A DNA stretch of 64,000 bases from an uncultured Planctomycetaceae bacterium (GCA_963833985.1 CAWIAD010000001.1:832001-896000); one strand, 5' to 3'; positions 1-64,000 are shown, counted from the stretch's first letter. The notes: generated by a model from the letters alone, not told the origin. Numbers and translations: made by a program.

Positions 1-9
1 GGAGTCGCC

Positions 10-3000
10 GTGACGGGAACAGTTCCCGTCGACGGGCCAACCATCGTCGGGCTTCAGAAGCAAAACCCGAGCGCTCCGTACAACGCCGCGACCAACCCAC
101 TGGTGATCGTCTACACGCTCGAGAGCGTAAGCCCGCTGCTGGGTGGTCGAGTCGTCCGGATCACACCGTCGGGGGTCATGACCAACTTCGCGCAGGGTTT
201 TGACGTTTCGCCCGCGACCGATGCGACCAGCTTCATCAATTCGGAGCTGTCGATCACATTCTCGGCCGACGGCACCACGCTCTTCGCCTCGGACGGCCAG
301 GGAGTCTGGCAGTTCAAGACGACAGCCAGCCTGGCCGGCTCCAGCACGGGAACCTTGATTGGCCTGAACGACCTGCGCACCCTGGCGGTTCCCTACGACG
401 GTCTGGGCAGCGCCGTGGCCGTGATTGACACCGGCGTGGATGGTCAGTCGCCGCCCTTCCGCGGCCGCGTCACCACCGGAACAAACATCTGGACGGGAGG
501 CCCGGGCAACCAGGACCTGGCGGCAAACGCCAGCACCACGGCCGGCGGTGCGGGCGGAGCCGGCGGTGCTGGTGGAGCCGGTGGAGCCGGTGGAGCCGGT
601 GGCGCAGGGCAAGTCCTGGCTAACACTTACGACGGACACGGGACTCCGGTCGCGGGAGTGGTGGCCCAGTTCGTGCCGCAAGCAACCATCGTTCCGGTGA
701 CGATCTTCGCACCGTTTGTGGGAACGGTCACTCTCACGTCCGGCGGCGGGACGACCGGCGGAACGGGAACCACCACCGGACTGTCGGCGACTTCCAATGC
801 CTTGACCACCAGCCAGGCGGTTTACCAGGGCTTGCAGTACGTCGCCAACCATCCCTACGTGAATGACCCGGTCCGCACCGGCAAGGTCAGTCGCGTCATC
901 GCCACAACTCTGGCCTTTGGCACGACGTCGACGTTCACCAGCGAGTACACGGCCTACAAGACGTATCCCCAGATCGTCATCGCACTGAAGAACCAGTTGC
1001 ACCGGCTGCGCAAGCTGAGCATCGCCCCCATTGCGGCCTCCGGACAGTTCGGCGCACCGCTGGGCGCCTCGGGTACGGCGGGCGCCGGAGGCACCGGCAC
1101 CACCGGGACCGCGACGACCACCGGCGGCTTCAACGCCTCGAATAATGCCTCGCTGGGCGATGTGAATGGGATGTCGTTGCCGGCTGTGCTCAATGAGGTC
1201 ATCTCGGTGACCGGAACCTATCCCTTCCCGTTCTCAACCAGCCCATCGACGACTCCCAATGATCCGGTGATCAGCGTCATCCCGAACCTGCTGGGTCCCC
1301 TGCTGGTCTTCGGAAACGCCCTCACCCTGGGCGGCACGGCCGGCACGACCGGAGGCGCCGGAGGAGGAGGAGGAGCCGCGGGCGGTGGCGGAGGCACCAC
1401 GGCTGGGGCCACGGGCGTCTCCGCGAACGTGACCACGTTCACTGCGGCCGACACGCTCATGTACGCCGACCGGATCACCTCCGCGGCCAATCGCAGCCCG
1501 ACGACCGACTTCGCCGCACCGGCGATCGACGTCCCCACATTCCGGCGCACTTTCTCGCTGACGAACACGACGACCGGCACCGCCACGAGCGCCGCGGGTG
1601 ATCCGCTCAACCACCTGACCTTCACCCAGGTCGGCACCTCGATGTCGTCGGCGATCGTGACCGGGGCCTACTCCATGGTCGCCTCGGCCCTGAACTACTG
1701 GATCAGCCTCAGCCAGGCCAACGGCGTTACCTCGGATGCTTATCTCACCACGCCGGTCGGCGTCGACTCCCTGAACTTCGGGGCGCACGCGATCAAGAAC
1801 TTGCAGGCCTTCAACACTCCCGACGGGATCAACGGCATCCTGGCCTACACGGCCGTGCCCGCGGCCGACGTCAACGATGGCGGCTCGATCTCCACTCCGC
1901 CGCTGGTTGCCACCACCGACCGGCAACACCACTTTATCGGCAGCACCTCGCCGCCCTCCTACGCCCGCGTCTCGATAGGTAATGCCATCGCCTCGGTCGA
2001 AGGCACGATCGCGATCAACTACCTGCTGGCGCACAATGACTTCCCGCTCATCGACACCAACGGCGACGGGATCATCACGGCGCAGGAAATCCAGAACTTC
2101 ACCGACACGGCTGCCACCAAGGGCCTGGCCGAGGCCGGTGCCATGGCAGCCCTGCTGGGCGGCACGTCCACCTACGCCCAACCCCAGCCGGGAATCAACA
2201 ACACCGTCTACAACGAGAACCCGGACCAGCCGTCGGCACTCCAGCGCCGGTTCAACTACTTCGACTACATCGCCAACGGCACGCTTCAGGGCGGCATCAG
2301 CATCAACTCCTTCAAGATGCTGGCCAACACCCTGCTGCCCCAGCCCGACTCGTATGTGATCGTGGACCGGCAGCGCGCCTCCGCCAACGGCTTCCTGGTG
2401 GCTCCGCTGGCCGTGCGCAACTTCGTGAATCTCCAGCATCTCCTGCCCAAGTACGAGTTCGTGCCGCCCTCGGCGATCATGAAGTACCGCAACGTCTCGC
2501 CCCTGCGGTTCGGGGTCGCGCTCAACCAGACACCCGGCTCTGCCCTGCCGTTCTACGCCTTGTTCGGTGGCGGTACCGGCCCTGCCTTGACGACAGGGAC
2601 ACCTGTGGTCCGCACCGGCGTCGTCAATGGACAGAGCTTCTCGGTGTCCATGGTCCCGATCGTGGCCGCGGCTTCGACCACCACGTCGACCGGTTCCACC
2701 ACCACATCGACAACGCCTGCAACCGGCACAACGGCCAGCACGACGGGAACCAGCGGGACATCGGTAGGGGCGATCGCCGCGCCCGGCAGCTCGGCCGTTG
2801 CCACCGGCAACGCAGCCACCGCCGGCTCAGGCAACGGCAATGGCAGCACGACCTCCACGGCGGGCGGATCCACCGTCGCCACCAGCAGCTCCACGGTGGC
2901 AACGGGCACGGCATCGACCCAAACGACGACAGGATCAACCTCCGGCGGCACGAACGCGAGCACGATCCAGGCCATTGTGGCCGCGGTCACTCAAGCGATC

Positions 3001-3585
3001 AACAATCCAGGCACGTCCTCGTCCAGCCCCAATAGCCTGATGCCAGCCGGGACCCTGACGCCCACAACGACTACCACCACCAGCACGTCGTCTTCGACGA
3101 CACCAGCAAGCTCCACGAACTCAAGCGGCACAACGGGAACGACGTCATCCAGCGCGAGCACCACCGCAGCGTCCGGATCGACAGCCTCGACCGCCGGGTC
3201 CGGATCGACCGCTTCGACCACCGGGTCGACAGGGACTGCGAGCTCGACACCCGCCTCCACGGCCCCGGCAGTGCCACTGGCCTATTCCTCGACCGCGGTG
3301 GCGAGCACGAGCGGCACGCCAAGTCCCGGTGTCAGCAGCAGTACTGGCGCGACGGGGACAACCGGTGGGACAAGCAACTCGAATGCCGCAAGCCCGCCCG
3401 TGCCCACCGTGACTCCCATGCTGGTGGCATCGACGGCACAAACGGCGGCGAGCAACCCGACCACGCCCCTCCAGGCGGCCGTTTCCAACCAGAAACAGGC
3501 CATCCGCCTGGCCGCGCTCCAGAGGGCGGCCAGGAAGAAGCCGGACTTCTGGAGCAGGCTCTGGAAGAACGTCAAGAAGATCTGA
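10..3585 (+). CDS. Large S8 (subtilisin-like) serine peptidase with Gly/Thr-rich insertions, an EF-hand-like loop and a Ser/Thr-rich C-terminal tail; probably 5'-truncated by the window edge
   Basis: Catalytic motifs AVIDTGVD, DGHGTPVAG and GTSMSS in order; DTNGDGIITAQE EF-hand loop at ~2053-2088; reading frame is open to position 1. Confidence 0.8.
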   Translation: MTGTVPVDGPTIVGLQKQNPSAPYNAATNPLVIVYTLESVSPLLGGRVVRITPSGVMTNFAQGFDVSPATDATSFINSELSITFSADGTTLFASDGQGVWQFKTTASLAGSSTGTLIGLNDLRTLAVPYDGLGSAVAVIDTGVDGQSPPFRGRVTTGTNIWTGGPGNQDLAANASTTAGGAGGAGGAGGAGGAGGAGGAGQVLANTYDGHGTPVAGVVAQFVPQATIVPVTIFAPFVGTVTLTSGGGTTGGTGTTTGLSATSNALTTSQAVYQGLQYVANHPYVNDPVRTGKVSRVIATTLAFGTTSTFTSEYTAYKTYPQIVIALKNQLHRLRKLSIAPIAASGQFGAPLGASGTAGAGGTGTTGTATTTGGFNASNNASLGDVNGMSLPAVLNEVISVTGTYPFPFSTSPSTTPNDPVISVIPNLLGPLLVFGNALTLGGTAGTTGGAGGGGGAAGGGGGTTAGATGVSANVTTFTAADTLMYADRITSAANRSPTTDFAAPAIDVPTFRRTFSLTNTTTGTATSAAGDPLNHLTFTQVGTSMSSAIVTGAYSMVASALNYWISLSQANGVTSDAYLTTPVGVDSLNFGAHAIKNLQAFNTPDGINGILAYTAVPAADVNDGGSISTPPLVATTDRQHHFIGSTSPPSYARVSIGNAIASVEGTIAINYLLAHNDFPLIDTNGDGIITAQEIQNFTDTAATKGLAEAGAMAALLGGTSTYAQPQPGINNTVYNENPDQPSALQRRFNYFDYIANGTLQGGISINSFKMLANTLLPQPDSYVIVDRQRASANGFLVAPLAVRNFVNLQHLLPKYEFVPPSAIMKYRNVSPLRFGVALNQTPGSALPFYALFGGGTGPALTTGTPVVRTGVVNGQSFSVSMVPIVAAASTTTSTGSTTTSTTPATGTTASTTGTSGTSVGAIAAPGSSAVATGNAATAGSGNGNGSTTSTAGGSTVATSSSTVATGTASTQTTTGSTSGGTNASTIQAIVAAVTQAINNPGTSSSSPNSLMPAGTLTPTTTTTTSTSSSTTPASSTNSSGTTGTTSSSASTTAASGSTASTAGSGSTASTTGSTGTASSTPASTAPAVPLAYSSTAVASTSGTPSPGVSSSTGATGTTGGTSNSNAASPPVPTVTPMLVASTAQTAASNPTTPLQAAVSNQKQAIRLAALQRAARKKPDFWSRLWKNVKKI

Positions 3586-3587
3586 CC

Positions 3588-3612
3588 CGCCTGGTGGAGC
3601 ATCCACCAGGCG
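3588..3612 (+). terminator. Hairpin directly after the S8 stop codon (terminator-like, no U-tract)
   Basis: CGCCTGGTGGA-gca-TCCACCAGGCG, 11-bp perfect stem. Confidence 0.5.
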
Positions 3613-4004
3613 TGAGGAAGTGTGAACGAGCCAGCGGCCCTTGTCTCCGCGACGGAGACAAGGGCCGACTCTTTTCTGGAGCAGTTCGTGATGAGGCTGT
3701 TTGAACGCGCACAAGGTCCCGTGCAGGAGCTGGCGACGGCTGACTGCCCGACCATGCCGTCGCTGAAGAGGAGGGTGCACCTCGCATCGCGGTTCTCGGA
3801 TCGGATCGGGATGCTGGGCACTCCCGTGCGATTGAGGAGACAGCGAGCTGCGGTTTGGGCGCTCCCTTGAGATCAATGAACCACAGAAGCAGACTGTGCC
3901 GGGCGGCAAGGGCGTGTAAGCCTGCCGGTACCATGCAAGAGAGAGCGGCCTGTGTGCGTCACCGTGGAAGTCAGCCGGGTTGTATGAGCCGAGCTTGCGC
4001 TTAA

Positions 4005-4240
4005 GCCCAATACCGTTGAAATAGCGTTTACGAAAAGGGGGCAACAGCTTTGCGACAGACTTGTTCCCACGCTCTGCGTGGGTACACCGGTCGGGACGCT
4101 CGGCGTCCCATGGATTTCCCAGCCTCGGCACGGCCCCAATCGACGCGGAGCGTCGCAGACGGCATTCCCACGCGGAGCGTGGGAACGAGGGACAAATCCC
4201 TGCGTAGACTCAACTTATCGCTATTTCAACGGTATTGCGC
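4005..4240. mobile_element. MITE-like non-coding element, copy 1, with 22-bp terminal inverted repeats and internal REP-like palindromes
   Basis: GCCCAATACCGTTGAAATAGCG ... CGCTATTTCAACGGTATTGCGC (1 mismatch), flanked by TTAA at 4001 and 4241; internal TTCCCACGCTCTGCGTGGG and TTCCCACGCGGAGCGTGGGAA; second copy at 10026. Confidence 0.75.
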
Positions 4241-4293
4241 TTAAGCCCCTCAGCGACAAGCTCCTGATTCCGGGCTCAATGGTGGGCACTCGC

Positions 4294-6477
4294 TCAGATG
4301 CTGAAGTTGAACGTCTTGTGGAAGAGCCGCCAGAGCCACCAGCCGAACGTGTGGACCCCGCCGTCGATCTTGGCAAAACCACGCAGCCCGGGCTGGAGCG
4401 TGAGCTTGGGGTTCTCCAGCGGGATGATCACCTCGTAAACCGCCGTCTGAGGCTTGACCGCACCCGTCTTCGGATCGGCCTTGCCGGCGATCTCGCCTCC
4501 GGCGACGTGGGAGAGCTCCGGAGGAATCTCGTCGCGACTGCGCTTGGCGACCTCTGAGACCTCACTCTTGTAGGTGGTTTCCGCGCGGCCGTAGACCTTG
4601 ACCCAGGCCCTGCATCCCGGCTGGATCAGGTCGACGTCGGATTGATCGATGATCAGGTGAGCCTCGATCTGGTGTGGATCTCCGACCTCGCAGAACGGCT
4701 TGCCCGGCTTGAGCACCTGGCCCACCGTCTCGGGGTGTGGGACGCCCATCACCTGCCCGTCATGCGCGGCCACCAGCGTGAGCTTGCCAATCTGCTCGTT
4801 GATCTTCTCGAGGACCGGCTCCAGCTCCTCGGCCGCCTGGAGATACTGCAAGGCCAGCGCGCGGCTCTCGCGTTCCGGGCTCCGGTTGTACCACTGCGAC
4901 TTCGCCCAGTTGATGTCGTGGTCCGCCGTCTTCTGCACCAGTTCCTTCTGCTTTTCAGGATTGATGAGCTTGGCGATGACCGTGTCTTTCTTGACCCACT
5001 CGCCGTCGCGGACGTTGAGCTCGACAAGCTGACCTTCCACCTCGGCGTAGACCTCGTCCGGCTTGGCCGCGGTGAGTACCAGCGTTCCCTGAACTCGCAA
5101 CGGAGTGGGGATCAGCAGAATGCCGGCCACGATGGCCACGGCCGCCACCGTGATGCTGGCCGCACGTACCTTTTTCACTTTGCGCAACCTCCCGGGGGTG
5201 CGAAGAAACTTGCCGATCTGGTAGACGGGCATTCCCAAGAGCGGCACCAGTGCGCCGCTCGCCAGCAAGTAGCTGATCGACTGCAACTTGTACGGTTTGA
5301 GCACCTGGCTCAAGAACCAGATGATGCTGAAGGTGACCACCCAGCGGTAGATGTAGCTGGCGATCGCGTAAGTGACGAAAAGTGACCGTCGCGACCGGGG
5401 CAGATAGCTCTGCACCGGGATCTCCAGCCCCAGCACCTTCTCCTGAACGAGGTAGGCGAAGAACTGCGTGCTCTTGATCCGCAGGTTGGGGATCTCCAGC
5501 CAGTCGGCCATCACGTAGTAGCCGTCGTAGCGGAGCAGGGGGTTGGCATTGAAGAGCACGGTATTGATCGAACAGATGAACATCGTGGCCATGGACAGGC
5601 TGTTCAGCAGTCCCGGCTCGCTGTAGAACCAGACGAAGGTGGCGATGCTGGCCAGGAACAGCTCGACGTAGATGCCCGCGGCCGAGATCCAGATGCGGTG
5701 CCACTTGTTGGGCAGGAGCCAGCTATCCGTCACGTCGCAGTAGAGTGCGGGCGTGAGGACCAGAAACAGCATCCCCATCTCGTGGACCTCGCCGCCGAAA
5801 TGCTTGGCAGTGAGGCCGTGGCCGAATTCGTGGATGATCTTCACGATCGCCAGGCTGATCCAGAAACTGAAGATCGTCCACCAGTTGAAGAAGCTCTGGA
5901 ACTCTGGCAGCTTGCTGTAGAACATGTCCCACTGGCTGATGACCAGGGTGACCGCCGCCAGCATCAAGCCCACGCTGGCCGTGACGAAGTAGGACGTGTA
6001 GATCCACCGGAAAGAGGGGTACATCCAGGTGAGCAGCCGCTCCGGGTCAATGATCGGGATCTTGATGAACAGGATGTTGGCCAGGAATGCCCACACCTTG
6101 CGCCAGCGGTTCTTGCGCCGGCGGCGGATGAGCACCTTGGCCTGCTCCTGGCTGTCAATCTGGATGATGCCCGCCTCGTGCAGTTGGGCGACGAAGCGGG
6201 TGAGGTCCTCGATGGAGATCGTCTGCGGCCGGTACTTGCGTTCGAAGACCTTCTTGACATCTTGAAGCGTCTGCTTGCCGTCGAACTGCTGGAGCAGGAA
6301 ATACTCCTCGATCTTGAACCGGAAGTACTTCAGAGCGAGGGGATCCTTGATCACATAATGCGTCATCCCCTCGTAGAACTGCGGTTGCACGACCAGGTCG
6401 GCGCGGAGCTTCACCTTCAGGTGTTCGGCGGCCTGGCCGAAGGGCGTCACGGGGGCCAGAGACGGAGCGGCGCTCAT
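4294..6477 (-). CDS. M50/site-2-protease-like membrane domain fused to a HlyD-type adaptor, with a PqqD/RRE-like N-terminus
   Basis: HEFGH zinc motif, NANPLLRYDG motif, several TM segments, C-terminal hairpin and LQPGLRGFAKI (HlyD-like); N-terminal YVIKDP...FDGKQTL...LHEAGII. Confidence 0.85.
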   Translation of the reverse strand: MSAAPSLAPVTPFGQAAEHLKVKLRADLVVQPQFYEGMTHYVIKDPLALKYFRFKIEEYFLLQQFDGKQTLQDVKKVFERKYRPQTISIEDLTRFVAQLHEAGIIQIDSQEQAKVLIRRRRKNRWRKVWAFLANILFIKIPIIDPERLLTWMYPSFRWIYTSYFVTASVGLMLAAVTLVISQWDMFYSKLPEFQSFFNWWTIFSFWISLAIVKIIHEFGHGLTAKHFGGEVHEMGMLFLVLTPALYCDVTDSWLLPNKWHRIWISAAGIYVELFLASIATFVWFYSEPGLLNSLSMATMFICSINTVLFNANPLLRYDGYYVMADWLEIPNLRIKSTQFFAYLVQEKVLGLEIPVQSYLPRSRRSLFVTYAIASYIYRWVVTFSIIWFLSQVLKPYKLQSISYLLASGALVPLLGMPVYQIGKFLRTPGRLRKVKKVRAASITVAAVAIVAGILLIPTPLRVQGTLVLTAAKPDEVYAEVEGQLVELNVRDGEWVKKDTVIAKLINPEKQKELVQKTADHDINWAKSQWYNRSPERESRALALQYLQAAEELEPVLEKINEQIGKLTLVAAHDGQVMGVPHPETVGQVLKPGKPFCEVGDPHQIEAHLIIDQSDVDLIQPGCRAWVKVYGRAETTYKSEVSEVAKRSRDEIPPELSHVAGGEIAGKADPKTGAVKPQTAVYEVIIPLENPKLTLQPGLRGFAKIDGGVHTFGWWLWRLFHKTFNFSI

Positions 6478-6556
6478 CGGTCGGCAGTCCTCGGGGAGGT
6501 TCGGGTACCTTCGCCTGTCAGTCCATCAATCGTCAGTCACGCCCGCCCGGCCCGAT

Positions 6557-7588
6557 CTAGCGTGCCGGCTGGGGAATCCGCGCGGCCACATCGTCATTCA
6601 GGTAGATGGTCATTCTGGCCGTGAGCCCCGGAACCAGCTTGTAGTCGGGGTTCTCGAACTCGGCCCGGATCCGCCGCTCCGGCCGGACATTCACCTGGAT
6701 CTGCGGATCGACGAAGGTGATCTTGCCGCGGAAGATCATCTTCTCGACCTCTTCCTTGCCGCTGCCGCCGGCCGTCTCCAGCCGCGGCTGGAGCTCGACG
6801 ATCTGCCCCTCCTTGACCTTGAACGCGTGCCTGAGCGGGACATAGGCATTGGCGCAGAGCCGGGACAGTTTGCCGATCTGGACCACGGCCTCATTGGCGC
6901 GCACGCTTTCTCCCGGATGCTTGAAGACGTTGATGACGATGCCGTCGAAAGGAGCCAGGATCGTGTGCTCGGCGAGAAGCTGCTTGGCGATGGCCAGTTC
7001 GGCCATGGCCACCTTCTGATTCTCGCGCGCCTCCTTGATCTGGGCGTCGGCGACCTTCAGCTCGCCCTCCGCCTTGGCCATCTCTTCCTTCGACACCATG
7101 CCGGGCTTGCGCTCGTTGAGCCGATGGTTGATGGCCACGGTGGCCAGGGCCACGTCGAAGGCGGCCTTGCCCTTCTCGATGGCACCCACGCTGTCGGCCT
7201 GGGCCTGGGCCTTGGCCACCGCCAGCTCGGCCGAGATGTGGTGCAGGTAGCCGATCGGCTTGCCCGCGAGCGCGGGGTCGCCCAGCCGCAGCTCCATCTT
7301 GTCGATCACGCCCTCGCGCAGGGCGGCGACCTTGGACTGCTCGATCCAGTCCACGGTGGCCAGATCGTCGAGCACCAGCGTGTTGGCCGTGCTGGAGCGA
7401 ACCGGCTGGTCCTGCCCCGTACCGTTCTGGGCGAGCAGCCCCATAAACAGCGTTGAGAGCAGTCCCACGCCCAGGGCTGCGGCAGTCTTCGCGGCGTACA
7501 TCTTCAGCAAGCCTCCACCTTCAAGGATCGATCTGGTTTGTTTCCAATGATTCCGGTCGCCTGTCGAAGGACTCGTCCCTCGCTCCAC
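6557..7588 (-). CDS. HlyD/RND-type periplasmic adaptor (membrane fusion protein); true start possibly near 7501
   Basis: Signal-like N-terminus, Ala-rich coiled hairpin, ILAPFDGIV...PGESV, GKITFVDPQI, LVPGLTARM. Confidence 0.85.
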   Translation of the reverse strand: MERGTSPSTGDRNHWKQTRSILEGGGLLKMYAAKTAAALGVGLLSTLFMGLLAQNGTGQDQPVRSSTANTLVLDDLATVDWIEQSKVAALREGVIDKMELRLGDPALAGKPIGYLHHISAELAVAKAQAQADSVGAIEKGKAAFDVALATVAINHRLNERKPGMVSKEEMAKAEGELKVADAQIKEARENQKVAMAELAIAKQLLAEHTILAPFDGIVINVFKHPGESVRANEAVVQIGKLSRLCANAYVPLRHAFKVKEGQIVELQPRLETAGGSGKEEVEKMIFRGKITFVDPQIQVNVRPERRIRAEFENPDYKLVPGLTARMTIYLNDDVAARIPQPAR

Positions 7589-7661
7589 GCGATCCGCCGG
7601 CTGGGGGCAGGGGGCTCCCTCCCCCTCTTTTTTCCAGTGCCGCGCGGGGCCAGCCGCGGGC

Positions 7662-9764
7662 TCAGTGGAGGAACGGCCAGCGGAACATCACCGACTCGTA
7701 CCAGACCTGGACGACCTTGCGGAGCAGGTAGTACGACAGGCGGGTCTTGCCGCAGTCAACCCGCGCCCGCACCTCGGCGCCGGGATGCAGTTCCTGGTGG
7801 CGGGTGAAGACTTCCTTGCGAACGGCCTCGTCGAAACCCACGGTCACCTTGACCACGTGCTTCTGCTCCACCGTCTCGGCCTTGGCGGCGATCCTGCGCA
7901 CGTAGCCCTCGTACTTGTGCTCGGGATCGGTCGCCAGCACGAAATAGGCCTTCAGCGCCGCGCCCGGCTGCTTGGTGCCGGCGGCAATCTCCGCTTGCAG
8001 CTTGCTCTGAGCATCCAGGATCGGGCTCATGTCGTCGTCGGGAACGTCCACCTCGAGCACCCAGTCGGAGTCGCCGCCGATGGCCGCGATGTTGAGCAGC
8101 TCATGGCCGATCTCGACGGGTCGTCCCATGAGGTTCTTCTTGACTTCCCAGGTCGTGATGATGCCGTCCTGTGGTGCCTTGATGGTCATCATGTCGATCT
8201 GCTCCTCGACGATCTCGATCTGCTCCTTGGCGCTCTTGAACGTGAGCGCGGCCTCGACGAGCTGCGACTTGACCTGATACTGCATGTCCTGATCGGCCTG
8301 GGAATCCGACGATTTCAGTTTCTGGTTCTCGGCGATCAGCTTCTGGCTCCAGGCCTTGTCGCGCTCGCCGATCAGCTTCTTCAGCTCCTTCTGGAGCTCC
8401 TTGCTGTCAAGCCGGGCGATCACGTCCCCCTTCTTGACGATCTCGCCATGCTCGACGGGGACCTCGATGATCGTACCGGCAATCGGAGCGTACAGCGTCC
8501 GCCGCTCCTCGGGCAGGAGCGATCCGCGGCCCTCGATCGTGAGCGTGCAGGGAACAAACCACATGGCGGCGACCAGCACGACGATCGCGACCAGCACGGC
8601 CGCGATCTTGGCCAGCGTCCGGCCGCGGAGTAACCGCCAGGGCGACCCCATGAACTTGAGCAGGGGCTTCAGGAAGATCTTGTGATGTTCCTGCGAGTTC
8701 CAGAGCGCCGTCGATGCGTGCCGCGAAACCACCTCCGTGCGGGCGTGCATATCCGTGGGCGCCACCTCGTCGCCGATCTGCTCGGCGACCAGGCAGCCGT
8801 AGGGGACCTTTTCCCGGCTTTCTTTCTCATCGCTTCCCTGTTGCTCCTCCTCGGGCTTGTGCAGGAGCGTGACCACCACCACCTTCGAGCCCGATTCGTC
8901 GACATAAAGCTCCAGGGCATCGCGGATATCCGGCGCGAAGCCTTCGGTATTGCCGGTGTACACCAGGTCCTCGCCGGACCGGATCACCACCTTGCAGAGC
9001 CGGGTCAGGTCGCGCACCAGGTTGGACCGCTGTTCGACCACCTCCTGGCCGCTCACCGCCTCGACCAGGGTCCGGCCGGAGAGCTTCAGCGCCACGCTCA
9101 GCCGGTCGCAGCCCACCAGCCGCTTGCCGTCGTTGACCACGGAATAGGCGGTCTCTTTCAGGTCCAGCGAGCCGTGGATGTGGTGCGTGAAACCCTTGAG
9201 CTGGTTCCAGAGCCGTTGCTGCGACATCATCTGCCGCATCTGCCGGTTCTTGAGATAATTGCTGGCCAGGTCGCAGAGGTCGCCCACGAACCGCAAGGTG
9301 CTCTTCTGCTGGGCCGCCCGGCGGTTGGGATCCATCAACAGCTCGAGCAGTCCGACGACCTGCTTGTCCACGATCAGCGGAGCGATGATGAGCGCCTGGG
9401 GTGTCGGGTTATAGGCCTGCGGTACCCCCTCGATCACCGCTCCCGGAGGGATGATCTGCGCCTGCGAGGCCTGGATCATGCAGCCCAGAAGCGCGTCGTG
9501 GGGCGGCGTCTTGACCCGGCCGTCCATGAGTCCGGTCTGCGCGAACTCCACCTGGTATTGAAGTCGCAACCCATTCCGGCCGTCCATCAGCCAGAAGGCG
9601 CCGCCGGACGCCGCAACCGCGGCCACCGACCGGTTCAGAAACTCAACGTAAAACTCGGCAGGCTGAACGTCCGATTCCGCCAGATCGGCAATCTCGGCCA
9701 CCAGCTTGCGAATCTGGTTCTTCGTCTGCTCAAGCAGACCAGCATCAATGGTTTCTTCCGGCAT
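7662..9764 (-). CDS. GAF-domain-containing HlyD-family adaptor
   Basis: N-terminal GAF-like segments (IIAPLIVDKQVVGLLEL), one TM helix, LYAPIAGTI..V.HGEIVKKGDVIA, TIKAPQDGII, LHPGAEVRARVDCG. Confidence 0.85.
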   Translation of the reverse strand: MPEETIDAGLLEQTKNQIRKLVAEIADLAESDVQPAEFYVEFLNRSVAAVAASGGAFWLMDGRNGLRLQYQVEFAQTGLMDGRVKTPPHDALLGCMIQASQAQIIPPGAVIEGVPQAYNPTPQALIIAPLIVDKQVVGLLELLMDPNRRAAQQKSTLRFVGDLCDLASNYLKNRQMRQMMSQQRLWNQLKGFTHHIHGSLDLKETAYSVVNDGKRLVGCDRLSVALKLSGRTLVEAVSGQEVVEQRSNLVRDLTRLCKVVIRSGEDLVYTGNTEGFAPDIRDALELYVDESGSKVVVVTLLHKPEEEQQGSDEKESREKVPYGCLVAEQIGDEVAPTDMHARTEVVSRHASTALWNSQEHHKIFLKPLLKFMGSPWRLLRGRTLAKIAAVLVAIVVLVAAMWFVPCTLTIEGRGSLLPEERRTLYAPIAGTIIEVPVEHGEIVKKGDVIARLDSKELQKELKKLIGERDKAWSQKLIAENQKLKSSDSQADQDMQYQVKSQLVEAALTFKSAKEQIEIVEEQIDMMTIKAPQDGIITTWEVKKNLMGRPVEIGHELLNIAAIGGDSDWVLEVDVPDDDMSPILDAQSKLQAEIAAGTKQPGAALKAYFVLATDPEHKYEGYVRRIAAKAETVEQKHVVKVTVGFDEAVRKEVFTRHQELHPGAEVRARVDCGKTRLSYYLLRKVVQVWYESVMFRWPFLH

Positions 9765-10025
9765 GGTGGTACCGTTGGGTTAGGAGCAGAGTCGGCGTCG
9801 TCACGCCGAAATCAGGCCTGAGACTCACCTTGCGGCGCCGTGCCAGCGAAGGCTGACCATTCGGGGCTGGATCCTCTGGATGCGCGGCGCCCGCTCATAA
9901 CCAGAACGGGACGGGAACCGAGCCGACCTTCCTGATCAACGGCCCGGCAACTTCACAAATTCCCAAAAGGACCTCGCCTGCCGGACCGATCCTGGTCACG
10001 TAAATGGCAGGCTTGCAGAGGTTAA

Positions 10026-10241
10026 GGGCAATACCGCTGAATTAGCGTTCACGAAAAGGGGGCAAGAGGTTTGCGACAGACTTGTTCCCACACTCTGCGT
10101 GGGAACACCGGTCAGGACGCTCGGCGTCCCCTGGGTTTTCCAGCCTGAGCACGGGCCCAATCGACGCGGAGCGTCGCAGACGGCAACGAGGGACAAACCT
10201 ATGCCCGTACCCAACTTATCGCTATTTCAACGGTATTGGGC
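10026..10241. mobile_element. MITE-like element, copy 2 (same orientation as copy 1, 20-bp internal deletion)
   Basis: GGGCAATACCGCTGAATTAGCG ... CGCTATTTCAACGGTATTGGGC flanked by TTAA/TTAG; interior nearly identical to 4005-4240 but lacks TTCCCACGCGGAGCGTGGGA. Confidence 0.75.
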
Positions 10242-10425
10242 TTAGGGGCAGGAGGCCAGGAAGCAGAGGAAGCACGGCCCGGTTCAAGTTGCGGAGAGAG
10301 ATGAGGAGCGGGAGGGAACCGCTCACTGCCATGCCAGGCAGGTTCAAGCGATGGGTGGCGGGTCGGGCATGTACGGTCGTTGATCGCAGGGAGCAATGAC
10401 TCGGGGGCAGAGGAGCACGCTCCAT

Positions 10426-10800
10426 TCACGCACGAGGTGGCTGCGAGTCCTCCTTGGCGGTCCCTCGGGTTGCGTCAGGATAGCGGCTTTCCAGGTCGTT
10501 CAGATAGCGGTTGATCTGGTAGAGGCTCTGCTTGTGAATTTGAGGAAAGCGCCTCTCAAACCAGTTCTCCACCTTGCCGAAGGCCTTCGGCCAGAGCACC
10601 AGGCCACCCGCGATGGCCGCCGGCGTGCCGACCACGCCAGGCAAGATGAAGCCCAGCACGCCCACGGTCATGAGCATCACGCCCACTTCCCTGGGTAAAT
10701 CCTTGATGCGACCGAGTTCCGCTTCTTCTTCCAGCGTGAGCTGCGGCCCCGCCTCGGCGTGCGAGGCGGAATCGGCCACAGGCGGAACCGGCTCGCCCAT
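10426..10800 (-). CDS. Small membrane protein with a glycine-zipper hairpin; N-terminus may extend to 10895 across a frameshift
   Basis: VGVMLMTVGVLGFILPGVVGTPAAIAGGLVLWP hydrophobic hairpin; GGAGG RBS before TTG at 10895; last gene of the ATPase operon. Confidence 0.7.
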   Translation of the reverse strand: MGEPVPPVADSASHAEAGPQLTLEEEAELGRIKDLPREVGVMLMTVGVLGFILPGVVGTPAAIAGGLVLWPKAFGKVENWFERRFPQIHKQSLYQINRYLNDLESRYPDATRGTAKEDSQPPRA

Positions 10801-10921
10801 GCCCGGCGCTGCGGCCGCGCCGCGCCCACATCATGACCGGGTGCTTGTGGCTCCTCTCTCTCGTCGACCGAACTGAGAACGGCTTCCGGAATCAAGATGC
10901 CCTCCGTTGTTGAACAGCAAG

Positions 10922-13419
10922 TCAGCCGGCGATGCGCGACTCCCGCCGCCTCGAGACCCGGGTGAGCTGCTTTTCGAGGCCCCTGACGGCGGCCGAGGTT
11001 CGTGCGTAGGTGCTATAGGTTCCGAGGTTGGTGATCACCACACTGGTGAGCGAGGAGAAGCCCATGAAAAACGCGCCGGCCACGCAGACGAGGTTGGGAA
11101 TCCAGGCCGAGCCCTGTGCCGCCAGCACGCGCCGGCGATGAATTTGCGAGACCTCGTCGAGCGTGCCGAGTCTGGACAGGTCGGGCTGGAGCAGCACGAT
11201 CCCCGCCGGGTTCCGTTCCAGGTTCTCCAGACCGGCTGGATCAATCGAGATCGCCACGTCGGCGGCACGGGCAGCCGGGCCGCGGCGCAGACATTCCCCC
11301 ACGTAAGCGACCTTGAGCCCACGGCGCTGACAGCCGCGGAAGAGCTGGACCAGATCCGGGGTTGCCAGGCTGCCGTGCTGGAAGTCCACACCCAGGCCGG
11401 CCGCGAGCTGTCGGAAGCGGGGCCCGTCCTGCTCGGAGACGAGACCGATGGCCAGGGGATGCCGCAGCTTCCCGCGGATTTCGCTGAGTGCGGTGGCGGC
11501 CGCCAGGCGCGGCGAGCGGCGGAAGTCGATCAGTCCCGCGATCTGTCCGTTGATGCCGACCATCAAGGAATCCAGCGGCCGGTCCTCGACCCGCCCGCGG
11601 GCCTCCGCGGCCTGCCCCGGGGCCGGTCCCTGGCCCCCCAGGTTGCCAACCTTGATCACCTGTTCGTTGTGCACGAGCGTCACGTCCGTGCCGTAGGTGG
11701 TCGGAATTCGGTCCAGCAGGGTGATCCGCCGGGCGCGGCAGGCCGCGTGCAGCGCTGCGGCCCGTTCGTCGTCCAGCTCGCGCAGGGCCGAGGCCGCGTA
11801 CCGCAGCACCTGGAACTCGGTCTGACCAGGGAAGACGCGCACCGACGAGACTTCGGGCTCGAAGATCTCGAGCGCGGCGTGGTGATCCAGGAACAGCACG
11901 TCGACCTTGGCCAGCCGACCGATGGCCTCCGGATCGCGGACCACGATTCCGTGCTGGAAGCAGAGCGAGAGCGCCTGGAGATTTTCCAGGGGGTAGGCCA
12001 GGCCGGGGCCAGACGCGTAGTCGGTATCAAGGATCGCCAGTGCCATCGGAGCACCGCCCAGGGTCAGTCCCAGGCCGGCGGCCGCCAACGTTGGCACCAC
12101 TGTCGGCGTGGCGAACTGCTCGCCCTTGACGGTCGGGGTGCGCAATCCCGGCGGGTGGTTCGCCGCGACGAGTGCGGTCCGCGCCAGCTGCGCGGCCCGA
12201 CTCTTCGCGCCCAGCCAGGCAGTCTCCACCTCGAAATCACCGCTGAGCACGATCGAGCCGGCGTAGACGGCCTCGTCGGGTCCCTTGCGGGTCATTCCCC
12301 GCGCGCCCCGGACCACGCGCTCGTCGAGGAGCCCGTACCCCTTGATGATCCGCCCGTCGACACAGACCTTCTCGCCGGCCGAAACCCGGATCACGTCGCC
12401 GGCAACGAGCCGCTCCGCGGGGACCTCGACCTCAACCCCTCCGGCAGCCTCGACCCGGGCATAGCGCTGGTGCTGCGTGACCTCGCCCAGGAGCCTCCTG
12501 CGGGCGCTGGCAAGCTGTTGCTGGTACTGCCGCTTCCACAGCCGCAGCATCCAGCTCATCGTCGCCCAGGGGAGAAACGTACCGGTCGCCAGGGTGCCCG
12601 CGGCGATGCTCGAGTAGATCACCGGCAGGCCAAGCTGGCCGCGGCCAACCTGGTTGGCCGCGATCCGGAAGACCCGCAGGTTCGCCCCGACCACCAGCGC
12701 CGCGGCCGCGGGCCAGACGGCCGGGACGAAGAAATCGCTGACGATGGACACGGCCACGGCCGTGTTCACCAGGCCAAACCGCACCGGTGAGCCCTCACCG
12801 CCGGGGCCGAGCTCGACCGGCAGCGACTCGGGCGCGGCCTCGAGGGCGCGCAACAGGCGGTCGGGCGCGTCTGCGACGGGTCGAAGCGGATCCGCAGCGT
12901 CCCGGAGAACGGACGCAGCACGCTGCTCTTGACCCCGTGTACCGATTCCAGTTGATGAGCGATCCGCTGCCCCAGAGCGGCGTCGGCCGTGACGGTCTCG
13001 TGCCGCAGGCAGAGGACACCAGGCTGCTCGCCGACGATCTCCCAGGTCGAGAGCATTCCGCGGTTGCGGTGGATTTTCAGCCTGGGCCTGCTGAGGTCGG
13101 AGGCCAGGAGCACCACGGCCTGACGGCCCGGCGCCGGCTCGGCGTTTCCCCGCAGCGCGAGGGCCAGGTGCTGGAGCAGATCCGCACGCTGCCGCCCCCC
13201 CTCGAAATGGATCAGTGCCGTCGCACAGGAACGGTCGATGTCGACGGTGTGCACCTCCTCCACGGAGAAGGCGCGCACCAGAAAGCGGCCGCACAGCTCG
13301 GCTCCTGCCGTGGAGATGCCGAACATCTCCTCGTCGCGCAGCCGGAGAGTCTGCGGGCCCCAGCTCACATGCACCGGGGAGGGTTTCAAGGCGGATCCGG
13401 AAGTCTTCACGTCCAACAC
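10922..13419 (-). CDS. Catalytically degenerate P1B-type ATPase paralog, split by one frameshift near 12870
   Basis: ORF 12766-13419 (two HMA-like domains) joins ORF 10922-13294; colinear with the 14564-17212 ATPase, but TGES reads RGAR, DKTGT reads DHHAA and GDGIND reads GECLRR. Confidence 0.8.
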
Positions 13420-13443
13420 ATCACGCTCCAGCCGAGCGATTGC

Positions 13444-13653
13444 TCATCGGCCCTGGCCCGTAGCCAGAAATGGCTTCAGCTCGCCGCTTTCGACCCACTG
13501 TTCCAGGACGGTGGCGATCTGGCTCTCCTCGCGGTCGAACACGTTGAAGATGGACCTGAGCTTGTGCCGCTGGCGATTCACCTCCAGCCCGAAATAGCAG
13601 AGGATCAGCGAGGCCACGAGAATCGGCAGAATGGGAATACCTTCTTCATTCAC
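13444..13653 (-). CDS. Small single-TM hypothetical protein (69 aa)
   Basis: IPILPILVASLILCYFG TM followed by an amphipathic helix; GAGG RBS; packed within the operon. Confidence 0.7.
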   Translation of the reverse strand: MNEEGIPILPILVASLILCYFGLEVNRQRHKLRSIFNVFDREESQIATVLEQWVESGELKPFLATGQGR

Positions 13654-13687
13654 TGGTCTGACCTCACAGAAATCCCAGGAAAGCCAA

Positions 13688-14219
13688 TCAGAGTAATTCC
13701 AGCGATGCTTCGGACGCCTCCCGGAGCAATTTCACCATGTTTCCCAGCCCTTCCCGGTGCAGCTCACGCTCGACCTCGCACGACAGGCATTCCGCCGTCC
13801 GGTGCGTGGCCACGAACTTGAGGAACTCCTGCAACTTCACCAGGGCCTGCTCGGGATTCTTGATGATGCCCAGGTTCAGGCGGAAGCCGTGATAGTTGGC
13901 CTTCTCCCTGGGCGGCTTGCTGAGGGGGCGGTAGATATCATAGACGAGGATCATGGGATCGCGGCCGATGTGCTCGGGCGCGCTTCAGCACGTTGATCGA
14001 CTGCTCCCGGCTGAGGATGTAAACCGGGTCCTGGGGATGATAATGGTGGAACAGGGGCATGTGTTCATGAAGCACCTTCGAGACCGGCCCGTTCCAACCC
14101 GTATCCACCAGGAAGATATGAAACCGCGGCGATTCCGGGGTGAGCGGCTCCTCGCGGCTCCTGGGACGGAGCTTGAACCGTGACTCCTTCGTCGACTCAT
14201 TACCCGATCGCTCAGTCAT
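13688..14219 (-). CDS. Soluble hypothetical protein, frameshifted near 13980
   Basis: ORF 13938-14219 (FHIFLVDTGWN...) joins ORF 13688-13954 via ...VLKRA/EHIGRDPMILVYD. Confidence 0.7.
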
Positions 14220-14277
14220 GGTTGAAGCTCCGGCAGAAAAGAGAGCAACGCGCGATCGGTCAGGGGAGACAGGCGGC

Positions 14278-14589
14278 TCACAGGTTCAGGTCGTTGGCGA
14301 TACTGTCAATGAACTGCACGGCCACCTTGCGGTTCTCGTTCGTGGCCAGCACCTTGGCGGCCAGGGAGAGCTCGGCGTCTACCCGCATCGTCTCCTTGGT
14401 GAACTGGACGATGAACGACAGCCATCTCGTCTTGATTGTCATCTCGGGCTTGGCCGGGTTTTCCAGCAGCTCGGACGGGACCGGAATCTCGTGCTTGCGG
14501 CGCTGGTACTCGGAGCGTATGGCCTCCATGGTGGGACTGTCCACGGGGCGCTTGAGCGGCCGCTCATACAGCTTTTCTCGCCAGGCCAT
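14278..14589 (-). CDS. Hypothetical protein (103 aa) overlapping the ATPase 3' end
   Basis: Typical codon usage, GAGG RBS, operonic position. Confidence 0.7.
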   Translation of the reverse strand: MAWREKLYERPLKRPVDSPTMEAIRSEYQRRKHEIPVPSELLENPAKPEMTIKTRWLSFIVQFTKETMRVDAELSLAAKVLATNENRKVAVQFIDSIANDLNL

Positions 14590-17212
14590 AAGCTTGCCTC
14601 ATCTCCTGTTCGTGCTTCTTCTCCGCCTCGATCTGGGCAATCTTCCGGAGCGGCATCATGCCGTTGGCCAGGGCGCCAATCGCCGAGACGTTGTTGGTGA
14701 TCACCGAGGCCATGATCCCGAAACCCATTGTAAAGACGCCCGCGATGCAGGCAATGTTCGGTATCAGGATCATGGTCCAGCTGCGCTTCACGTTGTGGTC
14801 AAGGTCCTTCGCGATGTCACGCAAATCGCAGAGCTTGGACAGGCCCTGCTCCATGAACACGATATGGGCCGTGTCCGTCGCGATCGAGGAGGCCCCGCGC
14901 AGCGAGATCGACACGTTCGCCTTCTTGAGGGCGATGGAATCGTTGATCCCGTCGCCCACGAAGCAGACCTTCTTGCCCTCTTTCTGCAATTTCGCCACGT
15001 AGTCGGCCTTGTCCGCCGGCAGAACCTGGGCGAAGTACCGGTCCATCCCCAGCGTCTCGGCCAGCTTGCGCATGGGCGCCTCGTGGTCGCCGGAAATGAT
15101 TGCCAGGTGCTTGATGCCCCGCGCCCTCAGCCCAGCGACGATGTCGCGAACTTCCGGCCGGACCGCCGCGTGCAGCTCGATCGCCCCGCCGACCTCGCCG
15201 TCCACGCCCACCAGCACCATCGTGTGGCCCTCACCGTGCGCCTCCTCCAGCGCCTGGCGAATCTCGGTGCACATCGGCAGACCTTCCAGCTCCATGAACC
15301 GCTTGCTACCGACGCGAATCATCCGTCCATGAACGTGCACGGTGATCCCGTAGCCAACCTTGTACTGCGTGTCGTCGGTGGGAGGAAGCTCGAAACCCAG
15401 ATCCTTGGCTTTCTGAAGGATGGCCAGGGCGATGGGATGGTGGAACTTCTTCTCGGCCGCGGCCGCGTACAGCAGGATCTCGTCGGCAGTCTGCCCCGGG
15501 GCGGCGATCACGCGGCCGACCTCGGGACGTTCCCGCGTGAGCGTGCCCGTCTTGTCGAAGAGGACCGTATCCACCTCGTTCATCAGTTCCAGGGCCCGGC
15601 CGTCCTTCACCAGTATTCCCTTGGTGGCGCACAGGGCCAGCGAGCTGAGCATCGCCAGCGGGGCGGCCATGCGGATGCCGGTCCCGAAATCGCTGTTCAG
15701 TACGGCCACTGCGCCGAAGGGGCCCATCGTGGCCATGCCCACCGCGCCGATGGTCAACGTCGGGATCACCGCCTTGTCGGCGAGGATCTCCCCCTTATGC
15801 TGCGAGCTGAGCTTGTAGCCGGCCGTGTCATTGAGAATCTGGCTGATCTTGGCCGACGCCGTCTCGCTGCCGGATTTCTCCACGGACACGAGAATCTTGC
15901 CAGCCACCAGCAGCGTCGACGCGAACACCCGGTCGCCCACGCCCTTCTCGGCCGGCGTCGATTCGCCGGTCAGTGCGTGCTGGTCGATCATCGCCAGCCC
16001 CTCGGCGATGATGCCGTCCACCGCGACCACCTCGCCGGTGTTCACCACGATGATGTCTCCGGCCGCCAACCGGTCCAGCGACACCTGCACCTCGACGCCG
16101 TCGCGATAGAGCCAGACGAACCGCGGCTGCTTGCCGAACGCATTCAGGAGCAGCTTCTTGGAGTTATCCTGCGTCTTCTTCACCAGCACCCGGCCGAAGC
16201 TCAGGCACCAGCAGAGCACGGCACCCGGGAAGATGGACAGCGTGGCCAGGCAGCCAACGACCACGATGGCATCGAGCACGTCCACGCCCAGCCGCTTGTC
16301 GACGGTGAGCACCTCGCGGGCGTTCTTGAACGTGGGGATGGACGTGTAGGCGAAGAGTCCGGCAGCCACCGGCAAGAGCCCTGGCGCGGCGAACTGGGCC
16401 ACGGCGGCCACCGGAATCGAGATCGTGCAGAGCGGCAGATGCAGGTCAGGACGGTCCTTGTGGGCAGGATGCTCGGCCGCGGCGAGGGCGGCCTCGATGA
16501 TCTCGATGATCTGGTCCCGCGTCAGCTCCTTGATGTCATATTGCACCAGCACCGTGGAGGTGAGCGGATTGGTCTTGTAGGAATCAATCCCCAGCACGCT
16601 CATGAGCTCGCGCTCGATGGCCTGGCAGAGATCGGACTTGCGGTGGATCAGCGGGTTCTTGATGCGGAGCCGGCCGGGGATGTCCTGCTTGATTTCCCAG
16701 TTCGTGATCGACGAGCCATAGCGGAAGAAGCGGATCTGGCCCTGCTCGTTGCGGATCGGCGTGACCCGGCTGATCGCCACGCCGTGCGGCGCTCCGTTCG
16801 GGGACGCGGGGGGGGTTCCCGGTCGAGACGGCAGGGCAGCCTCCGGTTCGGTCCGGCTCTCGTTCGGTGCCGTGGCCGCATGTTGTTCCGGGGTGGAAAC
16901 CGCCGTTGCATCCGCAACCGTGTGGACAACCTGGCCGGCCCCCTGCGGTTCACGGGCCCGGTCCGGGTCCAGGCAGGTGGTGATCCGCTGTACGACGTCG
17001 TCCAGTGTGAAGGATCGGGGACAGAAGCGCAGCTCCGCGTGGGGCATCTCCCCGTTCTTGCGATGTGAATTGATCGTGACGTCGGTGATCTCCGGCGCCT
17101 GGAAGACGCGCTCCAGGAACTGCCGGCAGGTCTCGTTGCCCGGCTCGGCGAAGAGGTGCCGGCTCTCGAGGCGAATCTGACCCTGGCCGGGGAAGCTGAT
17201 CGCGATGTCCAT
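14564..17212 (-). CDS. Heavy-metal-type P1B ATPase without a CPx motif (FezB-like), with two Cys-pair-free HMA-like N-terminal domains
   Basis: TGES, DKTGTLT, HP, SGD and GDGIND intact; TM motif NSDFGTGIRMAAP; N-terminal FPGQGQIRL and IPGRLRI domains. Confidence 0.92.
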   Translation of the reverse strand: MDIAISFPGQGQIRLESRHLFAEPGNETCRQFLERVFQAPEITDVTINSHRKNGEMPHAELRFCPRSFTLDDVVQRITTCLDPDRAREPQGAGQVVHTVADATAVSTPEQHAATAPNESRTEPEAALPSRPGTPPASPNGAPHGVAISRVTPIRNEQGQIRFFRYGSSITNWEIKQDIPGRLRIKNPLIHRKSDLCQAIERELMSVLGIDSYKTNPLTSTVLVQYDIKELTRDQIIEIIEAALAAAEHPAHKDRPDLHLPLCTISIPVAAVAQFAAPGLLPVAAGLFAYTSIPTFKNAREVLTVDKRLGVDVLDAIVVVGCLATLSIFPGAVLCWCLSFGRVLVKKTQDNSKKLLLNAFGKQPRFVWLYRDGVEVQVSLDRLAAGDIIVVNTGEVVAVDGIIAEGLAMIDQHALTGESTPAEKGVGDRVFASTLLVAGKILVSVEKSGSETASAKISQILNDTAGYKLSSQHKGEILADKAVIPTLTIGAVGMATMGPFGAVAVLNSDFGTGIRMAAPLAMLSSLALCATKGILVKDGRALELMNEVDTVLFDKTGTLTRERPEVGRVIAAPGQTADEILLYAAAAEKKFHHPIALAILQKAKDLGFELPPTDDTQYKVGYGITVHVHGRMIRVGSKRFMELEGLPMCTEIRQALEEAHGEGHTMVLVGVDGEVGGAIELHAAVRPEVRDIVAGLRARGIKHLAIISGDHEAPMRKLAETLGMDRYFAQVLPADKADYVAKLQKEGKKVCFVGDGINDSIALKKANVSISLRGASSIATDTAHIVFMEQGLSKLCDLRDIAKDLDHNVKRSWTMILIPNIACIAGVFTMGFGIMASVITNNVSAIGALANGMMPLRKIAQIEAEKKHEQEMRQAYGLARKAV

Positions 17213-17454
17213 GAATGCCCCTGATGACTGTTCGAGCCGTTCGGGTATGCCCCGTCGTCCTTGCCGTCAGTACCGCCTGCCGCGCCGGCAGGCGCACGGG
17301 AATCTCCGCGCGCGGTGATCGAACTGGAACCGCTCCTGTCCAGATGTCGGTCGTTGCCGGACCCCGGCTTGACTTGCCTTCACAGGAAGAAATCGATTGC
17401 AGGTTGGTCGTGTCGCAAGAAAGTGGTGGAGAGCTGTGGCCCCCCGGGATGGGT

Positions 17455-17733
17455 CTAGGTCGCGGTCGTGGCCTCGGCAGTACCGCTGGGCGTTGTGGCC
17501 CCGGCGCCGGATTGTTTCATCTCCGCCATCGCGTCCTGAACGGCTTCCACCTTCTCCGCCACCTTTTTCGCCATCTCGGAGTACGATTCGCCGAACGCCG
17601 CGCCGGCCCCGGCGAGCGCCCCGGAGAGCAGGGGCGCGAATTTTTCCTTCATGGCCGGGTAATTCGCACCCGCCACGGCACCGATGACGAGGCCGGCGGT
17701 GAAGAACATGGCTTCAGATCGAGTCATGGGCAT
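17455..17733 (-). CDS. Small GxxxG membrane protein, FezA/DUF5132-like
   Basis: FTAGLVIGAVAGA...PLLSGALAGAGAAFG...VAEKVEAVQDAMAEMK; immediately upstream of the P1B ATPase. Confidence 0.65.
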   Translation of the reverse strand: MPMTRSEAMFFTAGLVIGAVAGANYPAMKEKFAPLLSGALAGAGAAFGESYSEMAKKVAEKVEAVQDAMAEMKQSGAGATTPSGTAEATTAT

Positions 17734-17851
17734 CAGGGTCTGACTCCGGCGCGTGAGATCCAATCGGTTTTCAGGTGAGCGCGTCTCTCAACAGTATCCG
17801 AGATCAGGCGCGACTCGTCGAGAGAATCGCCAACCGGGTATGGCTCGCCGC

Positions 17852-18214
17852 TCACGACTGGGCAATGGCCGGCGTTGCTTCGGCGGAGCCGCCTTCAAGC
17901 TTTCGTTTCTTCATCTCGTCCACCATGTCCACAGCGGCATTGGCCCCGTCAATCAGCCCGTGGACAATCGGATTGTTCTTGGGCACGGACCGAGCCACCA
18001 GTATGGACGGGAAGACCACTCCGTAGGAAATCGTATAGCACGTCGTGTATACGAACCGCGAAACGAACTGGTTCACCGCCGGCAAGGCCTGGTCCACTCT
18101 CTGCCGGGCGTCGGCTGCCCCATCCCTGGCCGCCTGCACGGCCTGCTCCATGGCATCGGCCACCGTTTTCAGTGGGTCGCTCGCATGGGTCCCCACCGTG
18201 GAATTGTCACTCAT
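17852..18214 (-). CDS. YxISYGVVFP-motif small protein, paralog 1 (first gene of the ATPase operon)
   Basis: VYTTCYTISYGVVFPSILVARSVPKNNPIVHGLIDGA; paralogs at 20648 and 26350. Confidence 0.8.
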   Translation of the reverse strand: MSDNSTVGTHASDPLKTVADAMEQAVQAARDGAADARQRVDQALPAVNQFVSRFVYTTCYTISYGVVFPSILVARSVPKNNPIVHGLIDGANAAVDMVDEMKKRKLEGGSAEATPAIAQS

Positions 18215-18289
18215 GGCTTCTTGCTCCGGATTGAAAGGGGAGATCGAGCGTGCTCACATGGCATGTCGAGTGGCAATCTGTCAACTAAA

Positions 18290-18305
18290 AGCAAATCGTA
18301 TGCCC
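18290..18305 (-). promoter_or_regulatory. Putative sigma-54 (-24/-12) promoter of the ATPase operon
   Basis: Minus strand GGGCAT-ACGAT-TTGCT (GG-N10-GC), ~75 bp upstream of the ATG at 18214. Confidence 0.55.
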
Positions 18306-18689
18306 TCGCTGCCCCTATACTCAAGTGCGCCTGCCAATCGTTGCACGCGGCTTCGTTTCGCGTACTCTGATCGGCAAAACAACACGCGGAAAAGAGAAAC
18401 TGCAAAAAAAGGATAAACTACGCGGTTTATGAGGTCAAGTCGTATTCTTGCCAGTCTCCTCAACGCAAATCCGTTCTTGCCAATGATTTCAGCAATCCCT
18501 TCCGGACCGTGATCAGAGCTTCGGCAGGCTCGGAGGTTGAGTATCGATACTGTGACCGCAGTGCTCACGCTGCCCGGATATCCTTCGTTCCCTCCACAGA
18601 GTCGTATCGAAAAAACGGGTCCTATCCAGGCATGGAGCTGGGAATGTCATTCCTGCATCGTGTGGGCGGCCTATTCGGCCGCCGATCGT

Positions 18690-19358
18690 TCAATGCCCCG
18701 TCTGGGACATGGGTGCATCGAGCGGCTTGGACTGGGGCGACCCATCCTGCCTCAAGAAGATAGATAGCACAACCATCGCCCCCAGCGCCAGGAACTCGCT
18801 CTGGTAGTTCTGCAACGACTGGAACCAGAAGGTTGAAGTCGTGAGGAAGCCCACGAACGAAACGGCCGCCTCGCCGTGCTGGACCTGCTCGACGTTGTAC
18901 TCGAGCCGGCCCCCGACCGCATGGGCGAGGAACGACATGATGAAGAGTGCGAAGAAGGCGATGGACAGAGAGTGCGCATAGACCGCCCGCACCCAACCCC
19001 CTTGGCGGGCCGGCCAGGGCGCATCGGGTCCGCTCGACCGTGCCTGCCCCCCACTGCCCGAGGAACCATCAAGCTTCTTGGAAACGGCCGAACCCTTCTG
19101 AAACAGGAATGCGGCGAACAGGACATTGCAGCCCATCTGCAAGAACTCGCTCTCCCAGTTCTCGAAAATGGCTTCGATGTTCTGGCCGCAAACGAGGTAA
19201 TCCAGGTAACTCAGAGGCGAGAGCCCAAGCTGTGTGCGCTGCTGGTTGTAGGTGGCCTGCCCCACGATCGTCTGACCGACCAGAAAAACCGCGAAGAGTG
19301 CAAACAGAGTGATCGACAGGCCATTCTCCCGGAGAATTCGCATCATGAGACTGCTCAC
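18690..19358 (-). CDS. DUF6766-like membrane protein
   Basis: ENGLSITLFALF, IFENWESEFLQM, FWFQSLQNYQSEFL, LRQDGSPQSKP; internal duplication. Confidence 0.75.
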   Translation of the reverse strand: MSSLMMRILRENGLSITLFALFAVFLVGQTIVGQATYNQQRTQLGLSPLSYLDYLVCGQNIEAIFENWESEFLQMGCNVLFAAFLFQKGSAVSKKLDGSSGSGGQARSSGPDAPWPARQGGWVRAVYAHSLSIAFFALFIMSFLAHAVGGRLEYNVEQVQHGEAAVSFVGFLTTSTFWFQSLQNYQSEFLALGAMVVLSIFLRQDGSPQSKPLDAPMSQTGH

Positions 19359-19409
19359 GATGAACCAGGTGTCATGCCGCGAAACAGCCCGCGCTCTCCG
19401 TGCGACCGC

Positions 19410-20207
19410 TCAATCCGTTAGCTGGTCCGTGAAGCGCGGAAACCAGCGGCGAAGCGGAGCGACAACCCGATCCCCGGCCGCTCGAGCCCACTCCCCGCTG
19501 CGGGGGGGCAAGCCTCTTCGCCAGCGAGGATAGGCCAGGCAAGCCAGGACGATGAGCCCCACAAAGAGCACGTGAACCGGCACGCCGGGCATGCCGCCCA
19601 TCAGGGAGGCCGTTTTGCCGGGTGTGGAATGTCCCGATGCGGCCGTGAGATCGCTCCAGAACATCTCGCCCGCCGTCACGGCCAGAACCAGGGCTCCCGC
19701 CGAGACGATCCACTTGAAGCGCGCCATGAGCTCGACGATGGCCGTGCTGAAGATGAAGATCATGAGTCCGGAGATCAACAGCCCCAGGCCCATGCGGATC
19801 GGGTCTCCGCGGCAGATGCTGGCGACGGCAACGACGTTGTCGAAGCTCATCGCCAGATTTGCCAGGGCAATGCGCAGGATCGATGCGCCCATCCTGGAGC
19901 GGCCCTCTGTTCCGACGCCAACCTCGGGAGCAGACTCCTCCTGCATGAGCTTGCAGGCAATGATCAAGAGCAACACCGCACCGGCGAGCCGTAGCCCGGG
20001 AACGCCCAGCAGGTCGGCGATGAGCAAGGTGAAAACCGCTTGCATCGCAACCGCAAGGATCCCTCCCCAGAGCACAACCCGGCGCCGTTGCCGTGCCGGC
20101 AGGTTGTGAGCCGCCAGCGCGATGACAACCGCGTTATCGCCGGACAACGCGACATTGATCAGGGAAATCTCGAGAACCGAGAACGTATAAACAAGAATTG
20201 CATCCAA
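19410..20207 (-). CDS. TerC/YjbE-family putative metal transport membrane protein
   Basis: INVALSGDNAVVIALAAHNLP and LAMSFDNVVAVA motifs; TTG start at 20207 preceded by GAGGA. Confidence 0.85.
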   Translation of the reverse strand: MDAILVYTFSVLEISLINVALSGDNAVVIALAAHNLPARQRRRVVLWGGILAVAMQAVFTLLIADLLGVPGLRLAGAVLLLIIACKLMQEESAPEVGVGTEGRSRMGASILRIALANLAMSFDNVVAVASICRGDPIRMGLGLLISGLMIFIFSTAIVELMARFKWIVSAGALVLAVTAGEMFWSDLTAASGHSTPGKTASLMGGMPGVPVHVLFVGLIVLACLAYPRWRRGLPPRSGEWARAAGDRVVAPLRRWFPRFTDQLTD

Positions 20208-20279
20208 CGGGACTATCCTCGGACTTTGCGACACTCTCGCTCGGCATCGACGCGCCCGAAGCGAAGGCTTGCTCAACAA

Positions 20280-20295
20280 TGCAAAACAGGTGCCG
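20280..20295 (-). promoter_or_regulatory. Putative sigma-54 promoter of the TerC-DUF6766 unit
   Basis: Minus strand CGGCAC-CTGTT-TTGCA. Confidence 0.6.
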
Positions 20296-20525
20296 CGGCT
20301 TTGTTTAACGGGGGGGGCGGGCGGCACAGCTTCAGCGGGCAGAGCCGCCGCGAGTCAACCGTGTTTATCGCTATTTTGATGCAGAAGTGTTCTCGCGGAC
20401 GCGCAGGGCGATTCCCGGCGATGCCTCCGTGAAATGAATTTCTGTTTATTAACAAATATTATGTGGTGACGGGCCCGCGAAATCGTCTCTATTGCCAGAG
20501 TCAGAACCCGCGTACCACGGGGTGC

Positions 20526-20541
20526 TGGCAGCGATGTTGCA
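20526..20541 (+). promoter_or_regulatory. Putative sigma-54 promoter of paralog 2
   Basis: TGGCAG-CGATG-TTGCA, ~105 bp upstream of the ATG at 20648. Confidence 0.6.
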
Positions 20542-20647
20542 TCGCTTTTACGGCGGTTCATGCCGTGAGCCGGACCCGGGGCGGTCGTCCCGGAGCCAGC
20601 TCAGTTCGCGTCTGATCACGCAGGAAAGAGAAGAAAGAGGCAATTCC

Positions 20648-21088
20648 ATGGCAGAACATGCCACGACAGATTCGCCCTCGGTTGCTGATGGCGCGCGCAG
20701 TGGTGGAGAAGCCGTCGTGAGTGACGCCCTGGCGTCGGCCCGCGAGGGGCTCTCCGGGATGATCCCCCAGCGCCAGGGCGTTCTTGGACGCACGGTCTAT
20801 TCCACGTCGTATGCGATTTCCTACGGCGTCGTCTTTCCCACCATGCTCGTGGCCCGCGCGCTACCCAGGGACAATGCACTCTTCCACGGCCTGGCCGACG
20901 GGGCAGAAGCTGCGCGCGAACGGGTTTTCGGCTGGGAAGACAGCCAGGAGCACGAAGAGACGGCCGGCTCGGAGGAGGCCGGGCAGAGCGAGGGAGACTC
21001 CGATGGCGAGGGACAAGAAGCCACTCGCGGATCCTCACGGAACCGCCGTCGCGGCCGTCAGCGCGGGGGCGCAAATCCTCCCGGTGAG
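20648..21088 (+). CDS. YxISYGVVFP-motif small protein, paralog 2, with an acidic then basic tail; 3' end uncertain (ORF track runs to 21250)
   Basis: VYSTSYAISYGVVFPTMLVARALPRDNALFHGLADGA; probable frameshift in the G-run near 21070 giving ...RKSSR*. Confidence 0.75.
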
Positions 21089-21144
21089 CCGGCTGCTCGC
21101 GTGGCCGCTCGCCCGGTATCCCGCGGTCGACAGGGCTCGACGCA

Positions 21145-21924
21145 TCATGCGGAATTGATCCGCAGCGGGTTCGAGGTGCCGTCGAGCACGAGCGTACCTC
21201 TGAAAATGATGGAGACGTTGCCCCTCCCCCACCCGCTGGCATGGAGATAGCCGCCATTGCCCGGGTGATAGATGAGCTGGATGGTCCCCGAGCCGGAAGC
21301 GTTGGCGAAGGCTCCCGAGCTGGCCGAGGTGACGATCCAGTTCAGCGTTGTGGGCCGCCCGTTGGGCGGCTGGCTGGGGTCTCCGGAGATCTGGACGATG
21401 ATGAAGCTTCCGGTCATGAGAAAGCTCTTGGGGTAAAGCGTGGCAGAGCCACTGGGGCCCTGCGATGCCGAGGACGGGGTCTGGAACCCTAGCTGGATGT
21501 TGCCGTGCAGAAATGCGGTCGAATTGCCGCCGGCATTCGCATATGTTTGCGAGATGTCGCCGGTGAACCGCGGCGGACCTATGATGTACGGCCCGTAGAA
21601 GACCGCGACGAAGTTCTCGCGCAACTGCTCGTGGGGCGTCGGCGCTCCTGAAACCTGCGAGACGGTCGAGGAGTTGCTGGACACGGCCCCCTGGAGGTTC
21701 AGTTGTGTCGAGCCCAGGGAGAACGCGGGACTCTGGCTTGAGCCCGTGCTCGCGTTGGCGGAGGGAGTTGCACTGGTCTGCGCCTGGACGACGGCGCTGT
21801 GCCTGCGTGTGTGAGCGGGCGCCGGGCGTGCCAGACCGTGGAGCGACGATGGCAACTCGCGCTGTTCCAGGAGCTCGATGAGCGGGCCGATCGGCTGACC
21901 GGGACCTGTTCTCTTTCGTTTCAT
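21145..21924 (-). CDS. Putative exported protein with a planctomycete extracellular N-terminal motif
   Basis: MKRKR...IELLEQRELPS, Ser-rich linker, beta-rich C-terminal domain. Confidence 0.7.
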   Translation of the reverse strand: MKRKRTGPGQPIGPLIELLEQRELPSSLHGLARPAPAHTRRHSAVVQAQTSATPSANASTGSSQSPAFSLGSTQLNLQGAVSSNSSTVSQVSGAPTPHEQLRENFVAVFYGPYIIGPPRFTGDISQTYANAGGNSTAFLHGNIQLGFQTPSSASQGPSGSATLYPKSFLMTGSFIIVQISGDPSQPPNGRPTTLNWIVTSASSGAFANASGSGTIQLIYHPGNGGYLHASGWGRGNVSIIFRGTLVLDGTSNPLRINSA

Positions 21925-21947
21925 CGGGTTCTCTCCCGTCTCCGGTC

Positions 21948-23845
21948 TCAGGGCATGATCCGTAAACCAATCGCCGTGTTCAGGCTCAACGTGTCTTGCC
22001 GGTGCTGGAGCAGGATGTTTCGATAATGCTGAACCACCTGGTTGTACTCCTGCTGCTGGCTGGTGTACTGGTCAATCTTCGACGGGTCCTAGCGGTAATC
22101 CTGAAAGGCCAGGTCGCGCGTCCGCCGGGCGGCCGGCAGCACTTCCTGCTCCATCTCGCCGATCGACTCGCGGCTCAGCTCGAAGCTGCGGATCGCGTCC
22201 GCCGCCTCGTCGAGGACCCGCCGCTCCATCGACCGCAATTCAAGCTGGGTTTGCGACACATTGGCCTGGGCCAGCATGATGTTGCCCTGGTTGCGGTTGA
22301 AAACGGGCAGCGCCGCATTGATGCCCACCGCCCACGAGTACGTGTCCTTGGTGCCGAACGCCCGACCCGACTGGTCGGTGTACGGCTGGTAAACAAGGTA
22401 GACGTCAGAGGCGCGGTTGGCCCTGGCCAGCCGCACCTCCGATTCGGCCCGGCTCAGCGCAAGCCGGTATGCGGCCAGGTCGGGACGGGAATCGACCGCA
22501 GTCTGGACCAGTTGCTCGGCCGACATGGGCAGTTCCCGGATCTCCCGCAGCGAACCGCGCAGCTCCAGCCGTTCGGCATCTTGCGGGGGAATGTTCAGCA
22601 TGCGAGCGAGCTGGCGCTTCGAACGAGCCAGCATTTGCAAGGATTGCTTGAGTTGAAGCTGCGCCTGCCGCGCCTGGTTCCGAAGATATGCCACAGCATG
22701 TGATGCGTCGGCTTGATCCTTCCAGGCCTTCTGCCTGGACTGGTCGGTCGTGCGCGGGTTGTTCTGGAGGCTACGGGCCTGGGTCTCTTTTTGCGCGACC
22801 GGGCCTCCGCCCGGTCGAGGATGCGCTGGATGCCTTCTTGCAGGGCATGCCCGAAGCGGACGTTCGCCCGCGATGCGAGAACGTTGAGATACGCCGTGTA
22901 CAGCTCGTCGATCATCTTCCGGGCGTAATCCTGCAACTGTGCCTCGGTCACGCGCCTGGCCCGCTCGGCCACCTCGACCCGCGCCGGCCACTTGCGGGTG
23001 ATGTCGATCGGAATCGTCACATTGACGCCATATTGCGGCTGGCCGCCACTGCCGCCGGGACGCGAGACAGAGTAAGTTCCATAGGGAACGAGCTGGCTGC
23101 TGCCATTGATGATCGGGTTCGAGCGCAATCCCGCCGTGAGAATGTCGGCGTCCGACTTTGTGAGCTCGAAACGGAGGGCCATCATGTCCAGGCTTTGCTG
23201 AATCAAGAGCTCGATGGCGCGGTCCAGAGTCAGTCCATCGGCCGGCCCGAGTTCATCCTGCCGTGCTGGAACCTCCATGGCGGCCCGCGACCCCAGGGTG
23301 ACCGGATCAAAACCGGAGCGCTGGATCTCCTGACGATTGGCCTGGATCTCGTTACGCAGGCTCTTCCGCACCGAGTCGAAGCTGAGCGGGTCTGCTCCAC
23401 GGCCAGAGCGGGCCAGCAGTCCCGATGAACCCACGCTCGCACCGGTGCGCCGTTCTCGGCTTGACGGCACGGTGTTTGACGCGTGCGCCCCCGGGGCACC
23501 CAGCGGCGGTCCAATCGTCGATTCGTCGGGATCCGGTGAGCCAGGGTCGCCTGGCAGCCGTGGCAAGAGCGGCGACCCCAGCGCCTCGCCTCCGCGTGCC
23601 CGTCCGCCCGACATGCCGCCGAAGTCGTCCATCTGGGTGGACGCCTGCCCGGATACGCCTGTGGGTCGCGAGGATCCGCGTGGGACGGCCGCGGTACCCG
23701 GGCCGCCTCCGCCCTGACTGCCGGGCGGGCCGCCAGCGCCAAGATTCAGCCCCTGAGCGCTTGCCGTGCCGGGACAATGGCCAGTCATCAGCATCGCCAG
23801 GCACGAGGTTAGGGTCAGGATCCGGCAGAACGGCACTCTCGACAT
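21948..23845 (-). CDS. TolC/CzcC-family outer membrane efflux protein, interrupted by a frameshift near 22790 and an in-frame TAG at 22089
   Basis: Signal peptide, long low-complexity N-terminus, LTLDRAIELL, ADILTAGLRSNP, SRPDLAAYRL, LPVFNRNQGNI; the frame continues past the TAG to ...LNTAIGLRIMP*. Confidence 0.8.
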
Positions 23846-24157
23846 TGCACAGTTCCCCGGTCCCGCAGAGTTCGCCGCGCAAACGAGATAACAATCGCTA
23901 ATTTCGGATCAACCTGTATATCCGGAATGCTTTTTCTGCGGCTCGTGAAGCAAAACAGAGGCTTGTCCATGGACCGCGGCGTGACGGCTCGATGGGGAAC
24001 AGGTTTCAAGGTGGTGATTGCCCGGATTTGACTTCGACGATCACCATGGTAGATATCTTCGCGGCAGCAGGCACACAGGATGGCGCCATGTTTCGCCGAA
24101 TCGTGTTGAGCAACGGCTTGACGGCCGGGCAGGTCACTGAACCCATCTGGAGGGGGG

Positions 24158-24763
24158 ATGCGACGTTCCTGCAAGCGGTTTCGGCCCAGCATCGAGGCCG
24201 AACTCGAAGACCGGCTGCTGCTTCATCGCTCAGGCGTGGCCGCGGAACTGCAACACTCGGTGCAGCAGACGCCTGTCCGGCGGTACTTGCCCCTCTCGGT
24301 TGCCGTCAACGAGACGAGCGGCAATTTCGCCAGCTTCAACCAGCTCGTCACGTCGTATGTCCATGTGCTTTTCAATTTCAATGGCTCGTTTCCCAGCCCG
24401 GGCACCAGCGGGGCCACGTCCAGCAATCCAGACGGAACCATGTTGCTCTCAAGCAACTACAATCAATCCATTGCATCCGTCACGGCCATTCTGAGCCAGT
24501 CTGTCGCCACGAGCATCTCGAATGTACGGCTTCGTCCCGGCACCGCGGCGCTCATCAGTGCCCGCATCAACGGCAGCTCTCCGGACAGCCTCGTGTCGCA
24601 ATTGACCGCCGTGCCGGTGAGCGCTCTGGCCAGCCAGGGGCCATCCAGCTCCTCGGCCCAGGCCGCAGCCTTTCTACCAATCACCCAGGCGATCGATTCG
24701 GCGCAGTCGGACGTGATTGCCGCTCTGATTGCGGGTTCGCGGGCTCGGCCGCGCTGGCGCTGA
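24158..24763 (+). CDS. Putative exported protein with a planctomycete extracellular N-terminal motif
   Basis: MRRSCKRFRPSIEAELEDRLLL; GGAGG RBS. Confidence 0.65.
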   Translation: MRRSCKRFRPSIEAELEDRLLLHRSGVAAELQHSVQQTPVRRYLPLSVAVNETSGNFASFNQLVTSYVHVLFNFNGSFPSPGTSGATSSNPDGTMLLSSNYNQSIASVTAILSQSVATSISNVRLRPGTAALISARINGSSPDSLVSQLTAVPVSALASQGPSSSSAQAAAFLPITQAIDSAQSDVIAALIAGSRARPRWR

Positions 24764-24779
24764 GATTACGAACCAGTGG

Positions 24780-25910
24780 TCACAGACGACCGGCTCCGCC
24801 AGGCAGGGCGATCAGCGCATTTTTTGGAATACCGGCGGGGTGGTAGAAGAACCCGATCCCGAAAATCACGTAGACGGCGATGAGGATCAAACCCTCCAGC
24901 CAGCTCGACTCGCCGTCGTAGATCAGGTTGCGGGTCACGTAAACCGCCATGACGATTGCGATCAGTTCCAGTGGTGAGAAGATCAGGTCCATCGGCTGTC
25001 CCATGATCAGCCCCATGAAGACCAGCACCGGCGCGACGAGCAACCCGACCTGCGTGCTCGCACCTACCGTGATTCCCAGGCACAGATCCATCTGGTCCTT
25101 GCGCACGAACCGGATGGCGTTGAACAGCTCCGCGGCATTTCCCACCAGGGCCAGCAGAAATACGCCGGCGAAGCGGGGAGTGAGGTTCAGTATCTGAGAG
25201 GCCGGCTCAAGAGCGCCTGTAAGAATCTCGCTCATGACGGCCAGGCCCAATGTCACGGCACCCAGGATGCCGATGGCTATTTTCCTGCTCCATCTCGGCT
25301 CGTCCCTGGACTCAGCCTCATCCGGACGCGCGTCCTGCTCTTTCAGGTTCGCCTGCACGCCTTCCTTGCCGATGACCGGCTTCTGCTTCACGAAGATGGC
25401 GGCCAGGCTGGCAAGATAGACCAGAAACAGTACCGCTGAGACTTCCAGGCTGATGGCCCGGGCGGCGGTACTGCTGAAGTCCGTCACTGCCGGAATGATC
25501 AGTCCGAAGGACGCCAGTGTCAAAAGCGCCGAGGACATGCGGGCCGCTCGGGGGTCGAACGTCTGGTTACGCCGGTATTTGATTCCGCCGGCCAGGAACG
25601 CCGCACCCACACCGAAGAGCAGGTTGCCGATGATCGACCCGGTGAGCGACGACTTCACCATGCCGACGAGCCCCCGGTGCAACGCAAAACCGGAGATGAT
25701 GATCTCGGGCGCGTTGCCCAGGGTTGCATTGAGCAATCCGCCGGCGGTGGGGCCCAGGTACCTGGCCAGCACCTCGGTGGCGTCGCCCATCAGCTTCACG
25801 AGCGGCACAATCGCCAGGGCCGAGGTCAGGAACACCACGATCGGATTGGCCCCGAACCAGCTTAGCCCAATCCCGATCGGAAGAAAAAAGAGCAGCCACC
25901 TCAGGCGCAT
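24780..25910 (-). CDS. cax: Ca2+/H+ antiporter (CaCA/CAX family)
   Basis: GGLLNATLGNAPE, SLTGSIIGNLL and VGNAAE alpha-repeat motifs; DGESSWLEG. Confidence 0.92.
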   Translation of the reverse strand: MRLRWLLFFLPIGIGLSWFGANPIVVFLTSALAIVPLVKLMGDATEVLARYLGPTAGGLLNATLGNAPEIIISGFALHRGLVGMVKSSLTGSIIGNLLFGVGAAFLAGGIKYRRNQTFDPRAARMSSALLTLASFGLIIPAVTDFSSTAARAISLEVSAVLFLVYLASLAAIFVKQKPVIGKEGVQANLKEQDARPDEAESRDEPRWSRKIAIGILGAVTLGLAVMSEILTGALEPASQILNLTPRFAGVFLLALVGNAAELFNAIRFVRKDQMDLCLGITVGASTQVGLLVAPVLVFMGLIMGQPMDLIFSPLELIAIVMAVYVTRNLIYDGESSWLEGLILIAVYVIFGIGFFYHPAGIPKNALIALPGGAGRL

Positions 25911-26014
25911 CGCCTTGCTCCCCCGGCTTCGTCCTCATGGTTCTCTTCCGTCAGCAGGACGCTCGGATTCTGGAGGGAAGACGGGGAGCAATACCCAGGC
26001 CATGTCCCGATGGT

Positions 26015-26350
26015 TCAGTGCGTGGCGGGCGCCGCCGTGACGCTGGCCTGCCCGAGCATGGCGTCCACACGCAGGCTGGCGGCGTGGGCTCCGTCCATCA
26101 GGCCGCGGACGGCGGCATTCTCACGCGGGATGGCGCGGGCCAGCAGCGCGGCCGGGAAGACAACGCCGTAAGAAATGGCATAGGTCGTCTGGTACAGGGC
26201 GCGAGCAAGGACCAGGCTGGTGTTCGCCAGTGCCCGGTCGGCCGCCGCCCGGGCGTCCATGGCGCCATTCCTGGCGGCCGTCGCGACCAGGTCGAATGTC
26301 CCCGATACTGAATCCACACCCGTACCGGCCGCTGCCGTCATGTCCGACAT
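26015..26350 (-). CDS. YxISYGVVFP-motif small protein, paralog 3 (upstream of cax)
   Basis: LYQTTYAISYGVVFPAALLARAIPRENAAVRGLMDGA; GGAGG RBS. Confidence 0.8.
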   Translation of the reverse strand: MSDMTAAAGTGVDSVSGTFDLVATAARNGAMDARAAADRALANTSLVLARALYQTTYAISYGVVFPAALLARAIPRENAAVRGLMDGAHAASLRVDAMLGQASVTAAPATH

Positions 26351-26636
26351 GGAGGACCTCCTGGTCGTCATTCTTTCCCGGAACAACACGCTCAGAGCAA
26401 TATCTTACCTATTTTGCCTCATGACCGCAAAGACACCACAGGATCGATTATGGTGAGGCGGTGGGCTCAGACCCAGCACGGCGTGGTTTATCCGGCAAAA
26501 TCCATACGTTTGGCTTCGCAGCCTTGTCTGACCGTAGTGGCGGCCTGATCATGATAGTAAGGGGACGCGCTTCGACGGCTCCATTGTGACCTTCCCGGTC
26601 AGGCTCCCCGAGACCCCTGGATTGCAGGAGCTCCAC

Positions 26637-27699
26637 ATGCGTTACCACCTCCGAATGTTGGTCCTTCCTTTTGTCGCCCTCTGTATCCTGCCTTCCATGG
26701 CCAGTGCCCAGTGGATGTACCCACGCGGCTATGGCGGTTACGGCATGAGCCGCTGGGGAGCGGACCCGGCGTCCGGGTACATGGCTGGACTGGGCGCGTA
26801 TGCGCGGGCAGGGGGTTTACGCGCTGCAAAAGGCCCAGGCCGACTCCATCAATCTGGAGACGATGATCAAGTGGAACAAGGCTCTGCGGGAGCGCCAGCG
26901 CGCACTTCGCGAGCAGAAGCAACAGGAGCAAGCCAGCAAGGAGGCGGCCCGCGAACGAAGGGTTGCGGACCTGGAGTTGAAGGACGGTACGACGCTGAAT
27001 AACCTGCTGCTGGAGATCCTCGACGCAGACCCCGCGGTGGCAAGGTCGAGCCGGGCGAAAATGCCTGTGAGCACGGCTGCGATCCGCGAGATCCCGTTCG
27101 AGTGGGATTCCGAGGCACTCACCATCTGTCTTGACCAGATGACCGGTGAGGACTCGCTTCCCGACATTCTGATGCGGCCGGAGTACACCGAGCAGCGCAA
27201 TGCGCTTCATGCCGCGGTCAAGCCCGCGCTCGAGGAAGACGCCCGGGGTGATGTTTCGGCCGCGACGCGCCAGCGGATCGACAAGGCCGTCGCGGACTTC
27301 CGCGCCACGTTCATGAAGAACGCCTCCGAGTTCACCCCGGGATACCAGGACGCCCTTGATTATTTCACCACGATGGCCAGCCTCAACCGGCTGCTCAACG
27401 ACCCGAGCATGAAGGCATTTCTGGATCAGCTCGAAGACACGAAGCAGAGCACCGTCGGCAACCTGGTGGCATTCATGAATGCCTATAACCTACGCTTCGG
27501 AGCCACCACCTCGGATCGGCAGGTCGAGATTTACTCTCAGCTCTTGCCGGGATTGGTCGCGCTCCGCAACGAGATCGCCAGCCAGCACGCACAGGCCTCG
27601 AACGCGGACCGTTCGGGTGCAGGGCTGAGGTCCGCCGCCAGGGCGGCCTTCAAGGGAATGAACTGGCAGGAGCTCCAGGCTCAACAGAAAGGCAAATGA
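26637..27699 (+). CDS. Secreted hypothetical protein, frameshifted near 26805
   Basis: Signal peptide ending in ASA-Q, YGGYG segment, joins helical ORF 26800-27699. Confidence 0.7.
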
Positions 27700-27722
27700 C
27701 CATGCCCACGGAGGGCATGGTC
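27698..27722. terminator. Hairpin between convergent genes
   Basis: GACCATGCCC-acgga-GGGCATGGTC, 10-bp perfect stem. Confidence 0.45.
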
Positions 27723-27830
27723 GTGCACGATCTTGCGGGGGAAGGCTCATGCTGAGTTGCCGGCCGGACCGCCGGTCCCGGCATGGGCCTTTTACCCCCG
27801 GGGCAAGTCGGGGCGCAAGCTGTTCATGCC

Positions 27831-28318
27831 CTAGCGCGCGCTCATGAAGGCGTCATAGAGCCGCCGGCGCGCATCACGCAGTGCGCTCTCGACGCCCTCG
27901 AACTCACCGACGGTCATCACCCTGAAGAGCAGCCGATCCAGCTCGGCTTCGAGCTCGACGAGGGGCTCGCGCCGCCGGCTGGTCTGCGCGCTCGTGGACC
28001 TGGGTCTGGCCCCACTCAGGTCAACCACCTGCAACTTGGGTTTGCGCCGCGCTTCTTGCCGGTGTAGGGCGGCTTGACCGCGGTTGTGGTTGCGCTTGCG
28101 GCCACCGATTCGCGCTTGCGGCGCGGCACGCCGCGCAAATTGCCGGTCAGCCCCATTTGCGACCGCGTCTTGTTCACGAGCGTCTCGCTGATGGTGCCTT
28201 CCATTCCCGCTTCCGCCCACGCGCCGTTCACCAAGTGGGTGTTGGCCTGAGGATGATCGATCAGGTACTCCTTGACAAAGGATGTTTTTCCTTGATCGCG
28301 TGTCTTCGTTGCTGCCAT
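27831..28318 (-). CDS. Basic hypothetical protein, frameshifted near 28045
   Basis: MAATKTRDQGKTSFVKEYL...GTISETLVNKTRSQMG joins ...LVELEAELDRLLFRVM...RRRLY. Confidence 0.65.
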
Positions 28319-28652
28319 GCCGGAATCTCCAGATGATTGGTACGGAATTCCCTTTTCTTCACAGATCATCAATCCATAACCAATGCAAACTACAGAATCA
28401 AGGGGGTTCTGCTTCCTTGAACAAAAACAATACAGCCTCAAATCGCTACCGTTGTCCTCCTGTAGCGTCGCCCTCGGTGCCGGCAGAGCACTACAGGACC
28501 AGACGCATCACAGCCGAAAGGGACGGTGAATGTTCAAGTGACAAGTGTCAGGCGATGTGAAAAAGGGTGCCTCGCGGCCCGACTACCACTGTCACTGGGT
28601 CGCGCGCCACATGCGGTCCGGGAGCGGCGATTCACCGGCGGCTCCCACGGAA

Positions 28653-31472
28653 TTACTTGCTTGCCGGCCTGTCGCCGGCTTCCTTGAGCACCGTCTCCAG
28701 CGCCGTGCGGAGCTGTTCGCCGAGGTGCGGTCCGCCACCCACGAAGAGACGCGCCACGTTGCCGGCGCGGTCGATGACCACGGTTTGAGGTATGGCGCTG
28801 GCGGCATACTTTTCGGCGACTCCGCCGTCGCGATCGAGTGCCACGGCGGGGTGCAGCTTGTGCCGCTCGAGCATCGAGGTGATCTGCTGGGGCGACTCCT
28901 GCAAATTGACCGCAATCAGGTGCACGCCGCGGTCGCGGAACTCCTCGGCCACCTTTTCCACCTGCGGCATGGCTTGCAGACAAGGACCGCACCAGGTCGC
29001 CCAGAAGTCAAGGATGATCACCTTGCCGCGCGTTTCCGCCAGGTGGAACTTGGTACCGCCCAGGAGCTCGAGCACGAAGTCCGGAGCCGGCCGGCCCACG
29101 AGGGCGGACTCGGTGCCCACGGGCCGGCCCGAACTTGGCCCCCCGGCGTCGTCCTGGAAGGCTTTCGGCTCGATGGCGTTTTGCAGCTTCCACTGCTGGT
29201 GAACCAGGGTGGCCGCGGCCTGTTCGATGCATCCGCCGATGAGCAACTGATCGACGTCCCGCAGCGCGACCTGGCAGGCGCCCAGAACCTCGCTCCGGCC
29301 CGCGAGCACTCCCTGGGCCATTCGTTCGGCCAGGAAGGTCAGGCGGATGCCGTCATGGCAGACGGCCTGCACGCGGGTGACCGGAGCCGGCGCCGGGTCG
29401 GCAGGCTTCACGCCGGGCGCCGGTTGCTCGGGGTGCAGCCAGACGATGAGCGCCAGCCGGTCGCGAGGGATCTCGCGCGGCTCCAGCCGGATCTCCATCT
29501 GGAGCGAACGGTCGTCGAGCTTGATGAGCCGGCCGCGCAGGAAGTCACCGCTGCGCGAACGGACCAGGTGAGTCGGCGGATTGTCCTTCTGCATGCGAGG
29601 CAATGTGAGCAATCGCTCGCGCTTGACCCGGTTCAGCTTGATGGGCGGATCGCCGGCGAGCGCCAGCTCCACGGCCTGCACCTTGTCGTGCGGGACGAAC
29701 GTGCTCGCCGAGAGCGCTGTGCGAAAGGTCACCCCGCGCTCGTCTATGCCGGTAATCTCCGAGGGAATGACGTCGCCGCTCCGAAGGTAGAGGGCCTTTC
29801 GCTTGCCCCCGCTCTGTCCCGGTGATTCCCCGCTCAGGGCCGTGAGAAACCCCACGACGAAACCTCCTGGCCCCTGGGGCGGCGGAGGCGCCGACGGCCG
29901 CTGGACGGGCCGCGCAGGCGCGGGCTCCCGGTAGACGATCCGGCCCGAGACCCCATGGCACAGGGGACTGGCGCTGCGGCTTCCCTGTGGCTGCCACGCC
30001 AGGCAGCTTGCCGCGGGGCCCTCCGCACCGTCCACCAGGCGGCCGGGCAGCCGCACCCCTTCCAGCATGAGCACGCCGCTCTGCCCCCGGGTCTCTGATG
30101 CGTGCGATTCGGCCGGGCGGAGCACGACCAGCGAACGCAAGCCGGCCGCCGGCAGGTTCAGCACCTGCTGGAAACCGGGCACCCGCAGCGCAAGAGATTC
30201 TTGCTCCACTTTCAAGAGCGTGCCGCTATATCGCGATCCGTCCTGGTAGACCGCCGCCAGCGCCCGATCCCAGACCTCTGCCGGACGCGACAGGAACACT
30301 CCGCCGATCTGCTTTTCGGGCATGCGCGTCAGCCCCCGGTCGCCTCGGATGACGAATTCGCGCGACGCCGTGTCGAACCCGATGATCTGGCCGTACACGA
30401 TCGAACCGTCGTCCCAGTGGATCCGCGACCGATCCCCCTCCACCTGGCGCGGGGGTTCGCCATTCCAGCGGCCGATCCGCAACCGCTCCAGCCGCAAGTC
30501 GCCCCGCTTGTTGACGAGCGAGAGCCCGCCGTGCACCTGAGCCTGGCCGCCGGCCACTTTCACGTCCGCCAGCGGCTTGCCCCGAGCGTTGTAGACCAGG
30601 GCCCGTCCCTTCTCCTGGTCCAGGTAGGCCACCAGGTGAACTCGCCCCGCGCCCTGGCCCACCTCGCCCACCGAGGCCACGTCGGCCTCCTGCTCCGTCT
30701 CGCGCTGAATGATCAGATCGCGCTCCCAGACCTCGAACCGGAAGGCGCGCTGCACGGTCTTCTCATCCTCGCCCACGCCCAGGGCGAAAACAAAGTCGGG
30801 CTTGGTCTTCCAGGAGAGCTCGAACTCGAGGGTCGACCGCGCGGGAAGCTTGAAATCCCCGCGGATGGCCGCCCCTTCGCGATCGGTCCAGGGCTGTCCT
30901 TGCTCTTCACGCCAGTCCTCCTTGCCCGGCGGCTGCTGCCAGCCCAGAAGTCCGTTGGGGCCCAGGTAAACAAGGTCGGCGCTGGAACGCCAGCGGTACA
31001 TTCGATTGATCACCGAGCGATCGACGCGAACCCGGCCCAGACCGGCAATCTCCAGCTCCGCGGCGTGCTCATCGAGCGTCAACAATGAGCCAAAGGCGAC
31101 ATCGCCGCCAGCCATCTCGAAGCAGTAGTCGCCCACCGGCCGCGGCAGCTCGGCTGGGACGGCGAGATGAACCGCGGAAAGGGAGGTCAAGCTGAAGTCC
31201 AGCGGTGCCGTGAAGGCGGGGCTTTGCCAGCGGAGGGTCTCGGGCCGGCCGGATGGCACGAGCGTCCCGTGCACGAAACCGCCGTTGTAAAGGTGAAGCA
31301 TGCCGCCAGCGGAGGCCGTGCGACCAGCCCCTGGCGGTGCAGCCTGCGCGGTGCCGGTCGCCCCCAGCCAGGCAGCCAGAACCATCAAGGCGATCGAGTG
31401 CCGGCACACCAGTGCGGACCGGCGGCACGCGGATTCGGCACGGCAAAGTGAAGGCATCGACTCACCGTTCAT
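28653..31472 (-). CDS. Large exported protein with a C-terminal TlpA/thioredoxin domain
   Basis: Signal peptide; repeated L.L..GD...G modules; APDFVLELLGG...ILDFWATWCGPC. Confidence 0.85.
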   Translation of the reverse strand: MNGESMPSLCRAESACRRSALVCRHSIALMVLAAWLGATGTAQAAPPGAGRTASAGGMLHLYNGGFVHGTLVPSGRPETLRWQSPAFTAPLDFSLTSLSAVHLAVPAELPRPVGDYCFEMAGGDVAFGSLLTLDEHAAELEIAGLGRVRVDRSVINRMYRWRSSADLVYLGPNGLLGWQQPPGKEDWREEQGQPWTDREGAAIRGDFKLPARSTLEFELSWKTKPDFVFALGVGEDEKTVQRAFRFEVWERDLIIQRETEQEADVASVGEVGQGAGRVHLVAYLDQEKGRALVYNARGKPLADVKVAGGQAQVHGGLSLVNKRGDLRLERLRIGRWNGEPPRQVEGDRSRIHWDDGSIVYGQIIGFDTASREFVIRGDRGLTRMPEKQIGGVFLSRPAEVWDRALAAVYQDGSRYSGTLLKVEQESLALRVPGFQQVLNLPAAGLRSLVVLRPAESHASETRGQSGVLMLEGVRLPGRLVDGAEGPAASCLAWQPQGSRSASPLCHGVSGRIVYREPAPARPVQRPSAPPPPQGPGGFVVGFLTALSGESPGQSGGKRKALYLRSGDVIPSEITGIDERGVTFRTALSASTFVPHDKVQAVELALAGDPPIKLNRVKRERLLTLPRMQKDNPPTHLVRSRSGDFLRGRLIKLDDRSLQMEIRLEPREIPRDRLALIVWLHPEQPAPGVKPADPAPAPVTRVQAVCHDGIRLTFLAERMAQGVLAGRSEVLGACQVALRDVDQLLIGGCIEQAAATLVHQQWKLQNAIEPKAFQDDAGGPSSGRPVGTESALVGRPAPDFVLELLGGTKFHLAETRGKVIILDFWATWCGPCLQAMPQVEKVAEEFRDRGVHLIAVNLQESPQQITSMLERHKLHPAVALDRDGGVAEKYAASAIPQTVVIDRAGNVARLFVGGGPHLGEQLRTALETVLKEAGDRPASK

Positions 31473-32646
31473 AGATGGGCAGGAAGCGGTAGTTCAGCGC
31501 CAGGGCCAGCAGTGAGAAAGACGTTGAGAGCGTGGGCCCGAGTTGCCCCTGGAAGCTGCCATCCGGCTTCTGTGCGGCCTTGAGCTGGCGGACGAGCAGC
31601 TTGTTCCACTTCTCCCAGGCGTTGAGATCGGCCTGGAAGAGCGCCTGGGCCTGGTAGTAGCGGGCGTACTCCGGCCACTGGTGGGTAATTTGCTGCTCCA
31701 GCCTTTGCTTCAGGTAGTCCGCCGTGGCCTTGTATTCCGGCAGCTCCTTGCGCCGGCCGACCGCATAGACCAGCGAGGCGATCGAGATCCGGGCAATCGA
31801 TTCATCGAAGCCGCCGATCCCGCCGGTGTACGCGACCTGTCCCGAGGGAGCCGTCATCTGCTTGTAGAAAGCGAGGGCCTTGTCGATGGCCTGGTCGGGA
31901 ATCTCGATGCCGGCGTTTCGCGCGGCGAGCAGGCCGACGAGCACGGCCCCACTCACGGAAGTGTCGGCGTCGGAGGCGTCGGGCGAATACCTCCAGCCGC
32001 CCAGCGAGTTCTTCTTCTGCGACGTCACCGCGGCGCGGACGGCCAGCTCGAGCGCCTGGCCAATGGTCCTTGGCCCCTTGCCATCGGGCCAGAGCGTCCG
32101 CTCGTCCACGGCTCCATAGGCTTCGGCCAGGGCAAGCATCGCGAAGCCGTGGTGGTACATGCTGTCGCCCATGATGCCCGTGCTGGAATCTTGCGACTTG
32201 ATGAGCCAGCGCACGCTCCGGCGCACGTGATTGCTGTACTGGCCGAAATTGGGATCCTCGCCCGAAGCCAGGAAGGCGAGCAGGCTCAGCCCCACGGGGC
32301 CCGGTCCTTCCTCGTAGCCCCCGCCGCTCCACTCCCCCTTGTCCGTCTGCTTCGACGCCAGGTACTGGAGGCCGTGGTCGTACATCTCGCGCACGTCGCG
32401 CGGCACGACCTCGCCAAACTTCGGCCCGGGGAGCAGGTCTTGCGCACGGCATGCGGGACCGGTCATCCCGGCGACCAACGAGGCGAAGAGAATCGCCAGC
32501 GCGGTGGCCAGCAACCGTCGGCAGCCTGGCACGTTCGCTGGCGAAGCAGGGACGATCGCCGCGGGGATCTCAGCCCGCCTGGTTGTTTCGCGGGCCAGAT
32601 CGGCCGGTTCCCCCCTGGTTGTTGTGCAGGCAATGGCAAGGATCAT
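31462..32646 (-). CDS. Prenyltransferase/squalene-cyclase-repeat protein
   Basis: GLQYLASKQTDKGEW, MYHHGFAMLALAEAYG, GGWRYSP, DTSVSG, QKPDGSF. Confidence 0.85.
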   Translation of the reverse strand: MILAIACTTTRGEPADLARETTRRAEIPAAIVPASPANVPGCRRLLATALAILFASLVAGMTGPACRAQDLLPGPKFGEVVPRDVREMYDHGLQYLASKQTDKGEWSGGGYEEGPGPVGLSLLAFLASGEDPNFGQYSNHVRRSVRWLIKSQDSSTGIMGDSMYHHGFAMLALAEAYGAVDERTLWPDGKGPRTIGQALELAVRAAVTSQKKNSLGGWRYSPDASDADTSVSGAVLVGLLAARNAGIEIPDQAIDKALAFYKQMTAPSGQVAYTGGIGGFDESIARISIASLVYAVGRRKELPEYKATADYLKQRLEQQITHQWPEYARYYQAQALFQADLNAWEKWNKLLVRQLKAAQKPDGSFQGQLGPTLSTSFSLLALALNYRFLPIYER

Positions 32647-33662
32647 GGTTTCTGGACTTCCGCACTGAGGTGCGATCGCGAGACCCGCGGCAGGGACCCT
32701 CGTCGCTTACCGCTTCGGTTCGGGTTTGGCAAAGACTTGCTCGGGAAGGTCCGGCACGGCGGGTCTGCGCCGGGAGCCCGGAGGCCGCGCAGTACCCCGG
32801 CTGCGCCACGGTCCGCCTGGGCGTGCTGCGGCAGAAGTCCCTGGTTCTGAAGGAATCGCTCCATGCCCCGCGCCTGGTCGAGCTGCCGTTTCAGAAGGAG
32901 CCACTGCCGCTCATCGAACAGCGGCTGCAAGCGCGCTGGCGAGACTTGACCGGCCATATACATCACGAGGTAATAATCATACTGGCCGAACCGCGTGGGA
33001 GTCTCGGTCTCGTTCAGGATCAGTTCCACCAGCCGGCGGCGCTGGTCGTCGCGCAAGCCCACCGACTGGTCAAGCTGGGCCACCACCAGCTCCACCTTGG
33101 CCTTGTAGCGGAACCGGTTCCTCTCGCACAGCACCTGCTTGCACCGGGCCAGCTCTGTCTCGGGGAGCACGCGGTGGACCGTCTTCCAGTACAGCGATCC
33201 TTCGTTGAACAGGCCCGAGCGGAGCGCCGCCTGAAGCGGCAGGATCTGCTGGTAGCTCTCGTTGAACTTGTTTTGATCATTCTTGATGTGAACGAGCAGC
33301 TTGCGTTTCTCTTCCACCTGGTCGAGAAACCGCTTGATGTCTCCCCGGCCGGCCAGCAGGAGCTTCTGCTTCTGGGAAGGCGAGAGAGCGCACATCGTGG
33401 CGACGTCCTCGACCTGGAGGACCAGCAGCGATTCGAGCCGGCTGCGCCCCGCCCGTGCCGTGCGCGATGACCCGAAGATCCACTGATCGAACTGATCGTC
33501 GCTCACCACGAGGACCTGCTGGCCCGGCAGCATGACTTCCTGCACGGGCTCTTCTTCCTCCTCGGTGACCACCTGGCCGGAGCAGGGCCGAGTCGAGCAA
33601 GCAACCGCCAGGCCAGCCAGACAGAGAAGCCAGCCAAAATGCAGATCGTGCCGGCAGGTCAC
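32643..33662 (-). CDS. Exported helical protein with LTxxQ-like repeats (3' end uncertain)
   Basis: GTG overlaps the upstream stop; LSPSQKQKL, LRDDQRRRL, FDERQW; paralogous to the next gene. Confidence 0.7.
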   Translation of the reverse strand: MTCRHDLHFGWLLCLAGLAVACSTRPCSGQVVTEEEEEPVQEVMLPGQQVLVVSDDQFDQWIFGSSRTARAGRSRLESLLVLQVEDVATMCALSPSQKQKLLLAGRGDIKRFLDQVEEKRKLLVHIKNDQNKFNESYQQILPLQAALRSGLFNEGSLYWKTVHRVLPETELARCKQVLCERNRFRYKAKVELVVAQLDQSVGLRDDQRRRLVELILNETETPTRFGQYDYYLVMYMAGQVSPARLQPLFDERQWLLLKRQLDQARGMERFLQNQGLLPQHAQADRGAAGVLRGLRAPGADPPCRTFPSKSLPNPNRSGKRRGSLPRVSRSHLSAEVQKP

Positions 33663-34606
33663 GGCCTTTTCCCCCCGGCGTCCCCGGCCTTCCCCGCGTC
33701 CGCCAGCTCCGGGTCGTCGAGCGGGTCGTTCTCCTGGTTGCCCGCGCCAAAGCTGAAACCCCAGAAGACATTGGTATTCCTGGGCACTCTTCGCCAGGCA
33801 TCCCGCTGCGGCTCGGTCAGTATCGGCATCACGAGCTGGTCGGGGATGCTGGGGAAGAAGTTCTCCAGGTTCATGAGCATCTCCAGCGACTGGCCCCAGG
33901 AATCTTTCCAGTTGGCCGTGAGCGAACGGACAAGCCGAATGCGCTGGTCGGCCGTGAGCATCAGGTCCTCGTCGAGCTTGGCGATCAGGTTGTCGATCAC
34001 GAGCTGCTTGCGGCTGGCGATGCGCTTCTCCAGTTCGGTCTTGTACCGGCCGACCTGTTCCGCGGAGAGCAGGGGGGTGATCGCCCTGGCCAGCTCCTGC
34101 TCCATGAGCTGACGCGGATCGGGATACTGGGAACCGGGCCGCCAGCCTCCGCGCATCATCTTCTGCTGCTCCACGACGAAGCTCTTCGCCGCGCCCCGGC
34201 TCACGCTTTCTCTGAGACGGGCCAGTTGCTTGCGCTGGTCCGTACTGAGGTCGCACGCGTTGCGAATGAAGTAGTACTCGCTGCGGAAGAGCGGACGGAA
34301 GTGCTGGACGTACTGCGCGGCCTGCGCATCGATGGCTGCCACGTTGCCGGCCTGCGCAGCGTGAGCCTGGGCCGGCAGCAAGGGTATGGCCCTGATCGCC
34401 TTCGTGACCTCGGCCGCCCTGAGCTTGACCGCAGCCTGCTTCTTCGCCGCGTCCGGACGGGCCGGCTGGACCGCTTTCTTCTGAACCGGCGGTTGGACCG
34501 GCGTGGCGGGAGTCAGAACATCCTGGGCGTGGCCGAGCACGAGCGTCGCAGCCGGAAACGCCGACGCGACGCTCACGAGCAGAAGCATGTCATGCAGCCG
34601 TCTCAT
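33659..34606 (-). CDS. Exported helical protein with LTxxQ-like repeats
   Basis: Signal peptide; LSTDQRKQL, LSAEQ, LTADQRIRL, LTEPQR. Confidence 0.75.
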   Translation of the reverse strand: MRRLHDMLLLVSVASAFPAATLVLGHAQDVLTPATPVQPPVQKKAVQPARPDAAKKQAAVKLRAAEVTKAIRAIPLLPAQAHAAQAGNVAAIDAQAAQYVQHFRPLFRSEYYFIRNACDLSTDQRKQLARLRESVSRGAAKSFVVEQQKMMRGGWRPGSQYPDPRQLMEQELARAITPLLSAEQVGRYKTELEKRIASRKQLVIDNLIAKLDEDLMLTADQRIRLVRSLTANWKDSWGQSLEMLMNLENFFPSIPDQLVMPILTEPQRDAWRRVPRNTNVFWGFSFGAGNQENDPLDDPELADAGKAGDAGGKRP

Positions 34607-34627
34607 TCGCGACAGTCTCCCGCATGC

Positions 34628-37600
34628 TCATTGCCCGCCGGCGCCGCGCTCCAGCCGGTTGAAATACTCATCGAGCCCGGCTCGGAACTCCTCGGGCAGG
34701 GCCGGCCCCGACTGGCCTGTCGCCTGGGAGACGCCGTGATCCTCGCGGACTTCCTTCTGGTTCACGCCCGATCCCAGCAGCGCGAGGGCCGAATCAATGG
34801 TCTTGCCCGAGCCGCCCCCGCCCGGACTGGCGCCGCCACCACCGCCGCCCTTGGGATTGATGCGCTTCGATTTGAGGAGCAGCTCGATGGCCTCGGTCTC
34901 GGCCGCGATGGCTTGCGGGCCGGTATCCGGCTGGGCCAGGATGCCAGTCGCCTCGTTCATGACCCCGGCCACCTGGCCCAGCAGGCCGATCTCGTAGCCG
35001 AAGGCGGTCTCGGCATCGGGAAGCTGGCGAATGCGCTCGACCACCTTGTCCACCCGCACCTTGAGCTCGTCCTGGCTGTGCGAGAGCTGCACCGCCTGGC
35101 GCCCGTAATCCTCCGTGGAGATTGCGGTACGGGCCTGCTCGCCGACGCGCGTCTCCTCGCGCAGGCTGACTTCACCTTCGAGAATTTGCAGAACTTCCAG
35201 CACGATCGAGGGCGGCAAACTGCCGCGCGATTTGGCGCCCGGTCATGTGCCGCCCGAGACGGGGTCGACCAGGTCGTCGGCCCAGCGGTCGAGCGTGTCG
35301 GACCAGTACTCGCACTGGGCGATCGCCAGGCCCTCTTCCTTCTTGACCTCGTCGCTCAGGGACCGCAGGCTGCCGACCACGTCGAGCTTGCGCATTTCGT
35401 CGAGCACGGTCTTGAACTGGAGAAACCGCCGGCGCTCGAAGTAGGCGTGCATGTCATCCATGATCACCGATACCGTCTGGCTTCCCTTGGCTTCTTGCTG
35501 AGCCATCTCGGCGATCACCTTCGCGGCTGCGCCCGAGCCGCGGGCGCGGCCAGTCCGAAGGCGTCGCGCAGCTCGTCGATGAGCTTGCCGGCGACGGTGT
35601 ACTGTGTCCGCGAGGCCGCCTTCAGCCGCTTGACCAGCGTGCTTCCTTCCAGGTTGGCGAGCACCCGGTTCAGCTCGTCGGCGATCTTCTCGAACTCGGC
35701 GAGCAGGTCTTGCTGCTTGGCGACCGCCTCATCCAGCTTCTGACTCGTGGGGCAGGCCGCACTGTCCTTGCTCTTGCCGGGCAGCGTGGTCACCGGCAGC
35801 GTCAGCCGCGGCTGGCCGGCCGGCTTGGGCGGGGGCGGCGGGCCGGCGTTCTTGTCCAGCGGCTGCTGCGACGATTCGCGGTCGACCACCTGGGGTACTC
35901 CGGAGGCGGCCTTGGGCGCGTCCTTCGGATCCGGCGGTGCCGGGCCCCTGCGCGTGTCGCGCACCATGCCCGCCAAGGGCGTCGGCTTCCCCTGGGACGG
36001 CGGCGCGCTGGCCTGGGGAGACTGCGACGCCTGCCGCAGCAGGTCCGCCACGGTGGGTATGCGGTTGGCCGAGATGTCCTTGAGGATCTGTAGCATCTCG
36101 GCCCACTTCTCCAGGTGGCCCACGCCGAACTCGGGGTTGCGCATCGCCTGCTGCACCAGGTCTTCACCGCTGGCCACCAGGGTCGTCAGCCGGCGGCCAT
36201 TGCTCCGCTCGGCGTCGGCCTGGGTGTCGATCCGCCGCCTCACCTCGGGCCGATCCAGCTCGTCGGACGTCAGGCGCGGAGCTGCTTGTTGGTCTCGAAG
36301 AGCTGAAGCTCGCGGTCGCGCACCTCGAGCGACTGGCGATGCCAGCGGTTGAGCTGCTCCGTGATCCAGAGCGCGTGCTGCTCGGGGCTCATGACCACCA
36401 GCAGGTAGGCCGGCGAGTAGACCCGCCCGCGGCCCGGAAAGTAGTCCTCGGCGAAGACCCGCACATGCACCGGCTGTGGTTCGATGCCCAGCGACTTCGC
36501 CGAGAAGGCGCCGGCGAGCTCGAGGGCTTCCTTGTCCTGGCCACCAGCCGCCAGGATCCGCTCGCCTTTCGCCGGAGCCTTGACCAGCGATCCGGGGACC
36601 CCGCGCCATTCGATGCCGACCCGCTGGACGCCAAAATCGTCCTGGGCGCGGACCTTGAACTGGAGCGTCTCGGAATCGAGCACCACCTTCTGGCGGGGCA
36701 GGTTCTCGCAGGAGATCGACGGCGGCTCATCGTCCTTGCCGGTGATCGACAGCACGAACGGCGCCCGGCCCGCCAGGCCGAACTCGTCCTGCCAGCGGAA
36801 TTCCATGGTGCGGGTGCCGTCTACCAGGGCCGGCTCGCTGGCGAGGCTGGCGCCTTCAGGCTGCTGGGGCCGGCCATCGACGTCCGCGGCCTTCAACTCG
36901 CGGCTGGCAACGGCCGTGAACCGAGCCGTGGCCCCCTTGACGATCGCCACCGTTCCCCCGCGCACGTCCCTGTGCTGGGTGCCGCTCCGGCCCAGGTAGC
37001 CGGGAAGCATCACGTCCGCAACCACGGAGGTCAGTTCGGGCCGCAAGGTCGGCAGCACGCGCACGTGCTGGGACCAGTCGCCGATGCGGACGTCCATCCA
37101 GCCCGGGTCGATCTGAGCAGGCAGCTCGAACTGGTAGCCGCCGTCCGCGAGCGCGGCCGCGACGGGGCGCTGTTCGCCCAGGTTCGCCGTCCCCGCGCCG
37201 GGCCGCCAGGCCGTCTTCTCGGCCAGACGGGCCGCCACCGTGAAGGGCTCGCCATGCGCCACGAACATCCGCCCGGGCAACGGCTGCACGGCCGCGAAGG
37301 TGTAGCGGGGAATGGGTCTCCAGGGCGCCAGCAATCGCTTCCAGGCATTGCTCGCCGCGTCGGGGCAGAGAGCCGCCAGTCCGATCGCGCAGCACGCGCC
37401 GGCAGCCATCAGAGAGATCCAGAGCCGATGCCTGGGGTTGGGCACGGCGGCCCGGAAATCGCGGTGACGGGCGTCCTCGGCCACCTGGGCCACGGCCGCC
37501 TGGCAGAGCGCCCGCGACCGGGCCTGCTCGGCATCGCTCTCGACCAGCTCGATCACGCCCAGGAGCTGATCGCCGATGCGCGGTTCGTTGCGGCCCAGCA

Positions 37601-37892
37601 GCCGCGCTAATTGCTCCATGCGGCGGTGCCGCCAGACCCAGCGGTACAGCGCCAGCGGAACCAGGCCCATGCCCGCCCAGACGGCCAGAAAGAGGATCAG
37701 GCGGACCCAGCCCGGCGTGTCCCACGCACGGTCGACGGCAAAGAGTGCCAGGAACGCGACGAAGAGCCCGAACCCGGCCGCGGCCAGGGCCTCGGTCATC
37801 TTGATCGACCAGACCCGGCGGCGGTAGTCGCGCAACTGGCCCTGGAGGGAGTCGGGCAACTGGAGACGCTCGAGCGGAAGCTCTGTGCTCAT
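34628..37892 (-). CDS. Large membrane-anchored coiled-coil protein (DUF4175-like), split by about three frameshifts
   Basis: ORFs 36270-37892, 35515-~36270, 35243-35518 and 34628-35218 are colinear; N-terminal TMs, Ig-like AQDDFG and AEDYFP, C-terminal LPEEFRAGLDEYFNRL. Confidence 0.75.
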
Positions 37893-37940
37893 GGCATCCT
37901 CACGATCGACGGGTCGCGAATCGTTCCCACGGCAGTCCTA

Positions 37941-40152
37941 TCATACGAGACCGATCACCTTGCGTCCCACCCAGAAAACTCCCAGCAGCACCACAATCGC
38001 GGCGCCCGCCACCGGGTGGCACCAGAGCTGGACCCTGCGCACCGAAGGGGGCGGATCGGGCAGCTCGGCGAGTGACCGGATCACCTCGTCCAGTTTGTCG
38101 GCCTCGATGACCTGGCCGCGCGTCACGCGGGCGATCTCATCAAGCACGTCCAGCCGCGCCGGGCGGCCCATCCGCTCGGCCGCGGAGCCTTGCACGAAGA
38201 AGCTGGTTTCCAGGGTCGCTCCGGTCTGCTTGCAGGCCAGGGCCAGCTCGTGCTTGCCCGGCTCCGACGGAGTGAACTGGCCGCTGAAGACGCCCCACTC
38301 CTCACCCGCGGAGACGAACTGCACCCGCTGGCTCTTGCCCGAAGGCGCCATGACAAGCGCCGACACCTCGCCCGACTTGAGCGGCTCGCCGGAACGCTCC
38401 ATGATGTTGGCGTGCAGCGAGACCGTCTGGTTGATCCTCGGCTGATCGGGCACGTAATACAGACGCATCGTCTCGCCCCGGGCCATGTTCCGCTGGTAGG
38501 CCATCCACCGCACCACCTGGCCCCAGAAGCGGTAGTGGTACTTGTCCTCCACTCCCTTGCGCCATCGCCAGGCGCCGTCGGTGCCCATGAACAGGACCTT
38601 GCCCGCGCCGAAGGTGCGGGTGGCCAGGAGCGGCAACCGGCCGTACTCATTGACCGCGTCCTTGTGCACGGCCAGCACCTCGCTGCCCGCCCTGGCGCGC
38701 AGCACCGGGGCATACCACTGGAAGCCGGGCAATCCTTCCCACACCTCCGCATTGTCGTCCTGGGTATCGGCCAGTTTGGTCAGCAGGCTGGTGCGGCCGC
38801 TCTCGGTGAGCTCGAAGTGGTTCGGTGTGCGCGAGCCCCAACCGTTCGGCTGGGCGGCGTCGAGCAGCACCGGGCAGAGGTCGCCCAGCTCGGTCTCCAG
38901 CAGCGATAACTCTCTTCCCTCCATGCCCGGCATGAACACCAGCCCGCTGGCCTGGTACTCCACCAGCCCCTTGATGAGCCGGCATTGCTCCGCGGTCAAC
39001 TGCTCGTCGGCCGTGCCCACGTCGCCCAGGAAGACCACGTCATACTTCGACAGCTCATCGAGGCCGGATGGGAACTGCTTGATGTAGTCCTTGTTGCCTC
39101 CGCCCACCTTCGAAAGCCCCGGGTGGAAGAGCAGGCAGGAGACCTCCACGCCCGGGTCGCGTGAGAGCGCGTTGCGCAGATAGCGGTATTCCCAGCGCGG
39201 GTACGACTCGATCACCAGCACCCGCAGCCGCTCCTCGCGGATCGAGATCGGCGCCGTCATGCGGTTGTTGTCGGCCAGCGTCTCATCGGGATGCCTGGGA
39301 ACTTCCAGGGTGAGCGTGAAGCTGCCGGTGGACCGGGGCTTCCAGACCATCCAGTCGCTGGTGCGGCTCATGGGCGCGATCTTCACCTCGCGCGTCACCT
39401 CGTCGCCGTCGGAGCTGCGCAGGGTGACGCTGGTCAGGTATTCGCGCGGCAGGGCACTGTCGATGGTAAAGGGGATCCGCACCGACTTGCCGGCCACGCC
39501 GAAGGTAGGGGCGTCGAGCGTGAGCAGCTCGACATCCGGCAGGCGGCTGGCACTTCCCGCGGGAACCACGAACACGGGCACACCGGCAACCCGCAGGCGC
39601 GCCGCGGCCTGCACCGGCGGGGGGCCTTCGTTCCAGTCGCCATCAGAGGTAAGCACCACGCCGCGCAGGTTGGGAATCCGCTCCAGTGCCCGCGCGTAGA
39701 GGCTCATTCAGGTCGGTCCCGTGTCCGGGCCTCTGCGGTGAGAATGCCTGGATGATCACGTTCCTGCGCTCCCGCAGCTTCGTCCACGTGCCCGGATCGC
39801 CCAGGGGCGCGACGGCCTCGCGCCGGGTGAGCAGCGAGGGCGCCGGGCTGGAGCCGCCCTTGCCCCGGACCACCACGTCGCGCGTGTCCATGCTGGGCGA
39901 CGCGTCGTGCAGCACGGCCACCGCGGGCTGCTCCTCGGGACGGTATTCCTCGACCCACTCCGGCTGGTTCAGGACCAGGGCGGCAATGATCACCAGGCAG
40001 AGCCGCACCAGCTCCAGGAGCCCCATCCCGCGGTGGTAACCGCTCCGCCGCCAGGCCACCACGCCGAGCACCGCGGTGATGGTCACCAGCACCACCGAGA
40101 GGGCCAGCGACCAGGGCGTCCAGAGGAAGGCCAGCGACCGGGAGACGCTCAT
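37941..40152 (-). CDS. Membrane protein with vWA-like and class I GATase-like domains, frameshifted near 39700
   Basis: VLHDASPSMD, VVLTSDGDWN, VLVIESYPRWEYRYLRNAL, FGAGKVLFMGTDGAWRWR. Confidence 0.8.
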
Positions 40153-42128
40153 GCCGCCCCTCCCGCCGGACGCCGGCGCGGCAGGCAGAGGCCGGCCTCG
40201 ACCACCATCGCCACCATCATCGCCACCAGGAAGACGCGCCAGATTTCCTGGATCAGCCCGCTCACGCTGCCGGCACGGTCGTCGATCCGGGTCCAGTCGA
40301 GGCCGCGCACCAGGCCGGCCAGGCGGGAGTCGCTCACCACGCCGGCCAGGTCCTCGGCCCGCACCCGGCGCACGGCCAGGAGCCGCTCTCCCGAGCGGTA
40401 GACGCCGCAGTGGAAAGGATAATCCGTGGAGAGCCCCTCGTCGTTGCCCGTCACCCGCTTCCAGCCGGACGGGTCTTCACCCGCGAGGTTGCCGGCCGTG
40501 AGCTCTCGGGTATTCCCCAGCACCTTGGCTCCCTCCGCCAGGGCACGCTGTACGAGCACGTAGAGCACGACCCCGCCGCTGGCCAGCGAGGAATCGCCCA
40601 CCGCGGGCGTGGTTGCGCAGAAGTAAGCGCCGCCGGCCGTCGCGGGCACCCGGCCCAGCAGGGTCTCGCCCCCGCGCAGGCTGGCCAGAACCACCAGGTC
40701 GCCGGCGAGGCCGCAGTATCTCCGCACCTGGAGCTGGCCCACCGGCAAGGGTCCTCCGCTCTGCGTCTGCGCCAGCAGGTCCTGGTCGCCCCGCCAGCCC
40801 TGGACGGTGGCTCCCTGCGGCGGTGCCACCCAGGTTGTCCAGTGAACGCCCTGAAACTCTTCCGGCCCGGGGCTGCGCGGTGGCAAGAAGACGACCTGCC
40901 CGCCCCGGGCCAGGAAGGCCGTGATCCGCTTCGCCGCCTCGCCGGTGGGCATGGGCGCTTGCCAGAGCAGGAGCGAGACCTGCTCCCACTCCACGGTTCC
41001 CAGGGCGTCGGCCGCAACGACCTCCGCGGAGCACTTCACCGCCGGATCCGGCGGAATCGCCGCGGCGAGCTGGAGCGGCCGGGCGGCCTGCGGGTCCTCG
41101 GCCACCACGACCGCCTTCCGCAGTGGCGGCTCGTCGAAGACGAACCAGTCGTCGTTGTCGGCCGGGTTGGCGTCGGCCGGGATCGAGACCTTACCCCAGC
41201 CGCGCACCTGGCTGCGCTCCAGCGGGATACGATGGTCCTTGAGCTCGAAGGTGGGCCCGGCCATCTCCACGGAGAGCTCGGAGCGGGCCCCGTCGATCTC
41301 GAAGTGCACGGGGACCGACGCGCGCGTCTCGGCCCCTCCCTCACGGCTGATCCATAGCGACACGAAAAGCTCGGCGCCCGCCGCCGTGGGCTGGCGCCGC
41401 ACCCCGGTGACGCGCACGGCCATGTTGTCCGGGGCCGTCTCGGGATAGGCCAGCAGGTGGAACCGAACCGCCTGCGGGAGCTCCAGGAAGCCGTCGCGCA
41501 GGCTCTGCCAGCGGCCGCTCTCGGCGTTCCAGTCGTTCTCGCGCAGGTCGGAGCAGATCCAGACCTCGGTGCGGCCCGGCTTGTTGGCGCGTACGTAATC
41601 GCGTGCGGCCAGCAGCATGGCCGGCAGATCGGACGCGGCGCCGACCGGCTCGGCGCTGGGCGAGGTCAAGAGCGCCGCGGGAGAGTCCAGCGCGCGCGGC
41701 AGATTGGCCGCGCTCTCGATCAGCACCCAGTGCGCCGAGCCGAGGGTCTCGAGCGCCCGCACGAGCTGCCTGCGCCCGGTGTCGAGCTTCGACCCGACAC
41801 CCCCCGCACCCGCCTGCTGCATGCTGGGCGAGCGGTCGAGCACGATGATCGTGGTGTCCGGCCGTGTGCCCGCCGCCAGGCCCAGCCAGCCGCCCGCCAG
41901 GGGCCTGCTGATCGCGAAGACGAGCCCCGCAATCACGGCCATCCGGAACGCCATGATCAGCCACTGCCGGAGCCGAGCGTAACCACGCGACATGCGGTTG
42001 GCTGCCAGCAGGAACATCATCGCCGCCCAGCGGATCGTCTGGAAGCGCCGCTGGTTGATGAGGTGGATGATGATCGGCAGTGCGATCAGGGGCAGCGCAA
42101 GCAGGAGCATGGGCTGGAGAAAGCTCAT
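40149..42128 (-). CDS. BatA-domain/vWA protein
   Basis: MSFLQPMLLLALPLIALPIIIHLI...WAAMMFL; VLDRSPSM. Confidence 0.9.
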   Translation of the reverse strand: MSFLQPMLLLALPLIALPIIIHLINQRRFQTIRWAAMMFLLAANRMSRGYARLRQWLIMAFRMAVIAGLVFAISRPLAGGWLGLAAGTRPDTTIIVLDRSPSMQQAGAGGVGSKLDTGRRQLVRALETLGSAHWVLIESAANLPRALDSPAALLTSPSAEPVGAASDLPAMLLAARDYVRANKPGRTEVWICSDLRENDWNAESGRWQSLRDGFLELPQAVRFHLLAYPETAPDNMAVRVTGVRRQPTAAGAELFVSLWISREGGAETRASVPVHFEIDGARSELSVEMAGPTFELKDHRIPLERSQVRGWGKVSIPADANPADNDDWFVFDEPPLRKAVVVAEDPQAARPLQLAAAIPPDPAVKCSAEVVAADALGTVEWEQVSLLLWQAPMPTGEAAKRITAFLARGGQVVFLPPRSPGPEEFQGVHWTTWVAPPQGATVQGWRGDQDLLAQTQSGGPLPVGQLQVRRYCGLAGDLVVLASLRGGETLLGRVPATAGGAYFCATTPAVGDSSLASGGVVLYVLVQRALAEGAKVLGNTRELTAGNLAGEDPSGWKRVTGNDEGLSTDYPFHCGVYRSGERLLAVRRVRAEDLAGVVSDSRLAGLVRGLDWTRIDDRAGSVSGLIQEIWRVFLVAMMVAMVVEAGLCLPRRRPAGGAA

Positions 42129-43036
42129 CGCGCCCCCTTCGCCCGGGCCCGGCCCACGAGAAATCGCATGAGCACCTGCTCGTAATCGTCATCAATCCGC
42201 ACACGGTGGTAATCGACGGCCGATTCCAGCACCACCTGGCGAAGCCCGTCAAGGTAGCCATCGAGCGCCTTGTGGTAGCGCTCGGCGATCTCATTCGGCT
42301 CGGCGAAGAGGGCCGGTCCCCCCTCCATGTCAAGGAAGCGCATGGGCCGGCGAAAGTCGAAGCTCAGCTCGCGCGGGTCGAGCAGGTGGAACACGGCCAC
42401 GTCGTGCTTGCGGAAACTCAGGTGCTGGAAGCAGCCGCGCAGCAGCTCAGGCTCCACGAACAGATCGGAAAGGATGATGCAGAGCGCCCGCTGCCGCACC
42501 GTCTCGGCCAGCTCGTGCAACACCGGCACAAGCTGGGTCTCACCCCTGGCCTGCGTCTGCTCCAGCACGTCGTACACGGCCGTCAGGTGCGCTGGGTTGC
42601 GCCGGGGCGGGATGTTGCGAACCACGCCTTTGGCCACGCACGCCAGGCCGACCGCGTCTCCCTGGTTGAGCGCCAGGTGCGCGATGGCACCGGCCAGCCT
42701 GCGGGCGTACTCCAGCTTGGAGACTCCCTGCGAGCCAAAATCCATCGACCCGCTGGTATCCAGCATCAAGCAGCAGCGCAGGTTGGTGTCGGCCTCGAAT
42801 TCCTTCACGAAGAACCGGTCCGAGCGGCCGTAGGCGCGCCAGTCCAGCCGCCTCAGATCGTCGCCCGGCACGTACTTGCGGTACTCGGCAAACTCCACGC
42901 TCGATCCCCTGTGCGGGCTCGGATGCCGCCCCGATACCGTTCCCAGCATCGGTCTACGCGCCGCCAGGGGCACGCTCGAGAGACGCGAGAGCACGCCCGG
43001 ATCCAGAAAACTGCGCTGCCGGCGATCGGGGAACAT
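42125..43036 (-). CDS. DUF58 family protein
   Basis: GSSVEFAEYRKYVPGDDLRRLDW, LDTSGSM, ILSDLF. Confidence 0.92.
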   Translation of the reverse strand: MFPDRRQRSFLDPGVLSRLSSVPLAARRPMLGTVSGRHPSPHRGSSVEFAEYRKYVPGDDLRRLDWRAYGRSDRFFVKEFEADTNLRCCLMLDTSGSMDFGSQGVSKLEYARRLAGAIAHLALNQGDAVGLACVAKGVVRNIPPRRNPAHLTAVYDVLEQTQARGETQLVPVLHELAETVRQRALCIILSDLFVEPELLRGCFQHLSFRKHDVAVFHLLDPRELSFDFRRPMRFLDMEGGPALFAEPNEIAERYHKALDGYLDGLRQVVLESAVDYHRVRIDDDYEQVLMRFLVGRARAKGAR

Positions 43037-43173
43037 CGGAAAACCCTGTCTCGCGTATCGATGGACATGAAGCCGATCAGATTCTGGTTCCACACCGCGG
43101 ACGCCACGTGCCGGGTCACGCAGACCCGATCACCGCGGGCTCCCGGTATCGCCCGCCGCGCGCCCCGCCCCGG

Positions 43174-44200
43174 TCAAGCCTCCGTCGCGGTCTCCTCCAC
43201 CAGCCTGCGCGATTTGCTTGGCGTCAATGCCCTCGGCCTGCGCGGCGAAGGTGGTGATGATGCGGTGCGTCAGGACCGGCACGGCGACTTGCTGGATGTC
43301 TTCCAGGCGGACCATGTAGCTGCCCAGGAGCGCCGCACGCGCCTTGGCACCAAGTATCAGGTACTGCACGGCACGCGGACCGGCGCCCCAGGAGACCAGC
43401 GGCTTGAGCCACGAAGGCGCCGTCGGCGTCCCTGGCCGCGTCTTCCGCGCCAGCCGCGCCGCGTAGGCGTAGATGTGGTCGGGGACAGGTACCCTCCGCA
43501 CCAGGCTCTGGTGCGCGATCACCTCGGCCGGCGTCATCAAATGATCGAGACGGGGCAATGCCTCCCCAGTCGTCGTGCGCGCAATCTGGATCTCCTCGGC
43601 TTCCGAGGGGTAGTCCAGCTCGATCAGGAACATGAATCGGTCGAGCTGGGCCTCGGGTAGAGGATAGGTTCCCTCCTGCTCGATCGGGTTCTGCGTCGCG
43701 AGGACGAGGAACGGCTCATCGAGCGGGAATGCCTTGCCCACCACGGTCACGTTGTGCTCCTGCATCGCCTCGAGCATCGCCGCCTGGGTCTTCGGTGGTG
43801 CCCGGTTGATCTCGTCGGCCAGGACGATGTTGGCGAAGACCGGCCCGGCCACGAACTCGAACTCGCGCTTGCCGCCGGCCATGTCCTGAAGGATGTCGGT
43901 CCCGGTGATGTCCATGGGCATGAGGTCGGGCGTGAACTGGATGCGGCTGAACTTCAGCGACATCGTCTCGGCCAGCTTGCTCACCAGCAGCGTCTTCGCC
44001 AGGCCCGGCACGCCCATCAGCAGCGCATGGCCGCGGCCGAAGAGGCAGATGGCCAGCCGCTCGATCACCTCGTGCTGGCCGACGATCACCCGGCCAATCT
44101 CCGTGCGCAGCCGCGCGTACACCTCGCGCAGGTGATCGATCGCCTGAACGTCGTTGTCGCTCAACCGATCGTGCGGTGTCGCGGTCGCTGACTGCGCCAT
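43174..44200 (-). CDS. moxR: MoxR-family AAA+ ATPase (frameshift near 43205 in the last codons)
   Basis: GVPGLAKT, RIQFTPDLMP, LADEINRAPPKTQAAMLEAMQE, ATQNPIEQEGTYPLPEAQLDRF. Confidence 0.95.
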
Positions 44201-45024
44201 GAAGCGGCTCCCCAGGTGTGTTCCCCTGGAATAGTGCCCTGAAGCGGCTCGGATATTCCCTTTTTCTTGTGCCGTTGTACTCGGTTCCATCGACAAAAGT
44301 CAAAGGGACTTCGTGACGGGGCCGGCATTGCCGTGGGTCCCCGAACGAAATCGAACTTACAGGGCGGTGATGCTGCTCGCAAGTGGGCTTTGCAAAGCCT
44401 TTTCGCGCAATGCGCAGGGCATCCCGCCGGGCCGGCTGCCGGCAGGCGTCGAGGCACTTCCCGGGATGAAAATAATGCTCCTTGCTCCCAGGGCGGCTCG
44501 GGCGGCGAGCGGCGAAGGCGGAGACGAGGGCCGCTGGAGGTGCAGGTCACCCCTGGTTTTTCCGCCGTGGCCACGCTGGAATACGGATTCGATCGGTGCG
44601 GCGTGCGTACGGATGCCCCGGCGAGCCCTGGGAGGCAGGCGCCACGTTCCAGAGCTCAGGATGAACGCCCTCGCTCACGCCTCGACCACGCAGCGCGCCA
44701 ATGCCTCGACGTCGCCCGAGGACCCGGAGAGGACCGAGACCCCAGGCGCCGGCTTTGGCCTCGTTAGCACGCTCCCGCGCCCGAATAGTCCGGAATGTTC
44801 GCCTGCCCGGACACGAATGAGCAGGACGAGGACGCAGAGAGAATCAAGAACTGGACGCGTCCCCGTTTTACTTTCCCGGAAGAGATCTGCGGGGTACGAG
44901 TTGTTCCCGTTTTCTCCCCGGATGGCCGTGGATACTTGCCCTTCGATTCCGCGGGAAGGCATCGGTAATCTGAACATAATTGGCCAAAAAAAAATCGACG
45001 ACCATCACAAGAGAGGTAACAATA

Positions 45025-46191
45025 ATGAGTGGTGGTGATCCTTCTGTTGCCGGAGCCGTGCGGTGCAGACGCTTCGTCAGGGTCTTTAAGACCGTGCTCA
45101 CGCTTCCCATGATCCTGTGCGGAAGCCGTGCCACGAAGCTGGCCAAGCAATCGAGCGGAGACTCATGGGTGGGCAAGCGCGTCATCACACAGTTCGGGAC
45201 CCTCCTCCAGGTCGGCGGCCAGGTGGTCGATGACGCAGGCCGCGGCAAACAACTGGCACGGGGCAGGGACAATCAAGTTTTCCGCATCTACAAGGTCGAA
45301 CAGTTGAACGGCCCCTGGCTCTGGCTGGTGGCCGAAGGGTCCGGGGTGAAGGGCTGGGCCCCCGCCGTGAATGTCATCCCCTTTGACCATGCCATCGATT
45401 ACCTCACAAACAGGATCCGCGCGAACCCAGGCGCCACTGCCAACTACCTCTGGCGGGCCCATGTCTGGAGGGCCAGGAAAGAGTACGACATCGCCATCAC
45501 GGATCTCAACGAAGCGATCCGGATCGATCCGGGATTCGCTGCGGCCTACAACAACCGCGGCAACGCCTGGAGAGCCAAGAAGGAGTACGACAAAGCTATT
45601 GCGGATTACAACGAGGCGATCCGAATCGATCCGGGATTCGCTGCGGCCTACTCCAACCGCGGTCTCGCCTGGAGTGACAAGAAGGAGTACGACAAAGCTA
45701 TTGCGGATTACAACGAGGCGATCCGGATCGATCCGGGATTCGCTATAGCCTACTACAACCGCGGTGTGGTCAAATTAATCACCGAGAGGTCCGGGGCTGT
45801 CGAGGATGCTCGACGTACGTATGAGCTGAGCGGGACTAAGGGTGAACTGGCTCCCTATGCCGTCATCGTCGGGTACCTGGGGGCACGCCGTCAGGGCCAC
45901 GACCAGGACGCTCGAACCACGCTCAACCAAGGAGCGAATCTCGACTCCTCCGCCTGGCCCGTGCCGATCGTGCGGTTCTATCGTGGCGAGCTTTCGCGGT
46001 CTGACATGATGGCACCCGCTACCGACAACGACAAGCAGACGGAAGCCCATTGCTTCCTGGGCTATGAGCGATTGCTGGCCGGCGACAGGTCTGCCGCCCG
46101 CCAGCAGTTCGAGTGGGTTCGCGACCACGGGAATCCGCGTTTTACCGAGTACACGATGTCGCTTGCCGAGCTGGAGAAGCTCAGCCGTTAG
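45025..46191 (+). CDS. Tetratricopeptide repeat protein with an SH3-like N-terminal domain
   Basis: Three 34-aa repeats AYxNRG...KEYDKAIADYNEAIRIDP. Confidence 0.9.
   Translation: MSGGDPSVAGAVRCRRFVRVFKTVLTLPMILCGSRATKLAKQSSGDSWVGKRVITQFGTLLQVGGQVVDDAGRGKQLARGRDNQVFRIYKVEQLNGPWLWLVAEGSGVKGWAPAVNVIPFDHAIDYLTNRIRANPGATANYLWRAHVWRARKEYDIAITDLNEAIRIDPGFAAAYNNRGNAWRAKKEYDKAIADYNEAIRIDPGFAAAYSNRGLAWSDKKEYDKAIADYNEAIRIDPGFAIAYYNRGVVKLITERSGAVEDARRTYELSGTKGELAPYAVIVGYLGARRQGHDQDARTTLNQGANLDSSAWPVPIVRFYRGELSRSDMMAPATDNDKQTEAHCFLGYERLLAGDRSAARQQFEWVRDHGNPRFTEYTMSLAELEKLSR
45478..45765 (+). repeat. Three near-identical 102-bp tandem units encoding TPRs
   Basis: GAGTACGAC...GCGATCCGRATCGATCCGGGATTCGCT at 102-bp period. 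Confidence 0.85.
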
Positions 46192-46195
46192 ACTA

Positions 46196-46267
46196 GGGAA
46201 CCGAAACGCGATAAAAACAGGGGCGCGAGTCGTTCTCGATTCTCGCTGCGTACCCGTTTCGGTTCCC
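46196..46267. repeat. Short inverted-repeat element
   Basis: GGGAACCGAAACG ... CGTTTCGGTTCCC, 13-bp perfect arms; related to 48127-48334 and 44837-44878. Confidence 0.65.
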
Positions 46268-46393
46268 CCAGGTTCCCCGCCAAGTTCCATCCGTGACGGA
46301 AAGGAATATCTCAGATGTTCTTATAGCTAGCCGAGACCGCGATACAGTAGATATAAGTGCTCTGCCGGTGTTGGCTCACACCGAGGTTGTGGG

Positions 46394-47416
46394 TCACGCA
46401 GTGGACGAACCCGCCGACAGTTTCCGGCGAATCCAGCGGTAGCCGGTCATGCAGGTGATACCGATACAAAAAAGGCTCAGGGTGGAGGGTTCAGGCACGG
46501 TTCCGAATGAGCCCCCTGGGGCAGACAGGCGGTAGCTGAAGTCGTACTCGGACAGGAGCAGCGTGCCGTTATTCGTGTCGGGCGAAGTGAAGTCGCCGCG
46601 AGTACCGCCGCTGGCGATGATCGTCTGTGTGGCGCCCGCCGGGTCGAAGAGGCTGACTGTGCCGTCGTTGTTGTTGGCGATGACGTAGCCGTTGTAGAGG
46701 CCGCCTGAAATCGCTCCCGTTCCGTCGGGGCTGTGGCTGCTCCCGGCGCTGAATACCAGTGCGTTGGTCGCGATGTTGAATCCCAGGATGCTATTACCGC
46801 CGTTCTCAACGTAGACGGTCTTACCATCGGGCGAGACCGAAACGCCATCAATTCCATTACTTGCGAAGATCAGTCTGCTGGCTCCGGTCAGTGGATTGAT
46901 GTCGTAGACACCGGCCCCGGCACTCCCGACACCCTGCGCGAGCAGGTGGCCAGTGGCCGGGTTTCCCGCAAGGCCGTTGTAGGGCGTAAAACCGCCCGTC
47001 ACGCTGACAGGAGTCAGACCCAGTGAGTTACTGACACGATAGAGTCCACCGGCCACGGCGCGCTGGGTGGCGTAGGTTTGGCCGCCCGCATCGGCAACGT
47101 TGACCGCGTTGGGAAGGGAGACCGAATTCAAGGCGGAACCATATGTCTGGCCGTCGACGTCCACGAATGAACGCAGCAACTCGTGCGAAAAATCGATGAC
47201 CGCCATGGTGCCTTGATTCGGGTTCAAGAGCGGTGCGGCTGCGAGAAACGAGTAATTGCTTCCACCCACCCCGGTGGCGTAAGTCGATAGCTTGAAGCCA
47301 TCGGCGATGCCTTGCGCGGTGAGGGTCAGGCCTCCTGCCTGAGCACGGACCGTCGCGCAAAGGGCGAGGCCGATCAAGGCGGCAATTCGTGAGAGTCGGC
47401 GAGCTTTGCGGACCAT
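46394..47416 (-). CDS. PEP-CTERM sorting-domain protein (beta-propeller-like)
   Basis: Signal peptide; VSPDGKTVYV; C-terminal VPEPSTLSLFCIG...RWIRRK. Confidence 0.9.
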   Translation of the reverse strand: MVRKARRLSRIAALIGLALCATVRAQAGGLTLTAQGIADGFKLSTYATGVGGSNYSFLAAAPLLNPNQGTMAVIDFSHELLRSFVDVDGQTYGSALNSVSLPNAVNVADAGGQTYATQRAVAGGLYRVSNSLGLTPVSVTGGFTPYNGLAGNPATGHLLAQGVGSAGAGVYDINPLTGASRLIFASNGIDGVSVSPDGKTVYVENGGNSILGFNIATNALVFSAGSSHSPDGTGAISGGLYNGYVIANNNDGTVSLFDPAGATQTIIASGGTRGDFTSPDTNNGTLLLSEYDFSYRLSAPGGSFGTVPEPSTLSLFCIGITCMTGYRWIRRKLSAGSSTA

Positions 47417-47648
47417 CTGGCGATCCTCCTCGGGTCGAGATGCGTATCACCGTCGCGGTCGTGAAGGCAGCACGTGACTTGCATGCGTGATTGTGGGGAT
47501 ACTGAGATGCGTAATACGATTGGGTAACAAGCCTTTTTGGAAAAAGCAAGCAGAATTTGAGAACAGGTCAATTGCATTTGTGAAGATTTCACCACCAAGT
47601 GGCAAGTGAGAAACAAGTGAGGCAATCATAAAAAAGATAATATATGGA

Positions 47649-48113
47649 TTACATGGGCGGCTGCTTTGTGAGGGCAAGGCGGCGTCGATACCAGGGGACG
47701 TTGCGATTCTCCTGCGATAACTGGGCAATCTGAGATAGCCGCCGTGATCGTGCTTTCTGTATATGCCTGGCTCGGAGCTGCCGTCCCCGCGGTCGGAGGC
47801 CATAATCCAGGCCCAGGCAGCCTGCGGTCTCGACGCTCCAGGCGCCGGCGCCGTAGGGGCGTCCCGTCTCACCGAACGTCGAGTTCACCCGCTCCAGCCT
47901 CGTGCCGCCCGAGCTCTGCTCGACCGCGCTCATCATGTGGTTGCGATCGTCGGAGTTGAACCTGCACACGTCGCCCCTCGAGAGTTGGAGCTCGCCGATC
48001 GTGATTCCCTCGTTGTCAGACGTGAATGTGTAGCTGCAATCAAAGCTCAGCTCGCTGTCGGCGTTGTCGGTCATCGTGATCACTGCACGAAGAGCCGAGA
48101 GCGGATGAGTCAC
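47649..48113 (-). CDS. Possible hypothetical protein or gene remnant
   Basis: 154-aa ORF with a plausible N-terminal half and no recognised motif. Confidence 0.3.
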   Translation of the reverse strand: MTHPLSALRAVITMTDNADSELSFDCSYTFTSDNEGITIGELQLSRGDVCRFNSDDRNHMMSAVEQSSGGTRLERVNSTFGETGRPYGAGAWSVETAGCLGLDYGLRPRGRQLRARHIQKARSRRLSQIAQLSQENRNVPWYRRRLALTKQPPM

Positions 48114-48126
48114 AGAGACCAGATCA

Positions 48127-48334
48127 GGAACCGGAACGGGGAACCGAAACAGAGACGAACTAAAACAGGGGACGCGATGAGTTCTCGAGTCTAAATAGCT
48201 ACCCGTGGAACGGCCGCCCTCGGCCGTCCTGAGCCAGCCGAGGGCGGCTGGCCCACATTCGAAGAGGCGAGGATATATTTAGCTGCGTCCCTCTTTTCAG
48301 TTCCCTCCCTCTTTTCGGTCCCCGTTTCGGTTCC
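48127..48334. repeat. Nested palindromic element with ~50-bp imperfect outer arms and an inner REP pair
   Basis: GGAACCGGAACGGGGA...GGGACGC / GCGTCCC...TCCCCGTTTCGGTTCC; inner GCCGCCCTCGGC / GCCGAGGGCGGC. Confidence 0.65.
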
Positions 48335-48347
48335 ATGGCCAGCTAAC

Positions 48348-48813
48348 CCGGTGCGTCGTCGCTGCGCTCGACACACCCTGATATGGTTGACGTCGCAAGT
48401 TGCATGTCCGTAGGTACTTACGAAAGGCCATTAATTCTTTAAGATACAGGCGTACCGGAGGGCAGGAAACTTGCCCGAAATCGCGAGGGAGAAGATGGTT
48501 GCGTCGCGGAGACACGTCCGAAACACTGCGAATCTCTCCGCGAGGCAACCATCCCCTCTACAACTGTCACAGACCTCGCGACCCTCTCGCAGCAGGAGCG
48601 GGGAATCTCCGGGCCGGCGCTGGTTCAGCTCAGCGGGGATCCGCGCGAAGACCGTGACGCCCCGGGACGGCTGCGGGTTGATTTGCGTGACGTATTTCGA
48701 CTCCGGGTCCGCGGCGAAGATGCGGGCGAGCGGGATCAGGTCGGGGATCACCGGGCAGACCAGGCCCGGAAGCTGTAACCGTAGGGTGAGTCGAGCGGAG
48801 CGACGACGCACCG
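48348..48813. repeat. Pair of oppositely oriented GTAG-type REP elements (48348-48380 and 48781-48813)
   Basis: GTAGGGTGAGTCGAGCGGAGCGACGACGCACCG and its near-identical reverse complement. Confidence 0.65.
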
Positions 48814-49650
48814 TCGGCAAGCCGCAGCCCTGAACTCGTAGAGCGCGGACTTTCGTTCGGGCTCCATGATCCCCATCGTGAGCGCCCGGCAATCCATTCC
48901 CTCGCGCTGCCAGCAGCTTGAGGATCTCGCGCGTGCACAAGGCCGGGCCGCCGGCGGGGCCGAGATCGCACTGGATCGAGCGGAAGTGCCCGCGCAGGTG
49001 TCACCAGTGGCCCGGAAGCCGTGGCGCTCCAGGAGGAGATGAAATGGCGTGCTGGTTCGCAAGATCTCCGGCGTTTGCACCGTAGACTGATGATGACGGC
49101 GCACCGCGCCGGCTCCTTGGCATTTCGGTTGTTTGTACGGACCAGCGCACCGCCAGGGGAAAGCCGGGCGGCGCGCCGGCGGCCAGTGCCCTGGCCGTGC
49201 GGTGGGCCTTTGATGCTCTCGACCGCACCCGACCTTACGTGGCCGTCATCACAGCCTTTCGTAAACAAAAACGCACGACGAACCCAATTGAAAACTCAAG
49301 TTTTGCATGGTTAAAGCTATTGCAACATGGGAGTTACGTCCGATGGCTTCGTTGGAATGACGGTGAAAACGAACCCAATGGCGGAGGGCGTGAGCCGACA
49401 CCACCGGCACCGGACGGAGGCGCCCGGGGCAAGGGCCCTATCGAGAGATGGTCAGGGTCGCCTGCTGGAAATCTGGACACGCCGCGGAGCGCGCAAAGGC
49501 TGCCGCGAGCCCTCCGGTGGAAAGCGCAGTCCTGGACGGCATCACGCGTCCGACGCTGAGAACCGTTGCAGGGTCTGGCGGAATCCTTCACCATGGGATC
49601 TCCTCTCCGCGAACCGCCCGCGGCCACGTTGCTGGAGCGAACCGAACGCC

Positions 49651-51411
49651 ATGCTGGATGAACTGCCCCGTCTGCCTGCTTCGGATACCGCGGCGGTCGA
49701 TCACCTGAGGCCACGCCGGCGAACGGTCTTGAAGGCGCTCGTCACGCTCGGAGCAGGGTCGCTGTGCTTCCAGAGAGCCCTTGCGGCGCAGGTGGCCGAA
49801 GCCGGCAAGGTCACGCCCGAGATGATCCGGCAGGCCGAGTGGATCGCCGGGCTGGAACTCACGGAAAAGGAGCGGCAGAGCGCAGCGAAGGAAGTCCAGG
49901 AAAGTCTCGGCCAGTTTCTGGAGCTGCGCAAGGTGAACGTGGGCTACGACGTGCCGCCGGCCCTGGCCTTTCAGCCCTCGCCCGGCTTGCAGCCCGCCCC
50001 GGTCGTGCGGCGAAACCAGGCCAGGCCGGCGGTCACACGCGAGACGGTGCGTCCCGGCTCGGATGAGGAGCTGGCGTTCCTGTCCGTGGCCGAGCTCGGG
50101 GCGCTGATCCGCTCGCGAAAACTGACGTCCACCGAGCTGACGAAGCTTTACCTGCGCAGGCTCAAGCAGTTTGACCCATTGCTGCTGTGTGTTGTGTCGT
50201 TCACCGAAGAGCTGGCGCTGAAGCAGGCCGAGCAGGCCGACAAGGAGATCGCCGCCGGCCATTACCGCGGCCCGCTGCACGGCATTCCCTGGGGCGCCAA
50301 GGACCTGATCTCCTATCCCGGCTACCCCACCACGTGGGGAGCACCGCAGTTCAAGGGAAGGGTGCTGAACGAGAAGGCGACCGTCGCGGCCCGTCTCGAG
50401 GAAGCGGGTGCCGTTCTGGTGGGCAAGCTGACCCTGGGCGCGCTGGCGATGGGCGACCAGTGGTTCGGCGGCAAGACGCGCAGCCCGTGGGACCCGAGGC
50501 GCGGTTCCAGCGGCTCCTCCGCCGGCTCCGCCTCCGCCGTGGCCGCGGGACTGGTGGGGTTCGCGCTGGGGAGCGAAACGCTGGGGAGCATTGTCTCCCC
50601 TTGCCGGGCCTGCGGCGCATCGGGTCTGCGGCCGACCTTCGGCCGCGTGAGCCGCCACGGCTGCATGTCCCTGGCCTGGACGATGGACAAGATCGGCCCC
50701 ATTGCCCGGTCCATCGAGGACTGTGCTCTGGTGCTCGACGCCATTCACGGCCATGACGGCCTGGACGCCACGGCCGTCGATCAGCCCTTCGTCTGGCCGC
50801 CCGGGCGGGAGCTCGGCAAGCTGCGGATCGGCTACGTCGAGGAGCCTCAGCGACCAGCGGACGGGCGTGAGGAGCTGAGAGTCCTCCGGGCATTGGGATT
50901 CGATCTGGTGCCCATCAAGCTGCCCGATCATTACCCGCTGGAGGCGATCACGGTCATGCTTGGCACCGAGGCCGCGGCCGTCTTCGACGAGTTCACGCGG
51001 AACCATGTGACCGAGGGCCTCAATTCCTGGCCGGAGACCTTTCGCCAGGGACAGTTCGTGCCAGCCGTCGAGTACCTTCGCGCTGCGCGGGTACGAACGC
51101 TGCTCATGCGGGAGCTGGCGAAGCTGATGGAGACCGTGGATCTCTACGTCGGCTCACGCAACGACCTGGTGATCACGAACCTGACCGGCCACCCCACGGC
51201 CGTTTTTCCTGGCAGCCTGCGCAACATCAACGGCCGTCCGGGGCCGCGCTCGGTCACCCTCACCGGCCGTTTGTACGACGAATCCACGCTGCTGGCCGTC
51301 GCCTGTGCCTATCAGCAAGCCACCGCCCACCACCTCCAGCGCCCGCCGCTGGAGCGCTTCCTTGCCGAGCAACAGGCCAGGGAGAAGGCGAAGCAGGGGC
51401 CGGAGGCATGA
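49651..51411 (+). CDS. Amidase-signature family enzyme with a Tat-like signal
   Basis: RRRTVLKAL; GPLHGIPWGAKDL, GSSGSSAGS, GSETLGSIVSP, GLRPTFGRVSRHG. Confidence 0.92.
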   Translation: MLDELPRLPASDTAAVDHLRPRRRTVLKALVTLGAGSLCFQRALAAQVAEAGKVTPEMIRQAEWIAGLELTEKERQSAAKEVQESLGQFLELRKVNVGYDVPPALAFQPSPGLQPAPVVRRNQARPAVTRETVRPGSDEELAFLSVAELGALIRSRKLTSTELTKLYLRRLKQFDPLLLCVVSFTEELALKQAEQADKEIAAGHYRGPLHGIPWGAKDLISYPGYPTTWGAPQFKGRVLNEKATVAARLEEAGAVLVGKLTLGALAMGDQWFGGKTRSPWDPRRGSSGSSAGSASAVAAGLVGFALGSETLGSIVSPCRACGASGLRPTFGRVSRHGCMSLAWTMDKIGPIARSIEDCALVLDAIHGHDGLDATAVDQPFVWPPGRELGKLRIGYVEEPQRPADGREELRVLRALGFDLVPIKLPDHYPLEAITVMLGTEAAAVFDEFTRNHVTEGLNSWPETFRQGQFVPAVEYLRAARVRTLLMRELAKLMETVDLYVGSRNDLVITNLTGHPTAVFPGSLRNINGRPGPRSVTLTGRLYDESTLLAVACAYQQATAHHLQRPPLERFLAEQQAREKAKQGPEA

Positions 51412-51565
51412 GGCTCGCCGTCACCACACGCTTCCCGCAGCGAGAGGAGCAGGCCTATACTGAAAGGCAGACAGAGACCACGGCGGTGAACCGCGGAGCC
51501 ACGGACAACGCATCCGCCACCCGCCCAGGGGTTCCCACTGGCCGCACTCCGGAAGGAGTTTGGAG

Positions 51566-52060
51566 ATGTCCGCCGCGATCCATCCCGACGCAACCGACGT
51601 GGTCGTGATGACGGCCGATGCGAAGGCCGCCTCCGCCCTGTCGCGCAGGCTCTCCGAACTGGGGCATGTCGAGCCGGTGCAGGGGCATCCGGGGTTCCTC
51701 GTGGTCTCGCCCACGCGGCAGGAGGCCGATCCCGCCGGACAGTTGCGCAAGGCGATCGCGGGGTTGGACGCCGACGTCCGGGTGGAGCCCCTGCTGCGCG
51801 ACGAGCACGGCAATGCCCTGGTGCCGACGGGCAAGGTGACCGTCCGCTTCAAGTCCGAGCCCTCCGCCGAGGACCTGCGCCGCTTTGCCGGCCCGCTGGG
51901 GCTCTCGGTGGATGCCCGCAACAAATATGTCCCCAGCCAGGTCTCTTTTCGCATCCCCGGCGGCGATCCGGTCAGTCTCGTCGTGGAGCGGATCCAGCAG
52001 CAGGACGACCGGGTCTTGCAAGCCTGGCCCGAGACCCTCGGCCTCTACCGTCGCGCTTGA
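51566..52060 (+). CDS. Stand-alone protein resembling the prodomain of the downstream S8 protease
   Basis: VTVRF...GLSVDARNKYVPSQ...AWPETLGLYRRA aligns by eye with VVIRF...GLAVRRQNRLIPDQ...ATPNFISEYRRS. Confidence 0.7.
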   Translation: MSAAIHPDATDVVVMTADAKAASALSRRLSELGHVEPVQGHPGFLVVSPTRQEADPAGQLRKAIAGLDADVRVEPLLRDEHGNALVPTGKVTVRFKSEPSAEDLRRFAGPLGLSVDARNKYVPSQVSFRIPGGDPVSLVVERIQQQDDRVLQAWPETLGLYRRA

Positions 52061-52093
52061 TCTTGCACGGTTCTCTCCAGGTCGATCCCAGCG

Positions 52094-53746
52094 ATGCTGC
52101 TCAAGAATGCGACGAGCCCGGACCTGAAACTGGTCCCTTTACCGGCCGAGATGAGGCCCGGATCGGGCGGCCCGGTCTTCCGCCTGCGCGGCTCGGAACA
52201 TATCCTCGGACGTGTGACGCGGGCGGTCCGGACGTTCCTGGACATGGGCCGAAGCGGCATGCCCGGTTCCACGGCGCGGGGTGTCGCCCCCGACTTCGCA
52301 GCCTCAGCGCAGGGGTTCCCGGCCGTCTTCCGCGAACAGGATTCGGGACTCATCCGCCTGGTCTATCGCGAGGTCGTGATCCGCTTCGTGGCGGGGACCT
52401 CCGATTCCAAGCGAAAGGCGATCCTGGCCGATCGCGGCCTGGCCGTACGGAGGCAGAACCGGCTGATCCCTGACCAGATCATCGCCTACGACACCACCCG
52501 GAACCAGACGGGCGGCAGCATGGTGGAGCTGGCCAACGCCCTCCAAGGCTACGAGGAGGTGGTCTTCGCCACCCCGAACTTCATCTCCGAGTACCGGCGC
52601 TCTGCCCTGCCCGGCATCATCGCGGCACAGTGGCACCTGAAGAACCTGGCCCGCCGGCCGGGCCAGCACAAGGGAGAGGACATCCAGGCGGCCCTGGCGT
52701 GGAAGACGACGCTGGGACGCAAGGACGTGGTTGTGGCGGTGCTGGACGACGGCGTGGACGTGGACCACCCGAACCTGAAGCCGAACATCTGCTGGAACCC
52801 GGACCCCGGCGACAAGCGCGATCGCTGCGGGCGCGATTTCTATATTCCCGACGACGACGATCCCGACCATTTCAACCCCCGGCCGAAGAACTTCCAGTAT
52901 CCCTACAACCAGATGGCTGGCAACGACATCCACGGCACCGCCTGTGCGGGGCTGATCGCGGCCGCCGGCGTGGGGTCGAACGCGGCCATTGGAGCGGCCG
53001 CGCGCTGCCGCATTCTGCCGGTGAAGATCTTTCACGCCGAGAGCTTCGCCACCGACACCCGGGTCGCCGACGCCATCCGCTACGCTGCGCTCCACGCCGA
53101 CGTGATCTCGTGCTCGTGGACCGGCCCGGTGAGCGACGACATCGCCATGGCGATCAGGGACGCCAGCGTGCTGAACCGCAAGGGCAGGGGCTCCATTGTT
53201 ATCTGTGCGGCCGGCAATGACGGCGGCGGCGCGGTGAGGTTTCCAGCATCGCTCCCGGAGGCCGTCGCCGTGGGCGCCTCCACAGACCAGGGCGAACGGG
53301 CAGCTTATTCCAGTATCGGGCCGGAGCTGACCGTCGTGGCTCCCTCCAGCGGCGGGGTGGAGAGCATCTACACCACCGACGTCTCTTACAAATACCGGGG
53401 CTTCAATCGAGGGACTGCCGAGGACGGCGGCAAGAACGGGCTGCACACGTGCAAGTTCGGCGGTACGTCGGCGGCGACGGCCATCGCCGCGGGCGTTGCG
53501 GCGCTGGTGCGGTCCGCGGCCCCGAACCTGAGCGACACCGAGGTGCGGCAGATCCTCTGCGAGACCGCCGACAAGATCGGCGACGGCTACGACCCGAAGA
53601 CCGGCCAGAGCCCGCAATTCGGCCACGGGCGGGTCAATGCCGCGAAGGCCGTGGCCGCGGCCATGACCATGGCGGCGGGCCTTGCGGAACGTTCAGCCGC
53701 TTCCGCACCGTCCCCTCGGCCCCTCGGACGAAAACCAGGGCGCTGA
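52094..53746 (+). CDS. S8 subtilisin-family serine peptidase, no evident signal peptide
   Basis: VLDDGVD, HGTACAG, AAGNDG, GGTSAAT, FGHGRVNA. Confidence 0.93.
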   Translation: MLLKNATSPDLKLVPLPAEMRPGSGGPVFRLRGSEHILGRVTRAVRTFLDMGRSGMPGSTARGVAPDFAASAQGFPAVFREQDSGLIRLVYREVVIRFVAGTSDSKRKAILADRGLAVRRQNRLIPDQIIAYDTTRNQTGGSMVELANALQGYEEVVFATPNFISEYRRSALPGIIAAQWHLKNLARRPGQHKGEDIQAALAWKTTLGRKDVVVAVLDDGVDVDHPNLKPNICWNPDPGDKRDRCGRDFYIPDDDDPDHFNPRPKNFQYPYNQMAGNDIHGTACAGLIAAAGVGSNAAIGAAARCRILPVKIFHAESFATDTRVADAIRYAALHADVISCSWTGPVSDDIAMAIRDASVLNRKGRGSIVICAAGNDGGGAVRFPASLPEAVAVGASTDQGERAAYSSIGPELTVVAPSSGGVESIYTTDVSYKYRGFNRGTAEDGGKNGLHTCKFGGTSAATAIAAGVAALVRSAAPNLSDTEVRQILCETADKIGDGYDPKTGQSPQFGHGRVNAAKAVAAAMTMAAGLAERSAASAPSPRPLGRKPGR

Positions 53747-53777
53747 GATCCGCCTCGGTCTACTGCCCACTCCCCGG

Positions 53778-55095
53778 CTAGACCAGGCCGGTGAGCACTC
53801 CTTCACCGCAGAACTCCGAGTTGCCAAAGCGCTTGAGGTCATGGCCGAAACCGTGGGCCAGCGACAGCAGCAGGCGGTTGTGCGGGGCCTTCTTGAACTT
53901 GAGCGACCGGCCCATGGTGAAATCGAGGCCATTGCCCACGAGCACGAAGGGGATGTTGTCCAGCGTGTGCGAGTTACCCTTGCCCAGCTCATTGGTCCAG
54001 AGGATGAGCGTGTTGTCCAGCAGGCTCCCCGGCCCGCCCGGCTCGGGGGTCTCGGCCAGCCGCTTTGCCAGGTAAGCCATCTGCTCGCAGAACCACTTGT
54101 TGATCTTCGTGAGCTTTTCGACCGATTCTTTCTTGGAATCGGGGTCGTGCGAGAGCTCGTGGTGCCCTTCGTTGACGCCGATCCAGTGCATCCGCGCCGC
54201 CCACGGAATTGGTGTACTGGAGCGTGGCGATGCGTGAGAAGTCGGCCGCGAAGCTCTGCACCATCAGTTCGATCTGCATCTTGCTGATGCGCGGGATGTT
54301 GTCGTTCTCTTCCTTCACGCCTGGCTCGATCTCGGGAACGGCGTGGCCGATCGGGTCCTTGCCGTCGTCCTTGAGTTCCTGCTCCATCTCGCGCACGAAC
54401 GTGGCGTGCTCTTCCAGAAGCTGCCGGTCCTCGGTACTCACGGCGGAGCGCAGCTTGCCTAAGTCGGCGTCGATGTCGTCGAGGACGCTCCGGAGGCTCT
54501 CGCGATCCTTCACGCGGCCGTAGAGCTTGGAGAACATCTGGTAAGGGTTGTCGATCGGTGCGATGGGCTTGTTCGGGCCGGCGTAGACCATGCGGGTCCA
54601 GGTATCGGCACGGTCCGGCACCATGACGCCGAACTCGAGCGAGCCGAAGCGGGTCCGCGTGCGCGGGTCTTGCTGGAGGAAGTTCTTGATCTCCTGGTCG
54701 ATCGAGTGCCCGCTTGACCACCCGGCCGGGGTGTCCGAGCCGCCCTGGATATTGCCGGGAAACAGCTCGATTCCCGTCAGCAAGCAGCCGATCCCGCGCA
54801 TGTGGTTGTCGCCATCGCCGCGTACTCTGTCGCACACGCCATGCAGGAACAGGGTGCGGTCGCGAAACGGTTCGAGCGGCTTGACGCTCTCCTTGAGTGT
54901 AAAGTTCTTGCCTTCCTCGTCGGGCCAGAACGCCGAGGGAATGACGCCGTTCGGGCTGAAGAGGACCACCAGCCTTTGCTTCCGCTTCTGCTGGTTGGCG
55001 AAGCCCAGGCTGGGCAGGTTGAGCAGGAACGGCAAGGCGCCCGCGCTAATGCCCAGGTCGCGGAGGAACTCGCGCCGGTTGGTTGTCTGAGCCAC
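53778..55095 (-). CDS. DUF1552 family protein, frameshifted near 54195
   Basis: GGAGG RBS and GTG start; NRREFLR Tat-like motif; FSPNGV, HSIDQEI; continues as HHELSH...[15 protein letters not shown]. Confidence 0.85.
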
Positions 55096-55145
55096 GTATC
55101 TGCCTCCGGTATAGCGCCGGTGAGGGTCCAAGGAACACGAACGAT

Positions 55146-57555
55146 CAGGGTAAGAAAACCGATCCTGGCAGTTCACCGTATCCCGAGGCGGCGACGGGGG
55201 TCGGCTTCGCCCGGCCCCCTCGGAAGCCGCCTGCCTGGGGACGAGAGCCGAACCGGCGATGATATCGACCATCAGCTTGCGAACGTTGAAGTCCTGATGC
55301 TCGAACTCCGCCCGCAGCGCATCGAGCTGCTTTGGCCCGAACGCCCGGATCGGCTGCTTGACCAGATAATGGAAGAGTTGCTGGACGAACGCCGCGTGCG
55401 TCTCCTCGCTGCCAGCCAGGTAGGAGGCCAGGCTGCGTGCGCCGGTGAAAGACACGGTCTCGCCGGTGCGCGTCTGGTAGGTCCCCGTGGCGTCGATGGG
55501 CTTACCCTTCTCGTCCTTGCGGAACCGGCCGACGGCGTCGAAATTCTCGAGGGTGTAGCCGAGCGAGTTGATCATGGCGTGGCACATCTGGCACGACTTG
55601 GGGCTGGTCTGGAGCGCCACCCGCTCGCGGGTGGTCAGTCCGGCGTGCAGATCGGGGGCCAGCGGAGCCACGGCCGCCGGCGGCGCGGGGAGCGTGCGGC
55701 CCAGGACCCCGCGCGACAGGAACACCCCCCGGTGGATCGGCGAGCTGGTGCTCGTGTACGCGAAGGCCGCCATCAGGTAGGGATGCGTGAGCAGCCCGGC
55801 GCGATCCTGTCCCTCCAGCTTGACTTTCTGGAACGACGCTCCGGCGGGAAGCCTGGCACCGTAAAGCTGCGCCAGGCGGCCGTTCAGGTAGAGCTCGTCG
55901 GAAAGCAAGAGCCGGCGGAAATCGGACGATTCGCCCCAGACGGCGTCTTCCAGAAACAGGTCCAGCGAGGTCCGCAGGTCCGAGGCCACGGCCGGACTGA
56001 ACTGCGGGAAGGCCTTGGGATCCTTGGAGACCTCGGCCGCCCGATCGACCCTCAGCCACTGGAGCAGGAACTCGCGCAGCTTGCCGCGCATGCGCAGGTC
56101 GCCGACCATCCGCTCGGCCTGCGCGGCAATCTGATCACGCGTCGACAGCTTGCCTGCGGCCGCGGCCTCCAGCAGTGCCTGGTCGGGCAGCGAATCCCAG
56201 AGTCCGTAGGAAATTCGGCAGGCGACGTCGTAGGCGTCCAGCCCGCCCCTGAGCTCATGATAGAGGAACCGCGGCGACATGAGCACCAGCAGCATGGTCC
56301 GCCGGACCGCGGCGTCAGGGTTCTTCGCGGCCTTGAACGGACGGTCCAGATAAGCCGCCTTCTGCTCGTCGGTGAGCGGCCGGCGGAAGGCCCGTTCGGC
56401 GAACTTGCCGCAGAACTCGCGCAGTTTTGCCGTGCGGTCCGAGGCACCGTCATTCACGCCGGAGAGCTCGCCCAGGTTGGCTGCGACGTAGTCTGCCACT
56501 TCGAGCGCGGCATCCGTGGCCGCCTGGTCCCAGGCCTTCGAGACCGACGTTCCGCGCTCGTAGCCGACACTGCGGTCATCGGGCGGGAAGGCCGTCTGGA
56601 GCACCAGCACCTGCGGGCTCCGGGAAGGCGACAGGAAGCGCTGGGGGATGACGTCCACGGCCTGGCCGGGCGGCTTCCAGAGCAGAGCGATCAAGGCGGG
56701 GGTGGGGGGCGGGTCCGGGTCTTTCTTGCCGTCCTTCTCCCCCTGCTTACCCTTGGAGAAGTCCAGCTTGATCGGGTAGACGCGTCCACCCAGCAGGCGC
56801 ATCGTCTCGCGGAACTCGGTGTCCTTGCCCGACTTTACCCAGCGGTCGATGAGCGGCTTCTTGAGGTCGTTCACCCAGAGCCGTGCCGAGTGGTCGGTGC
56901 GGACGACGAATTCGTAATCGCCGGTCTCGGGTGCCAGGATCGAGCCTTCCCAGCGGGTGGCAAAGCGATGCCCGATCCCCTTGCTCGCATCCGGCAGGTT
57001 CACCCCGAAATCGAACTCGATGGTCGGGTCGACGCGGTCGATGATCTTGTCGTTGTTGTTCCGGAATCGCTGAGACTTCGAATACTGGCCATGCAGTCCC
57101 TTCGGCCCGTCCCAGGCGGTCGGCCCGCGGAAGCTGCCGATCAGGTCGGCGATCGTGTGGTGATATTGCCGCACCGTGAGCCGCGACAGCTCGATCCGTG
57201 CGGGCCGGTTCCGCGCCTGGGCCACCCTGGAGTAGAAGGCGTCGTAGATGTAGGCCGCAACCTTCTGGGCATCCGGGCCGGTACAGCTTCCCGGGTCGTC
57301 GTCAGGCATCGACTTTTCAATATACTTGATAAGCTGGGCCAGCCCCCGGTCACCCTCCAGCGGGTGGCCGTACTCCTTGCTCCCCTCGCCGTTCTTGCCG
57401 TGGCACGACAGGCACTGCTGCTGGTAGATCTGCTCGCCCGTTGGATCCTCGGCGGCCGCCTGTGCCGGCAGGGCGAGCCAGACGTAGAGAGCCAGGGTCC
57501 CGCTGAGAGAGGCGCAGAGGATGCTCTTGCGGGGGCGGGGTTGTTTCATCGTCAT
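55146..57555 (-). CDS. DUF1592-family (PSD/PSCyt) protein with cytochrome c and PA14-like domains; 3' end uncertain
   Basis: CLSCH and CQMCH heme motifs; [50 protein letters not shown]. Confidence 0.88.
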
Positions 57556-57710
57556 GGCGCAACCAACCCAGATAGAGAAGTCTATGCCGGAATCCTTCAG
57601 GTGGGAGCATGGTCCCGGTCAAGCGGCGTGTGTCTGGCAGATGGATCCTGCGGGTGATGTTCAACCTTTCTTTTACACCATTCTCAGTTCGGCGGCAAGT
57701 GTCTACCTGA

Positions 57711-57726
57711 GGCAGTTTTCATGCCA
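57711..57726 (-). promoter_or_regulatory. Possible sigma-54 promoter of the DUF1592-DUF1552 operon
   Basis: Minus strand TGGCAT-GAAAA-CTGCC (GG-N10-GC), in the intergenic region. Confidence 0.4.
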
Positions 57727-57731
57727 GGGTT

Positions 57732-60700
57732 TCACGGTGCGAACGGGTCGGCCCGGAAGATCGGATCGTAGAGGATAACCGCCTCGGCCTCTAGCTTCAG
57801 GACCATATCCCGGATGTACCGCCCGCTGAGATTCACCTCGCCGAGGAGTGTTGCCAGTCGACGGGCTTCCTCCCGGTGTCCCAGGCGATAATGGGCCAGG
57901 GCCAGTGGGGCCCACTCCTTCTCGAACGCGGAGCGGGGCCTGTCGCGGAGCTTCAAGGCCTCGTCAAGGCGCTGGATCGCGTCGGCGTAGCGTCCTTCGC
58001 GGTAGAGCAGAAGTCCGTGGCTCAAGAGACCGTCTGCCTTGCTGGTCTCGGTGGGCAGGCTTATCGTCCGCTCGATCATCTGCCGGATCACAGCGAGAGA
58101 GATCCCCGGGTCGCTCACCTGGAGAGCAGCCTGAGCGATCTCGTTCACCCATTCCGGGTGTGGCGTATCACCGAATCGCTCGAAGAGCAGGACCAGTGCC
58201 GTCTTTGCCTCATCCCGGTGCCCGGCCGCGTGCAGAGCCGCGACCAAGTCGCAAAGACCGATCGGCGTCAGCCGCTCGAGGCGATCGGCCTCGCGGAGGT
58301 CCGTCGCGGCCCGCATCCAGGATCTGCTGCCAAACCAGTAAGCCGCACGCCGCTCCAGCAAGGCCGGCGCGGCGGATGGCTGGAGGGCGAGCACCCGGCG
58401 AAACAGGTTCTCGCGACTGAAGATCTTCGGTTGAATCTCGACGGCCTCCCGCGAGTTGGTGTCCAGGCCCAGGGAGTAGGCGGTGACGAAATCGGTTTCG
58501 GCCTTTTCAGTCTGTCCCCGAGCGTCCAGGAATTGACCGCGCTGGGCGCGGATCTGCGCATTGTCGGGCCAGGTGGAGACAGCCTCATCATAGGCGGCCT
58601 CGGCCTCGGCCCAGCGTCCGCGATCGGCCCAGGCCCTGGCTCGCGCGGTCGGGACGGCGCTGGCGAGAATCGAGTCGAAGCGCCATCGCGGAGGTGCCGC
58701 GGGTGGTCCGCCCAGGCTGGCCAGCCGCTCGCGCCGCGCATTCCTGGCAGCCTCGTCGAGGGGAGCGATATCGCCCCGCTCGTTGACATCGAGGCCGGTG
58801 ATCGCCTGGATCCAGACAGCGGCCCGCTCCAGGTCGTCGGGCAGGTCGGGAACCTCCATGAGACGGGCCATCTGTGCGGCTCCGGATGCCAGGAGCATCG
58901 TGCCGTCCGGAGAGAATTCGACCCTGGTGCCAAGTTCCTGGGACTCGGCGCCGGGTCCGATCGGCCGGCCGGTCGCCAGGTTCCACATCCGTGCCTTGTT
59001 GAGGCCGTTGGTGGCGACCATCCGGCCGCCGGGGTGGAAAGCCGAGCCTACGCCCATCCCCGTTTGCAGCGGAGGTCCCAAGGGCCGGCCACTGGCTACG
59101 TCCCAGAGTCGCACCTCACTCTCTCGCGTTCCGTCCTGGAAAGATGCGGTCAGGAGACTCCGGCCGTCCGGGCTGAATTCGAGGGTGATAGTTCTTCCTG
59201 ATAACCGCATGGCCGTGCCCAGCGGCTGACGTGTCGCCAGGTTCCAGACCTGGGCACTGCCGCTTTGATAGCCGCGATCGAACGTTATGGTGGCGAGTAC
59301 CTTGCCATCGGGGCTGAAGGCCGCGCGACCGGCTCCGCCACGGATGGCCAGGTCTGGGACCAGCCGCTTTCCGGTCGCGACCTCCCAGAGTTGTGCGTCC
59401 CCGTCATTGCCGCCATTCGCGGGCGTGCCCAGAAAGAGTAGCCGCGAATCGGGGCTGAAGAGCTCAGTAAGGAAGGAAACTCCATAACCCGCTCGGACAG
59501 TACACCCGGCGCCGATCTGCTTTCCGGTCGCCAGGTCCCAGAGCCTTCCGAAAAGCTGAGTTTTCCCAGGTCCCAAGGATAAGGGACTTAATATCGCGAA
59601 CAGGATCCGGCCGTCGGGACTGAACGCCAGCCTTGTGGAGCCCGAGGTATCCGCGGGAAGCCGCAGGTCGGTCGACCGGCCAGTCCGAAGATCCAGGAAA
59701 CGGATAGACCGATCACCATCATCAATGGAAGCGACCAGACCGTCACCAGATCGGACAGCCGCGTCATAGCCGACCGAGCCCCCAACAAAAAGTGGTGGCC
59801 CCATGGAATGTCCAGTCGCTGCATCCAGCAGCCGCGCCGCGCCGTTACCCGAAGTCAAGACAGATCGTCCGTCGCGAAGAAATACACCTCCTGTCCCGCC
59901 GATGGGCAAGCTGGCCGCATGGGCGGCCGTTGCGTCCCAGAGAGAGGCGGTACCGTCGCCGCTCGCTGTCAGGGCCGTCGCGCCATCGCCGATAAACCGC
60001 GCCAGCAAGACGGCCCCGCGATGCACGAAGGCAGGTCCGAGCGGACGCCCGGTGGCCACATCCCAGATGCGGGCGAGCTTGTCGTGGCCGGCCGTGATGA
60101 GCCTCTGGCCGTCGCGTCGGAAGGCCATGCTCGAGATGCCCCCGCGATGCACGAGCGCGGCTCCGAGCGGCCGGCCGGTGGCCGCTTCCCAGAGCTGCAC
60201 TTCACCAGTCTGCGACCACCTCGAGCCGGTGGAAGTCGCCAGCGTCTTCCCATCGGGACTGAACACGGCGTCGCCAACGCCTTGAGGCTGGATGAGGACA
60301 GGACCGATCTGGCGCCCTGTCGAGGCGTCGAACTGCCGTGCCTCGCCGGATTCTCCGGCCCCTCGCAGCAAGGTCCGTCCGCAGCAGATGACCACGCTCT
60401 TGCCGTCGGGACTGAACCGCGCGGCATTGACCTGTTCCATGTGCGTCAGTGGGGCGCCGAGGGGCTGCTTCGTCGCCACGTCCCAGAGCCGCGACTCGTC
60501 ATTGCCGCAGACGATCAAGATCCTACCGTCAGGGCTGAACTCCATGATCCGTATGTAAGACTTGTGTGCAAGCGGCGGGCCAAGAGGTTTGCCGCTGTAG
60601 GGGTCCCACAGCCGCGCAACGTTGCCCTGTGACACTGCTGCGGTCTTACCATCGGGCGCGAGTGCCAGCGAGCCGACAGTCCTCTGAAGCTCGATGGGTT

Positions 60701-62735
60701 GGCCGATGACGCGGCCAGTCGCGACATCAAGATAGGCGACCTCGCTTTTTCCGGCGGCCTGCCTCGTGTACAGGATCGCGCCGGCATCAAGTCGAATCGC
60801 GTGCAGGGGGATCGACCCAAAGTTTGACCATTCCCGGAGAGACAGGGGAGCCCCCAGGGGCTGGCCGGTCGCGACGTCCCAGCGCTGGACCGTTCCGCCC
60901 TCGGAGGAGAAGTTAGCCCTCTCGACCGAGATCAATGTTCTGCCATCTTCGCTGAGCTCAACCGACCGACTTATGCTGTTGGTGGACGTCTGGAAGACGA
61001 AGGAAGGAGCGATGAACTCGCGCTCCCAGGCGGCGAGGTTTCGCCGCGCGGTCTCTTGCCAGTCGCGATCGCCCGCGGCCACGGCCGACCGCCAGCATTC
61101 GATCAACCGGAGCAGCCCGATCCCGGTTTCCCCCTTCTCGAGCGCGACCTGCGCCTGCTCGAAATGGAGCGCGGTCATCCGCCGGTCCGATTCATGGAGC
61201 GAGCTCTTCAACTGCCCGGTCAACGCGGTCGAGCGGTCGAGCGAGCTCCTGAGATCGGCCGCCATGGCGGTCATCTGCTGGCGCGCCATGGATTGCTCGG
61301 AAGCGTAAACCAGCGAGACCACCGCTACCGCGACCAGCAACGCCGCGGCCGTCCCCAGGGCGCCGGCCAGCCACGGATTGCGCCTGCACCAGCGCCAGGC
61401 CTGCTCGGCGGTGGACACCCGCCGCGCCAGGATGGGCCGGCCCTCCAGAAAGCGGTTCAGGTCCTCCACCACCTCCTGTGCCGTCGCGTACCGCTGTGCC
61501 GGCTCGCGGGCCATCGATTTGTGGATGATCGTCTCCAGGTCCGGCGGCACATGGCGGTTCAGCTTCCGGAGCCGGGGCGGATCCTCCTGCGTCACTCGAT
61601 GGATCAGCTTCGCCCGGTCGGCCTCGTCGAAGGCGGGGCGCAACGCGAGCAGCTCGTAGAGCGTCAACCCCAGCGCGTATAGATCGGCCCGCGCATCGCC
61701 CGCGCCCTGGAACCGCTCCGGCGCCATGTACCGCACCGTGCCCACGATGTCGCCGGTGTGCGTCAGGTCGTCGGAGCCGATCGACTTGGCCAGGCCGAAG
61801 TCCGCCACCCAGACGTTGCCGTCGCGGTCCAGCAGCAGGTTTGACGGCTTGATGTCGCGGTGCAAGATACCCTGGCCGTGCGCATGGGCCAGGGCCTCGG
61901 CCACCTGCGCGCCGATCCGTGCCACGCTCCGGGCGAACCTGCGGTCCGATTCGGTGAAGGTCGAGACGCCGGAAAACGATGACTGACCCGTCTCGGATGC
62001 CGCCGGCAGGCCCGGCTGCGGATCGGTTGCCGTCCACGGCAACGTGGCCGTTCCCGTGACCGGGCCGCCATTGTCCGGACCCGCCGCGAAGCGGCCCGTC
62101 GCAAGCGACAGCGCGATATCGGCGGCCGGACGCTGGCGATCCGTCCGCATCGCCGTGGGCGGCTGGCCCGCCGGCGCGGTCCGCGCATCGCGCAATCGCC
62201 GCAGCTCATTGAGCACCGCATCCAGCCCCTGGCCCTGGATGAACTGCATGACGTAAAAATGGGTTCCGTCATGTTCACCCACGCCGAAGACCGGCACGAT
62301 GTTGGTGTGGTGCAGCCGCGCCGCCGACCGTGCCTCGCGCTCGAAGCGTCGCAGCTGCTTGCTGTCGGTGATCACGCCCCGGGGCAGCACCTTCAGCGCG
62401 ACCCGCCGGCCGAGCGATTCTTGCTCCGCCTCGTAAACCACCCCCATGCCGCCCCGGCCAACCTCACGGAGCAGCCGGAACTCACCGAGCCGCCCCGTCG
62501 TCACTCCGCCGATCGCGCCCCCGCCGGTGAGCACCGAACCGGTCCGCTCGACCGAATCGCCTCCCAGGTCCTCCATCATCAAGAGCGCGGGGAAGAGGGC
62601 CCGGATCTCATCGGCCAGATCGGGATGCTGCTCGGCGTAATCCTCCGGCGTGGCAGCCTCGCCCCGCCGCTTGCGCTCGAGGAATTCCTCGGCCAGTGCC
62701 TCGACCGGGTTACGATTGCCGCTGGTTGTCGACAT
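57732..62735 (-). CDS. Hanks-type Ser/Thr kinase with TM, WD40 repeats and C-terminal TPRs
   Basis: GRGGMGVVY, VALKVL, HRDIKPSN, DFGLAK, YMAPE; many FSPDG / WDVATG repeats. Confidence 0.95.
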   Translation of the reverse strand: MSTTSGNRNPVEALAEEFLERKRRGEAATPEDYAEQHPDLADEIRALFPALLMMEDLGGDSVERTGSVLTGGGAIGGVTTGRLGEFRLLREVGRGGMGVVYEAEQESLGRRVALKVLPRGVITDSKQLRRFEREARSAARLHHTNIVPVFGVGEHDGTHFYVMQFIQGQGLDAVLNELRRLRDARTAPAGQPPTAMRTDRQRPAADIALSLATGRFAAGPDNGGPVTGTATLPWTATDPQPGLPAASETGQSSFSGVSTFTESDRRFARSVARIGAQVAEALAHAHGQGILHRDIKPSNLLLDRDGNVWVADFGLAKSIGSDDLTHTGDIVGTVRYMAPERFQGAGDARADLYALGLTLYELLALRPAFDEADRAKLIHRVTQEDPPRLRKLNRHVPPDLETIIHKSMAREPAQRYATAQEVVEDLNRFLEGRPILARRVSTAEQAWRWCRRNPWLAGALGTAAALLVAVAVVSLVYASEQSMARQQMTAMAADLRSSLDRSTALTGQLKSSLHESDRRMTALHFEQAQVALEKGETGIGLLRLIECWRSAVAAGDRDWQETARRNLAAWEREFIAPSFVFQTSTNSISRSVELSEDGRTLISVERANFSSEGGTVQRWDVATGQPLGAPLSLREWSNFGSIPLHAIRLDAGAILYTRQAAGKSEVAYLDVATGRVIGQPIELQRTVGSLALAPDGKTAAVSQGNVARLWDPYSGKPLGPPLAHKSYIRIMEFSPDGRILIVCGNDESRLWDVATKQPLGAPLTHMEQVNAARFSPDGKSVVICCGRTLLRGAGESGEARQFDASTGRQIGPVLIQPQGVGDAVFSPDGKTLATSTGSRWSQTGEVQLWEAATGRPLGAALVHRGGISSMAFRRDGQRLITAGHDKLARIWDVATGRPLGPAFVHRGAVLLARFIGDGATALTASGDGTASLWDATAAHAASLPIGGTGGVFLRDGRSVLTSGNGAARLLDAATGHSMGPPLFVGGSVGYDAAVRSGDGLVASIDDGDRSIRFLDLRTGRSTDLRLPADTSGSTRLAFSPDGRILFAILSPLSLGPGKTQLFGRLWDLATGKQIGAGCTVRAGYGVSFLTELFSPDSRLLFLGTPANGGNDGDAQLWEVATGKRLVPDLAIRGGAGRAAFSPDGKVLATITFDRGYQSGSAQVWNLATRQPLGTAMRLSGRTITLEFSPDGRSLLTASFQDGTRESEVRLWDVASGRPLGPPLQTGMGVGSAFHPGGRMVATNGLNKARMWNLATGRPIGPGAESQELGTRVEFSPDGTMLLASGAAQMARLMEVPDLPDDLERAAVWIQAITGLDVNERGDIAPLDEAARNARRERLASLGGPPAAPPRWRFDSILASAVPTARARAWADRGRWAEAEAAYDEAVSTWPDNAQIRAQRGQFLDARGQTEKAETDFVTAYSLGLDTNSREAVEIQPKIFSRENLFRRVLALQPSAAPALLERRAAYWFGSRSWMRAATDLREADRLERLTPIGLCDLVAALHAAGHRDEAKTALVLLFERFGDTPHPEWVNEIAQAALQVSDPGISLAVIRQMIERTISLPTETSKADGLLSHGLLLYREGRYADAIQRLDEALKLRDRPRSAFEKEWAPLALAHYRLGHREEARRLATLLGEVNLSGRYIRDMVLKLEAEAVILYDPIFRADPFAP

Positions 62736-62793
62736 GGCGGGCGTCTCGACGGTGACACTTCGCGGAACGGGAAAGCGACGTCGCTCAACTTGG

Positions 62794-63393
62794 CTACGAC
62801 TTGCGATTGAATCCGGGCAGCGAGGCAATGATGAGACTGATGCGCTTCAGGGCGCGGATATACGCTTCGCTGGTGACCGACCGGGAAAGGTGCAGAACGG
62901 TGGCCGTCTCGTCATTCGAAAGCCGCTCGCAATGCCGCAGCGTCAGGACCTCGCGGTCGACAGGATCCATGGCATTGAGAGCCTCCTGGAGCAAGAGCTT
63001 CTGCTCGGCCCGGGCGGCAGCCTGGTCGTCCTTGCCCTCACCCTGACCCAGCAAGTGGGCGGCCAGCGAGATCGACGTGGCTTCCGGCAAAGCGCCCCGG
63101 TAAAGCGAGATATCGCCCCGGGCATCGGGTCCCAGCCGCTCCTGATGGAGCCGGGCCAGCACTTCCCCGGTGAGCACGCGGAGCCACAGGAACAGGTCGG
63201 ACCCGCTTCCCGCGAGCTCTCCCTTTCGCTCGATCGCGAGTTGCCGGACCATCTGGAGGACGCTCGCGGAATCCACAATTCCCGACAGTCTACGGTCGAG
63301 CCTTAGCCGTACCGTCCGCCTCAGTCGCTCCACGGATCGCTGGAACAGCGCGTCGAGGTCGATCTGGTTGGGATTTTCCACGGCACTGGACAT
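62794..63393 (-). CDS. ECF sigma-70 factor of the planctomycete kinase-associated type
   Basis: RLRRTVRLRLDRRL, PEATSISLAAHLLG, LQEALNAMDPVDREVLTLRH...LSNDETA...YIRALKR; directly upstream of the kinase. Confidence 0.88.
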   Translation of the reverse strand: MSSAVENPNQIDLDALFQRSVERLRRTVRLRLDRRLSGIVDSASVLQMVRQLAIERKGELAGSGSDLFLWLRVLTGEVLARLHQERLGPDARGDISLYRGALPEATSISLAAHLLGQGEGKDDQAAARAEQKLLLQEALNAMDPVDREVLTLRHCERLSNDETATVLHLSRSVTSEAYIRALKRISLIIASLPGFNRKS

Positions 63394-63511
63394 GGCTCGC
63401 GTCCCTCGGTCGACCTGGTGGCATGACAGTAGTATATCCGCGCTTGCGTGATACCGGGAGAACAATCGGAGCACGGTGCGCGATCCTGGTATCTTTTCGC
63501 TGGATCGCCCA

Positions 63512-63566
63512 CTCGCCATTTTCGGACCTCACGGCGATTCCGATGTCGATGTCCGAAAATGGCGAG
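63512..63566. promoter_or_regulatory. Perfect 16-bp inverted repeat in the divergent ECF/ada intergenic region (putative operator pair)
   Basis: CTCGCCATTTTCGGAC (63512-63527) and GTCCGAAAATGGCGAG (63551-63566). Confidence 0.55.
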
Positions 63567-63598
63567 ACGCGCGGTTGGGGAGCGGTTAGATTGCCTCC

Positions 63599-64000
63599 AT
63601 GAAGATGGACACCGAGACCTGCTACCGTGCCCTGGCTGCCCGCGATGCCCGCTTCGACGGGGTCTTCTTCGTGGGAGTGACCACGACCCGGATCTACTGC
63701 CGGCCCATCTGTTCGGCCAGAACGCCGGGCCGCGACCGCTGCCGCTTCTTCGCCTCGGCAGCCACGGCCGAGCACGCGGGCTTCCGGCCCTGCCTGCGGT
63801 GCCGGCCCGAGCTGGCACCAGGGCACGCGCCGGTTGATGCGTTGGGCCGGACCGCGCGGCTGGCCGCGGCGCGGATCGAGGCCGGCGCACTCAACGACGA
63901 TGGCAACCTGGAAGCGCTGGCGCGTGAGCTCGACCTCAGCACGCGTCAGCTCCGCCGTGCGATCCGGCAGGAATTCGGCGTCTCGCCGGTCGAGCTGGCG
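63599..64000 (+). CDS. ada: Ada metal-binding/AraC domain protein (AdaA or Ada-AlkA fusion), 3'-truncated by the window and absent from the ORF track
   Basis: MKMDTETCYRALAARDARFDGVFFVGVTTTRIYCRPIC...GFRPCLRCRPE...LEALARELDLSTRQLRR. Confidence 0.9.
   Translation, partial: MKMDTETCYRALAARDARFDGVFFVGVTTTRIYCRPICSARTPGRDRCRFFASAATAEHAGFRPCLRCRPELAPGHAPVDALGRTARLAAARIEAGALNDDGNLEALARELDLSTRQLRRAIRQEFGVSPVELA

Follow-up and report, generated by a model that had tools for sequence, protein, structure and literature searches.

A conserved operon of Isosphaeraceae and methanotrophs pairing an active P1B-type ATPase with a catalytically dead paralogue, and its possible relation to calcium

Eight co-oriented minus-strand genes, g1 to g8, spanning 10426..18214 of the 64,000-nucleotide stretch of DNA analysed here (the window), form an operon that is real, conserved and apparently unstudied. 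It is defined by its gene content and synteny, by the intact motifs of one P1B-type ATPase and the dead motifs of a second, by the phylogenetic position of the active pump and by linkage to a Ca2+/H+ exchanger gene (cax). Its sequence and neighbours suggest calcium rather than iron. Tentatively, and with confidence well below even, we infer the cargo, complex, direction and compartment of a ferrosome-like scaffolded pump pair that would move Ca2+, possibly into a membrane-bound store.

Gene organisation and conservation

All eight genes listed by a sequence-only reading of this DNA were present in the order it gave, and no published description was found of the gene set, which that reading had not recognised. 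In the present assembly, frameshifts split g5 near 13980 and g7 near 12866, each in a GC repeat. Close relatives have each gene as a single ORF, of 177 aa (g5) and 832 aa (g7) in locus L001, which ruled out g5a/g5b and g7a/g7b as separate genes, and frameshifts were also found in unrelated genes of the same assembly; assembly error is likely for these two reasons. True frameshifts, marking decay of the operon in this strain whatever its role elsewhere, could be argued from the two breaks and from the single frameshift of a second pump copy on contig C2, but are extremely unlikely given the short GC repeats at both breaks, the likewise broken unrelated genes and the uninterrupted g5 frame of most family members for which a match was obtained.

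The system reaches past 10426..18214 to cax (24783..25910, minus strand) and two g1 paralogues, one directly upstream of cax (26018..26389, minus strand), as in locus L003, and a second between cax and the operon (20639..21250, plus strand). A sigma70-type promoter (TTGACC-17-TATCCT, 18410..18438, minus strand) lies about 195 nt upstream of g1; in an alignment of 12 Isosphaeraceae upstream regions no block is better conserved than its -35 and -10 boxes. Control by a Pho box was unsupported, with 3 of 51 upstream regions scoring at least 11/14 against 0-3 in 20 shuffles.

The marker gene was found in 40 of 86 Isosphaeraceae genomes and 32 of 151 Methylococcales genomes, and pump relatives occur in the cultured planctomycetes Paludisphaera borealis, Aquisphaera giovannonii and A. 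insulae. Loci were considered as well flanked when at least 6 kb was available on each side of the pump (n = 43; 26 planctomycete, 17 methanotroph); related loci are not independent samples, and this applies to all locus counts given here. Within this set g1 accompanied the active pump most consistently (40 loci), followed by g8 (38) and by g5, g6 and g7 (37 each), the g5 count being partly circular because 15 of the 43 loci were chosen through g5. Among the 26 planctomycete loci, chosen by the pump alone, g5 was present in 20 and g7 in 21. These partner counts across the 43 related loci place the gene order beyond chance, and the small genes are found together in two phyla, as expected if the earlier reading of them as one system was right. 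g5 was found in none of 300 other Planctomycetota genomes sampled, yet is present in a MAG labelled Schlesneria (L036).

The active pump and its dead paralogue

g3 (14564..17212, minus strand, 882 aa) scored above the TIGR01525 cut-off, which bears out the earlier call of an intact P1B ATPase of non-CPx type. The protein has two N-terminal ferredoxin-like domains, the second being an HMA_2/CoBaHMA domain with an arginine-rich motif of the PGRxR type (PGRLR), and eight membrane helices, with NSDFGTG in M4, PN in M5 and NNVSA in M6; the HMA_2 profile had no match in 14 control genomes and so supplied no named FezB. Its catalytic motifs TGES, DKTGT, HP and GDGIND are intact, and among the active homologues DKTG and TGES were conserved in 43/43 and GDGxND in 42/43. 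M4 reads D[F/L/M]GTG in all 43 active homologues and M6 reads NN[V/A][A/S]A (summarised as NNx[A/S]) in all 43 aligned; these replace the FezB motifs D[Y/F]SCA and HNxxT, each found in 0/43, so that the transport-site Cys and His of FezB are gone. In alignment, DFGTG falls where CopA has CPC, and N506, D508 and T511 (M4), N819 (M5) and N840 and N841 (M6) are invariant in the 43 active homologues. Oxygen-only ion sites favour Ca2+, Mg2+ or Mn2+. The membrane helices still contain several conserved Cys, including C321 and C336 (43/43), which counts against calcium.

In the tree, the g3 clade is separate and is sister to FezB (98/93 support), joined by cyanobacterial DFGTG pumps, so the proposed relation to ferrosome pumps holds at the level of the wider branch. 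A single clade of the active pumps and three FezB-type references, which are motif-defined sequences from plasmids (one reading DYACP) and not the experimentally studied proteins, was rejected (AU p 6.6e-4). A joint clade with the canonical CopA/ZntA/CoaT types was also rejected (AU p 4e-5); the phylogeny that the sequence-only reading had called for thus sets g3 apart from canonical Cu/Zn/Cd pumps. With no CPC or SPC in M4 as well, g3 was excluded as a canonical P1B-1/-2/-4 exporter.

g7 (10922..13419, minus strand, about 832 aa) is full-length and, as noted earlier, degenerate: DHHAA stands in place of DKTGT and no TGES, HP or GDGIND is present. DKTG, TGES and GDGxND were each found in 0 of 38 homologues, while dN/dS was 0.08-0.30 in 9 of 9 pairs, which excludes a decaying pseudogene for the family. 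From its sequence, g7 is a conserved pseudo-pump duplicated from the first ATPase. When metagenome loci were picked by the dead pump, 21 of 22 contained the active one.

Ferrosome (fez) clusters with the P1B-6 ATPase FezB were described by Grant and Komeili (bioRxiv 10.1101/2020.01.10.902569), and FezB, to which the pump is sister, loads an iron-storage organelle in the available text. The present operon resembles them in its CPx-less P1B pump of the wider branch, its tight arrangement, its arginine-rich (PGRxR) N-terminal domain, its small GxxxG membrane protein and, as the accessible part of that paper gives it for larger fez clusters, a second P1B ATPase. It differs in that g3 lacks both FezB motifs and stands in a separate clade, the second ATPase is catalytically dead and born from duplication of the first, the core proteins g1, g5, g6 and g8 are unmatched to Fez proteins, and the neighbours are calcium and not iron genes.

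A divergent ferrosome making iron-phosphate granules would agree with the sister position, with the shared arginine-rich motif, GxxxG protein and second ATPase, and with phosphate genes in the vicinity of some of the methanotroph loci, five with Ppx-GppA, three with PHO4 and two with polyphosphate kinase. It is nevertheless very unlikely: FezB motifs are missing throughout, FeoA was seen in no locus except the FezB control, none of the 17 and 94 neighbour proteins scanned (a sample of recurring clusters) belonged to a Feo, ferritin, Fur or TonB family, and Fur boxes showed no excess across 51 upstream regions. The hosts of the present operon are aerobes, which also counts against it. Those of fez are mostly anaerobes in the available portion of the source (bioRxiv 10.1101/2020.01.10.902569). 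Iron genes do not recur near pump loci. Fez membership was rejected by motifs, tree and neighbours, and an iron cargo is unsupported, so that the sequence-only reading of a ferrosome-like operon holds in part.

The small proteins

g1 (17852..18214, minus strand, 120 aa) combines an amphipathic helix with a hydrophobic YxxSYGVVFP segment (YTISYGVVFP). It matched no Pfam family and no named family in Atlas, and also precedes the pump gene on a Methylobacterium plasmid. A relation to FezA was rejected, the comparison giving no match. g2 (17455..17733, minus strand, 92 aa) is an accessory GxxxG membrane protein of FezA/DUF5132/PacL-like layout, found in 15 of 65 loci, all planctomycete and none methanotroph. 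Of the likeness to FezA noted earlier, a weak similarity to FezA-type/DUF5132 proteins remains (hhalign E 4e-4, probability 34%), and the gene is not core; 13 g2 family members had no DUF5132 or DUF1490 match.

g4 (14278..14589, minus strand, 103 aa), also restricted to planctomycete loci (29 of 65), encodes a soluble protein for which a PHA_gran_rgn (PF09650)-like family is a lead only (score 0.87). g5 (13688..14219, minus strand, about 177 aa) founds a new family (225 representatives at E<=0.001) with a predicted thioredoxin-like fold lacking CxxC and any Cys conserved among homologues. Structure comparison gave a best Z of 7.3 (rmsd 2.6 A, 87 aligned) with nearly all top ranks being thioredoxin folds; Foldseek returned nothing at E<=0.001, although thioredoxin folds ranked first in both searches. 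An additional N-terminal domain of no known family is present in some g5 homologues. g6 (13444..13653, minus strand) encodes a single-pass membrane protein of 69 aa; it accompanies g5 and is duplicated along with it. The last gene, g8 (10426..10800, minus strand, 124 aa, often duplicated), was confirmed, while its glycine-zipper label gave way to a membrane hairpin (GxxGxxLPGxxGxP) resembling DUF454/YbaN, a better but weakly supported fit, with a weak DUF454 match in one homologue.

Genomic neighbours and related systems

The window's cax (PF01699), one of two in this 10.16-Mb genome, lies 6.6 kb from the operon and shares 82% identity with the cax genes of L001 and L003, which there precede the operon by 2-4 kb. 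Among the 43 well-flanked loci, 23 have a cax gene no more than about 10 kb away (11/26 planctomycete, 12/17 methanotroph), and cax is also present in 6 of the 22 metagenome loci, each at least 9 kb long, that were selected through the dead pump; none was found in the three FezB-type loci. Its absence from 20/43 well-flanked and 16/22 metagenome loci counts against the calcium reading. CoBaHMA-DUF454 was present in 9/43 well-flanked loci. Of 18 methanotroph loci, 4 encode a beta-carbonic anhydrase of LCIB type, whose gene immediately follows cax in L087, L088 and L095.

These genes recall the calcyanin (ccyA) loci known from bacteria that deposit amorphous calcium carbonate inside their cells (PMC8890360; bioRxiv 10.1101/2024.07.07.602159; PMC13642857; bioRxiv 10.64898/2025.12.07.689555). 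According to the available parts of these papers, the locus of Microcystis contains cax, CoBaHMA-DUF454 and DUF5132, that of Fischerella NIES-4106 cax, two cation ATPases and a carbonic anhydrase, and that of Cyanothece PCC 7425 cax3-4 and three P-type ATPases. The likeness lies in the joint presence of cax, CoBaHMA, CoBaHMA-DUF454, DUF5132-like proteins, P-type ATPases and carbonic anhydrase, and in the Methylococcaceae hosts, which have been shown to make internal calcium carbonate. In the accessible text, the methanotroph paper reports ccyA for cyanobacteria and Methylococcaceae and for no other clade, Isosphaeraceae are not reported with it, and neither this operon nor its pump class or dead paralogue is described. 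By glycine-zipper patterns, PF13436 and homologue search, all detectors without a positive control, no calcyanin was found in or near any locus, in this genome or in five methanotroph genomes, which differs from those loci and weighs against calcium storage, as does the lack of any report of internal carbonate inclusions in Isosphaeraceae in the literature found. The same holds for the cax3-cax4 deletion of Cyanothece PCC 7425, which, in the text available, left carbonate inclusions unchanged.

Cyanobacterial pumps of the sister clade adjoin cax, DUF454, DUF5132, DUF1345 and HMA2 genes and have their own dead paralogues. The uncharacterised DFGTG-type P1B ATPases of cyanobacteria and Deinococcus (plasmid records L051, L052, L128, L133 and L134) share D[F/I]GTG and NNG[S/T]A in most members and form the nearest sister clade, but differ in their identity to g3 (about 32-34%) and in their separately arisen dead copies; neither L051 nor L052 showed g1, g5, g6 or g8. 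The P-type pseudo-enzyme partner is thus taken to have arisen at least twice, the cyanobacterial dead copies being assigned a separate origin. A Nostoc cluster of a related pump includes a manganese efflux pump gene.

Pumping of Ca2+ without an organelle was also weighed. An effluxosome-like patch of cytoplasmic membrane, together with Cax, could lower Ca2+ or supply the periplasm, a reading that is somewhat unlikely and that shares the site chemistry and cax linkage with calcium storage. Its precedent is the PacL (DUF1490) effluxosome with CtpC/CtpG/CtpV (PMC13460109), in the available text of which CtpC, a FezB-related pump relying on small single-pass scaffold proteins, is a plasma-membrane exporter, and CtpH and CtpI carry degenerate P-type-like N-terminal halves. 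It would also fit the failure to find calcyanin (without positive control) and the usual view, in the literature as accessible, of bacterial Cax as a Ca2+ exporter, which speaks against storage. The Ctp pumps differ, in the same available text, in keeping CPC/APC and exporting Zn, Cd or Cu; here no DUF1490 match was found for g1, g2, g6, g8 or 13 g2 homologues, and the dead pump is a separate P1B gene. Export leaves unexplained the carbonic anhydrase of four methanotroph loci, the number of conserved small membrane proteins and the overlap with calcyanin-locus genes, as far as those are given.

Export or storage of another hard cation, such as Mn2+, Mg2+ or, for methylotrophs, a lanthanide, would also suit the oxygen-only site. 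Cax proteins can carry Mn2+, and a YjbE-type TerC-family membrane protein is encoded in the window (19410..20327, minus strand); oxygen-rich sites, Cax and this gene all fit Mn2+, which tells against calcium. The manganese gene of the Nostoc cluster and the Methylobacterium plasmid with g1 and the pump were also counted in favour. Such a cargo is unlikely, since TerC does not recur among the neighbours at 65 related loci, no riboswitch or other Rfam family was found at gathering level in 9000-28000, and the neighbour representatives scanned included no recognisable lanthanide-uptake gene. On contig C2 a TerC-like gene precedes a stand-alone g8 paralogue, so that YjbE-type TerC may be associated.

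Both host groups have elaborate internal membranes. A stripped site moving a lipid or proton-like ion, with CoBaHMA, DUF454-like and helix-grip-like proteins organising membranes, would also draw on the lead of g4 to a granule-associated family, on the extra domain of some g5 homologues and on the proposal, in the available literature, that CoBaHMA domains bind anionic lipids. It is most improbable, as it accounts neither for the cax linkage in two phyla and the cyanobacterial sister clade nor for the polar residues retained at the ion-site positions of M4, M5 and M6.

Discussion

In the calcium reading, which we prefer, g3 would be the working pump, hydrolysing ATP and expelling from the cytoplasm a hard divalent cation, with Ca2+ the likeliest, by way of a site lined by Asp, Asn and Thr. 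The dead copy g7 would be retained for a structural or regulatory role beside it. g1, g6 and g8, with g2 where present, would cluster the pumps and shape the membrane, and g4 and the Cys-less thioredoxin-fold g5 would act as soluble adaptors. The destination would be a membrane-bounded store holding Ca with carbonate or polyphosphate, and the neighbouring Cax exchanger would balance Ca2+ and protons. The broader claim, that a P1B branch switched from transition metals to Ca2+ and that a live and dead pair builds a calcium-storage organelle with small membrane partners, is rather doubtful. The seven P1B subtypes described in the accessible literature are transition-metal pumps, a point against the calcium reading as a whole.

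If correct, the operon would provide a P1B subfamily outside these seven, with an oxygen-only site, and calcyanin-free inclusions would be expected in nearly half of Isosphaeraceae. It would also supply the missing Ca2+ loader of intracellular calcium carbonate in methanotrophs and, through the sister clade, in cyanobacteria, a loading step that the literature, as available, calls unexplained, Cax alone being insufficient. Even under export, the pump class and its dead twin are uncharacterised until now, and for the Methylococcaceae, shown makers of such inclusions, the operon is a concrete candidate pump.

Organization and distribution of the operon

The eight genes, here g1 to g8, are found on the minus strand in the order described by the sequence-only reading, with labels running downward from 18214 to 10426 in the window. 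Two of them, g5 and g7, are each split into two ORFs (frame breaks near 13980 and near 12866, respectively, both within GC repeats); their counterparts in the nearest relatives are unbroken, at 177 aa for g5 and 832 aa for g7. Frameshifts also affect unrelated genes of the assembly (two contigs, 10.16 Mb), and the breaks in g5 and g7 are likely assembly errors. A sigma70-type promoter upstream of g1 (18438-18410, minus strand) is the best-kept block 5' of this gene across 12 aligned Isosphaeraceae regions.

A scan using g3, the active P1B ATPase, as query yielded 47 loci, mostly labelled Isosphaeraceae or Planctomycetota, together with Methylococcaceae and one Pseudomonadota MAG; 18 methanotroph loci chosen via g5 were added, giving 65 loci. 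The 43 loci with at least 6 kb on either side of the pump were considered as well flanked. These loci, which are kin and hence not independent samples, contain g1 (40/43), g8 (38/43), g5, g6 and g7 (37/43 each), g4 (23/43) and g2 (11/43). On the basis of these occurrence counts, g1-g3-g5-g6-g7-g8 form the core set, and g2 and g4 are planctomycete additions. Among the planctomycete loci chosen by the pump alone (n=26), g5 is found in 20 and g7 in 21, and the active pump is present in 21 of the 22 metagenome loci of an independent set, chosen by the dead pump g7 (loci of at least 9 kb; 58 shorter loci excluded). The synteny survey proposed when the operon was first described finds the small genes co-occurring with the pump across loci of planctomycetes and methanotrophs. 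A g5 profile matches 40/86 genomes of the host family, none of 300 sampled Planctomycetota genomes outside it, and 32/151 genomes of the methanotroph order (including G531, flagged unpublished).

Phylogeny of the pumps

The 30-sequence tree, rooted on a protein which we take to be KdpB-like from its motif, places the canonical CPC/SPC pumps first, then three FezB-type plasmid proteins (references defined by motif, distinct from the experimentally studied proteins), then the cyanobacterial/Deinococcus DFGTG pumps and last the dead and active clades, which are sisters (100/100). This tree, from which 26 rows were dropped (the long-branch ones among them), agrees with a 56-sequence quick tree. 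Grouping the active clade with FezB was ruled out (AU p 6.6e-4), as was grouping it with the canonical pumps (AU p 4e-5); g3 thus falls outside the canonical exporters, one of the points for which a phylogeny had been proposed.

Active pump and its inactive paralogue

The g3 protein scores above the TIGR01525 cut-off, carries an HMA_2 (CoBaHMA) domain and has the predicted fold of a P1B ATPase. DKTG, TGE[S/A] and HP are present in 43/43 homologues and GDGxND in 42/43. The DFGTG of g3 occupies the position of CPC in CopA, and residues invariant in the 43 homologues include a polar set in M4-M6 (among them N506, D508, T511, R514, M515, N819, N840 and N841) as well as C321 and C336 (M1/M2). D[F/L/M]GTG and NN[V/A][A/S]A, both in 43/43, fill the same columns as the FezB motifs, so that Thr and Asn stand in place of the FezB Cys and His. 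A second, frameshifted DxGTG pump copy, 72% identical in the core, is located on the other contig of this genome (G000:C2:1089017-1091445; L049, L061) with no partner genes nearby. A Methylobacterium radiotolerans plasmid (L050:7197-10136) carries g1 and a pump with TGEA replacing TGES, adjoined by ExoD, MucR and CYTH genes; these lie where the retrieved sequence ends.

The g7 protein is full length, with DKTG, TGES and GDGxND each in 0/38 homologues. Motifs of the membrane part are retained: 36 of the 38 have D[Y/F/W]x[S/T]G and 33 have PN[L/I]xC. Its dN/dS is 0.08-0.30 in 9/9 pairs, and that of the active pump 0.03-0.14 over the 6 available pairs. Because both clades divide into planctomycete and methanotroph groups, g3 and g7 were inherited as a pair. 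The two proteins may be in physical contact. The dead paralogues of cyanobacteria nest inside the cyanobacterial pump clade and have an independent origin.

Small proteins

The g5 family (225 representatives) has no Pfam match; its model (pLDDT 84) matches thioredoxin folds at a middling best Z of 7.3, CxxC being absent. In distant g5 homologues (P0208-P0210, P0260, P0268), the g5-like part is fused to a preceding beta-rich domain (about 200 aa) without Pfam match. The single-pass protein g6 duplicates together with g5, the pair being duplicated within the operon or solitary elsewhere in methanotroph genomes (L087, L088, L097, L104, L106, L058); in L104, an LCIB-type carbonic anhydrase is found about 6 kb from such a pair. 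The GxxLPG hairpin g8 weakly resembles DUF454, and a solitary g8 paralogue lies directly 3' of a TerC-like gene (family assigned by sequence) in this genome (L062:7943-9136; G000:C2 near 2683900). The description of g2 as FezA-like holds for its layout, which is that of FezA-type/DUF5132 proteins, with weak profile support. No named relatives were found for g1. A lead to PF09650 was obtained for g4, which may be replaced by a conserved gene of 92 aa that matches no Pfam family (L178:7530-7805 and 29 further metagenome loci, or 30/80 loci around the dead pump).

Genomic neighbourhood

A cax gene (Ca2+/H+ exchanger, PF01699; 24783-25910), one of two in this genome, shares 82% identity with its counterparts in two related loci (L001 and L003), which lie immediately 5' of the operon, at a shorter interval than in the window. 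In the window, this interval contains, on the minus strand, a DUF6766 gene (18690-19358), a YjbE/TerC protein gene (19410-20327) and two outer-membrane efflux (TolC-type) ORFs (22089-23845). Paralogues of g1 adjoin cax, and a no-family gene (26800-27696, plus strand), oriented away from this g1 paralogue and cax, is a repeated neighbour, present in 7 planctomycete loci. In the well-flanked set, cax is found in 23/43 loci (planctomycete 11/26, methanotroph 12/17) and is missing from 20; it is also found in 6/22 metagenome loci and in none of three FezB-type loci. Ca2+ is probably the cargo, with some reserve, and another hard cation would be an unlikely one. CoBaHMA-DUF454 is found in 9/43, EcsC in 11/43 and DUF1345 in 4/43 well-flanked loci, and sister-clade cyanobacterial plasmid loci hold cax, DUF454, DUF5132, DUF1345 and HMA2 genes. 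In this genome, CoBaHMA-DUF454 is encoded at a site apart from the operon (L063:7306-8532; G000:C2 near 3437500). LCIB-type beta-carbonic anhydrase occurs in 4/18 methanotroph loci, and phosphate genes occur near a few of them (Ppx-GppA 5, PHO4 3, polyphosphate kinase 2).

Comparison with calcyanin, ferrosome and effluxosome systems

In the available parts of the sources, calcyanin neighbourhoods include cax, CoBaHMA-DUF454 and DUF5132 in Microcystis (bioRxiv 10.1101/2024.07.07.602159), cax, carbonic anhydrase and two cation ATPases in Fischerella NIES-4106 (PMC8890360), and three P-type ATPases and cax3-4 in Cyanothece PCC 7425, where cax3-4 deletion left inclusions unchanged (PMC13642857). 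The accessible portion of a methanotroph study reports intracellular calcium carbonate in Methylococcaceae and ccyA, the calcyanin gene, in 39/112 of their genomes and no other clade, and calls the Ca transport step open; "ATPase" is absent from its main text (bioRxiv 10.64898/2025.12.07.689555). Searches without a positive control found no calcyanin in the loci, this genome or five methanotroph genomes. Cyanobacterial acidic glycine-zipper repeat proteins (L128:14690-15898, L051:14307-14909; one fused to CoBaHMA), with 23 relatives, mostly Nostocales, resemble calcyanin in layout, whereas its three-fold Gly-Pro zipper is absent or different.

The defining motifs of FezB, according to the consulted part of a preprint, are D[Y/F]SCA and HNxxT (bioRxiv 10.1101/2020.01.10.902569). 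Membership in the fez family, suggested earlier, was not borne out, either motif being found in 0/43 g3 homologues and the active + FezB clade being rejected. The preprint's "related P1B-ATPases" and FezH may contain the g3 pump class. Iron as cargo would nevertheless be quite improbable: iron families are absent among 17 and 94 scanned neighbour proteins (a sample of recurring clusters), the single FeoB_N match among neighbours is an HflX-type GTPase, a FeoA search matched the control and no other locus, and neither Fur nor Pho boxes are enriched in 51 upstream regions. A Cereibacter plasmid carries a fez-like cluster (L054:5959-8070), with DYACP in place of DYSCA in the pump, that adjoins FeoA and TonB-dependent receptors.

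By analogy, the operon would work like a ferrosome or effluxosome module, with which it shares a pump related to FezB and small membrane proteins that organise it; unlike the ferrosome, it lacks the defining fez features. The effluxosome review, in its accessible text, distinguishes seven P1B subtypes, none with the g3 motif, and shows that a pump related to FezB and assisted by small scaffolds can act as a plain exporter (PMC13460109). Calcium export without a store is accordingly conceivable, if rather doubtful. A role of the operon in lipids would be very improbable. No description of the operon was found in the literature searched, most subscription papers being outside its reach. Calcium storage in a membrane-bound store is proposed tentatively and, given Ca2+ as cargo, ranks slightly ahead of simple export. 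Two features of the operon would surprise a specialist, namely a P1B site that lacks both Cys and His, and a dead pump paralogue kept across two phyla.
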